A stretch of DNA of 64,000 nucleotides from Mobula hypostoma (taxonomy: Eukaryota). Location: NCBI RefSeq assembly GCF_963921235.1, contig NC_086108.1, forward strand, positions 57,104,001-57,168,000, written 5' to 3'. Shown here in pieces: positions 1 through 64,000 of the stretch (positions within the stretch are counted from its first letter, which is position 1; each line of letters opens with the position of its first letter). Under the pieces are notes generated by a model, which did no database searches, was not told where the DNA came from, and saw only the letters and a list, made by a program, of their open reading frames with translations. The translations under genes and the position numbers were made by a program.

Positions 1-895
1 TGATTTGGTTCAAGCTGTCATTGCTTTCAGCTTTGAAAACAATGAAAATAAGCTTCCAAATGTTATATTTTCATTGAAAACAAATTGAAGCAATATAAAA
101 ATAAATTCAAATTTAAAGACAAATCTGATACTCATCACCACCTACTCCCTGGCTACAGTGGGAGGAGTTTGTGACATCACTCTGCATATAACTGTATGGA
201 TTGTCAGCAACACACAATCTGTTAAAAGAAATCTGAGTTCGGTCAGCAGATTGTGTGTTGCTCCAGGTTCCAGTATCTGCGATCTTGTCTCCTGTGTATG
301 GAATTGCCAATCTACTTTTTAATTCTGAAGAATTACTTCAAATTATAGTCATTCCTATTGATGCAACACTTCTCTGGTGATAATCTCTTTTCCCAACCTC
401 CTGTTCTTCTCACTATTATTATGTCTGATTTGCCAGTTCTATATGGGTCTGCAGCTGCAAATTCAGTTCAGAAAGAAAGACACTCTGGGAGAGCCTTGTG
501 CCCCAAGACAGAACACATTCATTTCCACACAGAACATTTAAAAAATAAATATTTACTTCAAAAGTTTATTTTATGTATGAAAGTCAACATAGATACACAC
601 CCATAGTCATTTATCAAACATTCATCTATATTAATCCTATCTTTCAGCACATCCTTACACTGGCAATTCACGTGGTCATCCAAATACTTTTAAAGTACTG
701 ACAGATGGCCAGTCCCCACCTCTGCTTCTGCCTCAGGTGTTGTACTGTAGATTCCAACCACACCCTGGATAATAAAAAAAAATTTCTACACATTCCCTTT
801 AAACGTCCTGCCTCTTACCCTAAATGTAACCTCCCCACCCACTCCCTGCTTGTTTTGGATACCGGCGCTATGAGATGTTTTTAATCTACACCAAG

Positions 896-3012
896 CATAG
901 AAACATAGAAAATAGGTGCAGGAGTAGGCCATTTGGCCCTTCGAGCCTGCACCGCCATTTATTATTATCATGGCTGATCATCCAACTCAGAACCCCGCCC
1001 CCCCTCCATACCCCCTGACCCCCGTAGCCACAAGGGCCATATCTAACTCCCTCTTAAATATAGCCAATGAACTGGCCTCAACTGTTTCCTGTGGCAGAGA
1101 ATTCCACAGATTCACCACTCTCTGTGTGAAGAAGTTTTTCCTAATCTCGGTCCTAAAAGGCTTCCCCTCTATCCTCAAACTGTGGCCCCTCGTTTTGGAC
1201 TTCCCCAACATCGGGAACAATCTTCCTGCATCTAGCCTGTCCAATCCCTTTAGGATCTTATACGTTTCAATCAGATCTCCCCTCAATCTTCTAAATTCCA
1301 ACGAGTACAAGCCCAGTTCATCCAGTCTTTCTTCATATGAAAGTCCTGCCATCCCAGGAATCAATCTGGTGAACCTTCTTTGTACTCCCTCTATGGCAAG
1401 GATGTCTTTCCTCAGATTAGGGGACCAAAACTGCACACAATACTCCAGGTGTGGTCTCACCAAGGCCTTGTACAACTGCAGTAGTACCTCCCTGCTCCTG
1501 TACTCGAATCCTCTCACTATAAATGCCAGCATACCATTCGCCTTTTTCACCGCCTGCTGTACCTGCATGCCCACTTTCAATGACTGGTGTATAATGACAC
1601 CCAGGTCTCGTTGCACCTCCCCTTTTCCTAATCGGCCACCATTCAGATAATATCTGTTTTCCTATTTTTGCCACCAAAGTGGATAACTTCACATTTATCC
1701 ACATTAAATTGCATCTGCCATGAATTTGCCCACTCACCCAACCTATCCAAGTCACTCTGCATCCTCTTAGCATCCTCCTCACAGCTAACACTGCCACCCA
1801 GCTTCGTGTCATCCGCAAACTTGGAGATGCTGCATTTAATTCCCTCATCCAAGTCATTAATATATATTGTAAACAACTGGGGTCCCAGCACTGAGCCTTG
1901 CGGTACCCCACTAGTCACCGCCTGCCATTCTCAAAAGGTCCCGTTTATTCCCACTCTTTGCTTCCTGTCTGCTAACCAATTCTCCACCCACACCAATACC
2001 TTACCCCCAATACCGTGTGCTTTAAGTTTGCACACTAATCTCCTGTGTGGGACCTTGTCAAAAGCCTTTTGAAAATCCAAATATACCACACCCACTGGTT
2101 CTCCCCTATCCACTCTACTAGTTACATCCTCAAAAAATTCTATGAGATTCGTCAGACATGATTTTCCTTTCACAAATCCATGCTGACTTTGTCCGATCAG
2201 TTCACCGCTTTCCAAATGTGCTGTTATCACATCTTTGATAACTGACTCCAGCAGTTTCCCCACCACCGACGTTAGGCTAACCGGTCTATAATTCCCCGGT
2301 TTCTCTCTCCCTCCTTTTTTAAAAAGTGGAGTTACATTAGTCACCCTCCAATCCTCAGGAACTAGTCCAGAACCTAATGAGTTTTGAAAAATTATCACTA
2401 ATGCATCCACTATTTCTTGGGCTACTTCCTTAAGCACTCTAGGATGCAGACCATCTGGCCCTGGGGATTTATCTGCCTTCAATCCCTTCAATTTACCTAA
2501 CACCACTTCCCTACTAACATGTATTTCGCTCAGTTCCTCCATCTCACTGGACCCTCTGTCCCCTACTATTTCTGGAAGATTATTTATGTCCTCCTTAGTG
2601 AAGACAGAACCAAAGTAATTATTCAATTGGTCTGCCATGTCCTTGTTCCCCATAATCAATTCACCTGTTTCTGTCTGCAGGGGACCTACATTTGTCTTTA
2701 CCAGTCTTTTCATTTTTACATATCTATAAAAGCTTTTACAGTCCGTTTTTATGTTCTCTGCCAGTTTTCTCTCATAATCTTTTTTCCCCTTCCTAATTAA
2801 GCCCTTTGTCCTCCTCTGCTGAACTCTGAATTTCTCCCAGTCCTCAGGTGAGCCACTTTCTCTGGCTAATTTGTATGCTACTTCTTTGGAATTGATACTA
2901 TCCCTAATTTCCCTTGTCAGCCACGGGTGCACTACCTTCCTTGATTTATTCTTTTGCCAAACTGGGATGAACAATTGTTGTAGTTCATCCATGCAACCTT
3001 TAAATGCTTGCC
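896..3012 (-). mobile_element. CR1-clade LINE, 5'-truncated, ORF2 RT domain split by frameshifts
   Basis: ORFs 1931-2992, 1643-1918 and 987-1616 give [43 protein letters not shown] and RPHLEYCVQFW. The 3' tail is (TTCTATGT)n, seen as catagaaacatagaaa at about 896-911. Confidence 0.95.
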
Positions 3013-3019
3013 ATGAGCA

Positions 3020-3705
3020 TGCTCCTCATAACTTTGAAAATATAAAGCAGGTCTCCTCTCTACCTTCCCTGACAGACAAACTGAAGCCACCAATTAATTT
3101 TATCTATAGATTTAATAATTAAACATACAATATTTAAAATGCCTTTAAGAATGTCAAGGCAGTTCGCAAAAACAATACCAAAATAAATTAGACCATACAA
3201 AAGATGATATTATGGTAATAACCAAAACCATGATTAGGGATAGGAATGGTGGAGGAAAGGAGGAAATGAGGAAACAGAAAGGATTTGGAAAAGTCCACAG
3301 TTTAGAAATCAAGTATAAGAACAAAGTCAATAACTGACATGAGAGCAAGAAAGAGAAGCTTGATGTCAGTGATTTATTTGGAGTAGGACTGAGAGAGCTG
3401 GAGGTGGCTATCATGGAAAAATAAGCTCAGGAAGAACAAGAAAAGAATATAAGAGAAATTAGAGACAGTCTAAGAGTGTAGAGGAAGGCCATAAAGGAAA
3501 TTTGGCCCACTTGGTTTAGTAAGGGGGGGGGGAAACTGAGGCAGTTGATCAGTTGTCTCAGATTTAAAGAAAAAGTACCAATGGTGGGGAAAATAAACAA
3601 AACACCAGACAAACTTCAGAAGACAGGTTTGAGGTACAGAATGCAAGCTGGAGGTTGTCTTTGCATTCCAGGATGATTCTACAAAAGTGAGTAGTTTTGG
3701 CACAC
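3020..3705 (+). mobile_element. Highly degenerate L1-like ORF2 C-terminal fragment (tentative)
   Basis: A-rich sense strand. The end resembles the L1 C-terminal Cys/His region (...TKVSSFWH). No intact ORF. Confidence 0.3.
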
Positions 3706-3859
3706 TTGATTATAATTGATATAACCAGATACTTTCAGTTTTGGGTAACTGTTCTACAGAACACCTGTGTTCCATCCACAGGGACAATCAGGTTTCCTGC
3801 TGAAAACTATTTAATATTCCATCACACTAAGACTCTAATATGTCTGTGTGAAATTTTTC

Positions 3860-5460
3860 CCCTCAGGTCCCCTTTAAACTTTTCCCCTCTTTACCTTCCA
3901 GCTATGCCCTCCAGTTGCAAACTCCCATACACAGGGAAAACAGTTGTGATTATTCACCTTATCTATGCCCTCTCATGATTTTATATACTCTGTATTGCTA
4001 CCCCTCAGCCTCCCAAGCTCCAGAGGAAAAATATCCCAGCCAATCCAATCTCCCCTTATAACTCAGGCCCGCCAGTCCTGACAACATCCTTTGAATCTTT
4101 TCTGTGTCCTGTCCAGCTTAAATTACATATACTTATTTAGAGATCAGGCTTTTCCAGCCCAATAAACTGCACTGTCCAGCAACCTACCTATTTAACACTA
4201 AATCACAGGACAATTTGCAAGACCAATTAACCTACTAACCAATACATCCTAGGACTGGAGGAGGAAACCAGAGCACTGAGAAAAAACACGTAGTCACAGG
4301 GTGAACGTACAAATTTGGCACCAAAATTGATCTCCGAATGCCCCAAGCTAACCGCTACGCTACTGTGGCACCCCTAGCTAGAAAACCAGAATTGTACACA
4401 ATACTCCAAGTGCATTCTCACTTGAACAACTGTAACGTGATGTTCAAACTCTCGTACTCAATGCCATGACCACTGAAAGTAAGCATGCCAAATGCCTTCT
4501 TCACCATCCTATCTACCAGTATCAGCACTTTCAGGAAACTATGTATCTGTACCTCTAGGTCTCTCTCTTCCACAACATTTTCCAGGGGCCTGCCACTTAA
4601 TGGTGCAAACTTAACTTTGCAAATGTAACTCTATACTTACCAAAGTTAAATTCCCTTTTGTTGGCCCATTTTCTTAATTGATCTGGATCTTAAATAATCT
4701 TCTTGACTGTACACACTACCAATTGTGGTGTAACCAATAAACCTTCGAACCTTACCACACTGTCACCCATGTTAAGGATTTGGATGATAAATAACATGGA
4801 CAAAGCATCAATCCCTGCACATACCACAGCTCTCTGATCTGTAAACAACCCTCCACTAATGTCCTCTGACTCCTAATACCAAGACAATCTTGTATCCAGT
4901 TCACTATCTCACTCCAAATCCTATGTGACTAGCCTATCAGCAAGACCTTCAGAAAAATTATGGTAAAGTTCATGTAAACAATATATATTGCCCTAATCAA
5001 TCTTTGTGCTCAAATTCATAAGATATGATTTTCAATGACCAAGCCAGATTATCCTTAATCAGTCCTCGTCTTTACAAATGCAGATCCTGTCTCTCAGAAT
5101 CACGTCTGATGTAAGGCTTATCAGCCTGTTGCTCCTTGGCCTGTCCTTGCAGCAATTCTTAAGTAGAAATACAACATCAACCACTTTGCAATCTCCTGCT
5201 ACCTCACCCACAGATGACGACGATAAAAAATATCAGTGTCAGGGCCCAGTACTTCCTCCTTTGTAATGTGAATATGTTTCAGGACATCACTATTCTCTTC
5301 CTGAAATCCCTAGCATCCATGACCTTGACCATAGTAAATACAGACAAGAAATATTTATTTAATATCATTCCCGTGATTCCACACAGACGACCACAATGAT
5401 CTTTATTTAAGGAGCCATATTCTCTCCCTAGTTCCCTTTCTGCTCTTATAAACTTACAGA
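3860..5460 (-). mobile_element. Old degenerate CR1 LINE interrupted by a SINE
   Basis: Decayed matches to the same CR1 3' region as 896-3012 (e.g. gtacacaatactccaagtg, gcatgccaaatgccttcttcacc). Confidence 0.75.
4135..4375 (-). mobile_element. V-SINE (HE1-like tRNA-derived SINE)
   Basis: Minus strand has an A-box-like head (gtagcgtagcggttagc), a V-domain-like stretch (gtgctctggtttcctcctccagtcc) and a CR1-like tail. Confidence 0.75.
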
Positions 5461-7689
5461 AACAGACTCTCACACAAAATGAAGAAACTCAGCAAGTCAT
5501 GTAGCATCTATGGAAGGAAGGGTCTCAGTTCAAAATATCAACTGCTTCCAGACTTCCAGCACCTACAGTCGTCCTACTTCACCCGTGAAAGCCACCTCAT
5601 TGATTTCATTTGAAGTGTACTCCTACAATCTCTGACACTAAAGGGATTCACGCTCCCAGCTGTCTATACCTGACATATGCCTCCTTTTTCCTGACCAAGC
5701 TTTGTCCTTCACTTTTACAGAAACATGCTAGCCTTGATGTCTCCAAATCTTACTTTTAAAGCCTCCCACTTCTCAGATGTCTCTTTACTTGCAACAGCAT
5801 CTTGCAATGAAACTTTCAAAATTCCTGTCTAATTGCATCAAAATGAACCTTTCCCCAATTTAGGACTTTAATTAGTGGACAATTTTTTTTTCCATAACTG
5901 TTTTAAAATGAAATTATTGAATCCGTTTTTCAATCCATCACTCACCCCCTGTAGCTTAGCAAGCTGATATCTGTGTCTACTCAAGTGTGTGTAACTGTTT
6001 GAAAGCTGGAAGGAGAGCTAATATAATAGAGTAATACTCCAATCTAGGGGTATCAAAAGCAGGACAAGGTTCCAACACAACAAAATAAAAAAATGTTGAA
6101 AATATAATGTAGGTTTTAACATGTGTCATTAAAAAGCTATTCTCCCAGAAGCCTAAAAAAATTTGACAGCTACCTCGTGTTCTTAAGGGGTCTCTGGTGC
6201 GTGGTGGAAGGTATTATTTAGCATAGTTTCTCATCTCAGAATCCAAATATAAATTGAACAAAAGACACCCAGCCCACTTAAAAAAAAGGCTGCAAAGGCA
6301 AACTGTTACAAGAACATGGATCAAGATACCACTTGGATTTAATTTTGAACAACTAAATTAAAAAGCCCCTTTTATATAACAAAGAAGTTCATTCTGGTAT
6401 TTTTTAAAATATTGCTTCAGGTGATTTATAGCAGCACTTGGCAGGGCAACCCTTTCCCTGCCCCCCCCCCCCACCCAACCAACATTCAAAATGCTAAGAC
6501 TTCAGGGAAATAACTATAACTATGGTACCCATGAGTAAATTTTTGTGTTAAGAAGGGGAGATAGAGAGAATGGACAAAGGCTTGGAGTGGCACTGAAGTG
6601 CTGCGAACCAGAAGTATTCTAGTCAATAGTTTGATCAGATCAACACTTAATTAACACCTACAACATAAACCCTGTTTTGTGACTGCTGTTTTCAATGACA
6701 ATGGTTCAAACCTAGAAAATGTCTACAAATTCAGAATCTTGCTTCAAATCTTAATCTACTGAAGGCTGCGCTAATTAAATTAAGTTTCTTAAGGAAAAAC
6801 TTGCTCATTTGGGCAAAGGAATGATGATCCAATTAGCAAAGCCAGAAGCCTGCATTGTTGTAATTGCACTAAAAATCTGAAAACACTCATCCTGAAATTA
6901 TGCAGGCCAACACAAGCCTATCATGTACAACTGAAGCAAACATCACTTAAAGCTCCCTAGAATTCCCCTAAATCTTTGACCATTTAACATAACTAAAAAA
7001 TAATCAATAAGGGAGTGGCACTGGAGACACAAGTGTGAAATGGAAATAAAATATTATGAATGTGAAGGATTCTACGACTATTTCAGATAGCAGTCATCTC
7101 TAGCACTTTAAGAAGTGCAGTTTTTTTTTCTTACAGTTTATAAATGACATTTGCAGAGTCAAGCTGAAAGTTCTGAGAGGATTCACACGGAAGCATGGAT
7201 TCCCTCGGGAATGTATGGATTTTGTGTGTGTTGCATGGATTGAATCCCTGTTGCTTGGAAAAGTAAAGACTGGAAACTAGGACTACACTTGCAACACCCA
7301 ATTCCTATGCCTTTTGTTTTTTCAAACTAATTTATTAATTTCAATAAATAATTAAACATCTGTCATGATTCACGATACATTACTCATTACCTCAACACAT
7401 CACAACTCACACCACAGTAATATTCTTTGCATTTCAGGTGATATTAATAGATAAAAATATCAATGTGAGATTTTTTATTTCTGCTCTTTCCCTTTATTCT
7501 GTTTAATCATGTATCACTAGCATCAATGACATGTATTTTAATAATTTTACCACTTAGTATTCCCATAATGATTATGAAAACCTAGTCATCAAAACACATT
7601 TTTTAAAAATCAGTAAGCAGCCCTTGCTAAACTATAACATTTACAAATTAGCCAAATTCATTTTTACATTAAAGCACCAAATCTAATTT

Positions 7690-8360
7690 CAAATTCTGTA
7701 TTGAAAGTTTTGGAAATCTATTTTCTCTACAATTTCTAAAGTTTTAAAAATTAATTTACAACCTAATAAGTTGACAGTTTTGTTCGGTATAATCCCTCAA
7801 TATATTCATGGTATTTCTATATCAGACCAACATGTAATTGCATTTGTCACATTATTGGCCAGAAGGGTTATTTTATTGAAATGGAAAGATGCCTCTACTC
7901 CCACTTTGATACAATGGTTCTCTTAGGTGATGCTATGTCTTAGTTTGGAGAAAATCAGAAGTCAAACTTTTGATCCTCCATTTGACTTTGAGAAAAGGTG
8001 GGGTTCTTTTGCCCGCTACTATCATCTGATTTGAGTTAATTGAGATGGTTTCCTTCTGATTCTTGTTTAAATGGATTTGAGTTGGCAGATTGATGTTTTT
8101 CTTTTCTGGAAGCTTGTATGGCGTATAGCTCCGGGGTTGTGCTCCCAATGGTTTTTTTTGTTAGCAGGGCTTTTTTTGTTTTAGTTAGTAGGGGTTCTTT
8201 TTCCCTTCTTTATTTTTTCTTATTATTGATATATTGTTTAGCTTTGTTAATCAGTTATTTGGTAATTTAATTCCTCATTGTACATATTGACATGTTGACT
8301 TGATTACCTTAATGTTTTTGTTGATGTTCAATAATAATTAATAAAAAGGATTTAAAAATG
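7690..8360 (+). mobile_element. L1-clade LINE 3' end
   Basis: Translates as IAFVTLLARRVILLKWKDASTPTLIQWFS*VMLCLSLEKIR...RW, a typical fish/shark L1 ORF2 C-terminus. Followed by a T-rich 3' UTR, AATAAA at about 8340 and an A-rich end. Confidence 0.75.
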
Positions 8361-8929
8361 AAATCTAATTTTAAAAATATATGCATCTACAGTTAAATTT
8401 GCAAGTTGCTGTATAGGATTTATAATCAAGGTAACAGTTCATTCCTGCATTTAATAAACAATCATAAATTCAAACAGCATTTTAACAGAACATCCTATTT
8501 AAAATAATCACCTCAGAAGACAATTAGATATCGATTTACAGTCTATAGTTAAATCCGTTTTCAGCCTAACAGATCTGCAAAGCAAAAACAGAATTATGCT
8601 CCCCTAATTAATCCGCAGCAAACCAGATCATATGTATTTAGTATGCAGCAGATACGAAAGCTAAGTTTATTGTAAGAAAGGAAACGAGCAATATTAATGG
8701 GAAGTGCCCCTGAATGGATTGAATGCAAAGTACCTCCAGTAACCACACGGCAAAAATCGAAGTGAAATTTTACATTCAAAATATGTAACCACGCACAGAA
8801 TTAGACCATTAGAAGTTATCTTAACCCATTCTTATTTTAAGTGAAACCAAAAGTCAACTTAAATAAAAGGACGAAGTTATTTAGGAAGTTAGCCGTGAAA
8901 CGAAGTCTAATGTTCCACCCCCAGCTTTT

Positions 8930-9540
8930 GCTCTGACTCCCGGGGAGACGCGTTGCCTGAGGTTAGCGATCCAAGGGCTGCAACACAACCCAATATTTGT
9001 CTGTCCTGGTTCTTCTAGAATCGTTTTCGGGGCCGCAGGAAAGTACAAACCTACCTCTACAGGATTGTTTTTGTGAGAACTTGGCCGCTTCCGACTCTCG
9101 TCGCGCTATGTCTGTCTTCACTTTCAATCTATTTCACAACAACATACCACTTCGCATCCACTGCTCAGCACCGCCACTGACCCCTCACCTCGTTACCAGC
9201 CTCGTTCCCAACGCAACGCCTCCCCACCCCCTGGCCCGACTGCTGGGGTTGCCGGGATAGCTGGCAATTCCTCCGGAGGACTCCTGGGACTGAAATGATG
9301 AAGGGAGGGGTGGAATCTTGGTGTCGCGAGCGCCCCCTCCGCTTTTTGCTTCTTTTGGGCCAGGCAAAACAGCGATGCAGAAATAAATCTGATAATAAAA
9401 CATAAAAAGAATAGGACAGCTGCCTGAAGCTGCTTTTTTTTTGCTAAGATATTGTTCAACACATCATTTTAGTCCGAAAATCTGACAATGAGTGTTCAGC
9501 AGGTTGTTCCACTGTGGGAAAACGATCACAGGTAAGCCAG
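8930..9540. promoter_or_regulatory. CpG-rich promoter-like region with a probable non-coding first exon on the - strand (about 9295 to 9189) and a + strand donor at 9531/9532
   Basis: Local CpG and GC enrichment in AT-rich surroundings. Minus-strand donor GAG|GTGAGG at 9189/9188. Plus-strand donor CAG|GTAAGC at 9531/9532. Confidence 0.55.
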
Positions 9541-11614
9541 ACCCTCTTTCAGCTTTCCAATTTGTTGAATGAAACTGTAGGTGTAAGATCCCCACTGAAT
9601 CCTGGCAATTTTGGACCCCTGACCACCCAAAATGAAGAAAACATATATGGAATTCCTTTGAGAGTCTCGAATCCATTCTTCATAAGCATGAGGAGCAAGA
9701 AGTTCATGTTGTCTAACATCTGCCCTGACTGGCAAACACTGTGGGTCCTATACTGCCCTTCTTAGCCGGTTCAGGCCCCACAGAATATTGTCTGATTGGA
9801 AGAACCAAGGAAATCTAAGGTTAACTGTATTCTTCCTGTTGTTATTCCTTTGGCTAGGACTTTTAAATTCAGGACTGCTGACCATACTACTCGAACTCTT
9901 CGCTCGAATGCCAACTTAACTCACAAGAAATAATTATTCCACTAAGATCTTCTCTATATGGCAATCAGTTACAAATGTGTCCCCATAACACTTTGCTTAA
10001 TACAAAACAATGGAGAAGTTTTTTTTAAAAATCTGCTTTAATGTACACAATATTGAATGTCTATTCACAACTTCTCATGTAAGGAATCCACATGCAATAT
10101 GACCATTCAATGATAGACTGAGGATGCAAGACACATCTAAACCACACGAATACCAGGCAACAATTGTCTCCAGCAAAAGAGAGTCTCTCAGTAATTTAAA
10201 TTGCATTATCATTACGGAATCCCAAGTCTAGTGGTTGGGAGGGAAAGAGAGGAATAATGACATTTAAGATTACTGGAGGACCCTATTTCCTTCAAATCAC
10301 AACAGCAATCTTAAATGTCATACTCACTTAACTATACCACAATTTTTTCCAGTGTAAAAAGTGTTATTAGTCTCCCTGATGCTGTTTATTAAAATGCAGT
10401 GAAATTTGTAAAATTCATTTCTATCATTTCCAAATAGCTTGTGCAAGTTCCCTCATGTAACATTTGTCTGAAGAACAACAGGCATTAGGCATTGAATTTT
10501 CTACGTAAGTAGCAACTTTTCTCTGACCCAAAGTGCCCTTAAAGGGTCACTTCATAATATAACCAGAAGTCTTTCAGATGCTTTAATTGTTGCATTGAGA
10601 AATGGAAGGTTCTGCATTTTGTCAGTTAGGCTTTACTTTTTTGAATTCTGCAAGCACCAATGAGCAGCAAAATGTCATGAATTACATATATATATCAGCA
10701 GGGACAGCCTGCAAAGATCCATAGGTCTGAAGGAAAGTAAGAAAATACTGGAAAGGCCTAGCAGGTCAGGCAACATTTGTGTTGATCTGAAACATTAACT
10801 GTTTCCATTTCCACAGATATTGCTTGACTTGCTGTGTGTTTTGACTATGTGTTCTGTTTTTGTTTAAGATTTTCATCTTCTGCAATTATTGTTGCTACAG
10901 GAAGTGTTGATGAGAAGATGATGGTGAAGCCTGGGTGAAGGTTTCTATGCCAGCTCTTTTATCAAATATCCTCATTTTTAAAAACATTTTTCCTCCAGAG
11001 AATGTAAAAGCACTTCTCTTTTGAAGAATTTCTTCTTGTATTTCTCTTGACACCATCTGGTGGTGTTGTAACCCTCATCCCATTGTAGATCAGTTCATTT
11101 GAGATTTAGGAGAAAATGTTATGACAGAAATATGTCTCACCATTCAAATAATGGACACTTAGTGCTTCTGTAAACTCGGATTGAACAGCAGCAGTAGCTG
11201 TTAAGCTCAACATGGGGCAACATCTTAGTTGTAATGAATTCTGGCCGTTATGTACTCTTGATATCAATTGGATAAGCCAGACACTATAAGAACCATGCCA
11301 AGGTGTATAAAAAACATTACAGGAAAAAATTAAGTATGCTTTTGTGATTGGCAAAATTTATTAACGTTATGTTTGCATAATACATAATACTTTTCCTGAT
11401 GAATATTCATAGATAAATTTCTAGGCCTCTTATAATAGAAGACAAAACTGGGTGATGTAATTTTTATGAACGAGGATGAAGCTGAGTAACAAGTTAAAAT
11501 AGTTTGTGTAAATCCTAATGTTTTGCGACCTCCGGAGCCTTATTGTTTTAAGAGAAAAAGAGAACAATAAATTGTGCAACCTGATTGGAGAGGTAAAAAT
11601 CTTAGTTTTGGGTT

Positions 11615-12145
11615 TACACCTAGGGGTCTACTTCCTGTACCTAACGAAGTATGTTTGTGGTCTTCTGCTGCCGTCATGCATCCACTTCAAGGTTCAATAT
11701 GTTGTGAATTCAGAGATGCTCTTCTGCACACCATGGTTGTAATGTGCGATTATTTGAATTACTGTCGCCTTCCTGTCAGCTTGAACAAGCTTGGCCATTC
11801 TCCTCTGACCTCTCTCATAACAAGAAGTTTCCACCCACAGAACCGCTGCTCACTAGATGTTCTTCGCATCATCCTCTGTAAACCTTAGAGACCGTTGTTC
11901 GTGAAAACCCTAGGAAATTGGTCAGCAGTTTCTGAGATACTCTAACCACCCCACCTGGCACCAACAATCATTCCACAGTCAAAGTGACTTAGATTACATT
12001 TCTTCCCCATTCTGATGTTTGGTCTAAACAGCACCCTACTGAGCCTCTTGGCCATGCATTGAGTTGCTGGCACTCAATAGGGTGATTAGATGTTTGGATT
12101 AATGAGCAGATGTACAGGTGTACCTAATAAAGTGGTCACTCACTG
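11615..12145 (-). mobile_element. Internally deleted Tc1-family DNA transposon
   Basis: Terminal sequence gtacctaataaagtggtcactcactg at about 12120-12145. The minus strand from the ATG at 12010 reads MGKKCNLSHFDCGMIVGARWGG*, the N-terminal HTH of a Tc1 transposase. No DDE region. Confidence 0.8.
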
Positions 12146-12889
12146 TGGATGTATATATCACTTTATCTATTAGTAATTTCCTCTTCCCTGTGTGGAAACT
12201 CTTGGCCTTGCTTCCCTCTGTCCTAAACTATGACAAAACAAAAAACTAGTGCACATGCTTCATTTGGGTATTAATAGAATCTATTAACTACAGACCACAT
12301 TATATTTTTAGTCCAAACATCGATAAAGAGTTGAATTCAGAAGTGAGAGATTACTCGGATAGCAAGGTGAATATGTCTAAGAATGACAACAAGACTACGG
12401 AATGAGATCAAAATTATTAAGAATTAAGTGGAAAATTCTCCTCAGGGTGCAGGCAAAGGAAGCACATTTTAGTTCCAAGACAGCACTAAGTTTTCTTCAA
12501 AAGAGAGTCAAGGACAATTACAGTATATCCATGTGGTGATGATCCTCACCACCACCCCCAAACTCCTCTGCGCATCATAATGTCAGGTGCAGTGATGTTT
12601 ATTAATTGCACAATATTCAATACCTATTCATAGCTTCTCCGATAATGAGCCAGTCTGTGCTCCAAAGAACTAAGGCTGTCATTCAGTCATGAGTGAAGCA
12701 GACAAGTAGTATTCAAGCCACACCAGGAAATTAAAGGGAATCTTTCAATACCCTTGATTTTCATTACAGTATCATCGCAGAATCCCCACATTAACATCTT
12801 GGAGATCGCCCTCGATCTGAAAGTTCAGAGCTGGCCACAGTGAACAGTGTTCCAATTGTAGCCATTCAGATGCTGGATATTCCGTAGGG

Positions 12890-13400
12890 AGCAGTTCAAC
12901 TCGTGTCTCAACAACCCTCACTCCCTCCACCTACCTAATCTGGTTACAGGTGCCATTCACCTCTCCCCTAATGGTTCCCATTCTCACATCCCTTACCTAT
13001 CAGAATCCAGCTTTCGTAATGCTTTGTGTTTCTGCTTACCTCCCTCTAGCAGCTGTCTCCCATCCCTTCCCCACTTTCCTGCAACTGCTCCCGCCTCCCT
13101 TTTCCTCTCTGTCTGCTTCCATCTATCAGTCACCTGCCACTGTCTCCAAATCCACTGCTGCTTACCTTCCCTGTCTGGCACGAACTGCCTGTCATTTTAT
13201 GCCTCTCCTTAGTTTACCAAGTACATTGGAAGCCTTTCTTACTGCTCCCCTTCTGTTCTCTATTCTGGCTATCTTGCTTCTCAATTCTCAGTCTTGATGC
13301 AGGGTTCCAGCAATCCCTTTCCTCCCACAGGCGATGCTCCACCTACTGAGTTCTTCTGACAGGTTGTTTGTTGACATCTGCAGTGTCCTGTGTCTCTGAT
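12890..13400 (+). mobile_element. Old Penelope-like element 3' UTR remnant
   Basis: Pyrimidine-rich tract, then a decayed hammerhead-like start (cagtcttgatgcagggt at about 13289) and the family tail (gatgctccacctactgagttcttc...catctgcag). Confidence 0.55.
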
Positions 13401-14077
13401 TTCCCTCTAGCTGCATGGAGTACCTTCACTAGTTGGATTATATAGTGGTTTAAGGCAACTCAGGACAGCCTTCTCAAACATATTGAAGGACAGGCAATAG
13501 ATGTGTGCCTTTGGTACTCACAACCCCATTCCGCAAGATCAATTTTTCTAGAAGTCTGACTTAACTCAGCACAAGTCAAAGATAAAACTGGGATTTTCCT
13601 GTTTTGGTGGTATATAATTACCATCTGAGTCATACGGGAAGATTGTCTATTGCTGAAGCTCTACAAAAAGAGTGATTTATAAATTAAACATTTTAGTGTC
13701 TAAGATTCATTTACAAATATGTAAAATGAATGTACTATTTATAAAAAGTATAAAGCTTCCAATCCATCAATTTATTAGTTTGCATTTAAATAACATTATA
13801 CAAAATTTATTAATACATTTTTGGTATTTACTGACATCACTGGAGCCAAGTACATGTTCAGCTAAATTATTCTACGAAACATGAACTCTGTTGAAACCCC
13901 TCTAAATTAATGGGACATGAAATGAAGCTGGAATATTTCAGAGATCTCTTCTGCAACATCTATCTTCTGTATCCACTGAGTCTTTGAAAGACTGTTATTT
14001 CTCAGAGTAATAACTGCTCTTTAATTTACTGTGGTAATTTCTCCCTTGGTACAATATTGGGGAGCTACAGTTAATTT

Positions 14078-14385
14078 TATATTATTTATTTCGCAGTACT
14101 GTGCGGAGTTGGTCCTTCTGGCCCTATAAGCCATGCCACTCCAGCAATCATTCACAAACCTGATTAACCCAAACTTAATAATAATGGGATAATTTACAGT
14201 GACCAGTTGACCTACCCAGTAGGTCTTTGGACTGTGGGAGGAAACTGGAGCGCCTGGGGAAAACACACGCATTCCATGGGGAGGACACTCCAACTCCTTA
14301 CAGATGGCGCCAGAATTGAACTCTGAACTCTGGAACGCCCGGGTTGTAATAGTGTTGCACTAACTGCAAAGCTACCCTGGTGCCT
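14078..14385 (-). mobile_element. V-SINE (HE1-like)
   Basis: V-domain on the minus strand (gcgtgtgttttccccaggcgctccagtttcctcccacagtccaaagac), tRNA-like head and CR1-like tail (gggccagaaggacc). Confidence 0.85.
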
Positions 14386-14745
14386 TATTACAGCATATTA
14401 TTAATGTTGAAAAGCAAATGGATAAACACCTTTGCCTGAGCAGCAGTCTCCAGTCAATCAATTAGTCTAGAATTATCCAAAATACAACCCTAGATAATTA
14501 AAAGATTTAATTAAGACTTCAATGCCCAGAAATTGGACTCATTGGTAACATTTTTATCGTTCATAAAAAAAAACATTGGGCTCTTTCATGCCGAATTCTC
14601 ATCTATCAGAGAATTGGAACATGAATTTTTTGTCACATTTCACTATAACAAATTTAATTTTCCAAATGCCCTAACTGTGAGATAGGATATGATCATGGTG
14701 TGCAAATATTTCAAATTATGTCAGAAATTCGGTCATAAGTGGTGA

Positions 14746-14884
14746 ATTTAAACGTAAACAACAGGAATACTGCAGATGCTGGAAATTCAAGCAACATACA
14801 TCAAAGTTGCTGGTGAACGCAGCAGGCCAAGCAGCATCTATAGGAAGAGGCGCAGTCGACGTTTCAGGCCGAGACCCTTCGTCA
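14746..14884 (-). mobile_element. Short Penelope-family 3'-end insertion with 14-bp TSD
   Basis: gtcataagtggtga at 14732-14745 and 14881-14894 flanks a near-identical copy of the 21735-21860 sequence. Confidence 0.9.
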
Positions 14885-14914
14885 TAAGTGGTGAGTTAGG
14901 TTCTCATTACTTGA

Positions 14915-15545
14915 AAGTTCAAGTTCAAGTTTAATTGCCTTTCAACCATACATGAATACAGCCAAACGGAACTGTGTTGTTCCAGGGCCAGGGTGTAAAG
15001 CACAGTACCAACAGTCATACACAGCATGAGGCAAGTATGATAGCAAGTATGTATAAGATATTGGTAAAATGCAGTCATATTAAAAAAAAAGTCCCATACC
15101 CCGAGTCCATGAATGTTACAGCAGTCTGCAAACGGGCAGCTATGAACAGGCCACAGCGCAGCTTAAGGCCTTATCTTTGCTATGACCGAGGCCATGCAGC
15201 TCCCCTGCTGTCCGCACCTGCCATCATTAAATTGGATTTGCAGTTTTCCCCATTAACAATGTTCAACTCAAGAAGAGTGACTAAGATGATCACCCACTGG
15301 TAGAGTATACCGCCTTTGTGCACCAACTTCTGCAATGCAGGCATGATCTGCAACAAGTCCAGCTCCTTCAGTTTCGCCGCCAACAAGTAACTCACTGATG
15401 GGGTAGGCCTGCAGAACTTTAAGTTCTTAATATCCAGCACGGTCTTGTATTTGTAAATAAATACATTTTAAAAAGACAATAACACCTTTGGTTGACCCTG
15501 TAAAAGCCACTGCGACCGATTGCATCACCATCTGGCCGGAAGATA
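14915..15545 (-). mobile_element. Non-LTR or SINE-like repeat with (AACTTG)n-type tail
   Basis: Short tandem tail gttcaagttcaagttt at about 14917-14932. The extent of the body is uncertain. Confidence 0.4.
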
Positions 15546-16931
15546 AGGGACAAGGGATAGGAGCATGGATTTATCATGGATAACAACAAAAAATGCAGAT
15601 ATCACTAAGATCTCTGACAATGACATTAGGAATGCCAAGATCTTGACACCTGGTGTTCCTTATTCATACCCCAGCTGTGGCTACACACCAATTTTTATAT
15701 TTCCCTGCTTTTCAGCATGACATCAAATATAATCTATCTCCAAGCAAGAAGGATTCACTAGGCACCAAGAAAGGCTCTGGAGCAGTGCATTGTATTTACC
15801 AAAATGCCCAGATTACACAGATCCACAGACAACCAGTCAGGAGTCACAAGGACCTGGTGTACCTCACAATGAAAGTAGTGAACTATGTGAATTGAAGTGA
15901 CGAGCTGTCTTGTTCCCCACTTTTCCTACGGTTAACACTGGATGTGACTCTTGTCTAAATATGGAAAAGTATTTTCTCAGATTCTCATGAAAAGAAAAAT
16001 GTGCCAAAAACCAACTCTGTAGTTCACAGACCTGTAGTCACAACTCTGACCTGAAGGCCAGAAGACTGCTGATGATAGCAGGTGTTGGGGCACCTTGTGA
16101 CCACCAGGTTGTCATCAAGCAAGCTTCATACTCAGGAAGCTTCTTGAGAACCATTCTCCACAGCCTTCCTCACACAGGCTGCCATGGAGACATCTCTCTA
16201 AAAGAACAGAACCAGTTCCTCTGTGTCAGGACCCAGATAGAACAGGAGCTGCCTGCTTTTTAACATCTGCAGAACAAGTAGATAGGTCACAATGCTCTGA
16301 AAGAGAAGCACAACATGAGAACAAAAAAGCAAAAGGTCCTAGTTTTTTGATTTATTTTGTGACTTCCAACACACATTTAGTGCACTAAAAATAACTAAAG
16401 CTCAATTTCTAGGCTCAAATATTTGTCTTTAATACTACAAGGTGATGGGCTCCAGCTATGCCTGTTTGAAACAGGTGAATTTATTGTCTAGTAGGAAGTG
16501 TGTCGAGAGCCTTCTCTTAGTAAGGAGCACGTGTACTTTTTCAAGTCATTCTGCTTAGTTTATAAGTATGTCTATTATCACTTTATTGACCAAGCCTCTG
16601 CTGAATTTAACATCTCAATCTTTCCAATTAGCTTTGCAACTGCTTCAGTAATTTCCCTGCCTGTTCAGAAATGTATAACATACACACTACACAGCACCAA
16701 CCAGCATTTCTATCTCAATCAACTCTCATCTTCGATTAGACTTTGGTTGATAATATTTGATGTTAACTAAGTCTGCACTGGAATTCAAACTTCCAACACT
16801 TCCTATGGTTCTGAAGAGTATATTCTGCATTGTGAACCTTTTTCACTTGTTACTACATACAGTATGTTAGAATATTAGCAAATGTACTGCTGTCATCACC
16901 ACAAACTTAGCTCCGCAGGGATGCTCATGTT

Positions 16932-16933
<2 letters not shown>

Positions 16934-16975
<42 letters not shown>
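16934..16975. repeat. (TG)n microsatellite
   Basis: About 21 TG units, seen directly. Confidence 0.98.
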
Positions 16976-16976
<1 letters not shown>

Positions 16977-17519
16977 TTATTAATTTACCTATATGGCGTT
17001 CAAGAAGCAATCTGTGTCTAACGTTGAATATGACAGTCCACTGAAAGGATGTGTACAACCGGTGTATTTGGTAGTGGCAACCAGAGATGACTGTCTTCCC
17101 AAATTTAACAAATGGTTATTATGGATCATAATCTACAGTGTTTAGCCCTGCTAACCTCTTTATTTTGGAACTATACAGAGTAGATGAGAGATCAGCTTTG
17201 TCACGTTTGCAGAGGCTTCCACGCCCGAAGACAATGAGGTAAGAGTGGAACTGGAAAGAAACTGTCCTTGAGCAAGATATGAAACACAGCATTTCATAGT
17301 AACTTTGAAAGAGGGACTGGCATATTTTGGGTAAGGATTATAGTTTTAAGCATTCTAGAGATCAAAGGTAAATTTCAGTCTGAATAAAATTGTTTGCCTT
17401 TTAACCAAGTTATTTTTCTCCTAACAACTACTGTAATCATTATGCTCAGGTGGCCAGCTACCCTCACTGTCACACTCAAGACATACTGGGTACATCGGTA
17501 AGACCCAAGGGTGTCTCAA

Positions 17520-20500
17520 TACACCAAATAGACTAGATTGATGATTCAAAGGTAGCAAAAGGTGGAGGATCTGTGTTTCATGATAAACTTTTCTTGGTGC
17601 TCTGACTAAGCGGTCTTATTGCACTCATGTCCCCCAACCTGGAACATCTAATGATTAAGTACCAACCATTCTACTTACCAAACGAGATCTCCTTGTATTC
17701 CTGGCTGCAGTTTACATATTACCAACGGCTGATGTTAAGCAGACACTCAAGGTATTGAGTGCAGCAGTTAACAAATCATTGTTCGGGGCTTCAATCAGGC
17801 TTGCTTGGAGAAATCTCTGCCCAGTTGTCATCCACACATGCACAAGGGGTCCCAACACACTTGACCGCTGTTAGAATTGCCTACCATTCTATCAGTAGGC
17901 CGTATCTCAGAGATAAGGACAACAGAGGGCTGGTTGCAGGAAGCACAGGAGCAGCTATGGGATTGCTACAAGTTGATGGACTGGACCATATTTAAGAACT
18001 CATCAGAGGATCTGAATGAATACGCCACAGTAGTCACAGACTTCATAAAAACAGTTGTAGATGAGTGTGACCCTACAAAATCATTCAGAGTCTTCCTCAG
18101 TCAGAAGCCCAGAATGAACCAAGAGATCTGCAATTTGCTGAGGGCTAGATCACTGGTGTTCAGTTCCGGCAACCAACTAAAATATAAGAGGTCTAGGTAT
18201 GACCTCTGGAAAGCCATCTCACATGCAAAATGGCAATTCTGGAACAAACTTCTGGAAACCTAATAGCATGAATGGCAGTGATGCTTCACTACCAGACAAG
18301 CTCAACGCCTTCTATGCCTGCTTCGTGAAGATCCCTGCTGCGTCCGGTGACCCTGTGATCTCTGTCTCAGAGGCCAATGTCAGACTGTCTTTCAGGAGGG
18401 TGAACCCTTGCAAGGTGGCAGGCCCTGATGGAGTCCCAACCAACTAGTGGGAGTATTCAAGGACATTTCCAACCTCTGACTGCTATGGGCTGAAGTTCCC
18501 ACCTGCTTCAAAAAGGCAACAATTATACCAGTGCCCAATAAGAGTAGTATGAGCTGCCTTAATGACTGTCATTCAGTAGAACTAATATCTATGGTGATGA
18601 AATGCTTTTAGAGGTTGGTAATAGATTGAATCAACTCCTGCCTCAGTAAGGACCTGGACACATGGCAATTTGCCTATCGCCGCAATGGATTTACGGCAGA
18701 TGCAATCTCAATGGCTCTTCACACAGCCTTAGATCACCTGGACAATATAAACACCTATGTCAGGATGCTGTTTGATGATTATAGCTCAGCATTTAACGCT
18801 ATCATTCCCACAGTCTTGACTGATAAGCCAGAGAACCTGGACCTCTGTACCTCCCTCTGCAAATGGATCCTCAACTTCCTAACTGGAAGACCACAAACTC
18901 TGCAGATTGGCAATAATATCTCCTCCTTGCTGACAATAAATGCTGGTGCACATCAGGGATGTGTGTTTAACCCAATGCTCTATTCTGTCTATTCCCATGA
19001 CTGTGTGACTAGATATAGCTCAAATGCCATCTTTAAATTTGCTGATGATATAACCATTATTGGCAGAATGGCAGGTGGAGACGAGCGGGTGTACAGGAGT
19101 GAGGTATACCAGCTAATTGAATGGTGTCTCAGCAACAAGCTTGCAGTCGATCTCAGTAAGAGCAAAGAGCTGATTGTGGCCTTCATCAAGGTAAGATGAG
19201 GGAACACAAACAAATCATCATAGAGGGATCAGAAGTGTACAGAGTGAGCGGGTGTCAAGATCTCTGAGGATCTAACCTGATTCCAACATAATAATGCAGC
19301 TATAACTAAGGCAAGACAATGGCTATATTTCATTAGGAGCTTGAGGAGATTTGTTTTGTCACCTGAAACACTTGAAAACTAAAACAGATGTACTGTGGAG
19401 AGCATTCTGACAGACTTCATCACTCTCTGGTGTGGGGGGACTACTGTTCTGACAGACTTCATCACTCTCTGGTATGGGGGGACTACTGTTCTGACAGACT
19501 TCATCACTCTCTGGTATGGGGGGACTACTGTTCTGACAGACTTCATCACTCTCTGGTATGGGGGGGACTACTGTACTGACAGACTTCATCACTCTCTGGT
19601 ATGGGGGGGGACTACTGTTCTGACAGACTTCATCACTCTCTGGTATGGGGGGACTACTGTACTGACAGACTTAATCACTCTCTGGTATGGGGGGCACTAC
19701 TGTTCTGACAGACTTCATCACTCTCTGGTGTGGGGGGACTACTGTTCTGACAGACTTCATCACTCTCTGGTATGGGGGGACTACTGTTCTGACAGACTTC
19801 ATCACACTCTGGTATGGGGGGACTACTGTTCTGACAGACTTCATCACTCTCTGGTATGGGGGGGGACCACTGTACTGACAGACTTCATCACTCTCTGGTA
19901 TGGGGGGGACTACTGTTCTGACAGACTTCATCACTCTCTGGTATGGGGGGACTACTGTTCTGTCAGACTTCATCACTCTCTAGTATGGGGGGACTACTGT
20001 TCTGACAGACTTCATCACTCTCTGGTATGGGGGGACTACTGTACTGACAGACTTCATCACTCTCTGGTATAGGGGGACTACTGTACTGACAGACTTCATC
20101 ACTCTCTGGTATGGGGGGACTACTGTACAGGATTGAAAGAAGCTACAAAAAGTTGTGAAATTAGTCAGCTCCATCATAGGTATTAGCCTCCGTAGTTTCC
20201 AAGACACCTTCAAAGAGCGGTGACTCAGAAAGGTGGCGCCCATTATTGAGGACCCCCATGTCCTCTTATTGTTACCATCAGGGAGGAGGTATAGAAGTCC
20301 GAAGGCACACACTCAGCGATTCAGGAACAGCTTTTTCCCCTTTGCCATCCGATTCCTAAATGGACATTGAACCCATGAACACTAACTCACTTTTTCTTTT
20401 ATATCATTTCTGTTTTTTGCGTTATTTTAAATGTAACTGTTTAATCTACGTATATATACTCACGTTAATTTATTTATTTATGTTTTTCTACATTATCATG

Positions 20501-20577
20501 TGTTGCATTGTACTGCTGTTGCTGTTAACAAATTCCATGGCATATGCCAGTGATACTAAACCTGATTCTGATTCTGA
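17520..20577 (+). mobile_element. Rex1/Babar-like LINE, degenerate
   Basis: LNAFYACF, KVAGPDG, YVRMLFDDYSSAFNAI, GAHQGCVFNPMLYS and FKFADD motifs. The 3' end has gattcaggaacagc and a (CTGATT)n tail at about 20562-20577. Confidence 0.9.
19407..20127. repeat. Minisatellite, 17 units of 42 bp (42-44 bp through G-tract slippage)
   Basis: Unit ctgacagacttcatcactctctggtatggggggactactgtt, starting at 19407, 19449, 19491 and so on to 20086. Confidence 0.97.
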
Positions 20578-21689
20578 ACTTGTTTCACTGAAGGATTCTT
20601 GATAGCTGTGGCAGGGCTTGAATATTATTGCTCTTATAAAGTGAAACTAAGTGACATAGGTGAAATTAAGGTTTCGCTTCCAGATGAACTCAATGTCTTT
20701 TATGCTTGCTTTGACCATCAACACATGGAGGCATTTTCACAGACTCCCACAGGACCCAACCAACCTGTGATTTCAGTCTCTGAAGCCTATGTAAGAGCAT
20801 CTTTCAGGAGGGTGAACCCATGTAAAGCATCCAGCCCAGATGGGGTACCTGGCCAAGTGCTGATCAACTGGTTAGAGGTTGAGTGACATCCTTAACCTTT
20901 CGTTTCAGCAGTCTAAGATACCCACCTGCTTCAAGCAGACTTCAAGTATACCAGCGCCTAAGAAGAACTACTAAGGTTCTCAATGACCATCATCTGGTAG
21001 CACTTACATCCTCTGTGAGAAGTTAGTTCAAAGTAAATTTATTATCAAAGGACATTGATGTCACAATACACCATCATGAGTTTCATTTTCTTGCGGACAT
21101 ACTCAACAAATCCATAATAGAATAATAACCATAATAGAATTAATGAGAGACTGCGCTAACTGGGCATTCAACCAGTGTGCAGAATACAACAAACACTGCA
21201 AATACAAAAAGGAAAAATATAATAGTAATAAATAAATGAGAAATAAATATTGAGAACATGAGATGAAAAGGCTTTGAAAGTGGATCCATAGGTTGTGGGA
21301 ACATTTCAGTGGTGGGACAAATGAAGTTGAGTGAAGTTATCCCCTTTGGTTTGGGAGCCTGATGGTGAGGGGTAATAACTGTTCCTGGACCTGGTGGTGT
21401 GAGTCCTGAGGCTCCTGTACCTTCTTCCACATGGCACCAACTAGGTAGTGGTGGTCTGTGATGATTGATGCTGCTTTCCTGTGACAACATTTCATGTAGA
21501 TGTGCTCAATGGAGGGAAGGAATTTACCTCTGAAAGACTTGTAGGATGGACTGCTGTGTTTTCTTTGAAATGGTACTTATGGTGCCTATAAAAAGTATTC
21601 ACCCCACCCCCACCCGGAAGTTTTCATGCTTCATACATCAAAGTTGCTGGTGAACGCAGCAGGCCAAGCAGCATCTATAGAAAGAGGTG

Positions 21690-21723
21690 CAGTCGACGTT
21701 TCAGGCTGAGACCCTTCGTCAGG
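21690..21723 (-). ncRNA. Minimal hammerhead core on the opposite arm of the palindrome
   Basis: The minus strand reads c-CTGACGA-agggtctcagcct-GAAA-cg-TC-gactg. The 5' strand of stem I is mostly missing. Confidence 0.65.
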
Positions 21724-21731
21724 GACCCTAC

Positions 21732-21767
21732 GTCCTGACGAAGGGTCTCGGCCTGAAACGTCGACTG
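21732..21767 (+). ncRNA. Minimal type I hammerhead ribozyme motif (Penelope-associated)
   Basis: gtc-CTGACGA(21735-41)-agggtctcggcct-GAAA(21755-58)-cg-TC|-gactg. All core nucleotides are present. Stem III is reduced to palindromic ACGT. Predicted cleavage is after 21762. Confidence 0.8.
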
Positions 21768-22044
21768 CACCTCTTTCTATAGATGCTGCTTGGCCTGCTG
21801 CGTTCACCAGCCACTTTGATGTATGTTGCTTGAATTTCCAGCATCTGCAGAATTCCTGTAGTTTTCATGCTTTATTGTTTTACAACATTGAGTCACAGTG
21901 GATTTAATTTAGCTTTTTTTTGATAGTGATCAACAGAAAAAGACTCATGTCAAGGTGAAAACAGATCTCTGCAAACTGGTCTAAATGAATTACAAATATA
22001 AAACACAAAATAATTGATTGCAAAAGTGTTTACCTCCTACAAGT

Positions 22045-23060
22045 CAGTACTGTATTTAGTAGATGCCCCTTTGACAGCAATTACAGCCTTGAGTCTGTGT
22101 GGATAGGGCTCCATCAGGTTTGCACATCTGGACACTGCAATCTTTCCCCATTCTTCTTTACGATACTCAAGTTCCATCAAATTGCATGGGGATCCTGAGT
22201 GAACAGCCTTTTTTCAACTTGAACTATAAATTCCCAATTGAATTGAGGTCTGGACTCTGACTTAGCCACTCCAGGGCATTAACTTCATTGTTTTTAAGCC
22301 ATTACCGTGTAGCTTTGGCTTTATGCTTGGGGTCATTGTCTTGCTGGAAAACAAATCTTCTCCCAGGTCACAGTTCTTTTGCAGATTGCATCAGGTTTTC
22401 CTCCAGGATTACCATTTATTTTGCGGCATTAATTTTACCCTCTTCCTACACAAGCCTTCCAGGGCCTACTGCACTGAAGCATCCCTACAGTATGATGCAG
22501 TCACCACCATGCTTCATGGTAGGTTTGGTGTGTTTTTGATGATGTGTGATGTTTGGCTTACGCCAAACATAGCATTTAGTCTGATGGCCAAAAAGCTTAA
22601 TTTTGGTTTCATCAGACCATAGAACCTTTTTTCAGCTGACTTCAGAGTCTCCCACATGCCTTCTGGCAATCTCTAGCTGAGAGTTCAGGTGAGTATTTCT
22701 CAACAGTGGCTTTCTCTTTGCCACTCTCCCATAAAACTGTGACTGTTGACACACCCAGACAACAGTTGTATGTGCAGTCTCTCCCATCTCAGCCACTGAA
22801 GCTTGTAACTTCTCCAGAGTTATCATAGGTCTCTTGGTCTCCCTTACTAGTCCCCTTCTTGCATGGTCATTCAGTTTTTGAGGATAGCCTGCTCTAGGCA
22901 GATTTACAGCTGTGCCATTTTCTTTCCACTTCTTAATGATTGACTTAACTGTACTCCAAGGAATATTGAGTGATTTGGAAATTTTCTTGTGCTCATCTCC
23001 TGACTTGTGCTTTTCAATAACCTTTTTATGGAATTGCTTGGAGTGTTCTTTTGTCTTCAT
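22045..23060 (-). pseudogene. Tc1 transposase pseudogene
   Basis: ORF 22632-23060 (MKTKEHSKQ...GRVAKRKPLL) is the HTH region. Downstream FQQDNDPKH and WLSQSPDLNSI motifs carry stops and frameshifts. Confidence 0.92.
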
Positions 23061-24589
23061 GGTGTAGTCTATGACAGGATACTGACTCAGCAGCAGTTGA
23101 ACCTTCCAGATACAGGTGTGTTTTTAGTACAATCAGTTGAAACACCTTGACTGCACACAACACAAGTCTCCAAAAACAGATCTCCATTTAACTAATTATG
23201 TGACTTCTAAAACCAATTGGCTGCATCAGTGATGATTTTGTGTGTCATATTAAAGGGGGTGAATACTTAGGCAATCAATTATTTTGTGTTTTATATTTGT
23301 TAATAATTTAGATCACTTTATAGAGATCTGTCTTCAATATGACAGGAAAGTCTTTTTCTGTTGATCAGTTTCAAAAAAGCCAAATGAAGTCCACTGTGAT
23401 TCAATGTTGTAAAACAATAAGACTTGAAAACGTCCAAGGAGAGTGAACACTTTCTATGGGCACTGTATGTGCTGGACCCAGGACAGGTCCTCTGAAATGA
23501 TAATACCGAGGAATTTAAAGTTCCTGACCCTCTCCACCTCTGATCCCCTGGTTTCCTCGTCCTGAAGTCAATAATCAGCCCCTTGGTAATGAAGCATATC
23601 ATCTCCTGCCTGAGCAGTGACTCGGATCCACCTCAATTTGCTGGCCATAACAGCAGGTCAACAGCAGATGCCATTTCATTGGTTCTTCATTCAAACCTGG
23701 TACATCTGGACAGTGAACATGCATACATTAGGATGTTCTTCATTGACTGCAGCTCAGCATTGGATGCTATGATCCCCTCAAAACTAATATACGCCAACAC
23801 CTAGGCCTCAATAGCTCCTTGTGCAAGTAGATCTTTGATTTCCTCACCAATCAGTTCAGATCAGCAACAACATCTCCTCCACAATCACCATCAGCAAAGG
23901 TGCTCCACATGCTGTGTGCTTAGCCCCCCTGCTCTACTTGCTTTATATTTACGACTGTGAGGCTAAGTACAGCTCCCATGCCAAATTTAAGTTTGCTGAT
24001 GACCCCACTGTCATTGACCGAATCAAAGGTGGTGACAAATCAGCATAAAGCAGGGAGGTTGAACATCTGGCTAAGTGGTATCATAACACCCTCTCATTCA
24101 ATGTAGCAAGACGAAGGAGGTGATTATTGACTGCAGGAGGAGGAAATGGGGATCCATGAGCCAGTCCTCATTGGGTTATCAGAGAGGGAGTGGGCCAGTA
24201 ACTTTTAATTCCTTGGTGCTATCATTTCAGAGGATCTGCCCTGGCTCCAGCATGTTAGGTGGCATTACAAAGAAAGCATGGCAGTGTCTCTACTTTGTTA
24301 GAAGTTTGGATAGATTCAGCATATCATCTAACATTTTTACAAACTTCTATAGATGTGTGGTGGAGAGTCTACTAACTGGTTCCACCATGGTCTGATATGG
24401 AAAGACCAATGCCCTTGAACAGGTAAGCCTATAAAAAGTAGTGAATACAGCCCAGTCCATCACGGGTAAAGCCCTCTCTACCACTGAGCACGTCTGCACG
24501 AAGTGTTGTCGCAGGAAACAACATCCATCATCAGGAACTCCCTCTCCCTGGAAGTGCTCTCATCAGAAAAAAGATACAGGAGCCTCACC

Positions 24590-25525
24590 TTTGCACAACG
24601 GAATGTCAGAATGGAAATGGGAATTGGAATTAAAATGATTGATCTCTGGGAAGTTCCACTTTTGGAGGATGGAGTGGAATGTGATCGATGAAGCAGTCCC
24701 CCAATTTAGGGTAGGTCTCCTAATTTAGAGGAGGCCGAATCGGGAGCATCAGACACAAAGGTGACCCCAGCAGGTTTGCAGGTGAAGTGATGCCTCACCT
24801 GGAAGGATTATTTGTGGTCCTGAATGAGGTGAGGGAGGAGGTGAATGGGCAGGTGTGGCACTTTGGCCACTTGCAGGGATAAGTGCCAGAAGGGAGATTA
24901 GTGGAGAGAGATGAATGGATAAGGGAGTGATCCCTGTGGGAAGTGGAGAGAGGGGGTAGTAAAAATATGTTTGGTAGTAGGATCTTTTTGGAGATGACAG
25001 AAGTGGTGGAGGATAATTCCAATTCCTATTCTGTTCTGACATGTCGGACCATGGCCATTTCCTGTCTCAAGCTGAGGCCACCTTCTGGGTGGAGGAGCAA
25101 CATCTTATATTCTGTTTGGTAGCTTCCATCTCGATGGCATGAATATCAGTTTCTCCTTGCTGTCTAAAAAGTTTCTTCCCAATCCCCTCTTCTTCTATTC
25201 CCCACTCCAGCCTCTTCTCTCTTCTCTCCTCCCCCTGGGACCCCTCCACACTTTCTTTCTTCTATAATCCACTCTCCTCTCCTATTATACTTCTTCTTCT
25301 CCAGCCCTTTATCTTTACTATCCACCTAGCTTCACCTATCACCTTCTAGGTATCCTGATTGCCCTATTCTGGCGTCTTCCCCTTTCCTTTTCAATCCTGG
25401 TGAAGGGTCTCGACCTGAAACTTTGACTGTTTATTCATTTCTATAGGTGCTGCCTGGCCTGATGAGTTCCTCCAGCATTTTGTGTTTGTTGCTTTGGATT
25501 TCCAGCATCTGCAGACTTCCTTGTA
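24590..25525. mobile_element. Penelope-like remnants as an inverted pair: about 24590-25035 (-) and about 25040-25525 (+)
   Basis: The minus part encodes PSGTYPCKWPKCHTCPF, the Cys linker before the GIY-YIG endonuclease. The plus part has the EEQHLIF region, 3' UTR and a mutated hammerhead at 25392-25429. Confidence 0.8.
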
Positions 25526-26547
25526 GTTTTGAACTTTGAACACTGTCCAAGATCACAGATGAGGTGTATTTACTTGCAAGAGGTAGGAGATGACTAGATT
25601 CTGTAATGTTAGATTTGCCACATCTATAAAATAAGGAGAGAGTGTAAAGTACAGCTCAATGTTATTTCCTGACCTTATACCACCTTGTTGTCCTCTAACC
25701 ATGTATTAGATGTGCATTTCTAATTTAAAAAAGAGAATTTCTGGAATAGTTTTCTTTTCCATCTCAGTCCTTGGGAAAACAAATCTATCAGAGTCAATGA
25801 TAAAGTATGCCTCAGTGCTTCAAGCAGCCCAGTATTTCACACCTAAAACTGCACCACACTGGAAAGGTATTAAAGGATTTATAACCTGTTCAGATACTAT
25901 AATTTATTTTATGTGTTCTCTTTTTTTTTCAGAAGGCCGTTACACTTTTGTGCTAGTATTCAATTTAGCAGTTGTAAATTAGCATTGGCATCAGATCCCT
26001 ATAGCATTAGAAAACCAGAAAATTGAGAAAATACCTTCATTCAACATTTAATCTCAGTCTGTCACAGCTCTCTTGTCTTCCAACCTTGATTGAAATTAAA
26101 ACTTCGCCTTTCATCTATTTCACACTTGTTTCTTTGATCCTTTGGAGGACCTTTGTTTCAAAAACAGATTAGTACAGACATTGAAATTATAGCAGCTATT
26201 TTTCCCTCACCAAAATGGAAGTTGCACTGAATATTTCAGAAAACCTGACTGTCAGAATACCTCCCACTCTTTCAAACTGATGAGGTATTTTTAATCATGT
26301 GGTGAAAATTCCAAATACAGCTGCAATGATGTTTTCCTTGATGTCAAGTGAGGCAGCCACCATTGGTTGCTTGACATTGGAGCATATCTGTGAGGAGGTG
26401 ACTCACTCTGACTAATACTAGATTACTGCTATTACAAACATGGGCAAATTTAGAATAAATGAATGTTTTACTCCAATAATTTGTTAATGCCAGAAATAAT
26501 ATAGAGTTGTAATATAGAAGTCCCCTTGGATGTACTTTAAAGAGTTG

Positions 26548-27168
26548 ACTATTCAGACTGCGAAGCCTCTTCCGGTGATGCCTACACCGAAGAAGTTTAA
26601 ATCTTCTCTTCGACGGGAGTTCAGTGAAACCATCTCTTACCGCTCCCCATCTGTAATTTCTTCGGCTCTTCAACTTTTCGGCCACATTTCGACTCAGACT
26701 CGCTATCACAGCCATATTTCCTTTCTTGGAACGTGCCTCCGTCGCCAACTTACTCCAGTTGGCTTTAGGTCTCCAACTTCCGCTAATGCCCCACCTCCCG
26801 CTCGTACCCCATCCGTTATTTATTTATATACACACATTCTTTCTCTCTTTTTCTCCCTCTGTCCCTCTGACTATACCCCTTGCCCATCCTCTGGGTTCCC
26901 CCTCCTTGTCTTTCTCCCCGGGCCTCCTGTCCCATGATCCTCTCATATCCCCTTTGCCAATCACCTGTCCGGCTCTTGGCTCCATCCCTCCCCCTCCTGT
27001 CTTCTCCTATCATTTTGGATCTCCCCCTCCCCCTCCCACTTTCAAATCTCTTAGTAACTCTTCCTTCAGTTAGTCCTGACTAAGGGTCTCAGCCTGAAAC
27101 GTCGACTGTACCTCTTCCTAGAGATGTTGCCTGGCCTGCTGTGTTCACCAGCAACTTTAATGTGTGAT
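26548..27168 (+). mobile_element. Internally deleted young Penelope-like element
   Basis: CpG-rich ORF start (MPTPKKFKSSLRREF...RYHSHISFLGTCLRRQLTPVGF) is joined at about 26770 to the ORF end (SNFR*), then 3' UTR and a hammerhead motif at 27071-27108 (core G8 changed to T). Confidence 0.8.
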
Positions 27169-28779
27169 GCAGGCTGACAGCTTTGTTTCTTGCTTAGCTG
27201 TGAGGAGATATACTGTAGTGGCAGTCTCGCCATTCTTCTTGCAAAGGAGGCATTATTCTCAGGAGGAAATGTACAAAAATAACTGATCTCACTGGTGCCA
27301 GAACACCTACTTCTTGTCACAGCGTTGCTGAGCTAGGAGATGGACTACATAGCTCTGGGTTCCACTCCTGATTGCCAATCGTTAGCTCTATCAGAGAAAT
27401 TTAAGTATGTGGACATCTTAACACAGTTGTTAACTATGCTGGAGTTGACCACTCTGTTGACATTCCCAAATGAATAGTTACCATTCCTATGTGCCACCAG
27501 AGCTGACGGGTGCTTGTGCATTTTGAAGTCCAATAGTAGATATCTCTTAATGTCTACACTGATTTCTTCATTACCTCTGGCCTCTATTTTGTTTCCAGGA
27601 TCAGTGAAGGAAATAAGCCATAGATGCTCCATAACAGATTTGTTTCCCTACATCACAATTCTGGATCTTCATAGCTAGACTTAAGTTCTAAAATTAAAAT
27701 CACTTGTACTTGGAATAAGTATATGACAGGTCCATTACAGAAACAAATGAAGGGCAACTTAAAGAAACTGGATTTGGGCTTGTACAGAGCAGAGAATCTT
27801 TGCAAGCCCTATAAGCACTACTACTTGCCAACCCAGCAACATTACCCTCCTTCATCCGACCAGTCACCATGCACAGGTGCAGCCATAAAAACCATATTCA
27901 GTTTCTACCTCAGAAACTACAGCAGTTTTATGGCAGGGGTCACATTGATGACTGGGTGTTGAGTATGACCCAAGTTTGCGAAATCAAAATACATTTGAAG
28001 TAAGTGAACACATTCGCTGTTACCTTCAGTTCTAAGTCTTTCAGTAGGGATTACATTCAAATTGATCAGAAAATATTTAAATAATTGACAATTGCACTTC
28101 AGAATTTCATCCTAAACTATAGCTTTAGTAAATACCACAGTCAAAAATCACACCAGTCAGACAGAGTAAAAAAAATTATTGCAAACAATGATAGTGTTTC
28201 GGAAATAAACAAAAAAAACCCTTCCAGAACAAAATCCAATAATGCTTTAACTGCCTTTTGATATTATTCTTCACATAAAATGTATTAATATAATTTGATA
28301 AAAATTTAAACAAAGAAGGCTGTTTATTGTAAATCAGGATATCTGGAAATATTTATAATATAAATCAATATATTAATCACATTGTGGAAATTAATGACAG
28401 TGTCCAATAGACCATTTCACTATAGAGACATTAAATATCATATATTTAGCTGTTGGTTTAAAGCATTGTAATTTAGAACAATATGCTGAATGGAATGAGG
28501 AGCAAGTGCATAATAGAAAGAAGACAAGATACAGGATGTGAAAAATAATAAGAAAAAGATGATTGTGAGCTAAAGGCAAAATAAGAAAAGGAAAAAAAAT
28601 GTGAAGAGATTTAGGTAGATATATCAATCCAGAGAGAAAAGAATGAGTCATATATTGAGAGCAGCCAGACAAATTACAAACAGGAGAGAAGAAAAAATAT
28701 AGAACCAGACAGTGGGCCAAAGAAATACAGATATATTCACTAAGATCTGGTAAAATGTTAGGAATAATATTTAATTATT

Positions 28780-29080
28780 ACCAAGTGACCAAGTGGTTAG
28801 GGCATTGGTCTAGTGATCTGAAGGTCGCTTGTTCAAGCCTCAGCTGAGGCAGCGTGCTGTGTCCTTCAGCAAGGCACTTAACCACACATTGCTCTGTGAC
28901 GACACCGGTGCTAAGCTGTATGGGCCCTAGTGCCCTTCCCTTGGACAACATCGGTGGCATGGAGAGGGGAGACTTGCAGCATGGGCAACTGCTGGTCCAT
29001 ACAACCTTGCCTAGGCCTGTGCCCTGGAAAACCTTCCAAGGCGCAAATCCATGGTCTCACGAGACTAACGGATGCCTATA
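28780..29080 (+). mobile_element. tRNA-derived CORE-type SINE
   Basis: A-box (tgaccaagtgg), B-box (gttcaagcc) and CORE-like gtgtccttcagcaaggcacttaacc. The 3' end aatccatggtctcacgagac resembles RTE tails. Confidence 0.75.
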
Positions 29081-30216
29081 TAAATATTTAATACAATACT
29101 ATTATTAAAAAAGCTATATCAATGTACCAAACTCGATATCGTAGTAGAACTAAATCTTTTTTTAATATAGTTAAAATAACAGAGAGGAATTTGCTAAGCT
29201 TTAACTTTCTTATGACTACTCTATAGCCTCTGTGGTATATTGGTTTGTAACTCAAGTATATTGGTTGGTAAATGTATTTGTACTATATTTTTTGATATTT
29301 CTGAGGTTACTACTGCCTTAAAAATCTGTCAATCATGTGAAAACTATTAGAACATTGTATATACATGATCTAAATTCATCAAAGATTTGGCATTAGTTGG
29401 GAAACTTTAGAGATAGAGAGTAATATGAGGGAGGCCATTCAGGATTTCATTGAAATTGCATCTTTAACTGTTTCATTGACTTCAGGAGAAATGAATTTTG
29501 GAACTCATTTTCAATGTGCGTATGTTACTGGACTGCCTGTTTGGCAAATAATAGACAAATCTTTAACTTTAGGCTCCAAAGGAACCAAAAGCCAAGTTGG
29601 AGATTGAAGTACTGTATACCTCAGATGTCTGTGGAGAAATTGATCATAACAAAATAGAAGCAGGAAGAGAACGTTTAGCTTCTTATTCCTTTCAATCGTT
29701 TACTTACGTAATTGTTGATCTGTATCTTAATCACTTGTGTTTACCTTTGCTTCATATTGCTTAACACTATTAACTCGAATATCTACTAACCACAGACCTT
29801 CAAGCTCTTGCTTCCTATGTGTGACACGGTTCAAGAGATGTTATTTGGGAAGTTGCTCGTTGATCATCCTAGCCTGGAACCATATTATAGTGGCTATTTG
29901 GCAGAAATCCCTGATAAATTATGAAACTGAGGTATTTGCTGATTTTCAACTGAAGTTAGCACAAAAAAAATGGATGGAAAGTTTAGGATGTTTAGGAGTA
30001 CCATGGCCTTTTCACAAAATGTTATTAGAAGAAGATTCCTGAAAATGAAGGGTAGGAAGATAAAGATGAACCAAAATGAATGGTGAGGATGTGAAAGAAG
30101 AAGGTGATATGAAAAAATGTGCTGTCATCCACTTTGGCAGACAAAGTAGAATATTTAAATGGTGAGAGATTGGAAAGTATTACTTTTCAGAGAGACCTGG
30201 GTGTCCTTGCAACACA

Positions 30217-30858
30217 ATCACAACAACAGAAATTCTGCAAATGCTGGAAATCCAAACAACACCCACAAAATGCTTGTGGAACTCAGCAGGCCAGGCAGAA
30301 TCTATGGAAAAGAGTACAGTCGGTGTTTTGGGCAGAGACACTTCAGCAGGACTGGAGGAAAAAAGATGTTAGAAGGTGAAGGGAGGGGAGGGAGAAACAC
30401 AAGGTGATAGGTGAAACTGGGAGGTGGGGGGTGAAGTAAAGAGCTGGGAAGTTGATTGGTGAGAAAGATACAGGGCTGGAGAAGGGGGAATCTTATAAGA
30501 GAGGATAGAAGGCCTTGGAAGAAAGGAAAGGGGGAGGAGCACCAGAGGGAGTTGATGAGCAGGCAAGGAGATAAATTGAGAGAGGGAAATGGGATGAGGA
30601 ATGGTGAAGGAGAGGGGGGAAGCCATTACCGGAAGTTCGAGAAATCAATGTTCATCCCATCTGGTTGGATGCCACCTGGACGGAATATGAGGTGTTGCTT
30701 CTCAAACTTGAGTATGGCCTCATTGCGACAGTAGAGGAAGCTATGGATTGACTTGTCAGAATGAGAATGGGAAGTGGAATTAAAATGGGTGGCCACTGGA
30801 ACATCCCGCTTTTTCTGGCAGATGGAATGTAGGTGCTCAGCAAAGTGGTCTCCCAATC
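30217..30858 (-). mobile_element. Penelope-like element 3' portion (end of GIY-YIG, 3' UTR, decayed hammerhead)
   Basis: ORF 30626-30856 reads GDHFAEHLHSI...VATHFNS..H...QHLIFRPGGIQPDGMNIDFSNFR*. Hammerhead remnant at 30317-30354. Confidence 0.88.
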
Positions 30859-33665
30859 TATAAGACCATAAGACATAGGAGCAGAATTAGGCCATTTGGC
30901 CCATCAAGTCTGCTCCACCATGTAATCATGGCTGATCCTTTTTTTCTCCTCCTCAACTCCATTTCCTGGCCTTCTCCCCGTAACCTTTGATGCCACGTCC
31001 AATCAAGAACCTAACAGTCTCTGCCTTAAATACACCCAACAACCTGGTCTCAACAGCTGCACATGGCAACAAATTCCACAAATTCACCACCCTCTGGCTA
31101 AAGAAATATCTCCATATCTCTGTTTTGAATGGACACCTCTCTATCCTGAGGCTCTGTCCTCTTGTCCTAGACTCTCCCACCATGGGAAACATCCTTTCCA
31201 CATCCACTCTGTCTAGTCCATTCAACATTCGAAAGGTTTCGATCCCCCCTCATCCTTCTAAATTCTGGCGAGTACAGTCACAAAGTCATCAAATGTTCCT
31301 CGTATAATAAACCTTTCATTCCTGGAATCATCCTTGTGAATCTCCTCTGGACCCTCTTCAATGCCAGCACATCTCTCCTAAGATGAGGAGCCCAAAACTG
31401 TACACAATACTCAAGGTGAAACCTCACCAGTGCCTTATAAAGCCTCAGTATCACTTCCCTGCTCCTGTATTCGAGACCTCTTGAAATGAATGCTAACATG
31501 GCATTTGCCTTCCTCACCACCAACTCAACCTGCAAGTTAACTTTTAGGGTGTTCTCCACAAGGACTCCCAAGTCCCTTTGCATCTCAGATTTTTAGATTT
31601 TCTCCCTGTTTAGAAAATAGTCCACACATTTATCTCTACTACCAAAGTGCATGACTATGCATTTTCCGGCATATTTCATTTGCCACTTTCTTGTCCATTC
31701 TCCTAATCTATTTAAGTCCTTCTGCATCCTACCTGTTTCCTCAACGCTACCTGCCCCTCCACCAATCTTTGTATCATCTGTAAACTTGGCAACAAAGCCA
31801 TCTATTTCATCATCTAAATCATTTACATATAGTGTACAAAGAAGTGGTCCCAACACCGACCCCTGCAGAACACCACTAGTCACTGGCAGCCAACCAACCA
31901 AGGATCCTTTTATGCAACACACATAAAAGTTGCTGGTGAACGCAGCAGGCCAGGCAGCATCTCTAGGAAGAGGTGCAGTCGACCTTTAGGTGCAGGATCC
32001 TTTTATTCCCACTTGCTGCCTTCTTCCAATCAACTAATACTCTAACCATCTTAGTAACTTTCCTGTAATACCATGCGCTTTTAACTTGGTAGCAGCCTTA
32101 TGTGTGGCACCTTGTCAAAGGCCTTCTGAAAGTCCAGATACACAACATCTCAAAGACTTCCAACAGGTTCATCAGGCAGGATTTTCCCTTAAGGAAGCCA
32201 TGCTGACTTTGTCCTATCTTGTCCTGTGTCACCAAGTACTCCATCACCTCGTCCTTAACAATTGACTCTAACATCTTCCCAACCACGGAGATCAGGCAAA
32301 CTGGTCTATAATTTCCTTTCTGCTGCCTTCCTCCTTTCTTAAAAAGTGGAGTGACATTTTCAATGTTCCAGTCCTCTGGCACCATGCCAGAATCCAATGA
32401 TTTTTTTGGAAGATCATTTCTAATGTCGCCACAATCTCTAACACTACCTCTTTCAGAACCCTAGGGTGCAGTTTATCTGGTCCAGGTGACTTGTGTACCT
32501 TTAGATCTTTCAGCTTTTTGAGCACCTTCTCCCTTGTAATGATAACTGCACCCACTTCTCTTCCTTCGCACAGTACAACATCTGACACACTGCTAGTGTC
32601 TTCCACAGTGAAGACAGATGCAAAATACTCATTTAGTTCATCTGTCATCTTGTCCCTCCTCTGGATGAAGAAATTTATTCTCAATTAGGACCATAAGATA
32701 TAGGAGCAGAAGTAGGCCATTTGGCAGATGAACTAAATTAGGATTTTGCATCTGTCCTCACTGTGGAAGACTAGCAGTGTGCCAGATGTTGTGTGAAGGA
32801 AAGAAGTAGGTGCAGTTATATTTCTCCTGCCTCATTTTTACCTTTATTATCTTTTACTATCCATCTTGATATTATTTGCTAGCTTGCTTTCATGTTTCAT
32901 CCTTTCCCTTCTAATGATTCTTTTAGTTGCTCTCTGTAGGTTTTTAAAAACTTCCCAATCTTCTATCTTCCCACTAATTTTTGTTTTGTTGTATGCCTTA
33001 TCTTTTGTTTTTACATTAGCTTTGACTTCCCTTGTCAGCCATGGTTGTACTATTTTGCCATTTGAGTGTTTCTTCACTTTTGGAATACGTCTATCCTGCA
33101 CCTTCCTCATTTTTCCCAGAAACACACACCATTGCTGCTCTGCTGATATCCCTGCCAGCAGCTCCTTCCAATTTACTTTGGCCAACTCCTCTCTCATACC
33201 ACTGTAGTTTCCCTTTCTCCACTGAAATACTGCTACATCAGACTTCACTTTCTCCCTATGAATTTTCAAGTTGAACTCAATCATATTGTGATCACTGGTT
33301 CCTGAGGGTTCTTTTACCTTAATCTCCCTAATCCCCTCCGGTTCATTACATAACACCCAATCCAGTACAGCTGGTCCCCTAGTAGGCTCAACGACAAACT
33401 GCTCTAAAAAGCCTTCTCTTAGGCATTCAACAAACTCACTCTCTTGAGATCCATTACCAACCTGATTTTCCCAAGCGACCTGTATGTTGAAATCTCCCAT
33501 GACCATCATAACATTGCACTTTTGACACACCTTTTCTATTTCCTGTAGTAATCTGTGGTCCACCTCTCAGCCACAGTTGGGAGGCCTGTATATAACTGCC
33601 ATCAGGGTCCTTTTACCCTTGCAGTTTTTTAAATTCAAACCTCAAGGATTCAACATCTTCCAACC
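30859..33665 (-). mobile_element. CR1 LINE (EN and RT fragments, frameshifted, internally rearranged)
   Basis: GDFN and SDH endonuclease motifs in ORF 32847-33563. RT motifs in the ORFs spanning 31278-32684. Tail taagaccataagacatag at about 30861. Confidence 0.92.
31914..31993 (-). mobile_element. 80-bp Penelope 3'-end insertion with 13-bp TSD
   Basis: aggatccttttat at 31901-31913 and 31994-32006. The insert matches the family tail from about the hammerhead cleavage site onward. Confidence 0.88.
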
Positions 33666-33669
33666 TAGG

Positions 33670-34182
33670 TCGGGTCTTACCGATATCACCCATTTTAATT
33701 CCACTTCCCATGGCATCCTCTACTGTCGTGATGAGGCCACACTCAGGTTGGAGTGACACCTTATATTCCATCTGAATCCAAACAGATGGCATGAACATTG
33801 ATTTCTCGAACTGCCCCTGCCCCTCCTTCACCCTTCCCCATCCCCTTTTCCCAATCTCAACTTATCTCCTTGCCTGTCTATCGCCTCCCACTGGTCCTCC
33901 TCCCCCTTTTCTTTCTTCCGTGGCCTTCTGTCCTCTCCTATTAGATTCCCCCTTCTCCAGCCCTGTATCTCTCACCAATCAACCTCTCAGCTCTTTACTT
34001 CATCCCTCACCCCATCCCCCGGTTTTACCTATCGCCTTATGTTTCTCTCTCCCCTCCCCCCTACTCTTGACTCCTCATCTTTTTTTTCTCCAGTCCTGCT
34101 GAAGAGTCTTGGCCCAAAACGTCAACTGTACTCTTTTCCATAGATACTGCCTGGCTTGCTGAGTTCCTCTAGCATTTTGTGT
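33670..34182 (+). mobile_element. Penelope-like 3' portion, inverted partner of 30217-30858
   Basis: THFNS and MNIDFSN remnants. Hammerhead remnant at 34091-34128. Shared outer TSD gtgtccttg(c/t)aacaca at 30201-30216 and 34183-34198. Confidence 0.85.
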
Positions 34183-35959
34183 GTGTCCTTGTAACACACT
34201 ATTTAAAGTTAAAAGGCTAATGTAATGTTGGCCATCACTGCAGAGAGATATGAATATATGAGTAAAAGCACCTTCCTGAAATTATAAATGGCCTTGATGA
34301 GACTGCACTTGGAAATATCATTTACAATACTACCTAAGCAAGAGTATTCTTGCAACAGAGGGACTGCAGCCAAGTTTTACTAGATGATTCCTGGGAAGAC
34401 GGTATTGTCCCATGTGAAAAGTTTAAGTGGACCGGACCAATACTTTTTACAACTTAGAAATATGGGCGATGATATCAGTGTACATACAAAATTACTACAG
34501 AGCATGACAGGGTACAAGCTGGAATGATAATTTGTCCTAGTCAGAGTGTCTTAAACTTCAGGTCACCATCTCAAAATAATGGCTGAGGGCAGAAGTGAGA
34601 ATAAATTTCTTCATCCAGAGGATTGCAAATCTTTGAGGAATCTTCTAACCAAAAGGGTTAAACAAAGAGAGGGTTGTAGGAGCTGAGTTGCTAAGTATAT
34701 TTAAGACAGAGATCAGCTTATTTTCAGATATTAAGAAAATAGAGGGATAGGGAGTTAGTGCAGGAAAATGGCATCAATCTACCTTACTGAATGACAGAGT
34801 AGGAGCAAGGAGCTTGGTCTTGCTTCCATTTCTATGTTCTTACTTCTTATGCACATGTTTCTGACTGTACGTAACTCAGCAGATGTAAAACTGTTTCAGT
34901 TGGTTACAGCTGTCAAAAGCTCAATCACTCACTCTCAAATTTTTTTCAGATCATAGTTTGAGTTGTATGCACTATATGGGTTAAATGTTATTACAGTAAT
35001 CTGCAAAATAATATTGAAAAATTTTATTTTTCATAGACAAGCTTTTCTGTAGAACACTGTCAGATTTTGTGGCTACTACTTCCTCTGGTATCTTTTACAA
35101 CTGGCCAACATTCAGATGTAAAATTTTGATTGCCCTTGGGTTTTTCATTTCTCCTGTTGTATCCTAAACTACAGTGCACTCCAAAGTAATATCTTGCATT
35201 TGAAAGAAATCAAGAGGCTTCTTAATTTGTATTGCTACAATAATGCTCATAGCATTTAACAAATGAGTTACTTGGAGAAGGTTCTTAATTGCGCTGCTTT
35301 ACAGTGCGTTAAAACATTGGCCCAGAATCTGCTAGAGCAGAAGAATCTTGCAGTGTGACCCATTGGCAAATTTTATTTCTTGCCCTTCAGCTTGAAGAAA
35401 AATAACAGGGCATTTGGGACCTTAGTAAATGCAAGGACTGACTGATTATCTCCTTAATGAAAGAGGTTTAAAGATAGCAGGGAGAGAAGAACAGAGGAAC
35501 AAAGGAGGGAAAAACATAATGAATGCAGACAGGCAAAGAGAAATACTGTAAAGAAGAGAAGATGTATATGAAATATAGATAAATAGGAGCGGGGGCACAC
35601 TATTGAACCCTGCTCTGCCATTCACTGCAAACCTGAACCTCAGTCTTAATACAGATTGGATTAGAGTGAGAAGAAAAAAAGACCCAGAAGGAAATTACCT
35701 GCAATTTAATAACTGTGACAGGCAAATTTTCGAAATTTAGTAGTTTCTTGTTTATATGTGAGCTTGTCAAAGAGTATGAAGAGAAAATAAGTTTATCATT
35801 AAGGAATCCTTATATTAGTAGGACTCACCTTCTGTGGTGAAATCAATTGGTTTACACAGACCGTATTCAGCAGATTCCTCAATCGCATCTGAAAGTAAAC
35901 CCTACTATCAGCACTAACAAAGGGAAATATTAAATGTTAAATGTAAGTAAAACGGAGTC

Positions 35960-36520
35960 ATGGGAGACTGCTGATGCTGGAATCTGGAGCAAGAAACAAA
36001 TGCTGGAGGAACTTAGTGGGTCAGGCAGCATCTGTGATCAGTCAACATTTTGGGTCGAGATTCTTTATCTGGACTGAAAAAGTAGAGAGGAGAATTCTCC
36101 GCCACAGGAAACAGTTGAGGCCAGTTCATTGGCTATATTTAAGAGGGAGTTAGATATGGCCCTTGTGGCTAAAGGGATCAGGGGGTATGGAGGGAAGGCT
36201 GGTACAGGGTTCTGAGTTGGATGATCAGCCATGATCATACTGAATGGCGGTGCAGGCTCGAAGGGCCGAATGGCCTACTCCTGCACCCATGTTCTATGTT
36301 TCTATATCCAGTACAGAATCGTGAGGAGGAGGGGTGGAGCAAGAATTGGCAAGTGATACGCAAATCTGGGTGAGGAGGTTTGATAGCCAGATGCACAAGG
36401 GAAGAGTAGAAATAGTGACAGAAGCTGGGGGGCACAGGTGGAGGCAACTAAGGGCTGTAATTGATGAAATCTGATAGGTAAGGAAGGTGGAGCATGGAAC
36501 CAAATAAGGGAGGTACGGTG
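35960..36520 (-). mobile_element. Old Penelope-like 3' UTR remnant containing a CR1 3' fragment
   Basis: Family tail (atgctggaggaacttagtgggtcaggcagcatct), decayed hammerhead at about 36039-36076 and a purine-rich UTR. Confidence 0.7.
36092..36305 (+). mobile_element. Short CR1 3' fragment, same subfamily as 896-3012
   Basis: Near-identical to the reverse complement of about 900-1105. Ends ttctatgtttctat. Confidence 0.9.
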
Positions 36521-36529
36521 GTCAGTTTC

Positions 36530-37322
36530 AAAATTCAAAGTTAAAAGTAAATTTATTATCTATGAAAAAATACAATATGCTACCATATATTACCTTGAGA
36601 TTCATTTTATTCAAAGAATAAAAGTACTTTTTTTTACCCAAGCATGTGTGCAGTATGCAATCCTGAAATTCATCTTCCCCACAGACAGTCACGAAACAAG
36701 AACCATGGAATCAACCTGTTCAAAGAATATCAAGCATCAAAGCCCCCTCCCATACGCAACAAAAAAGTGAGTGAAAACACAGAATGTAAAATGCAAAATC
36801 AAAAGACATATTTCGGTTCGGTTTCATGTTTCTTACGTGAAAAACAAAGAAGTAGAATTCACAAAAAAAAGCTATACATAAACTAAGACTAACAACTAGC
36901 CAATGTGAAAAGAAAACTAACTGCAAATAAAATATAGTACAAGGAACATCTGAAATAGAGTCCTTGAAAGTGAGTCTGTAAGTTGTAGAATCACTTCAGA
37001 GTTGTGGGGAATGAAGTTATCCACACAAGTTCAGGAACCTGGTGGTTGTAGGGTAATAACTGTGCCTGAACCTGGTGGTGTGAGACTTAAGGCTACTGTA
37101 CCTCCTGCCCAATGGTAGAAGTGAGAAGAGAGCATGGCCTGGATGGTGGGTGTCCTTGATGATGGTTGCTGCTTTCTTGTGGTAAAGGTTCTCATTGGTG
37201 GGGAGGACTTTGCCTGTGATGGACTGGGCTGTATCCACCACTTTTTGTAGTCCTTTCTGTTCCTGGGCATTGGTGTTTCCATACCAGTCTGTGATGCAAC
37301 CAGTGAAGATACTGTCAACTGT
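36530..37322 (-). mobile_element. Rex1/L2-group LINE 3' fragment(s)
   Basis: ORF 37017-37241 reads AQSITGK...IIKDTHHPGHALFSLLPLGRRY...TTRFRHSYYP. Tail ttcaaaattcaaag at about 36527. Confidence 0.8.
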
Positions 37323-38933
37323 GCAGAGGTGTGAACGGGGGATCCAGTAGGAGGAGTATGTTAATGATGGATAGAGGGAGTAAGTGGAGGAGAGGACAGA
37401 GACAGTATGATCGGAGAGTAGGAAGAGGTGTGTGGTGTTGGGTATGGGTAGGACAAACTGGGTTTGTTCCTCAGGAGAATTATTTCAAAATTGAAAGCAT
37501 GTCTTATCAACATCACAAATTGTTGGGATACATATACAGAAACAATAGCCATGCACCTAAAACTCAACATTATTTTATCAGAAAATTCTGGGTCATTTTA
37601 ATTAAAAACAGAAGAAAGATCATTAAAGTAAAAAAAAACTGATAGTATATCTCAGTTAGGACCTGTAATCTTGATTGATCTGTGATGACAGAAGGTGTTT
37701 TTAAGCAAGACTAGTACCTAAATATTGAACAGATGTTAGAAAACAATTGCATTTACAGTATACTGTATATCCTTTCACACTCTCAACATATTACCTCATT
37801 CCTGTTGCGTTTTAAATGTAATTAACTCTGTTTTGAGGGACGGTCAATTATGTGGAAATAGGTCCCATTATAATGTGTTAAATTAGCCTTGGTTTGAAAA
37901 TATTTATAGCTCAATAATCTTCAATGGAGTAACTTTAAAATGAAAATACTTTTAGAAAAGTTTCCAGGAAGAGTAATAATATGAAAGTCAACACTGAACC
38001 CTAGGTGATGATGTTGGGACGGTGACATCAAAGAGGGTCTAAAAGATGAGTTATGGAGAGATTCAGCAGAAGAGAAACTGCTTAACTTGGGGATTAGCTG
38101 GCTGTAATTATGGCAGCTCGACATGGGGATTACTGGAAGGAGTCTGTGTGTGTGTATTCAATGGTGGGGAGGACTTTGCGTGTGATGGAAGAGGTTGGAG
38201 AGATAATTTAAAATAAAGCCATAGAAGTTCTTCACCATAACTGGATTTTTAATATAAACTTTGTGCTGGGAACATAATTCAGTGCGAACACAATATGGGA
38301 TAGGATATAGGCCTATATAAAATGTAGGTAGCAGGGCTTTGGAAGACATGACCTTTAGTGGAGGTAGATGAACTGGCAGGAGATTTTTGAAATAATTGTC
38401 CTGAAGCAAACACATGGGCACAGAAATCAGCAGTAGATGGGGTGAGATAACAGATAAAGCTGTGAAGTGCTTTGGCGTTTTAACTGTCCAGGGCTGCAAA
38501 GGCGGAAATAGGTAATCTTTGAGGTTGAAGAGGTATGTGGTTGGAAACTCAACACAGGACTAAGTAACATGTCAGTGCTTCAAAAAGTTTAATTCAGGTT
38601 GAAATGGTGGTTTAGGTAGAAACTGTCAGAGGGGAACAGATTTCCAAGAGTTATAGATTTTACTTTGCAGAATACCCTTGATCAGTTCAGAAAGGAGCTT
38701 CCAGTTGCCAATCACTTTAATTCTCCATCCAGCTTTCCCCTGACCACTTTGTCCCAGCTTTTTAGGTGGATCCAATGTTGCCCAACACAAGATCAGGAAC
38801 CACATTTCATCGTCCAGTTAGACATGCTGCAGCATTCTTTGTGACTGAAATATAATGGAAGAAATTATCCTAAGTGTACCAGGAGTGAGGGAACTGTGTG
38901 TTCCTAGTACTATTTCAATTTAAGTGGCATGGG

Positions 38934-38964
38934 CCTGCTGCGTTCACCAGCAACTTTGATGTGT
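38934..38964 (+). mobile_element. 31-bp Penelope 3'-end micro-insertion with 10-bp TSD
   Basis: cctgctgcgttcaccagcaactttgatgtgt lies between gtggcatggg at 38924-38933 and 38965-38974. Confidence 0.8.
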
Positions 38965-39334
38965 GTGGCATGGGGATGCTGGTGTTTAAAAAATAACATG
39001 GATCACCATACCCCAGGTGCTTCAGTCTGCTGAAGTCCAAATACTTACATGTCTTTTTCACCTTTTCTTTCATTACATCGTTCATCACATGCCCTGTCTC
39101 TATTTACCTGAAGGATCCGTAGTACCAAGAAAATGATCTGCTTTGAGATACTGCATGGGTAAATTAAAATCTTTGTTTAATTTGCTTGTTTACATACCAG
39201 TTAATTTCAGTCAAAAACTATATGCAAACATAATTCATTTTAAGTACCTATCTATACTAATCTTATTTATTTCTCTTCTATCCCAGTTTGTTTGTATATA
39301 TGTACAGTCAGCTGGCAATAAACTTGAACTTAAA

Positions 39335-39550
39335 CTTACTAACCCACTAACACTCCAGGGCAATTTATGGTGGCCAATTAACCTATCAATCTATGCATCT
39401 GGGATTTGGGAGGAAACTATAGCACTGACGGAAGCCTGCAGTCGCAGGGAGGACGTGCGAACTTCATGCAGACAGTACTAGGGACTGAACCCAGGCTGCT
39501 GGGCTGTGAGGTAGTAGCTTTATTAGCTTAGCCACTGTGTTTTGCCCTGT
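39335..39550 (-). mobile_element. Degenerate V-SINE
   Basis: Minus-strand head (cacagtggctaagct...gggttcagtccc) and V-domain-like gtttcctcccaaatcccaga. Confidence 0.6.
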
Positions 39551-39569
39551 GGCCGCTGTGTTCTAGTGT

Positions 39570-41516
39570 GTACAAAGTCGCAAAGAGTAGTGGGAGACTG
39601 GAGGATTGGGAAGACTAAGTTGCAACAGAGAACAACTAAACAAGAAATAAGGAAAGGGGAGATAGAGTATGAAAGTAAATTAGCACAAAATATAAAAACA
39701 GATAGCAAAAGTTTTTATAAACATATAAAGCAGTAGAGGGTGGCTGAAGTCAATGCAGGTCCCTTGGAAGACGAGAAGGGGAAATTGATATTGGATGATA
39801 AGGAAATGGCTGAGGCATTGAACGACTATTTTGTGTCGATCTTCATGATGGAGGACGCGTCTAATATGCCAAAGAAGGATGTTATGGATGAACTGGGAGG
39901 TGAGGACCTTGATAAAATCACTGTTACTAAAGAGATGGTGATGAGCAAACTAGAGGGCCTGAAGGTAGATAAGTCCCCTGGTCCTGATAGAATGCACCCC
40001 AGGGTGCTGAAGGAATTGGCGGAGGTTGTAGACGTGTTGGTAATCATTTATCAAAACTCTCTAGACTCTGGGCAGGTCCCGGCAGATTGGAAGACAGCAA
40101 ATGTCACGCCACTTTTTAAATAAAAGAATGTAGTCAAAAGACGGGCAACTACAGGCCAGTTAGCTTAACATCTGTAGTCACGAAAATCCTTGAAGCTGTC
40201 ATTAAGGAAGAAATAGCGAAACATTTAGAAAGGAGTGGTTCCATTAGACAGACACAGCATGGATTCAGAAAGGGCAGGTCCTGTTTGGCAAACTTACTGG
40301 AGTTCTTTGAGGACATAATGAGTGCAGTGGATAGAGGGGAACAGGTGGATGTCGTATACTTGGATCTCCAGCAGGCGTTCAATAAGGTGCTGTACAAGAG
40401 ACTTTTAAATAAGATATGGAAATATGGAGTAGGAGGAAGTGTATTGGCATGGATAGTTGATTGGTTAACCGATGGAAGGCAGAGAGTTGGTATAAATGGG
40501 TGTTTCTCTGGTTGGCAGTCGGGTGAGTGTGGTGCCGCAGGGGTTGGTGCTGGGCCCGCAGCTATTTACCATTTACATTGATGATTTGGAAGAGGGGACT
40601 GAGTTTAGTGTAGCAAAATTTGCTGATGACACTAAACTGAGTGGAAAAGCAAATTGTACAGAGGATGTGGAGAGCCTGCAGAGGAATATAGATAGGTGAA
40701 GTGAGTGGGCCAAGGTCTGGCAGATGGAATACAACGTTGGTAAATGCGAGATCATCCACTTTGGAAGGAATAATAGAAGAGCAGATTATTATTTAAATGG
40801 TGAAAGGTTGCAGCATGCTGTTGTGCAGAGGAACTTGGGAGTGCTTGTGCATGAATTGCAAAAAGGCAAACGGAATGTTGGCCTTCATTGCTAGAGGGAT
40901 TGAATTCAAGAGCAGGGAGGTCATGCTGCAACTATACAGGGTACTGGTGAGGCCGCACCTGGAGTACTGTGTGCTGTTCTGGTCTCCTCCATGGAAGGAT
41001 ATATTGGCTTTGGAGGCAGTACAGAGGATTGGTACCTCACCAGGTTGATTCCAGGGATGAAGGGGTTAACCTATGAGGAGAGACTGAGTCACCTGGGACT
41101 ATACTCTCTGGAGTTCTGAAGAATGAGAGCAGATCTTATAGAAACATACAAAATTTTGAAAGGGATAGATAAGATAGAAGTAGGAAAGTTGTTTCCATTG
41201 GTAGGCGAGACTAGAACTAGGGGACATTGCCTCAAGATTCAGGGGAGAAGATTTAGGACGGAGATGAAGAGAAACTGTTTTTCCCAGAGAGTGGTGAATC
41301 TGTGGAATTCTCTGCCCAGGGAAGCAATTGAGGCTTCCTCACTAAATATATTTAAGGAACAGTTAGATAGGTTTTTACATAGTAAGGGAAGTAAGGGTTA
41401 TGGGGAAAAAGGCAGGTAGGTGAAGCTGAGTTTACAGACAGATCAGCCATGTTCTTATTGAATGGTGGGGCAGTCTCAATGGGCCGTATGGCCAATTCCT
41501 GCTCCTATTTCTTATG
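39570..41516 (+). mobile_element. CR1 LINE, 5'-truncated, with stops and frameshifts
   Basis: KSPGPD, NLLEFFED, KFADD, RPHLEYC and FSQRVVNLWNSLP motifs. Ends ttcttatg. Confidence 0.93.
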
Positions 41517-42067
41517 AAGGGAAGAATGTTTAGGGGGATAGATGAGGTGCCAGTCAAGCAGGTGATAGGTCTCAAATGGGTTCAAGTTTCTTGAGAGCTA
41601 TTGAAACTACACTCAACCAGCAACCAGAATACCGAGAGTATTCTGTTATAGTAATGACACGCACCTTGTAGAAGGTGAAAATACCTTGGGTGTCAGGAAT
41701 GAGTCACTTACCACAGCATATTCAGACATTGACCTACTCTTGCATTTAGAGTATTAAGATGACTGGTCAAGTTGAGTTTCAATGATGACTCGAAGATATT
41801 GATGGTGAAGACATGATGATAGTAATGTTATTAAATGTCAAGGTAGGTAATTAGACCGTCTTTTATTTGCCAATGCCTGGCATTTTTGTGATGAAAATAT
41901 TAATCCACTTGTCTAAATGTTGATCAAAGTTCAGTAAACCTTGCTGCATGCAGGCGTAATCTGCTTTTTTGTGTAGAACTAAAATTTCTATACTCATCAG
42001 GAAACATCTCACTTCTGAGCTTGCAATGCAAGGAAACTCATTAATGAAGCGACTGAAGACATATAAT

Positions 42068-42382
42068 GTTGCTACAAGAGATTCTGCAGATGCTGAAAAT
42101 CCAGAGTAACACACACACAAAATGCAGGAGGTATTTGGGTCAGGCAGCATCTGAGAAGAGGAATACAACAGTTGACATTTTGAGCCAGGACCCTTCATCA
42201 GGACTGGAATGGAAGGGGGGAAAGCCAGAATAAGAAGGTGGGGGGAAGGGAAGGAGAGCAAGCTGGCAGGTGATAGGTGAGATCAGGTGAGGGGGAAGGT
42301 GGGTGGAGGAGGAGGGATGAAGTGAGAAGCTGAGAGGTGATTGGTGGAAAAGATAAAGGGCTGAAGAAAAAGGAATCTGAGG
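42068..42382 (-). mobile_element. Penelope-like 3' UTR with hammerhead remnant (42169-42206)
   Basis: The minus strand reads cagtc-CTGATGA-agggtcctggctc-AAAA-tg-TC-aactg. Confidence 0.8.
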
Positions 42383-42800
42383 TATAATATTGCCCTGAGG
42401 GACTCTTTCAATGATCTTCTGTGACAAGGAGGGCTGACTTCCCTAACAATCACAATCATCTTCCTTTTCCATTTATTTGAATATTTTCTTCCTGATGCCC
42501 ATTCACTTCAAGTCCAGCCAGCCATGGGGTGTGGAACACATCTCTCATGTCTGCTGTGAAAAATTATGACTAATGTCCAACTTGCTCTGCAAAACATTAG
42601 GAAAAATAATTCTCAATGTGCTGATGTGTGCTGCCACAGTGTGTGTGCATACCTTTGTACTGTGTTTTTCTGTGAGCGAGCTGTGTGAATGTTGCACAAG
42701 GCGGTAAGAGTGTGAGTGTTACAATGCTGAATATTTCATTTGGAATTTGAGAAGTTTAGGTAGCAACCTTGACTGAAACAGTTGTGGAGAGCTGAGGATC

Positions 42801-43675
42801 TCATAGTCATAGTCATACTTTATTGATCCCGGGGGACATTGGTTTTCGTTACAGTTTCACCATAAGTAATAAATAGTAATAAAACCATAAATAGTTAAAT
42901 AGTAATATGTAAATTATGCCAGGAAATAAGTCCAGGACCAGCCTATTGGCTCAGGGTGTCTGACCCTCCAAGGGAGGAGTTGTAAAGTTTGATGGCCACA
43001 GGCAGGAATGACTTCCTATGACGCTCTGTGTTGCATCTTGGTGGAATGAGTCTCTGGCTGAATGTACTCCTGTGCCCAACCAGTACATTATGTAGTGGAT
43101 GGGAGACATTGTCCAAGATGGCATGCAACTTGGACAGCATCCTCTTTTCAGACACCACCGTGAGAGAGTCCAGTTCCATCCCCACAACATCACTGGTCTT
43201 ACGAATGAGTTTGTTGATTCTGTTGGTGTCTGCTACCCTCAGCCTGCTGCCCCAGCACACAACAGCAAACATGATCGCACTGGCCACCGCAGACTCGTAG
43301 AACATCCTCAGCATCATCCGGCAGATGTTAAAAGACCTCAGTCTCCTCAGGAAATAGAGACGGCTCTGACCCTTCTCGTAGACAGCCTCAGTGTTCTTTG
43401 ACCAGTCCAGTTTATTGTCAATTTGTATCCCCAGGTATTTGTAATCCTCCACCATGTCCACACTGTCCCCCTGGATGGAAACAGGGGTCACCGGTACCTT
43501 AGCCCTCCTCAGGTCTACCAGCAACTCCTTAGTCTTTTTCACATTAAGCTGCAGATAATTCTGCTCACACCATGTGACAAAGTTTCCTATCGTAGCCCTG
43601 TACTCAGCCTCATCTCCCTTGCTGATGCATCCAATTATGGCAGAGTCATCAGAAAACTTCTGAAGATGACAAGAT
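42801..43675 (-). mobile_element. Young Rex1/Babar-like LINE 3' fragment
   Basis: Open ORF 42943-43542 (KTKELLVD, YKYLG, RLYFLRRLRSF, HPLH) with KFSDD upstream. (TATGAC)n tail at 42801-42818. Confidence 0.9.
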
Positions 43676-44664
43676 CTGGATCACCTCCTGAGGACAAAGC
43701 ATCACAAGCAGTGCTGTGCTTTAGTGATCAAGACCTGTTTAAGGGATGGAGCCACTTAATTAGCACAAGACGCATTGCAAGGCTGTTCAATATTCACTTA
43801 TAGTAGTTACTTCATGTAAACTAATTTAAAACTGTGCCAAATGTGCTTAAGCTATGCGTACACTATTATATAAAGAGCGCATTAAAAAAACTGGGCAGCA
43901 GCAGTACTGTAAGATGATGGTTCAATTTCAAAACAGTACTACTTTAATCCATATATTTCCGTGTACAAAATTCCTGTCTTTTTAATGAAACATTAAAGTG
44001 AAGTCCCAATTCTAAGACTGACATAGAATATAGTACCATTAGAAGCAGGATGATGTTCTCATTTTGAGAACTATTAATGTCACATCTATAGTCACCAACT
44101 AAACAGACTATTGCATCAATATTTGTTTATATGATCTCACTGAGAATACATTCCTGGCAACAGAGACAATAATTATTCACTACAGAGCATTTTGAGATAT
44201 AAAAATACTATATAAATACAAAGGTATTTGTTAGTGGCACAGTATTTTGGCCACTATTGGTTTTCATCGGGAAGAATATGAATTTGCTTCCTCAGTCAGA
44301 TAGTTCCATGTAGATGGAAATTTCAAGTGTGTCCCTGGGGTAAATTGAATGAGTCTATAGCAAAAGTTATAGAGAGTTATATTGAAGGGGGCTGCCTGTG
44401 ATGGATTTCAGCTGGAGGTCGGCTAGGGGCAAACTGCACATCTCAGCATCCCATCCTAGGTAGAATGAAGTTTGTATAACCATTGTCTGATAAATGGAAA
44501 CAGCCATATAACTGTCAGACTTGTGTAAGGGTACATGAATTTACTTGGATTTCTGAAAGGGAAATCATGTTTGTCCAATGTACTGGAGTTCTTTGAGGAT
44601 ATAATTAGTAGAATAGATAAAGGAAAACCCGGTGGATGTGGTGCTTTTGGATTTTTAGAAACAG

Positions 44665-45322
44665 TATCAGCAAATGAGCTCAACCCTGCAATCGAAGCAT
44701 CACCTTTGTGAAAGCTGGAGAGCAGCCAGAAGCAAGAGTAAAGCCACCCACAGGGACTCTGGCACCCACACACGACTGGCAGCTCATGACTGACCCGGAG
44801 AAATAACTAAAGTTCCCACAGCACATCATCAAGATTACCTTGAGACCAGACATCCTCCTGATCTCAGAGGCAGCAAAACACATCATCCTGCTAGGCCTGA
44901 CAGTGCTGTGGGAGGAGCGTCTGGGGAAGCCCATAAGAGGAAGCGTGCCAGACATGAGCAACTGATCAGTAACTGTTGGTGGCAGGGACGGAAGGCAAAG
45001 TGCATGCCTGTTGAAGTGGGTTGCTGGGGCTTCTCTGGATGGTCTTTTCACAGAGCCTTCAGCGCATTGGGTGTCACTGGTAGAAGGAGGCAGAGCACCA
45101 TCAGCAACAGCATCGAGGCAGCAGAGAAAGTCTCAAGATGGCTCTGGATGAAGAGAGCAAGTCCATGGGGATCTGCAGCATATGCTACCTGAACACAAGT
45201 CATGGCTTGATCAACCATGGCTGGGTCACCTGCCTAAGGGTGTCTGATACTGAAAGACCCAATGCACCCAGTGATTCCAGGTTACATCACTGATGATGTG
45301 TTCAGAGCATCATGTGATGTAT
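44665..45322 (+). mobile_element. Hero-clade (R2 group, restriction-like endonuclease) non-LTR retrotransposon 3' end
   Basis: Reads FVKAGEQ...DWQL..D...KFPQHI..TLRPDI......HIILLGLTVLWEER...AHKRKRARHEQL...PVEVGCWGF...AAEKVSRWLWMKR, recognisable as a Hero RLE domain. A structured 3' UTR follows. Confidence 0.82.
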
Positions 45323-45934
45323 TCTTCAAAAATAACAAAAATAATTGTGTCAAAATTTGACATAAAAGGCTAGTATCCAGAACTAAACCATGTGGTATTG
45401 GAGGGTTGCTTAACAGGTTGGCATGAATTGAAATTTAATTGACCAAGAGAAAAGTAGGAGTTTCTATCACTGACATTAATGCTTGGGTCTTAGCTATTAA
45501 TAATATACATCAATTATTTGAATGAGGGAACCAAGTGGAATGTTTGAAAGTTTGCCAATGACACTAAACTGGGTGGGATTATGAAATGTGAGTAAAAAGG
45601 CTTCAAGGTATTTTAGACATAGCAGAATCAGTCCAACAGGATTAAAGGTAAAGTTATTCATTTTGGGAGGAAAATCAGAAAGGCAGCATATTATTTACAG
45701 AGATTTGGGTGTTCTTGTGCAGCTGTCACTGAAAGCAAGTATGCAGGTGCAACAAGTAACTAAGAAGACATGGCATATTAGCTTTCATAGTAAGAGGATT
45801 CAGTCCAGGAGTAAGAGTGTTATGCTCCATTCATAGCTGATTGCAATAAAATACCCTTAAAATGTTGTGAGCAGTTTTGGTATCCCTGTCCCAGAGGGAA
45901 TGCAGCAAACATTAAGCAAAAAAAAGTTCCTGGG

Positions 45935-46182
45935 TGCTTTGCTTTGCTTTTAGTTAGTTGCACGGTGGGTTTTTTTTTTGGGGTTTTTTTCTTTTTTTTC
46001 CATTGATATATATAAAATCTAGTATACTATTATGTTATCTTGGTTTCTTATGCTTAAATTACATTGTTTGTAGTATTTTCTTTTTGGTATTGTTATCTTT
46101 TGGAATTTTATTATACTTTAACATTGTATTAATGTTTATATGGCTTACCTTTTTTGTATACTTACTCAATAAAAAGATTAAA
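45935..46182 (+). mobile_element. L1-type 3' UTR insertion with poly(A) and 17-bp TSD
   Basis: A8-gttcctggg at 45918-45934 and 46183-46199. AATAAA at 46168. T-rich body. Confidence 0.8.
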
Positions 46183-46964
46183 AAAAAAAAGTTCCTGGGA
46201 TGGTCTGGGGAGAGATGAAGCTCAGCAGATTAGTATTCAGTAAAGCACAGAATGAGAGAGGATGTGACTGAAACTGATAAAGTGCTGACAGAGCGAGACG
46301 GATGTTTCTTGTGAGCAGTGGTATCTGCAACAAGGAGTCACAGTCTCGAGATACGAGCTTGAGATTTAAGAGTGAGATAAATGTCTTCACTCAGAAATTG
46401 ACGAATTCATTTCACTCCCACAGAGGGTTAAAGAAGCCAAGTTACTGAATCGTTTTGTGACAAAAAAGCTTCTAAGCACACAAGGCATCAAGGGGTTTGA
46501 GGAAAGAGCGAAAGAATGGCATTAAGATAGATGATCAGCTATGATGGTATCAAAAGGCAGTACAGACTTGAGGACGCCAAAAGGCCTACTCCTGTTTTAT
46601 ACGTTTCTATGTGAATGACAAGTCATATTCATTCTGACCTATCTACCTCCTGATATTGATGCTTCTGTCTTTCTCCAAAATCATTATACTGTAAATAGGA
46701 AGCCTATTCTGGAAATACTATAGTTACTGGGTTAAGAATTGTTACACCACATCAATTGGCACAAAATTTCATTAAAAATAACAAAAGCATTACAGAACAT
46801 GAGAGAAATGACAGGAAAATTAGCAAATAAAATCACATTATTAGGCTAGTTAAATGAACTTCTAAACATAGATCGGTCCCTAATAATCCTGGATCTCCAC
46901 CTTATTCATTGGTTAACTCAATCTTAGATATGTTGGAATAACTGAAGACCACTGTTTAAATAGC

Positions 46965-47712
46965 CGGAGTAACACACGAAATGCTGGAGGAACTCAGCAG
47001 TTCAGGCAGCATTTATGAAGAAGAATGAAGAATTGATGCATTGGGCCAAGACCCTTCATCAGGACTGGAAGGGAAGGGGGAAATAGCCAGAATAAGATGG
47101 TGAGGGCAGAGGATGGAGTACAAGCTGATAGATGAAGCTATGTGAAGGAAAGGTAGGTTAGTGGGGGAGGGGTGAATGAGAAGCTGGGGGTGATAGGTGG
47201 AAAGTATAAAGGGCTGAAGAAAAAGGAATCTGATAGGAGAAAAAGGGAAGGAGGAGCACCAGAGGGAGATGATAGGCGGGTAAGGAGAAGAGAAGAGGTG
47301 AGAAGGAGGCAGAATCAGAAATGGAAGAAGAGAGAATGGGGATGGGGAAAAATTGCTGGAAATTAGAGAAATCGATGTTCATGCTGTCAGGTTGTAGGCT
47401 ACCAAGATGGAGTATGAGGTGTTGCTCTTCCAACCTGAAAAGTGGCCTCATCTTGGCAGTAGAGGAGGCCATGGACTGACATCTTGGAATGGGTATTGGG
47501 ATTAGACTTAAAATGGTGGGCCACTGTGAGATATTGCTTGACAGAGCAAAGGTGCTTGACAAAGTGGTCCTCCAACCTACATTGGGTCTCACCAGTGCAG
47601 AGGAGACTGCACTGGGAGCATGAGATACAGTAGATAATTCCATCAGAATCACAGCTGAAGTGCTTCCTCACCTGGAAGGACTGTTTTGGACCCTGAATGG
47701 TTGTGAGGGAGG
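46965..47712 (-). mobile_element. Penelope-like element 3' portion with a degenerate GIY-YIG endonuclease
   Basis: FSCDSDGIIYCISCSQCSLLCTGETQCRLEDHFVKHL and EEQHLILHLGSLQPDSMNIDFSNF. Hammerhead remnant at about 47031-47067. Confidence 0.88.
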
Positions 47713-49249
47713 ATCTCCTGATTATTTATCCCTTCCTCCCCCTTCTCTGCAGAATCTATTGTACTTAAACAGCCAGGTTCTTTTTGACCACAGAACATCT
47801 CAAAGTACTTTGCAGCCAATGAGATAATGTTGGATTATAGTCACTGTTGTGAGAAGAAAGGCAGAAAATTGCACAAGCACTTAAAGATTGTTTCTGAACG
47901 TCATTGAACATTCAAATTATGTTCTAGCAGGTCTCTGGTTTTCACCCAGCAAACTCCACCTATCAACATCAAAGACGACTTGAAACATGAAATGGCTGGA
48001 GATCCGAAGATTCTTCTATTATTTTCTAATTATAGTTCAGGTAACTGGAAAGGAGAGGAACTGACGAAAATAATTTCTTTCAAAATGTAATTGGTGTCCA
48101 CAGGCTATTGCCTGAAAGGTATGTGGAAGAAGAAATCTTCATCACATCCAAAAGTTCCAGGAGGAGCATAAGGCATTCAGAAGCCTACGAGGGTGTGTGG
48201 ACTGATAGCTCTATAGTCCATTAGTTTGATTCTCTCTTTTTGACTAGAATGATCACAACAGGCTAAATACTCTCCTTCTCTGCTATAATCTTCTAGGATG
48301 TTATGTATCTGTACATTGTACTCATATCTGGGGTTACCAGTAAGTGGTCCTGGTGCCCAAAGTATTGATTATTTCATTGCTCAGTAATAACATAACTCAA
48401 AAATAAATAAATATTGTACAAAAATGTGAATAAATTCGAAGTCATGAATACAATACATTGAATTCCAGTACTGATAATGACTGATCTATCTATGAATGAC
48501 TATAACTGTTACTATTGAAAAGTTATTTGACTGGAAAGACATAAATATACATGTAATACCACATTGTTCCATATAGATGTTAATTGCATGTTTGATTGTC
48601 ATTTGGAAACTTCACTGAATGTGCAGCAAATACTGGCACTTATTCTTGTGTGGGTGGCAAGCAGGCATTGGTATGGAGGAAAACAACACATATAATTAAA
48701 GTGCTCCCTGGCCTACATTCAAACACCCACACAAAACTCAAGCTATCACGACCAACAGACCCTGTTAGAATTACTAATGTACAGAAACAAAATTATGTTA
48801 AAACTGCTCATCTAAAAAAAACTTTCTCATAAGATGCAAATATATATGTATTTGCATACATCTTCCTTTGTTTTATGAAATTAAAAAGAATCATTTACCT
48901 TTTTTATGCATTAGAAAATTTTAGTTATTTCTGCATTTTAAAAGATCTGAATTGAAAATGAGCATTAATAAATGCAGCATTTCTGACTCGTGGTGAATGC
49001 TGAAATATTGTCCTGCTTTCACCGGGGAGATTCCACTGACTCTTAGAAATCCCAAGGCAGAAGAAAGACCACTAATCTGCACTCTGGAGCACTTAATATC
49101 AGCATGGGAAAGTGAAATTCCTTAAAAATCTGATCTGATACAATGGGGATGTGAAAATGGGTGGACATTAAGCTGCTTTTACAGTCAGGAGATGCATTTC
49201 CTATGTTGGAAGTCATTTAGTATTTTAAAACAGCAAAGGGCTGCTCATT

Positions 49250-49510
49250 TTTTTATTTGCACAGAACAGGCCCTTCTGGACCACCAGCCTATGCTGTCCA
49301 GCAAGCCACTGGTTTAACCCTAGCTTAATCATAGGACAATTTACAATGACCAATGAAACTACTAACCAGAATGTCTTTGGACAATGGGAGGAGACCTCAG
49401 CACCTGGAGGAAACCTACATGCACACGTACAGAGGACATCAGACATGAATTCCGCCACGCTGTGCTGTATTAGCATTGTGCGAAGCACTACGCTACTGCT
49501 GGTGCCGTGA
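49250..49510 (-). mobile_element. V-SINE (HE1-like)
   Basis: V-domain gtaggtttcctccaggtgctgaggtctcctcccattgtccaaagac and tail gaagggcctgttctgtgc. Confidence 0.8.
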
Positions 49511-50147
49511 CATCCCTCGAGCGACAGGGGTGCTTAGCTTAAGCTGGAAATGAACTGTAGTATAAGGAGGACATAGAACTCTATTAAGTGTTAACCAGTT
49601 CAGTATCATTGAATTGAAATATTGAAGGCAGACAGTAAATAGATGCTGTGGTAATAAGACAATTCTTTTTAAAAACTCACTTTGCAACCACATAATTTAG
49701 ATCCTAATTACTGGAGAAAGTTAATCCGAAGACCAAATATTCAAATTTCTGAAGGAAGCAATATCAAATAATAGTTTATTTTGCTGGGTTCTGACTAAGG
49801 TTTTACACTTTAAATATCGTGTGCTCAATCATCAGATGTTGTCTAGACCATTGGGAATGTCTTGTCTTTTCCAGTATTGTTTCAGAATTTCAGCATCTGC
49901 ACTATTTTGATTTAAAATATTAAAATAATTCCTTCCTGAATTGGAGCTATTACATGTTTAAGGAGTCTAGAAAAGTGCAAAGAAAAACTTCAGGATACCC
50001 CAAAGTAGTTCAGAGAAAAATACTGACTTTGGAAGTGCACTCACTTTTGTTATGAAGGAAAACACAGCAGCCAATTTGTGCACAGTAAGATCCAACAACC
50101 AGTGAGATAAATAAATGAATAGTTAATGTTTCTGAAGATGTTAACTC

Positions 50148-50860
50148 AGAGGGATCAGAAGTGGAGACAGTGAGCGGTTTCAAGTTCTTGGGTGTCAAGA
50201 TCTCTGAGGATCTAACCTGGTCCCAACATATCGATGCAGTTATAACGAAGGCAAGACAGTGGCTATACTTCATTAGGAGTTTGAAGAGATTTGGTATGCC
50301 AACAAATACACTCAAAAACTTTTATAGACGTACCGTGGAGAGAATTCTGTCAGGTTGCATCACTGTCTAGAATAGGGGGGAGAGCTACTGCACAGGACCG
50401 AAAGAAGCTGCAGAGGGTTGTAAATTTAGTGGGCTCCATCTTGGGTACTAGCCTACAAAAGTACCCAGGACATCTTCAAGGAGCAGTGGCTCAGAAAGGC
50501 AGCATCCATTATTTAGGACCTCCAGCACCCAGGGCATACCCTTTTCTCACTGTTACCGTCAGGTAGGAGGTGCAGAAGCCTGAAGGCTCACGCTCAGCGA
50601 TTCAGGAACAGCTTCTTCCCCTCTGCCATCTGATTCCTAAATCAACATTGAACCCTTGGACACTACCTCACTTTTTTAATATATATTATTTCTGTTTTTT
50701 GCACAACTTTTAATCTATTCAATATATGTACTGTATACTGTAATTGGTTTAGTTATTAATTTATTTTGTCTTTTTCTTCTATATTATGTACTCCATTGTA
50801 CTGCTGCTGCTGTTGACAAATTTCACGTCATATGCCGGTGATAAAAAAGTTGATTCTGAA
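50148..50860 (+). mobile_element. Rex1-like LINE 3' fragment, same family as 17520-20577
   Basis: FKFLGVKISEDLTWSQHI...ARQWLYFIRSLKRFG. Carries one copy of the segment that is tandemly expanded at 19407-20127. Confidence 0.9.
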
Positions 50861-51284
50861 TTGTGGAACTGCTGTCAGAAACACCTGAATTTTCCACTGC
50901 TCTCCATGTGAATGGAGTCCTTCAATCCACCTGAATAAACAAATGGGGCATTGGTTTAGTCTATGCCCTGAAAGTTAGCACTACTGACAATGCAGTTTGT
51001 TATCAGTGATGTACTCAAGTAACAGTTACAATGGCTCATGAAGAAATACATTACAAAACTGCCTCAGTGGCTCAGTTGGTTAAGATAATGAACTGCTGCA
51101 AAGTTTTTGCACAGTATGAAGACTGAAATTCTAAGCTAATTCTGGGCTGAGTTGTGATTATAGTAATTGTGGTGGCCAACTGGATTCAATCTAATCGAAT
51201 TAGAAACTAGAAAAACAGTGATCCTGAAACCCCTTAAGTGTGCATATATCCTCACATGTTTGTGTGTGGAGATGTATTTACGTA

Positions 51285-51560
51285 GATACTTTATACTTTA
51301 TTGTCGCCAAACAATTGATACTAGAACGTACAATCATCACAGCGATACTTGATTCTATGCTTCCCACTCCCTGGAGTACAAATCGATAGTAAATATTAAA
51401 AATTTAAATTATAAATCATAAATAGAAAATGGAAAGTAAGGTAGTGCAAAAAAACTGAGAGGTAGGTCTGGATACTTGGAGGGTATGGCCCAGATCCGGG
51501 TCAGGATCTGTTCAGCAGTCTTATCACAGTTGGAAAGAAGCTGTTCCCAAATCTGGCTGT
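51285..51560 (-). mobile_element. LINE 3' end fragment (Rex1/L2 group)
   Basis: Tandem tail atactttatacttta. The minus strand has ttgggaacagcttctttccaactgtgataaga (SFFP-like ORF end). Confidence 0.6.
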
Positions 51561-51799
51561 ATAAGAAGGACTCTCACATAATGACCACTTTACATTCTAT
51601 TTTCTCTGGCTTCTATGTGTCTTTGACAACAGGAATCAAAATTCTCAGTTTCCTTTTTGAAGGGAAGATATGTTTTAAAAAGTAAGTGTTTAAAACCTCT
51701 TTGAAGTGTCTCCAATAAGTTTCTTTTGCCGTTATAGAACCTGGAAATGAATACCCAATGCAGTAGTCAGGTCCTGCTTGTGGAATCGATATGACCTGT

Positions 51800-53270
51800 C
51801 TATTGGAGGTGCCCAAGTATAATTAGAACCTCAACGTTGGCTCTGGCAAGGCTGCAAATGTTGATTCATTTATTCCGCCTGTGGATTTGGAGGATTTTGT
51901 GGAGACAGTATTGGTGATATCTCTTCATTGCTACATGCCTACTGCACGTAGTCTAAGTCACTGAAGACCTCAGGAGAGTGGGGATAACTGTTCATAGACT
52001 GCAAGTTCTGTGCTAGGTCTAAGGTCTTTCTCAGATGGCCAAAGGCTCTGCTATTGCACTGCTGCATGGTGAATTTCTTTATTGATACCTGCCTTCATTG
52101 AGCAGCACGTCATTTTCTGGGTTGTGGTCTGGGTCTTTATTGTGAGGAGAAAGTGCTTCTAGACAGTGAGGGCACTCTGTTCGCTAATGCTAAAGGTAAG
52201 GTTCATTTTATCACATGTTTCAATGATCAAACTGACTAACTGGGAGCCTGGCCTCTGAAAATGTGTGTAAGAATTAATTATCTGTGTGGCAGCTCAGTGG
52301 CTGAGGTTGAATGACCTTAGTTCTTGAGTGGAGATGATGTAGACAGATGAGTTTTCTATTTGCCGTACAGATTATCTATACCTCAGTAGAAGATTTGTTG
52401 AAGGTCAAGTGCAATGATGGGAAAGGAAAGATTGGGAAAAGGGTTGGACTGATAATAAGACCTGCTTAGACTCTGGTCTCCACTGGGTCTGGTGTGCATC
52501 TGTTGGCTAGAATTGAAGAATGTAGTTAATAGCCAGATCTGAGAAGGTCCCACTCAGTTGACAGAGCCAAAGGTTTTTTCAAGATCACTAAAAACCATGT
52601 GAATGGTGATCTATATGCTTCTCTTGAAGCTGTCACTTATTGAAGACCACATCCATTGTACATCAAGATGGAAAAAATGTGCAGTGTGATTTGGGGACCC
52701 TCTGAGAGAAGTCAATTGAAGACAGCCGTGGTAATGATTTTCCCTGTGGATACAAAAATAGTCATCCTTTTTTACTCTTAATATTTACCACATTTATAAC
52801 AATCTCTTTTCTTGAAGATAGTTATGATTCAATGATCTTAGAGCTCTCTTACCATTTCTTTGTCTTCCCCGTGTGGGAAGACGAGCCTGTAAATTAATAA
52901 GATAAGCTTCTCTCTACTAAGTTTTAAAGTTGAGCAGGAAGACAATCTTCTCCCAAATCCTTCTCATTTTGCAATTGCTGTATGGCCTTCTAAGCTTCAA
53001 GTCAGTCTGGGGTGCTAGTTGAGATTTAACTATTTAGTGTGTTGTAGGATGGATTCAAAATAGTTGCATCAAGTACTGATTCTCAGCTGAAAAGGTCTTC
53101 AAAATGCTCCATTCCGTAGTTTCCTCTCTGTCCTGATAATCTCTCTTTCATTCTTAAAATTCTTGCTGGGGTTAATCCTTGAGTGTATGGATCAAAAATG
53201 GTCTTAACAGTACTGAAGAATCTCAGAAAATTCTGATTATCAACGAACTGTGGATACCGTAGATATCAAC
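51800..53270 (-). mobile_element. Ancient RTE-clade LINE remnant
   Basis: The decayed minus-strand translation gives GKII, QLQEK and DLEKTFGSVN-like stretches, in the order expected for RTE RT motifs. Confidence 0.6.
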
Positions 53271-55224
53271 CATCTGTAAAGCAGGTGCATAAGCTGTTCC
53301 ATATATTGCACTACTAAGCCATTAAGCCATGTAAGTTTGAGGATTCAGAAAGTCTGTATTACAGTAACTTATTTTCACCATGTAGCAGCAAAGATTGGGC
53401 AATTGGAATCACCATGCTTAATGTACGGAACCATGATGTAGTAATAGGTGTGATGGCTGAGTACTAATACTTATATGGGCTTTAGTTTGGGCAAGATGGG
53501 ATTTTGATTGTGAGCTCTCAGTTGTCAATGGTTTAATGCTATTCACCCTTGACTAATTGTGGAAGGATCTGAAGGACTGAATGAGTCACCTTGGCACTAG
53601 TGTTTGGAAAAGTGGAAAGCATTATTATCAATTATTTAACTAAAGTAATAAGGCTTTAACTTCCCCTTTAGCAAATCAAAATGGGATGCATTGGTAATAG
53701 ATAAGATACACAAATTCAATAAATCTGAAACTAATAGACTCTCAGTCAGTCCTAATTCAGGGTCTTAACCCACAACATCAAACATTCCTTTTACTTCAGG
53801 GTTTTGCGTGATTCATTGAGCTGGTCAACACTTTTCTTTCCTCCAGATTCCACCATCTGTAGTCTTTTGTGTCTCCATGAAACTAATAATTTCAGGTCCA
53901 AATCTATTTCTAATGCAGAGCAACAGAGGTTATTTTTTGCGGTTCCATCATTGTTCTTAATCTAACTCAGCACACAGTTGCCTGGCAGTGATTCAACAAC
54001 TGAATTACTGGGTGAGTTAGAAAACAAGGATATGCTACAAAATAGCTTCATGAAATCTGGAAATATTTTTTGTATTAGGGGGATGTTACTAAATCTAAAT
54101 CAAACCTAGATTTATTAAAGAAAGGCATTCCAATTTCTGAAACTAAATTTTAAAATACATTAATGCAATTGCTTCCATGTAATTGGAAGTTCTCAGATTA
54201 TAACAAAAAATAAATGTAAGATTTCCGTTCAAAATATTTTAATTGGTTTACCATAGAAAAAACTTGGAAATTATGCATTTTTCACATCACTTTCTGAACT
54301 TGCTCAAGAGCCAACTGGTGTGAGATAGGATAGTGGAAATCTATTTGTGCACAGAATGCTCTTACAAACTAAACTGAGATAATAACCAAAGTGTTTCAGA
54401 AATATTGAATTATACTGTTGTCCAGTACACTGAGATAATGCACTTTTCCTTATTCAAAATAATGTCACAGAATCGTACACATCATTTTTTCATTCAAAAG
54501 ACAGCATCTTCAACAGTGCAGCATTCCTTCAATACAACATGAAACGGTAAATCTAGATTTTAGTCATTGGACATGTATTATACCTTTCTTTTTACTAATC
54601 AGGCTTTCACTAATTAAAGTGAATGAGTCTCTTTCAAGTACTTAATGCAAATTACCTTTCAGTCAAATCATAAACCTCATCCTTAGAACAAAGCAATTCT
54701 TTTCCTTTACCCCAAAGTTATTATTTTCTTTTCTTTGTGAAGTCAGTGAACCTTAGAAAAGGAATTATGTTGTGGGATTATTAACTGGATGAAAATACTT
54801 AGGCAAAATTTCATGTGTACCCAGAATTCTTTTGTGGGGACTTGTTGCGATGAGGCTGAGTCTTTTCACAAACCTGAATAGAAGTTCAGAGGTAGAACTA
54901 CCACTGGAATATTGATAACTAATTTAGAATTGAAGCCTGAAATTATTTGTTATGTATTGTTTTATCAGAATTTTGTAGAGGTGGGAAAAAAATAGGGCTG
55001 GGTTGAAATGGAGGGTGGGAGGATAATATCAGATACATTATCAGTTTTGATGCTATAATTGCCTTGGGCTAAATAAAGCAAACAATTAGTCTGTTTCCAG
55101 TGAAAAGTGCACATTCATGGCTACTAGGTAGCAGCTAGATTCAAATATCTCTCTGGTTCAAATAGCATGTCCAAAGTCATTATCATCTAATGCTCTTGGT
55201 TCAGTTACAGTATGACAGCCAGCA

Positions 55225-55665
55225 GACACAATTTTCAGCAGATGCTGAAAAATCTTGAGGAACACTTACATACTGTTAAAGGAACTCAGCAAATCAAGCA
55301 GCACCTTTGGAGGGGAATAAACAGTCGATGTTTCAGGCCAAGACGCTTCATCAGGGCTGGAAAGGAAGGGGGTAGAAGCCAGAATAAGAAGGTGGGAGAG
55401 GGGGAGGAGACAAGCTGGCAGGTGATAGGTGAAACCTGGTGAGTGGAAGGTGGGTAGGTGGGGAGGGGGGCTAGGTGAAACCTGGTGAGTGGAAGGTGGG
55501 TAGGTGGGGAGGGGGGCTATGATTGAGAAGTTGGGAAGTGATAGCTGGAAGAGGTAGAAGGCTGAAGATGAAGGAATCTGATAGAAGAGGACAGTGGAGT
55601 AAAGGGAAAGAGATGGGGAACTGGAGGCAAATCATGAGGGTAGTGAAGAAGAAGAGAAGGGACTG
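55225..55665 (-). mobile_element. Penelope-like 3' UTR with hammerhead motif (55322-55359) and an internal 46-bp duplication
   Basis: The minus strand reads cagcc-CTGATGA-agcgtcttggcct-GAAA-ca-TC-gactg. Direct repeat at 55426-55471 and 55472-55517. Confidence 0.82.
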
Positions 55666-56139
55666 TTAGCCAGTCCTATGATACTGCACTCCAGAGTAAG
55701 CAACTACCTTGAAAGAAGAAAACTGGAGGGAAAAATAAAAGTTGTTTATTTATCAATTAATATTGGTTTACTTACTTGTAAGAGTTCTAATCTAAAATAA
55801 AACAGAAGTTCTCTGGTCATTCATGCAGATAAATTTTAATATATTTTTGTTGCAGTAACCATGCACATAGGAAATTATGATTTAAATCAGAAAATGCAGG
55901 AAGCATGTTTTTTTTTGTCCAAACAACAACCAAAGCTCATGATGGAGTCCACCCATTGTAGAGATCTGACATTTAGCTTTGATTCATTGATTGTACAGTT
56001 GATTTAAGACTTTATTATCTGATTTGTGGCTATTTAGAAATGAGACTTTTTGTGCATATGTGGATCATGTGGCACAGGAGCCTGTGAAATCCATGCCTGG
56101 TTGTACCATGCAGTAAATAGAATTCAATTAGACAATGCT

Positions 56140-56736
56140 TCACATCAGGGAACATTTTCTTTTCAGTTTGTCTCGTTTTTTCTGTTGTTTGGATTTCTTT
56201 CCATCCACTTGGAGGCTTACTGCTCTCCGCTTTTCCAAATTAAGCAACTCTTGGAAAAGTTCCTGCACATTGTGGTTTAGTTTGGCCGAGGTCTCCATGA
56301 AAGAACACATCCACTTCGAGGCCAGCGCTTCTCCCTCGGTGGCCTCCACTTCTCTCTGAGTCTCATCTCTCTTGTTACCCACTAACATGATGGGGATATT
56401 TTGAATGTTTCCTTTGATTTCACATATCTGCTCATAGATGGGTTGCAGTTCTTCCACGGATTGCCTGCTGGTCACAGAGTACACCAGAATGAATGCATGC
56501 CCTTTGGAAATGGACAACCTCTGCATTGCAGGAAACTGATGGCTTCCTGTAGTGTCCGTGATTTGTAGTGTACATATATTCTTATCACAGCTGATCACCT
56601 GCCTATATGTATCTTCAACTGTTGGAATATATGTTTCTCTGAAAGTCCCTCTAACAAAGCGGAGAACTAAAGAGCTTTTCCCAACTCCTGCTGCTCCAAA
56701 TACAACCACCCTATAATCATTGCTTTGCTCCGGCAT
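56140..56736 (-). CDS. DIRAS: DIRAS-family (Di-Ras) small GTPase, 198 aa, single coding exon; probably the non-mammalian DIRAS3-type paralogue
   Basis: [10 protein letters not shown] start, P-loop [17 protein letters not shown], Di-Ras signature [17 protein letters not shown], polybasic tail and CaaX CSLM. Confidence 0.97.
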
Positions 56737-56844
56737 TTCAGAAGATTAACTGTAGATGTGTGAAAAAGCAGTATTCTTTGCAATTAGGGTTTGTTTTAGT
56801 GGCATGTGATGTTAGTTTCTGACATTCCCACAGTTGTTATGTAG

Positions 56845-56872
56845 CTGTAAAAGAACAAACATGTAATTAGTC
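56845..56872 (-). promoter_or_regulatory. Splice acceptor for the DIRAS coding exon
   Basis: ctaat branch-like site followed by tgtttgttcttttacag, so the exon would start at 56844. A second candidate acceptor (ttttcacacatctacag) would start it at 56749. Confidence 0.6.
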
Positions 56873-57689
56873 TCATATCCTGTCTTTCACAAATGACCCA
56901 TTTTCTTCTTTATAATACTGCCCATAGCTACAAAACATCAGCACATCTGCTGGAAAGCCATCTTCAATATTTGTGTTAGAACCAGTTTTGACTATCCCAA
57001 CGGTCTTCAGTAAAATTTCTTATTTTCTACTTTCCCTGAAACTGAGTTCATTCAAAAACTTGGTGCCCATATTCTAACCTGCACAAAGTCACAATCATCC
57101 ATCATCCCAAATGGCTTGTTGGCCCACATTAGTTCCCAGTCCGTCAATGCCTCACCTTAACATTCATACACTTCTCTCAAATCCCTTCTTGGCTTAAACC
57201 CTTTCTTTCAGAATCTACATGCACCCTTTGCCCTACCAGTGCACTATAACCCATTCTCTCTTGCCAGAGTAAATTTTATTTCTTTCCCAAAACCTTTGAA
57301 CCATACTTTTCCGTCGACTTGGTGAGAAGTTTTATGTGATCACAATCCCATGAAGCTATTCGTGTTATTAACTGTGAGGCACCAGCCACCTTCCATCCTT
57401 CCATGCCTTCTGTTCCAATGACAGACAGACAGACACACACACACACACACCCCTACCTGATGAACACATCCATGCCACCTTCCATCCTTCAAATTCTTGA
57501 CATTCACTACCTGCTTCCCTATGGATATACAACAATTGAATCTGATTTCTCTACTGCCCCAGAAGTATATTCTTGACCTTCAACCACTTCCTGTATTAAA
57601 ACAGTTTTCTACATGTCATTTCTGGTTCTTTTTCTCATCGCCTTCATTCTATATTTCTTACTTCCCGTCCACTCCACTAATGGGAACTA

Positions 57690-57915
57690 TTTCCCATGGT
57701 CTGTACATTTTATTGTTTTAACTCTGTATCTGGTCTTCTCAACATCCACTCTGTATAGGAAGAACAATCCCAGTTTCCTGGGTCTTTCGTCATGATTTTC
57801 CTTCATCCCTGGAGTCAATCTGGTAAATCTCTTCTGCACCCTTGCCAAAGCCTTTACATCTTTCAAAATCAGTTTGGCTTCATGGGCCAATTGGCCCCCT
57901 TCGGTGCTGTATCTA
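57690..57915 (-). mobile_element. Small CR1 3' remnant in the DIRAS intron
   Basis: Reads KDVKALARVQKRFTRLTPGM...ERPRKLGLF. Confidence 0.7.
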
Positions 57916-59121
57916 TTCTGTTTTTCTGTTTCTCTGGTATGTTCTCTGCAAAATGAGTGACATTCAGCCCACATTAGAAATGGGAAAACAGCAAACTATG
58001 CAAACTCCTTTTGGTGATTAATTTATTCAGAATGATAAAAATGTGCAATGATTTAGCTCCTTTGACATTTTAATATCCTATTTAACAGCTCGTATTTAAC
58101 ATCTCTCAATTGTTTACAAGGGAAGGATGAGACAATTTACACCAAATTACCCATCTTCATCCAAAGGTTTTAAACTGAAACTTGGGGTGGGTTGACAAAG
58201 ATCATTTAGGAGATGTCCGGAGTATGGTGAATGAATGACACCATTGGTGGAGGAAGGGTTTAGAGGAAGCACAGGTGCCTGGATGCAAAATCCCTCCTTT
58301 CCATTTCAATTATCAGTTTACAGAGAGGTCATCAATTTCAGCCACTATGTCAGAGAACTACCCAGCTCGAGAACAAACTGTCCAAGTCGCTCCATCTAAT
58401 GCACAATTACGCCAATAACGTACAATGAATTTCTTAAATATATAGTTTATTAACGCTGCAGTATATCCAATAAAGACACATTGAATTTTAAAATGCCACT
58501 AGCTACATAAAAAAAAACAAATAATTGTAATAAAAATTAATTGGTTTGTGTGAGTTTCACAAAAGAAACATTAAAATAGCACTAATCCCAAAAACAGCAG
58601 TATAATTTCCTGTAATCACAAGATAAAAATGGAATTCAACTCTATTTCAATAATCAGGTATTTTAATTACAAGATCTCAGAACGGGACTCCAAAACGCTG
58701 ACAAAAAATACAAAATCCTACGCATCGGAAAAGTAATTTCACATTTTTCCTCACTGTGGCCCTTAACTATAACGTATTCTTCCGGCCAGGGGGAAACTGC
58801 ATCTTCCTTCAGTCTGAGTTGAGGTCGTTACACATGACAAAATGAAGAATCAATCTACATTTCAGAGGCTGGACTCATTTAGAATGCAAACCTCAATGCA
58901 TCATCCAGTCTCGGTCTGCCGAGTCCGGCGGTGCAAATTTTGCGCAACAGTTGGGACGATTGTTCGGTGGCCCCAGTAGAAGGTCGGTCCAAATCAGGCA
59001 TCATCCCTATCCCCGGACACAGTCTTGCAAGTGAGAGAAGGCACTCCCACATGGATGTCGAGCGAGGAGGAAAGCCAAAACAGATTTCGCTGGTAGCGCT
59101 GTTTTGCAGGCAGGTACTCAC

Positions 59122-59260
59122 CGGACAGGAATGACCATACAGCCGCTGTCTGGCGCCGGTGCACCCACAATAGAAATACGCACCTTCCCGAGAGCTGGCA
59201 GCTCTTCAGAAACTTCGGGACCAGCATTCCCGCGTAAGGCCAGCTACTCCGAGAATCTGG
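59122..59260 (-). other. Probable non-coding first exon of DIRAS (5' end approximate)
   Basis: Consensus donor CCG|GTGAGT at 59122/59121 inside a CpG-rich region. DIRAS genes typically have an untranslated exon 1. Confidence 0.65.
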
Positions 59261-59560
59261 AAGAAGGGAGCGGGCATTAAAGTGGCGCTGGGGAAAGGAG
59301 ATCCCTGGAAATGACTGAAGGAAGAGCGGCGTGGAGAGGAGGAGCACCCGAGGGACTGACGTCAGTTGCTGAGTCCCGTCTTGGGGTCGATTCCCTTCCT
59401 CCTCCCTCGCTGTGATGTACTTTTCCGCTCCTGATACGCTCCGAAATAGCCCACACGTCACTCTCATCTCCGATCTCTCTCGCCTCCAGCAACCTTCATT
59501 TCCTCTACCCATCCTCCCGCCCACTTATCTTCCTTTTTTATTCCTCCACTTCCATCCCCC
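59260..59560 (-). promoter_or_regulatory. DIRAS promoter candidate with a full CRE
   Basis: TGACGTCA at 59357-59364 (extended palindrome actgacgtcagt), half-CRE at about 59454-59460, GC box at about 59516-59522, and TTTAAT at about 59276-59281. Confidence 0.65.
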
Positions 59561-59742
59561 TTGCCCTGCGAGTTATTTTTGCCTTTAAATCCGACAGCTG
59601 TTTAATACATTCTGCATACAAAACGGTTGATGCAAGTAATTCTGCTCGTTGCTCAGTATGATCCGAAAATAAAATATTGCCCTGTCCTTGCTTTAGTGCA
59701 ACGATTCCAAATGCAAGGTTTCAAGCGAATTGCCAAAACCGT

Positions 59743-59745
<3 letters not shown>

Positions 59746-59781
<36 letters not shown>
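59746..59781. repeat. (TA)n microsatellite
   Basis: About 18 TA units. Confidence 0.98.
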
Positions 59782-59784
<3 letters not shown>

Positions 59785-61012
59785 CTGTCATCCCCAGAAT
59801 CCCCGGAGCAGTGAAATATGCAGTTTTCGACACCCGCCCGAGAGGCGACCGAGGAAGCAGATATCAACGCTGGAATTACATTAACAAATAAAAGCAATTT
59901 TAATTTTAAAAAGAAAAAAAACCGTAAGAGAGATTCGTTCTGTTTACCTTCAGCACGTAGACACTCCAAGAGCCAGGCAAGCTGACAATAATAGCCACCT
60001 TATTTCATAAGTAGTCTACGGACGTATTGGAATTATACATCATTTTAAATCATTTGTAACTAAAACATCATTCTATCTCTTCAATTGCAAACAACATCTC
60101 ACTCTTTTACCTTTCTGCTTGAATTTTTAAGATCACGTAAATAGAATTCCTGCGAACACTACTGTCTTGAAAAGGAGCAGGGTCTGGAATAGACTATTCC
60201 CACATAGGGGACGATTGTGTGTCTGTAAATAAAGTATCAAAACGATAACAGTCACTTCTTTTTAAACAGATTAAGGCGAGTTTTGTTTACAGAGGTCGTA
60301 ATTTCGTTCCAATTCTTTACATTCAGAATTTTTGCTGTGGGGGTGGAGGGAAGAAGAGGGATTGCATATAGATTTTGGAAAGAAACCACCCCGTTTTTCA
60401 TTCATTATTTTGTATGTGTGGAACAGCCCATTCATGGAACTCGAGCGCAATGTTGAAGGGGTTGGCCGGAGAGACATAGAAGTTAATACCGGATGACCAC
60501 CAATCGGTGTCGACATGCAGTGCCCTATCTAATCTGCACCGCTTCCACACACCTTCATCCACGGCACTTCAACGCATTTCCTCTGAGCTCCATTATTTAA
60601 TGTGGGGGGGGGGGAAGTGTTCGCGATAACTGACAAGGGACCTGAGATTTCTGGTGAGGTTGAATTATGCTAAACAGCAGATGGTTCCGGCGATATTTAG
60701 TCATACATGAGACACACTTTAAACAAACATTGAGCGCAATATTTGCTTGCGCTGGAGTTGGCGTTAAATTATACTGGTGTCCCTTGGTGCCAAAGGGAAA
60801 TAGCGTAAATTAACGCGGAGATAACTCGGCTATACTGAATTAAACTCCTTCCTGCACTTTCTAAAATAGCCGTGCTGAGTGAAGTATCTCCATAACATCC
60901 AGTTTTGGAGATCCCAATGCAAGCTATTTCAGGGCAGGCAGGGTCCCCTTTTGGGGCCACTCTTGATTTATCAACTGAGAGGAGGAGAAAGATTCTTTAA
61001 GTCCAGGGAACC

Positions 61013-63823
61013 ATGAAGTCCTCCAGTTTGGCCACGGAGCTCAATGCTAGGAGTATTGCGGGGAAGGCGGATGAGTTGAGGGCGTGGATTGACACGTGGA
61101 ATTATGATGTTGTAGCAATTAGTGAAACTTGGCTACAGGAGGGGCAGGACTGGCAGCTTAATATTCCAGGGTTCCGATGTGATCGTGGCAGAGGAATGAA
61201 AGGTGGGGGAGTAGCATTGCTTGTTAGGGAAAATATTACAGCAGTGCTCAGGCAGGACAGATTAGAGGGCTTGTCTACTGAGTCCTTATGGGTGGAGCTG
61301 AGAAACAGGAAAGGTATGGCCACATTACTGGGATTGTATTACAGACCACCCAATAGTCAACGAGACTTGGAAGAGCAAATCTGCAGAGAGATATCAGGCA
61401 ACTGCAGGAAACATAAAGTTGTGGTGGTAGGGGATTTTAATTTTCCATACATTGTTTGGGACTCCCATACTGTTAGGGGTCTAGATGGTTTAGAGTTTGT
61501 AAAATGTGTTCAGGAAAGTTTTCTAAATCAATATATAGAGGGACCAACTAGAGGGGATGCAATATTGGATCTCCTGTTAGGAAACGAATTAGGGCAAGTG
61601 ACAGAAGTCTGTGTAGGGGAGCACTTTGGTTCCAGTGATCATAACACCATTAGTTTCAATTTGATCAGGGACAAGGATAGATCTGGTCCTAGGGTTCAGG
61701 TTCTGAACTGGAAGAAGGCCAAATTTGAAGAAATGAGAAAGGATCTAAAAAGCGTGGATTGGGACAGGTTGTTTTCTGGCAAAGATGTGATTGGTTGGTG
61801 GGAAGCCTTCAAAGGGGAAATTTTGAGAGTGCAGAGTTTGTATGTTCCTGTCAGGATTAAAGGCAAATTGAATAGGAATAAGGAACCTTGGTTCTCACGG
61901 GATATTGCAACTCTGATAAAGAAGAAGAGAGAGTTGTATGAAATGTATAGGAAACAGGGGGTAAATCAGGTGCTTGAGGAGTATAAGAAGTGCAAGAAAA
62001 TACTTAAGAAAGAAATCAGAAGGGCTAAAAGAAGACATGAGGTTGCCTTGGCAGTCAAAGTGAAGGATAATCCAAAGAGCTTTTACAAGTATATTAAGAG
62101 CAAAAGGATTGTAAGGGATAAAATTGGTCCTCTTGAAGATCAGAGTGGTCGGCTTTGTGTGGAACCAAAGGAAATGGGGGAGATCTTAAATAGGTTTTTT
62201 GCGTCTGTATTTACTAAGGAAGCTGGCATGAAATCTATGGAATTGAGGGAATCAAGTAGTGAGACCATGGAAACTGTACAGATTGAAAAGGAGGAGGTGC
62301 TTGCTGTCTTGAGGAAAATTAAAGTGGATAAATCCCCGGGACCTGACAGAGTGTTCCCTCGGACCTTGAAGGAGACTAGTGTTGAAACTGCGGGGGCCCT
62401 GGCAGAAATATTTAAAATGTCGCTGTCTACGGGTGAAGTGCCGGAGGATTGGAGAGTGGCTCATGTTGTTCCGTTGTTTAAAAAAGGATCGAAAAGTAAT
62501 CTGGGAAATTATAGGCCGGTGAGTTTAACGTCAGTAGTAGGTAAGTTATTGGAGGGAGTACTAAGAGACAGAATCTACAAGCATTTGGATAGACAGGGGC
62601 TTATTAGGGAGAGTCAACATGGCTTTGTGCATGGTAGGTCATGTTTGACCAATCTGTTGGAGTTTTTCGAGGAGGTTACCAGGAAAGTGGATGAAGGGAA
62701 GGCAGTGGATATTGTCTACATGGACTTCAGTAAGGCCTTTGACAAGGTCCCGCATGGGAGGTTAGTTAGGAAAATTCAGTCGCTAGGTATACATGGAGAG
62801 GTGGTAAATTGGATTAGACATTGGCTCGATGGAAGAAGCCAGAGAGTGGTGGTAGAGAATTGCTTCTCTGAGTGGAGGCCTGTGACTAGTGGTGTGCCAC
62901 AGGGATCAGTGGTGGGTCCATTGTTACTTGTCATCTATATCAATGATCTGGATGATAATGTGGTAAATTGGATCAGCAAGTTTGCTGATGATACAAAGAT
63001 TGGAGGTGTAGTAGACAGTGAGGAAAGTTTTCAGAGCCTGCAGAGGGACTTGGACCAGCTGGAAAAATGGGCTGAAAAATGGCAGATGGAGTTTAATACT
63101 GATAAGTGTGAGGTATTGCACGTTGGAAGGACAAACCAACGTAGAACATACAGGGTTAATGATAAGGCACTGAGGAGTGCAGTGGAACAGAGGGATCTGG
63201 GAATACAGATACAAAATTCCCTAAAAGTGTCGTCACAAGTAGATAGGGTCGTAAAGAGAGCTTTTGGTACATTGGCCTTTATTAATCGAAGTATTGAGTA
63301 TAAGAGCTGGAATGTTATGATGAGGTTGTATAAGGCATTGGTGAGGCCAAATCTGGAGTATTGTGTTCAGTTTTGGTCACCAAATTACAGGAAGGATATA
63401 AATAAGGTTGAAAGAGTGCAGAGAAGGTTTACAAGGATGTTGCCGGGACTTGAGAAACTCAGTTACAGAGAAAGGTTGAATAGGTTAGGACTTTATTCCC
63501 TGGAGCATAGAAAAATGAGGGGAGATTTGATAGCGGTATATAAAATTATGGTGGGTATAGATAGAGTGAATGCAAGCAGGCTTTTTCCACTGAGGCAAGG
63601 GGAGAAAAAAACCAGAGGACATGGGTTAAGGGTGAGGGGGGAAAAGTTTAAAGGGAACATTAGGGTGGGCTTCTTCACACAGAGAGTGGTGGGAGTATGG
63701 AATGAGCTGCCAGACGAGGTGGTAAATGCGGGTTCTTTTTTAACATTTAAGAATAAATTGGACAGATATATGGATGGGAGTTGTATGGAGGGATATGGTC
63801 CATGTGCAGGTCAGTGGGACTAG
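61013..63823 (+). CDS. CR1 ORF2: APE endonuclease plus reverse transcriptase, 936 aa, uninterrupted
   Basis: NARS, ISETW, YYRPP, GDFN, LDL and SDH (EN). KSPGPD, YMDFSKAFDKV, GVPQGS and KFADD (RT). Confidence 0.9.
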   Translation: MKSSSLATELNARSIAGKADELRAWIDTWNYDVVAISETWLQEGQDWQLNIPGFRCDRGRGMKGGGVALLVRENITAVLRQDRLEGLSTESLWVELRNRKGMATLLGLYYRPPNSQRDLEEQICREISGNCRKHKVVVVGDFNFPYIVWDSHTVRGLDGLEFVKCVQESFLNQYIEGPTRGDAILDLLLGNELGQVTEVCVGEHFGSSDHNTISFNLIRDKDRSGPRVQVLNWKKAKFEEMRKDLKSVDWDRLFSGKDVIGWWEAFKGEILRVQSLYVPVRIKGKLNRNKEPWFSRDIATLIKKKRELYEMYRKQGVNQVLEEYKKCKKILKKEIRRAKRRHEVALAVKVKDNPKSFYKYIKSKRIVRDKIGPLEDQSGRLCVEPKEMGEILNRFFASVFTKEAGMKSMELRESSSETMETVQIEKEEVLAVLRKIKVDKSPGPDRVFPRTLKETSVETAGALAEIFKMSLSTGEVPEDWRVAHVVPLFKKGSKSNLGNYRPVSLTSVVGKLLEGVLRDRIYKHLDRQGLIRESQHGFVHGRSCLTNLLEFFEEVTRKVDEGKAVDIVYMDFSKAFDKVPHGRLVRKIQSLGIHGEVVNWIRHWLDGRSQRVVVENCFSEWRPVTSGVPQGSVVGPLLLVIYINDLDDNVVNWISKFADDTKIGGVVDSEESFQSLQRDLDQLEKWAEKWQMEFNTDKCEVLHVGRTNQRRTYRVNDKALRSAVEQRDLGIQIQNSLKVSSQVDRVVKRAFGTLAFINRSIEYKSWNVMMRLYKALVRPNLEYCVQFWSPNYRKDINKVERVQRRFTRMLPGLEKLSYRERLNRLGLYSLEHRKMRGDLIAVYKIMVGIDRVNASRLFPLRQGEKKTRGHGLRVRGEKFKGNIRVGFFTQRVVGVWNELPDEVVNAGSFLTFKNKLDRYMDGSCMEGYGPCAGQWD

Positions 63824-63904
63824 GCAGAAAATGGTTCGGCACAGCCAAGAAGGGCCAAAGGGCCTGTTTCTGTGCTGTAGTTTCTATGGTTCTATGGTTC
63901 TATG
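61040..63904 (+). mobile_element. Young CR1 LINE lacking ORF1 and 5' UTR, with near-complete ORF2
   Basis: CR1 similarity starts at NARS. 3' stem-loop and (TTCTATGG)n tail at about 63882-63904. Confidence 0.96.
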
Positions 63905-64000
63905 AATACGTCCAATATGAAAGTGAGACCAAGAGTAGGCTGCGTCAGTCAAATCTGCCCATCCATTCAATATGATGGTAGCTGATCCTTGGCCCTCAAT

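Follow-up and report, generated by a model that had tools for sequence, protein, structure and literature searches.

The locus at 21732–21767 raises the question of whether a short motif scattered over 64 kb of genomic DNA (the whole stretch analysed, hereafter the window) is a self-cleaving RNA, and whether cleavage has any part in copying the repeat that carries it. A first-pass annotation had read the locus, hereafter the anchor, as a minimal hammerhead ribozyme of a Penelope-like element (PLE) recurring at 10 places. Our analysis indicates that the motif is very likely a type I hammerhead of the minimal kind, located in the pseudo-LTR (pLTR) of a high-copy PLE and predicted to cleave after GUC only when dimeric or assisted by protein, and that the copies in the window are dead insertions likely derived from uncut RNA.

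Copies in the window and their parent element

All 10 listed places carry the repeat, and its recurrence was far above chance: the 5′ half of the motif matched six times in the window (0.70 expected) and the 3′ half eight times (0.42 expected). The motif as first written (5-bp stem I, CTGAYGA, GAAA, CG and UH) was complete in none of the 10, however. The entire core with the ACGU palindrome was kept at 21690 and 21732 (2/10), where CUGANGA, GAAA and UH also occur in order; this order was absent from the other eight copies. The core of the 14853 copy lacks C3, that of the 27071 copy reads CTGACTA, those of the 30317 and 34091 copies read CTGCTGA (A6C), and GAAA is gone from the 42169 and 47031 copies. 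The 5-bp stem I described by the annotation is found in full elements, but the anchor begins at GTC after non-element bases and its stem I is therefore 3 bp; that of the 21690 copy is 1 bp. The cut predicted after 21762 was in the correct register. Since 13-bp duplications bracket 21632–21859, the anchor and the inverted copy beside it represent one insertion event (Table 1). Upstream of four of the 10 copies (25392, 30317, 34091 and 47031), tblastn detected remnants of the PLE endonuclease end, and the 27071 copy retains only the final codons of the ORF, joined to the ORF start. A profile of the 3′ flank alone (flank-only HMM) identified 14 window copies, and reversed DNA gave no match. The window copies are dead fragments, and the anchor is without most of stem I.

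Table 1. Parts of the anchor motif and copies of the repeat in the window
Feature	Position	Strand	Remarks
Anchor hammerhead motif	21732..21767	+	
Anchor stem I remnant	21732-21734	+	
Anchor CUGACGA	21735-21741	+	
Anchor unpaired A	21742	+	
Anchor stem II	21743-21754	+	4 bp, G-U closing pair
Anchor GAAA	21755-21758	+	
Anchor stem III	21758-21761	+	palindromic ACGU
Anchor stem I, 3′ strand	21763-21767	+	predicted cut just before, after 21762
Head-to-head fold-back insertion, forward arm	21732..21859	+	hammerhead, 3′ flank, pLTR tail
Same fold-back (21632-21859), inverted arm	21632..21723	-	second core 21690-21723, 1 bp stem I, without tail
Target-site duplication of 21632-21859 fold-back	left 21619..21631, right 21860..21872		13 bp
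Short young copy, starts within core (C3 lost)	14746..14884	-	14-bp duplication at 14732-14745 and 14881-14894
Young copy, ORF start fused to 3′ UTR and pLTR (internal deletion)	26556..27170	+	core CTGACTA at 27071-27108
Young copy absent from the first-pass list	31914..31987	-	starts few bases before predicted cut; 13-bp duplication at 31901-31913 and 31994-32006
Old copy: pyrimidine-rich UTR, decayed and partly inverted remnants of the endonuclease end	24581..25520	+	degenerate motif 25392-25429
Old A6C-subfamily copy: endonuclease end, UTR	30229..30859	-	degenerate motif 30317-30354
Old A6C-subfamily copy: frameshifted endonuclease end, UTR	33574..34186	+	degenerate motif 34091-34128
Old copy: UTR	42079..42380	-	degenerate motif 42169-42206
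Old copy: frameshifted GIY-YIG end, UTR	46961..47713	-	degenerate motif 47030-47067
Old copy: UTR	55234..55588	-	degenerate motif 55322-55359
Decayed pLTR copy absent from the first-pass list	35964..36080	-	

The window also holds features of other kinds. An open 940-aa LINE ORF2 with AP endonuclease and RT lies at 61001–63823(+), with decayed relatives at 904–3025, 30867–33566 and 39646–41516, and an imperfect palindrome of about 280 bp in LINE remnants (32541–32820) scored below threshold against a plant miRNA model. A 245-aa RT C-terminal remnant at 42943–43680(−) matched Pfam ALKBH8_N, a family typical of L2/Rex-Babar-like LINE ends. Tandem repetition with a 42/84-bp period (approximate) was found within a decayed RT remnant (19405–20128), and a fragment of a Tc1/Sleeping Beauty-type transposase at 22632–23123(−). 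An uninterrupted 201-aa Ras-family ORF (56140–56745(−); Pfam Ras, E 2e-47) resembles a DIRAS-type small GTPase.

The parent element was characterised from 20 loci picked because they contain the ORF start. Hammerhead pairs about 3.5 kb apart were present in 11 of these and an open frame of 1,041–1,043 aa in five, giving an element with a single RT and GIY-YIG ORF (1,043 aa) flanked by two hammerhead-bearing repeats. The Pfam matches of the 1,043-aa protein to RVT_1 (E 4e-5) and GIY-YIG (E 2e-4) were both under the curated cut-offs; the protein contains the motifs DKG, YIDD and GVIY/YIGET, as well as a CX2-5CxxC linker between RT and endonuclease (residues 910–918). It has 348 homologs, and the nearest named ones are from Chiloscyllium punctatum (69%–71% over 61%–69% of the query), which makes a cartilaginous fish the likely host. 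Judged by sequence, this is an endonuclease-positive PLE in which one ORF encodes RT plus GIY-YIG at the C terminus, and it also displays the hallmarks of PLEs, namely the spaced repeats (11/20), an inverted arm (73/201 young copies) and two clusters of 3′ ends. The linker marks Neptune and Nematis (PMC8557442). Members of the Neptune clade likewise possess a C-terminal GIY-YIG, DKG and a zinc-finger-like linker, together with partial tandems, 5′-truncated and inverted copies and a one-sided tail (PMC8557442); the comparison was made by motif, and the linker fits both Neptune and Nematis.

In the source genome (3.48 Gb), the exact core with 3 bp of stem I occurred 66,805 times, against 0 in the reversed control, and two 30-mers of the young 3′ flank occurred 60,440 and 21,501 times. 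Across 100 preset 10-kb stretches, the flank profile detected 194 copies, which extrapolates to approximately 674,000 copies per genome (bootstrap 567,000–789,000). The first-pass annotation had proposed an abundant family with a young subfamily that keeps an intact core; both proposals agree with the 66,805 exact cores among some 670,000 copies and with the core retained in 79 of 105 ungapped young copies. The core was canonical in the youngest ORF-intact elements.

The motif as a predicted hammerhead ribozyme

The annotation had suggested that Rfam be searched for a hammerhead match, and none was found: the scan of the window yielded 11 matches at E up to 10, with no hammerhead family among them. 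Relatives of the element protein were drawn from metagenomes. Of 80 loci fetched, 36 reached past the end of the ORF by 250 nt or more and 44 were dropped; the best segments were 29%–63% identical. A hammerhead descriptor matched the sense strand in 13 of the 36, 95–151 nt past the ORF end, whereas the antisense strand and shuffles gave 0. The descriptor allowed a spacer of 0–12 nt after GAAA, yet this was 2 nt in every match (CG or UG), and all 13 matches had an ACGU or AUGU palindrome as well as an A after the core; the palindrome of the element here is ACGU. Among the remaining 23 relatives, 11 matched with up to two substitutions, versus two on the antisense strand.

The annotation had also proposed a covariance analysis, for which 11 rows were aligned (two from this genome and nine of the 13 relative matches). 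Seven of nine stem pairs had changed on both sides, 86.5% of cells were paired and the covariation score was 0.70, compared with 0.25 for shuffled and at most 0.15 for slid alignments. Because the rows were preselected by a descriptor that demanded stems of at least 3 bp, and because the 13 matches represent only about seven families, this covariation is support rather than proof. The G10.1–C11.1 pair was G-C in 10 of the 11 rows and G-U in the young element. Taken together, the same core, position and covarying stems in distant relatives uphold the assignment to a PLE-borne minimal type I hammerhead. A chance resemblance, in which the end of a repeat merely happened to contain CUGANGA and GAAA, might be read from the lack of a hammerhead family among the Rfam matches and from folding z-scores no better than those of shuffles, although such scores are uninformative for a dimer-dependent motif. 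It is scarcely credible when distant relatives with different stem sequences share core, spacing, strand and position, with a free spacer that is always 2 nt, and it was rejected on the 13 of 36 relatives with the core and on the stem covariation.

Predicted folds did not favour the active structure in context. The probability of stem I was 0.001, with the hammerhead fold disfavoured; when upstream sequence was included, the best predicted fold was a hairpin at about −47 to −17 (relative to the cut) that hides the core. For the dimer, the active fold was predicted at −11.5 kcal/mol versus −30.3 kcal/mol for the best cofold. With regard to conservation, both stems and the remainder of the core are preserved in the three largest clusters defined by flanks, and between subfamilies the 3′ flank is kept as well as the core. 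Core positions varied by 0.9%, and other positions by 4.8% on average (median 1.9%); sites diagnostic of subfamilies are counted in the second figure, and we therefore make no claim of selection on inserted copies.

One subfamily carries a natural change in the core. Position 6 of the core was C in 14 of 194 aligned copies, which have flanks in common, including the older-subfamily copies in the window with the core CUGCYGA (30317–30354(−) and 34091–34128(+)), and an otherwise exact A6C core occurred in 1,185 copies genome-wide. Two of six A6C loci examined had young-type flanks; these two are probably sporadic. For a different hammerhead, cleavage with A6C is more than 10,000-fold slower in Mg2+ than in Mn2+ (PMC7151607). 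Because the A6C subfamily was amplified and the same change cripples Mg2+ cleavage elsewhere, our analysis suggests that fast cleavage is dispensable for amplification.

Copy ends and the copied RNA

To characterise what was inserted, 201 young copies were anchored by their 3′ flank without regard to the core. The majority (176/201) read through the predicted cut by at least 4 nt, and 73 of the 201 had an inverted arm (fold-back). A total of 164 5′ ends were mapped, the other 37 copies being long or running off the fetched DNA. Of these ends, 73 fell at −41 to −18, with a mode at −31, versus 24 and 17 in equal flanking windows, in a window picked post hoc and with inverted arms counting twice; in the 78 simple copies, 25 ends fell there versus nine and six. 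The 3′ ends formed two clusters (+59 to +72 and +101 to +111) about 40 nt apart, and target-site duplications, where found, were 8–17 bp, mostly 11–15 bp. Genome-wide, 1,865 blunt starts were counted at −31, on a different anchor from the cut-site count below. Among 24 loci at −31, 13 were fold-backs and 11 were scored as simple, five of the latter with a duplication; a 13–15-bp duplication lay no more than one base away from the start of the element in five of six simple −31 copies. In a test for a cap-derived G, nine of 28 5′ ends scored, against 5.9 expected.

Ends at the cut itself were fewer. A mild excess at −3 to +8 (16 in 12 nt vs. 18 in 31 nt, p = 0.013, post hoc window) was accompanied by 240 blunt starts genome-wide at the cut, compared with 65, 82, 41 and 30 at +1, +2, −1 and −2, that is, three to eight times the neighbouring counts. 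The end excess and the blunt peak imply that a minority of copies may derive from cut RNA. As a footprint of cleavage, however, the blunt peak was rejected: all 20 loci examined from the 240 (19 insertions) were fold-backs in which the other arm reads through the cut, and most of these join at a short stretch that matches stem I or stem II.

The heap of 5′ ends at the front edge of the hammerhead, and not at the cut, suggests that the RNA starts, or that RT stalls, at this edge. An RNA start would agree with the duplications that adjoin simple −31 copies and with Penelope of D. virilis, whose transcription begins within the pLTR (PMC2377424), and an RNA 5′ end at −31 is a serious candidate that we put at somewhat under even; a stop at the hairpin that hides the core is possible at a lower probability. 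In the mechanism we favour, the element protein would nick the target and begin reverse transcription at an internal position, some 65 or 102 nt beyond the cut site, as in the anole element. RT would copy through the uncut hammerhead and would often stop 18–41 nt upstream of the cut, chiefly at −31, where the anchor copy starts. The cDNA would then join the target or fold back via short complementary patches, stem I among them, and selection would maintain the ribozyme in master elements and not in inserted copies.

A different use of the motif, proposed in PMC4209133, would be efficient cutting in vivo: two pLTR ribozymes pair via ACGU, release a 3.5-kb unit and the ligated circle serves as template. 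Ligation would restore the junction, so that copies made in this way would look uncut in DNA, and both the hammerhead pairs that bracket the ORF in 11 of 20 loci and the mild end excess with its blunt starts (240 vs. 30–82 nearby) are in keeping with such a cycle. We nevertheless regard it as unlikely, given that the 20 cut-site loci were without exception fold-backs that share microhomology with stem I or stem II, that the active dimer fold lies far from the best cofold, and that a circle has no end at −31, where the copies heap. Still less probable is that the motif is a passenger relic, inherited from older PLEs and no longer cutting, with its bases held for another role such as promoter function or protein binding. 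The amplification of an older subfamily with an A6C core, the upstream hairpin in the predicted fold and the equal retention of the 3′ flank between subfamilies could be explained in this way; against it stand the stems and remaining core kept by the three largest clusters, the canonical core of the youngest ORF-intact elements and the stem partners that covary across distant relatives.

The heap of 5′ ends might also mark a splice acceptor (pyrimidine tract, AG and core), as in the Penelope of D. virilis, with the short copies arising from spliced RNA. A pyrimidine tract and AG do precede the core in young and old subfamilies, and the D. virilis intron end maps to helix I (PMC4209133). This explanation is nonetheless highly improbable, as no upstream exon is shared among copies starting at −31 to −33 and several of them directly abut the target-site duplication; GT-AG joints numbered 0 among the 15 of 16 joints shown from four contig sets, which is weak evidence. 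Separately, one non-GT-AG joint (955 to 1317, with 9 letters between; locus L068:900–1900) was common to contigs of three runs and is probably a deleted genomic copy. Uncut RNA as the source of the window copies remains our preferred reading.

Comparison with known elements and significance

The motif shares its architecture with the minimal hammerheads of Xena, Poseidon and Neptune (Cervera and de la Pena 2014, PMC4209133), which are type I, without loop III, palindromic at 15.2–16.2, and have an unpaired base after A9, a short stem I, a pLTR position and mostly solo truncated copies. Its copy number is far higher, with 66,805 exact matches versus about 4,000–9,000 in coelacanth and Xenopus, and the stem II closing pair is G-U in the youngest elements here versus G-C in those ribozymes (PMC4209133). 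The minimal hammerheads described there showed no cleavage as monomers and low cleavage as dimers. In the text consulted, that paper names no cartilaginous fish.

A close parallel is PAc, a Poseidon element from Anolis carolinensis (Frangieh et al. 2024, PMC11167929), with a hammerhead at the pLTR–ORF junction and two clusters of 3′ ends that define a tail, as in the element here. The anole hammerhead cuts only with protein and is dispensable for insertion, reverse transcription starts at two internal sites and uncut RNA is the main template (PMC11167929). The element here differs from PAc in having the CX2-5CxxC linker (Neptune/Nematis type) and in its open frame, which starts about 57 nt after the cut here and inside stem II in PAc; a heap of 5′ ends at the front edge of the hammerhead was seen here, whereas the text consulted on PAc describes none (PMC11167929). 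Our literature search found no paper on a 5′-end or template-switch hotspot at PLE hammerheads.

Non-LTR retrozymes also carry PLE-derived type I hammerheads and are reported from one chondrichthyan as well (bioRxiv 10.64898/2026.07.22.740005). These consist of tandem non-coding units, whereas the window copies are dispersed or head-to-head PLE fragments; classification of the latter as retrozymes was rejected, as they contain no tandem non-coding units with a hammerhead each. Elsewhere in the genome, one tandem array (L407; G000:C2:15836500-15841500) comprises 46 units of 42 bp with one A6C-type hammerhead each, many of them further decayed, and sits between an inverted pLTR arm and a 3′ flank. 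Its unit is below the 51–972 bp of retrozyme units in the preprint (bioRxiv 10.64898/2026.07.22.740005). No paper naming the family in cartilaginous fish was found in the literature search, and it may be listed in Dfam, Repbase or the supplementary data to PMC4209133, PMC8557442 and the 2026 preprint.

Hammerheads of this kind have been in print since 2014 (PMC4209133), and the motif itself is not new; the role of PLE hammerheads is still described as open (PMC8557442; PMC11167929). What this family offers is very large numbers, with some 67,000 cores still intact, elements that are both young and intact, and a subfamily in which A6C occurs naturally. The copy ends that heap away from the cut speak against a template defined by cleavage, and they reveal a sharp boundary at the front edge of the ribozyme. 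If the RNA starts at about −31, a reading we hold tentatively and just short of even, tens of thousands of 90–140-bp copies would be run-off cDNAs of the 5′ end of the uncut transcript. The ribozyme would then not set the ends of the copied RNA, stem complementarity would drive the fold-backs and the A6C lineage could still amplify. In that case, the genome would record the start of PLE transcription, and reverse transcription, at base resolution.
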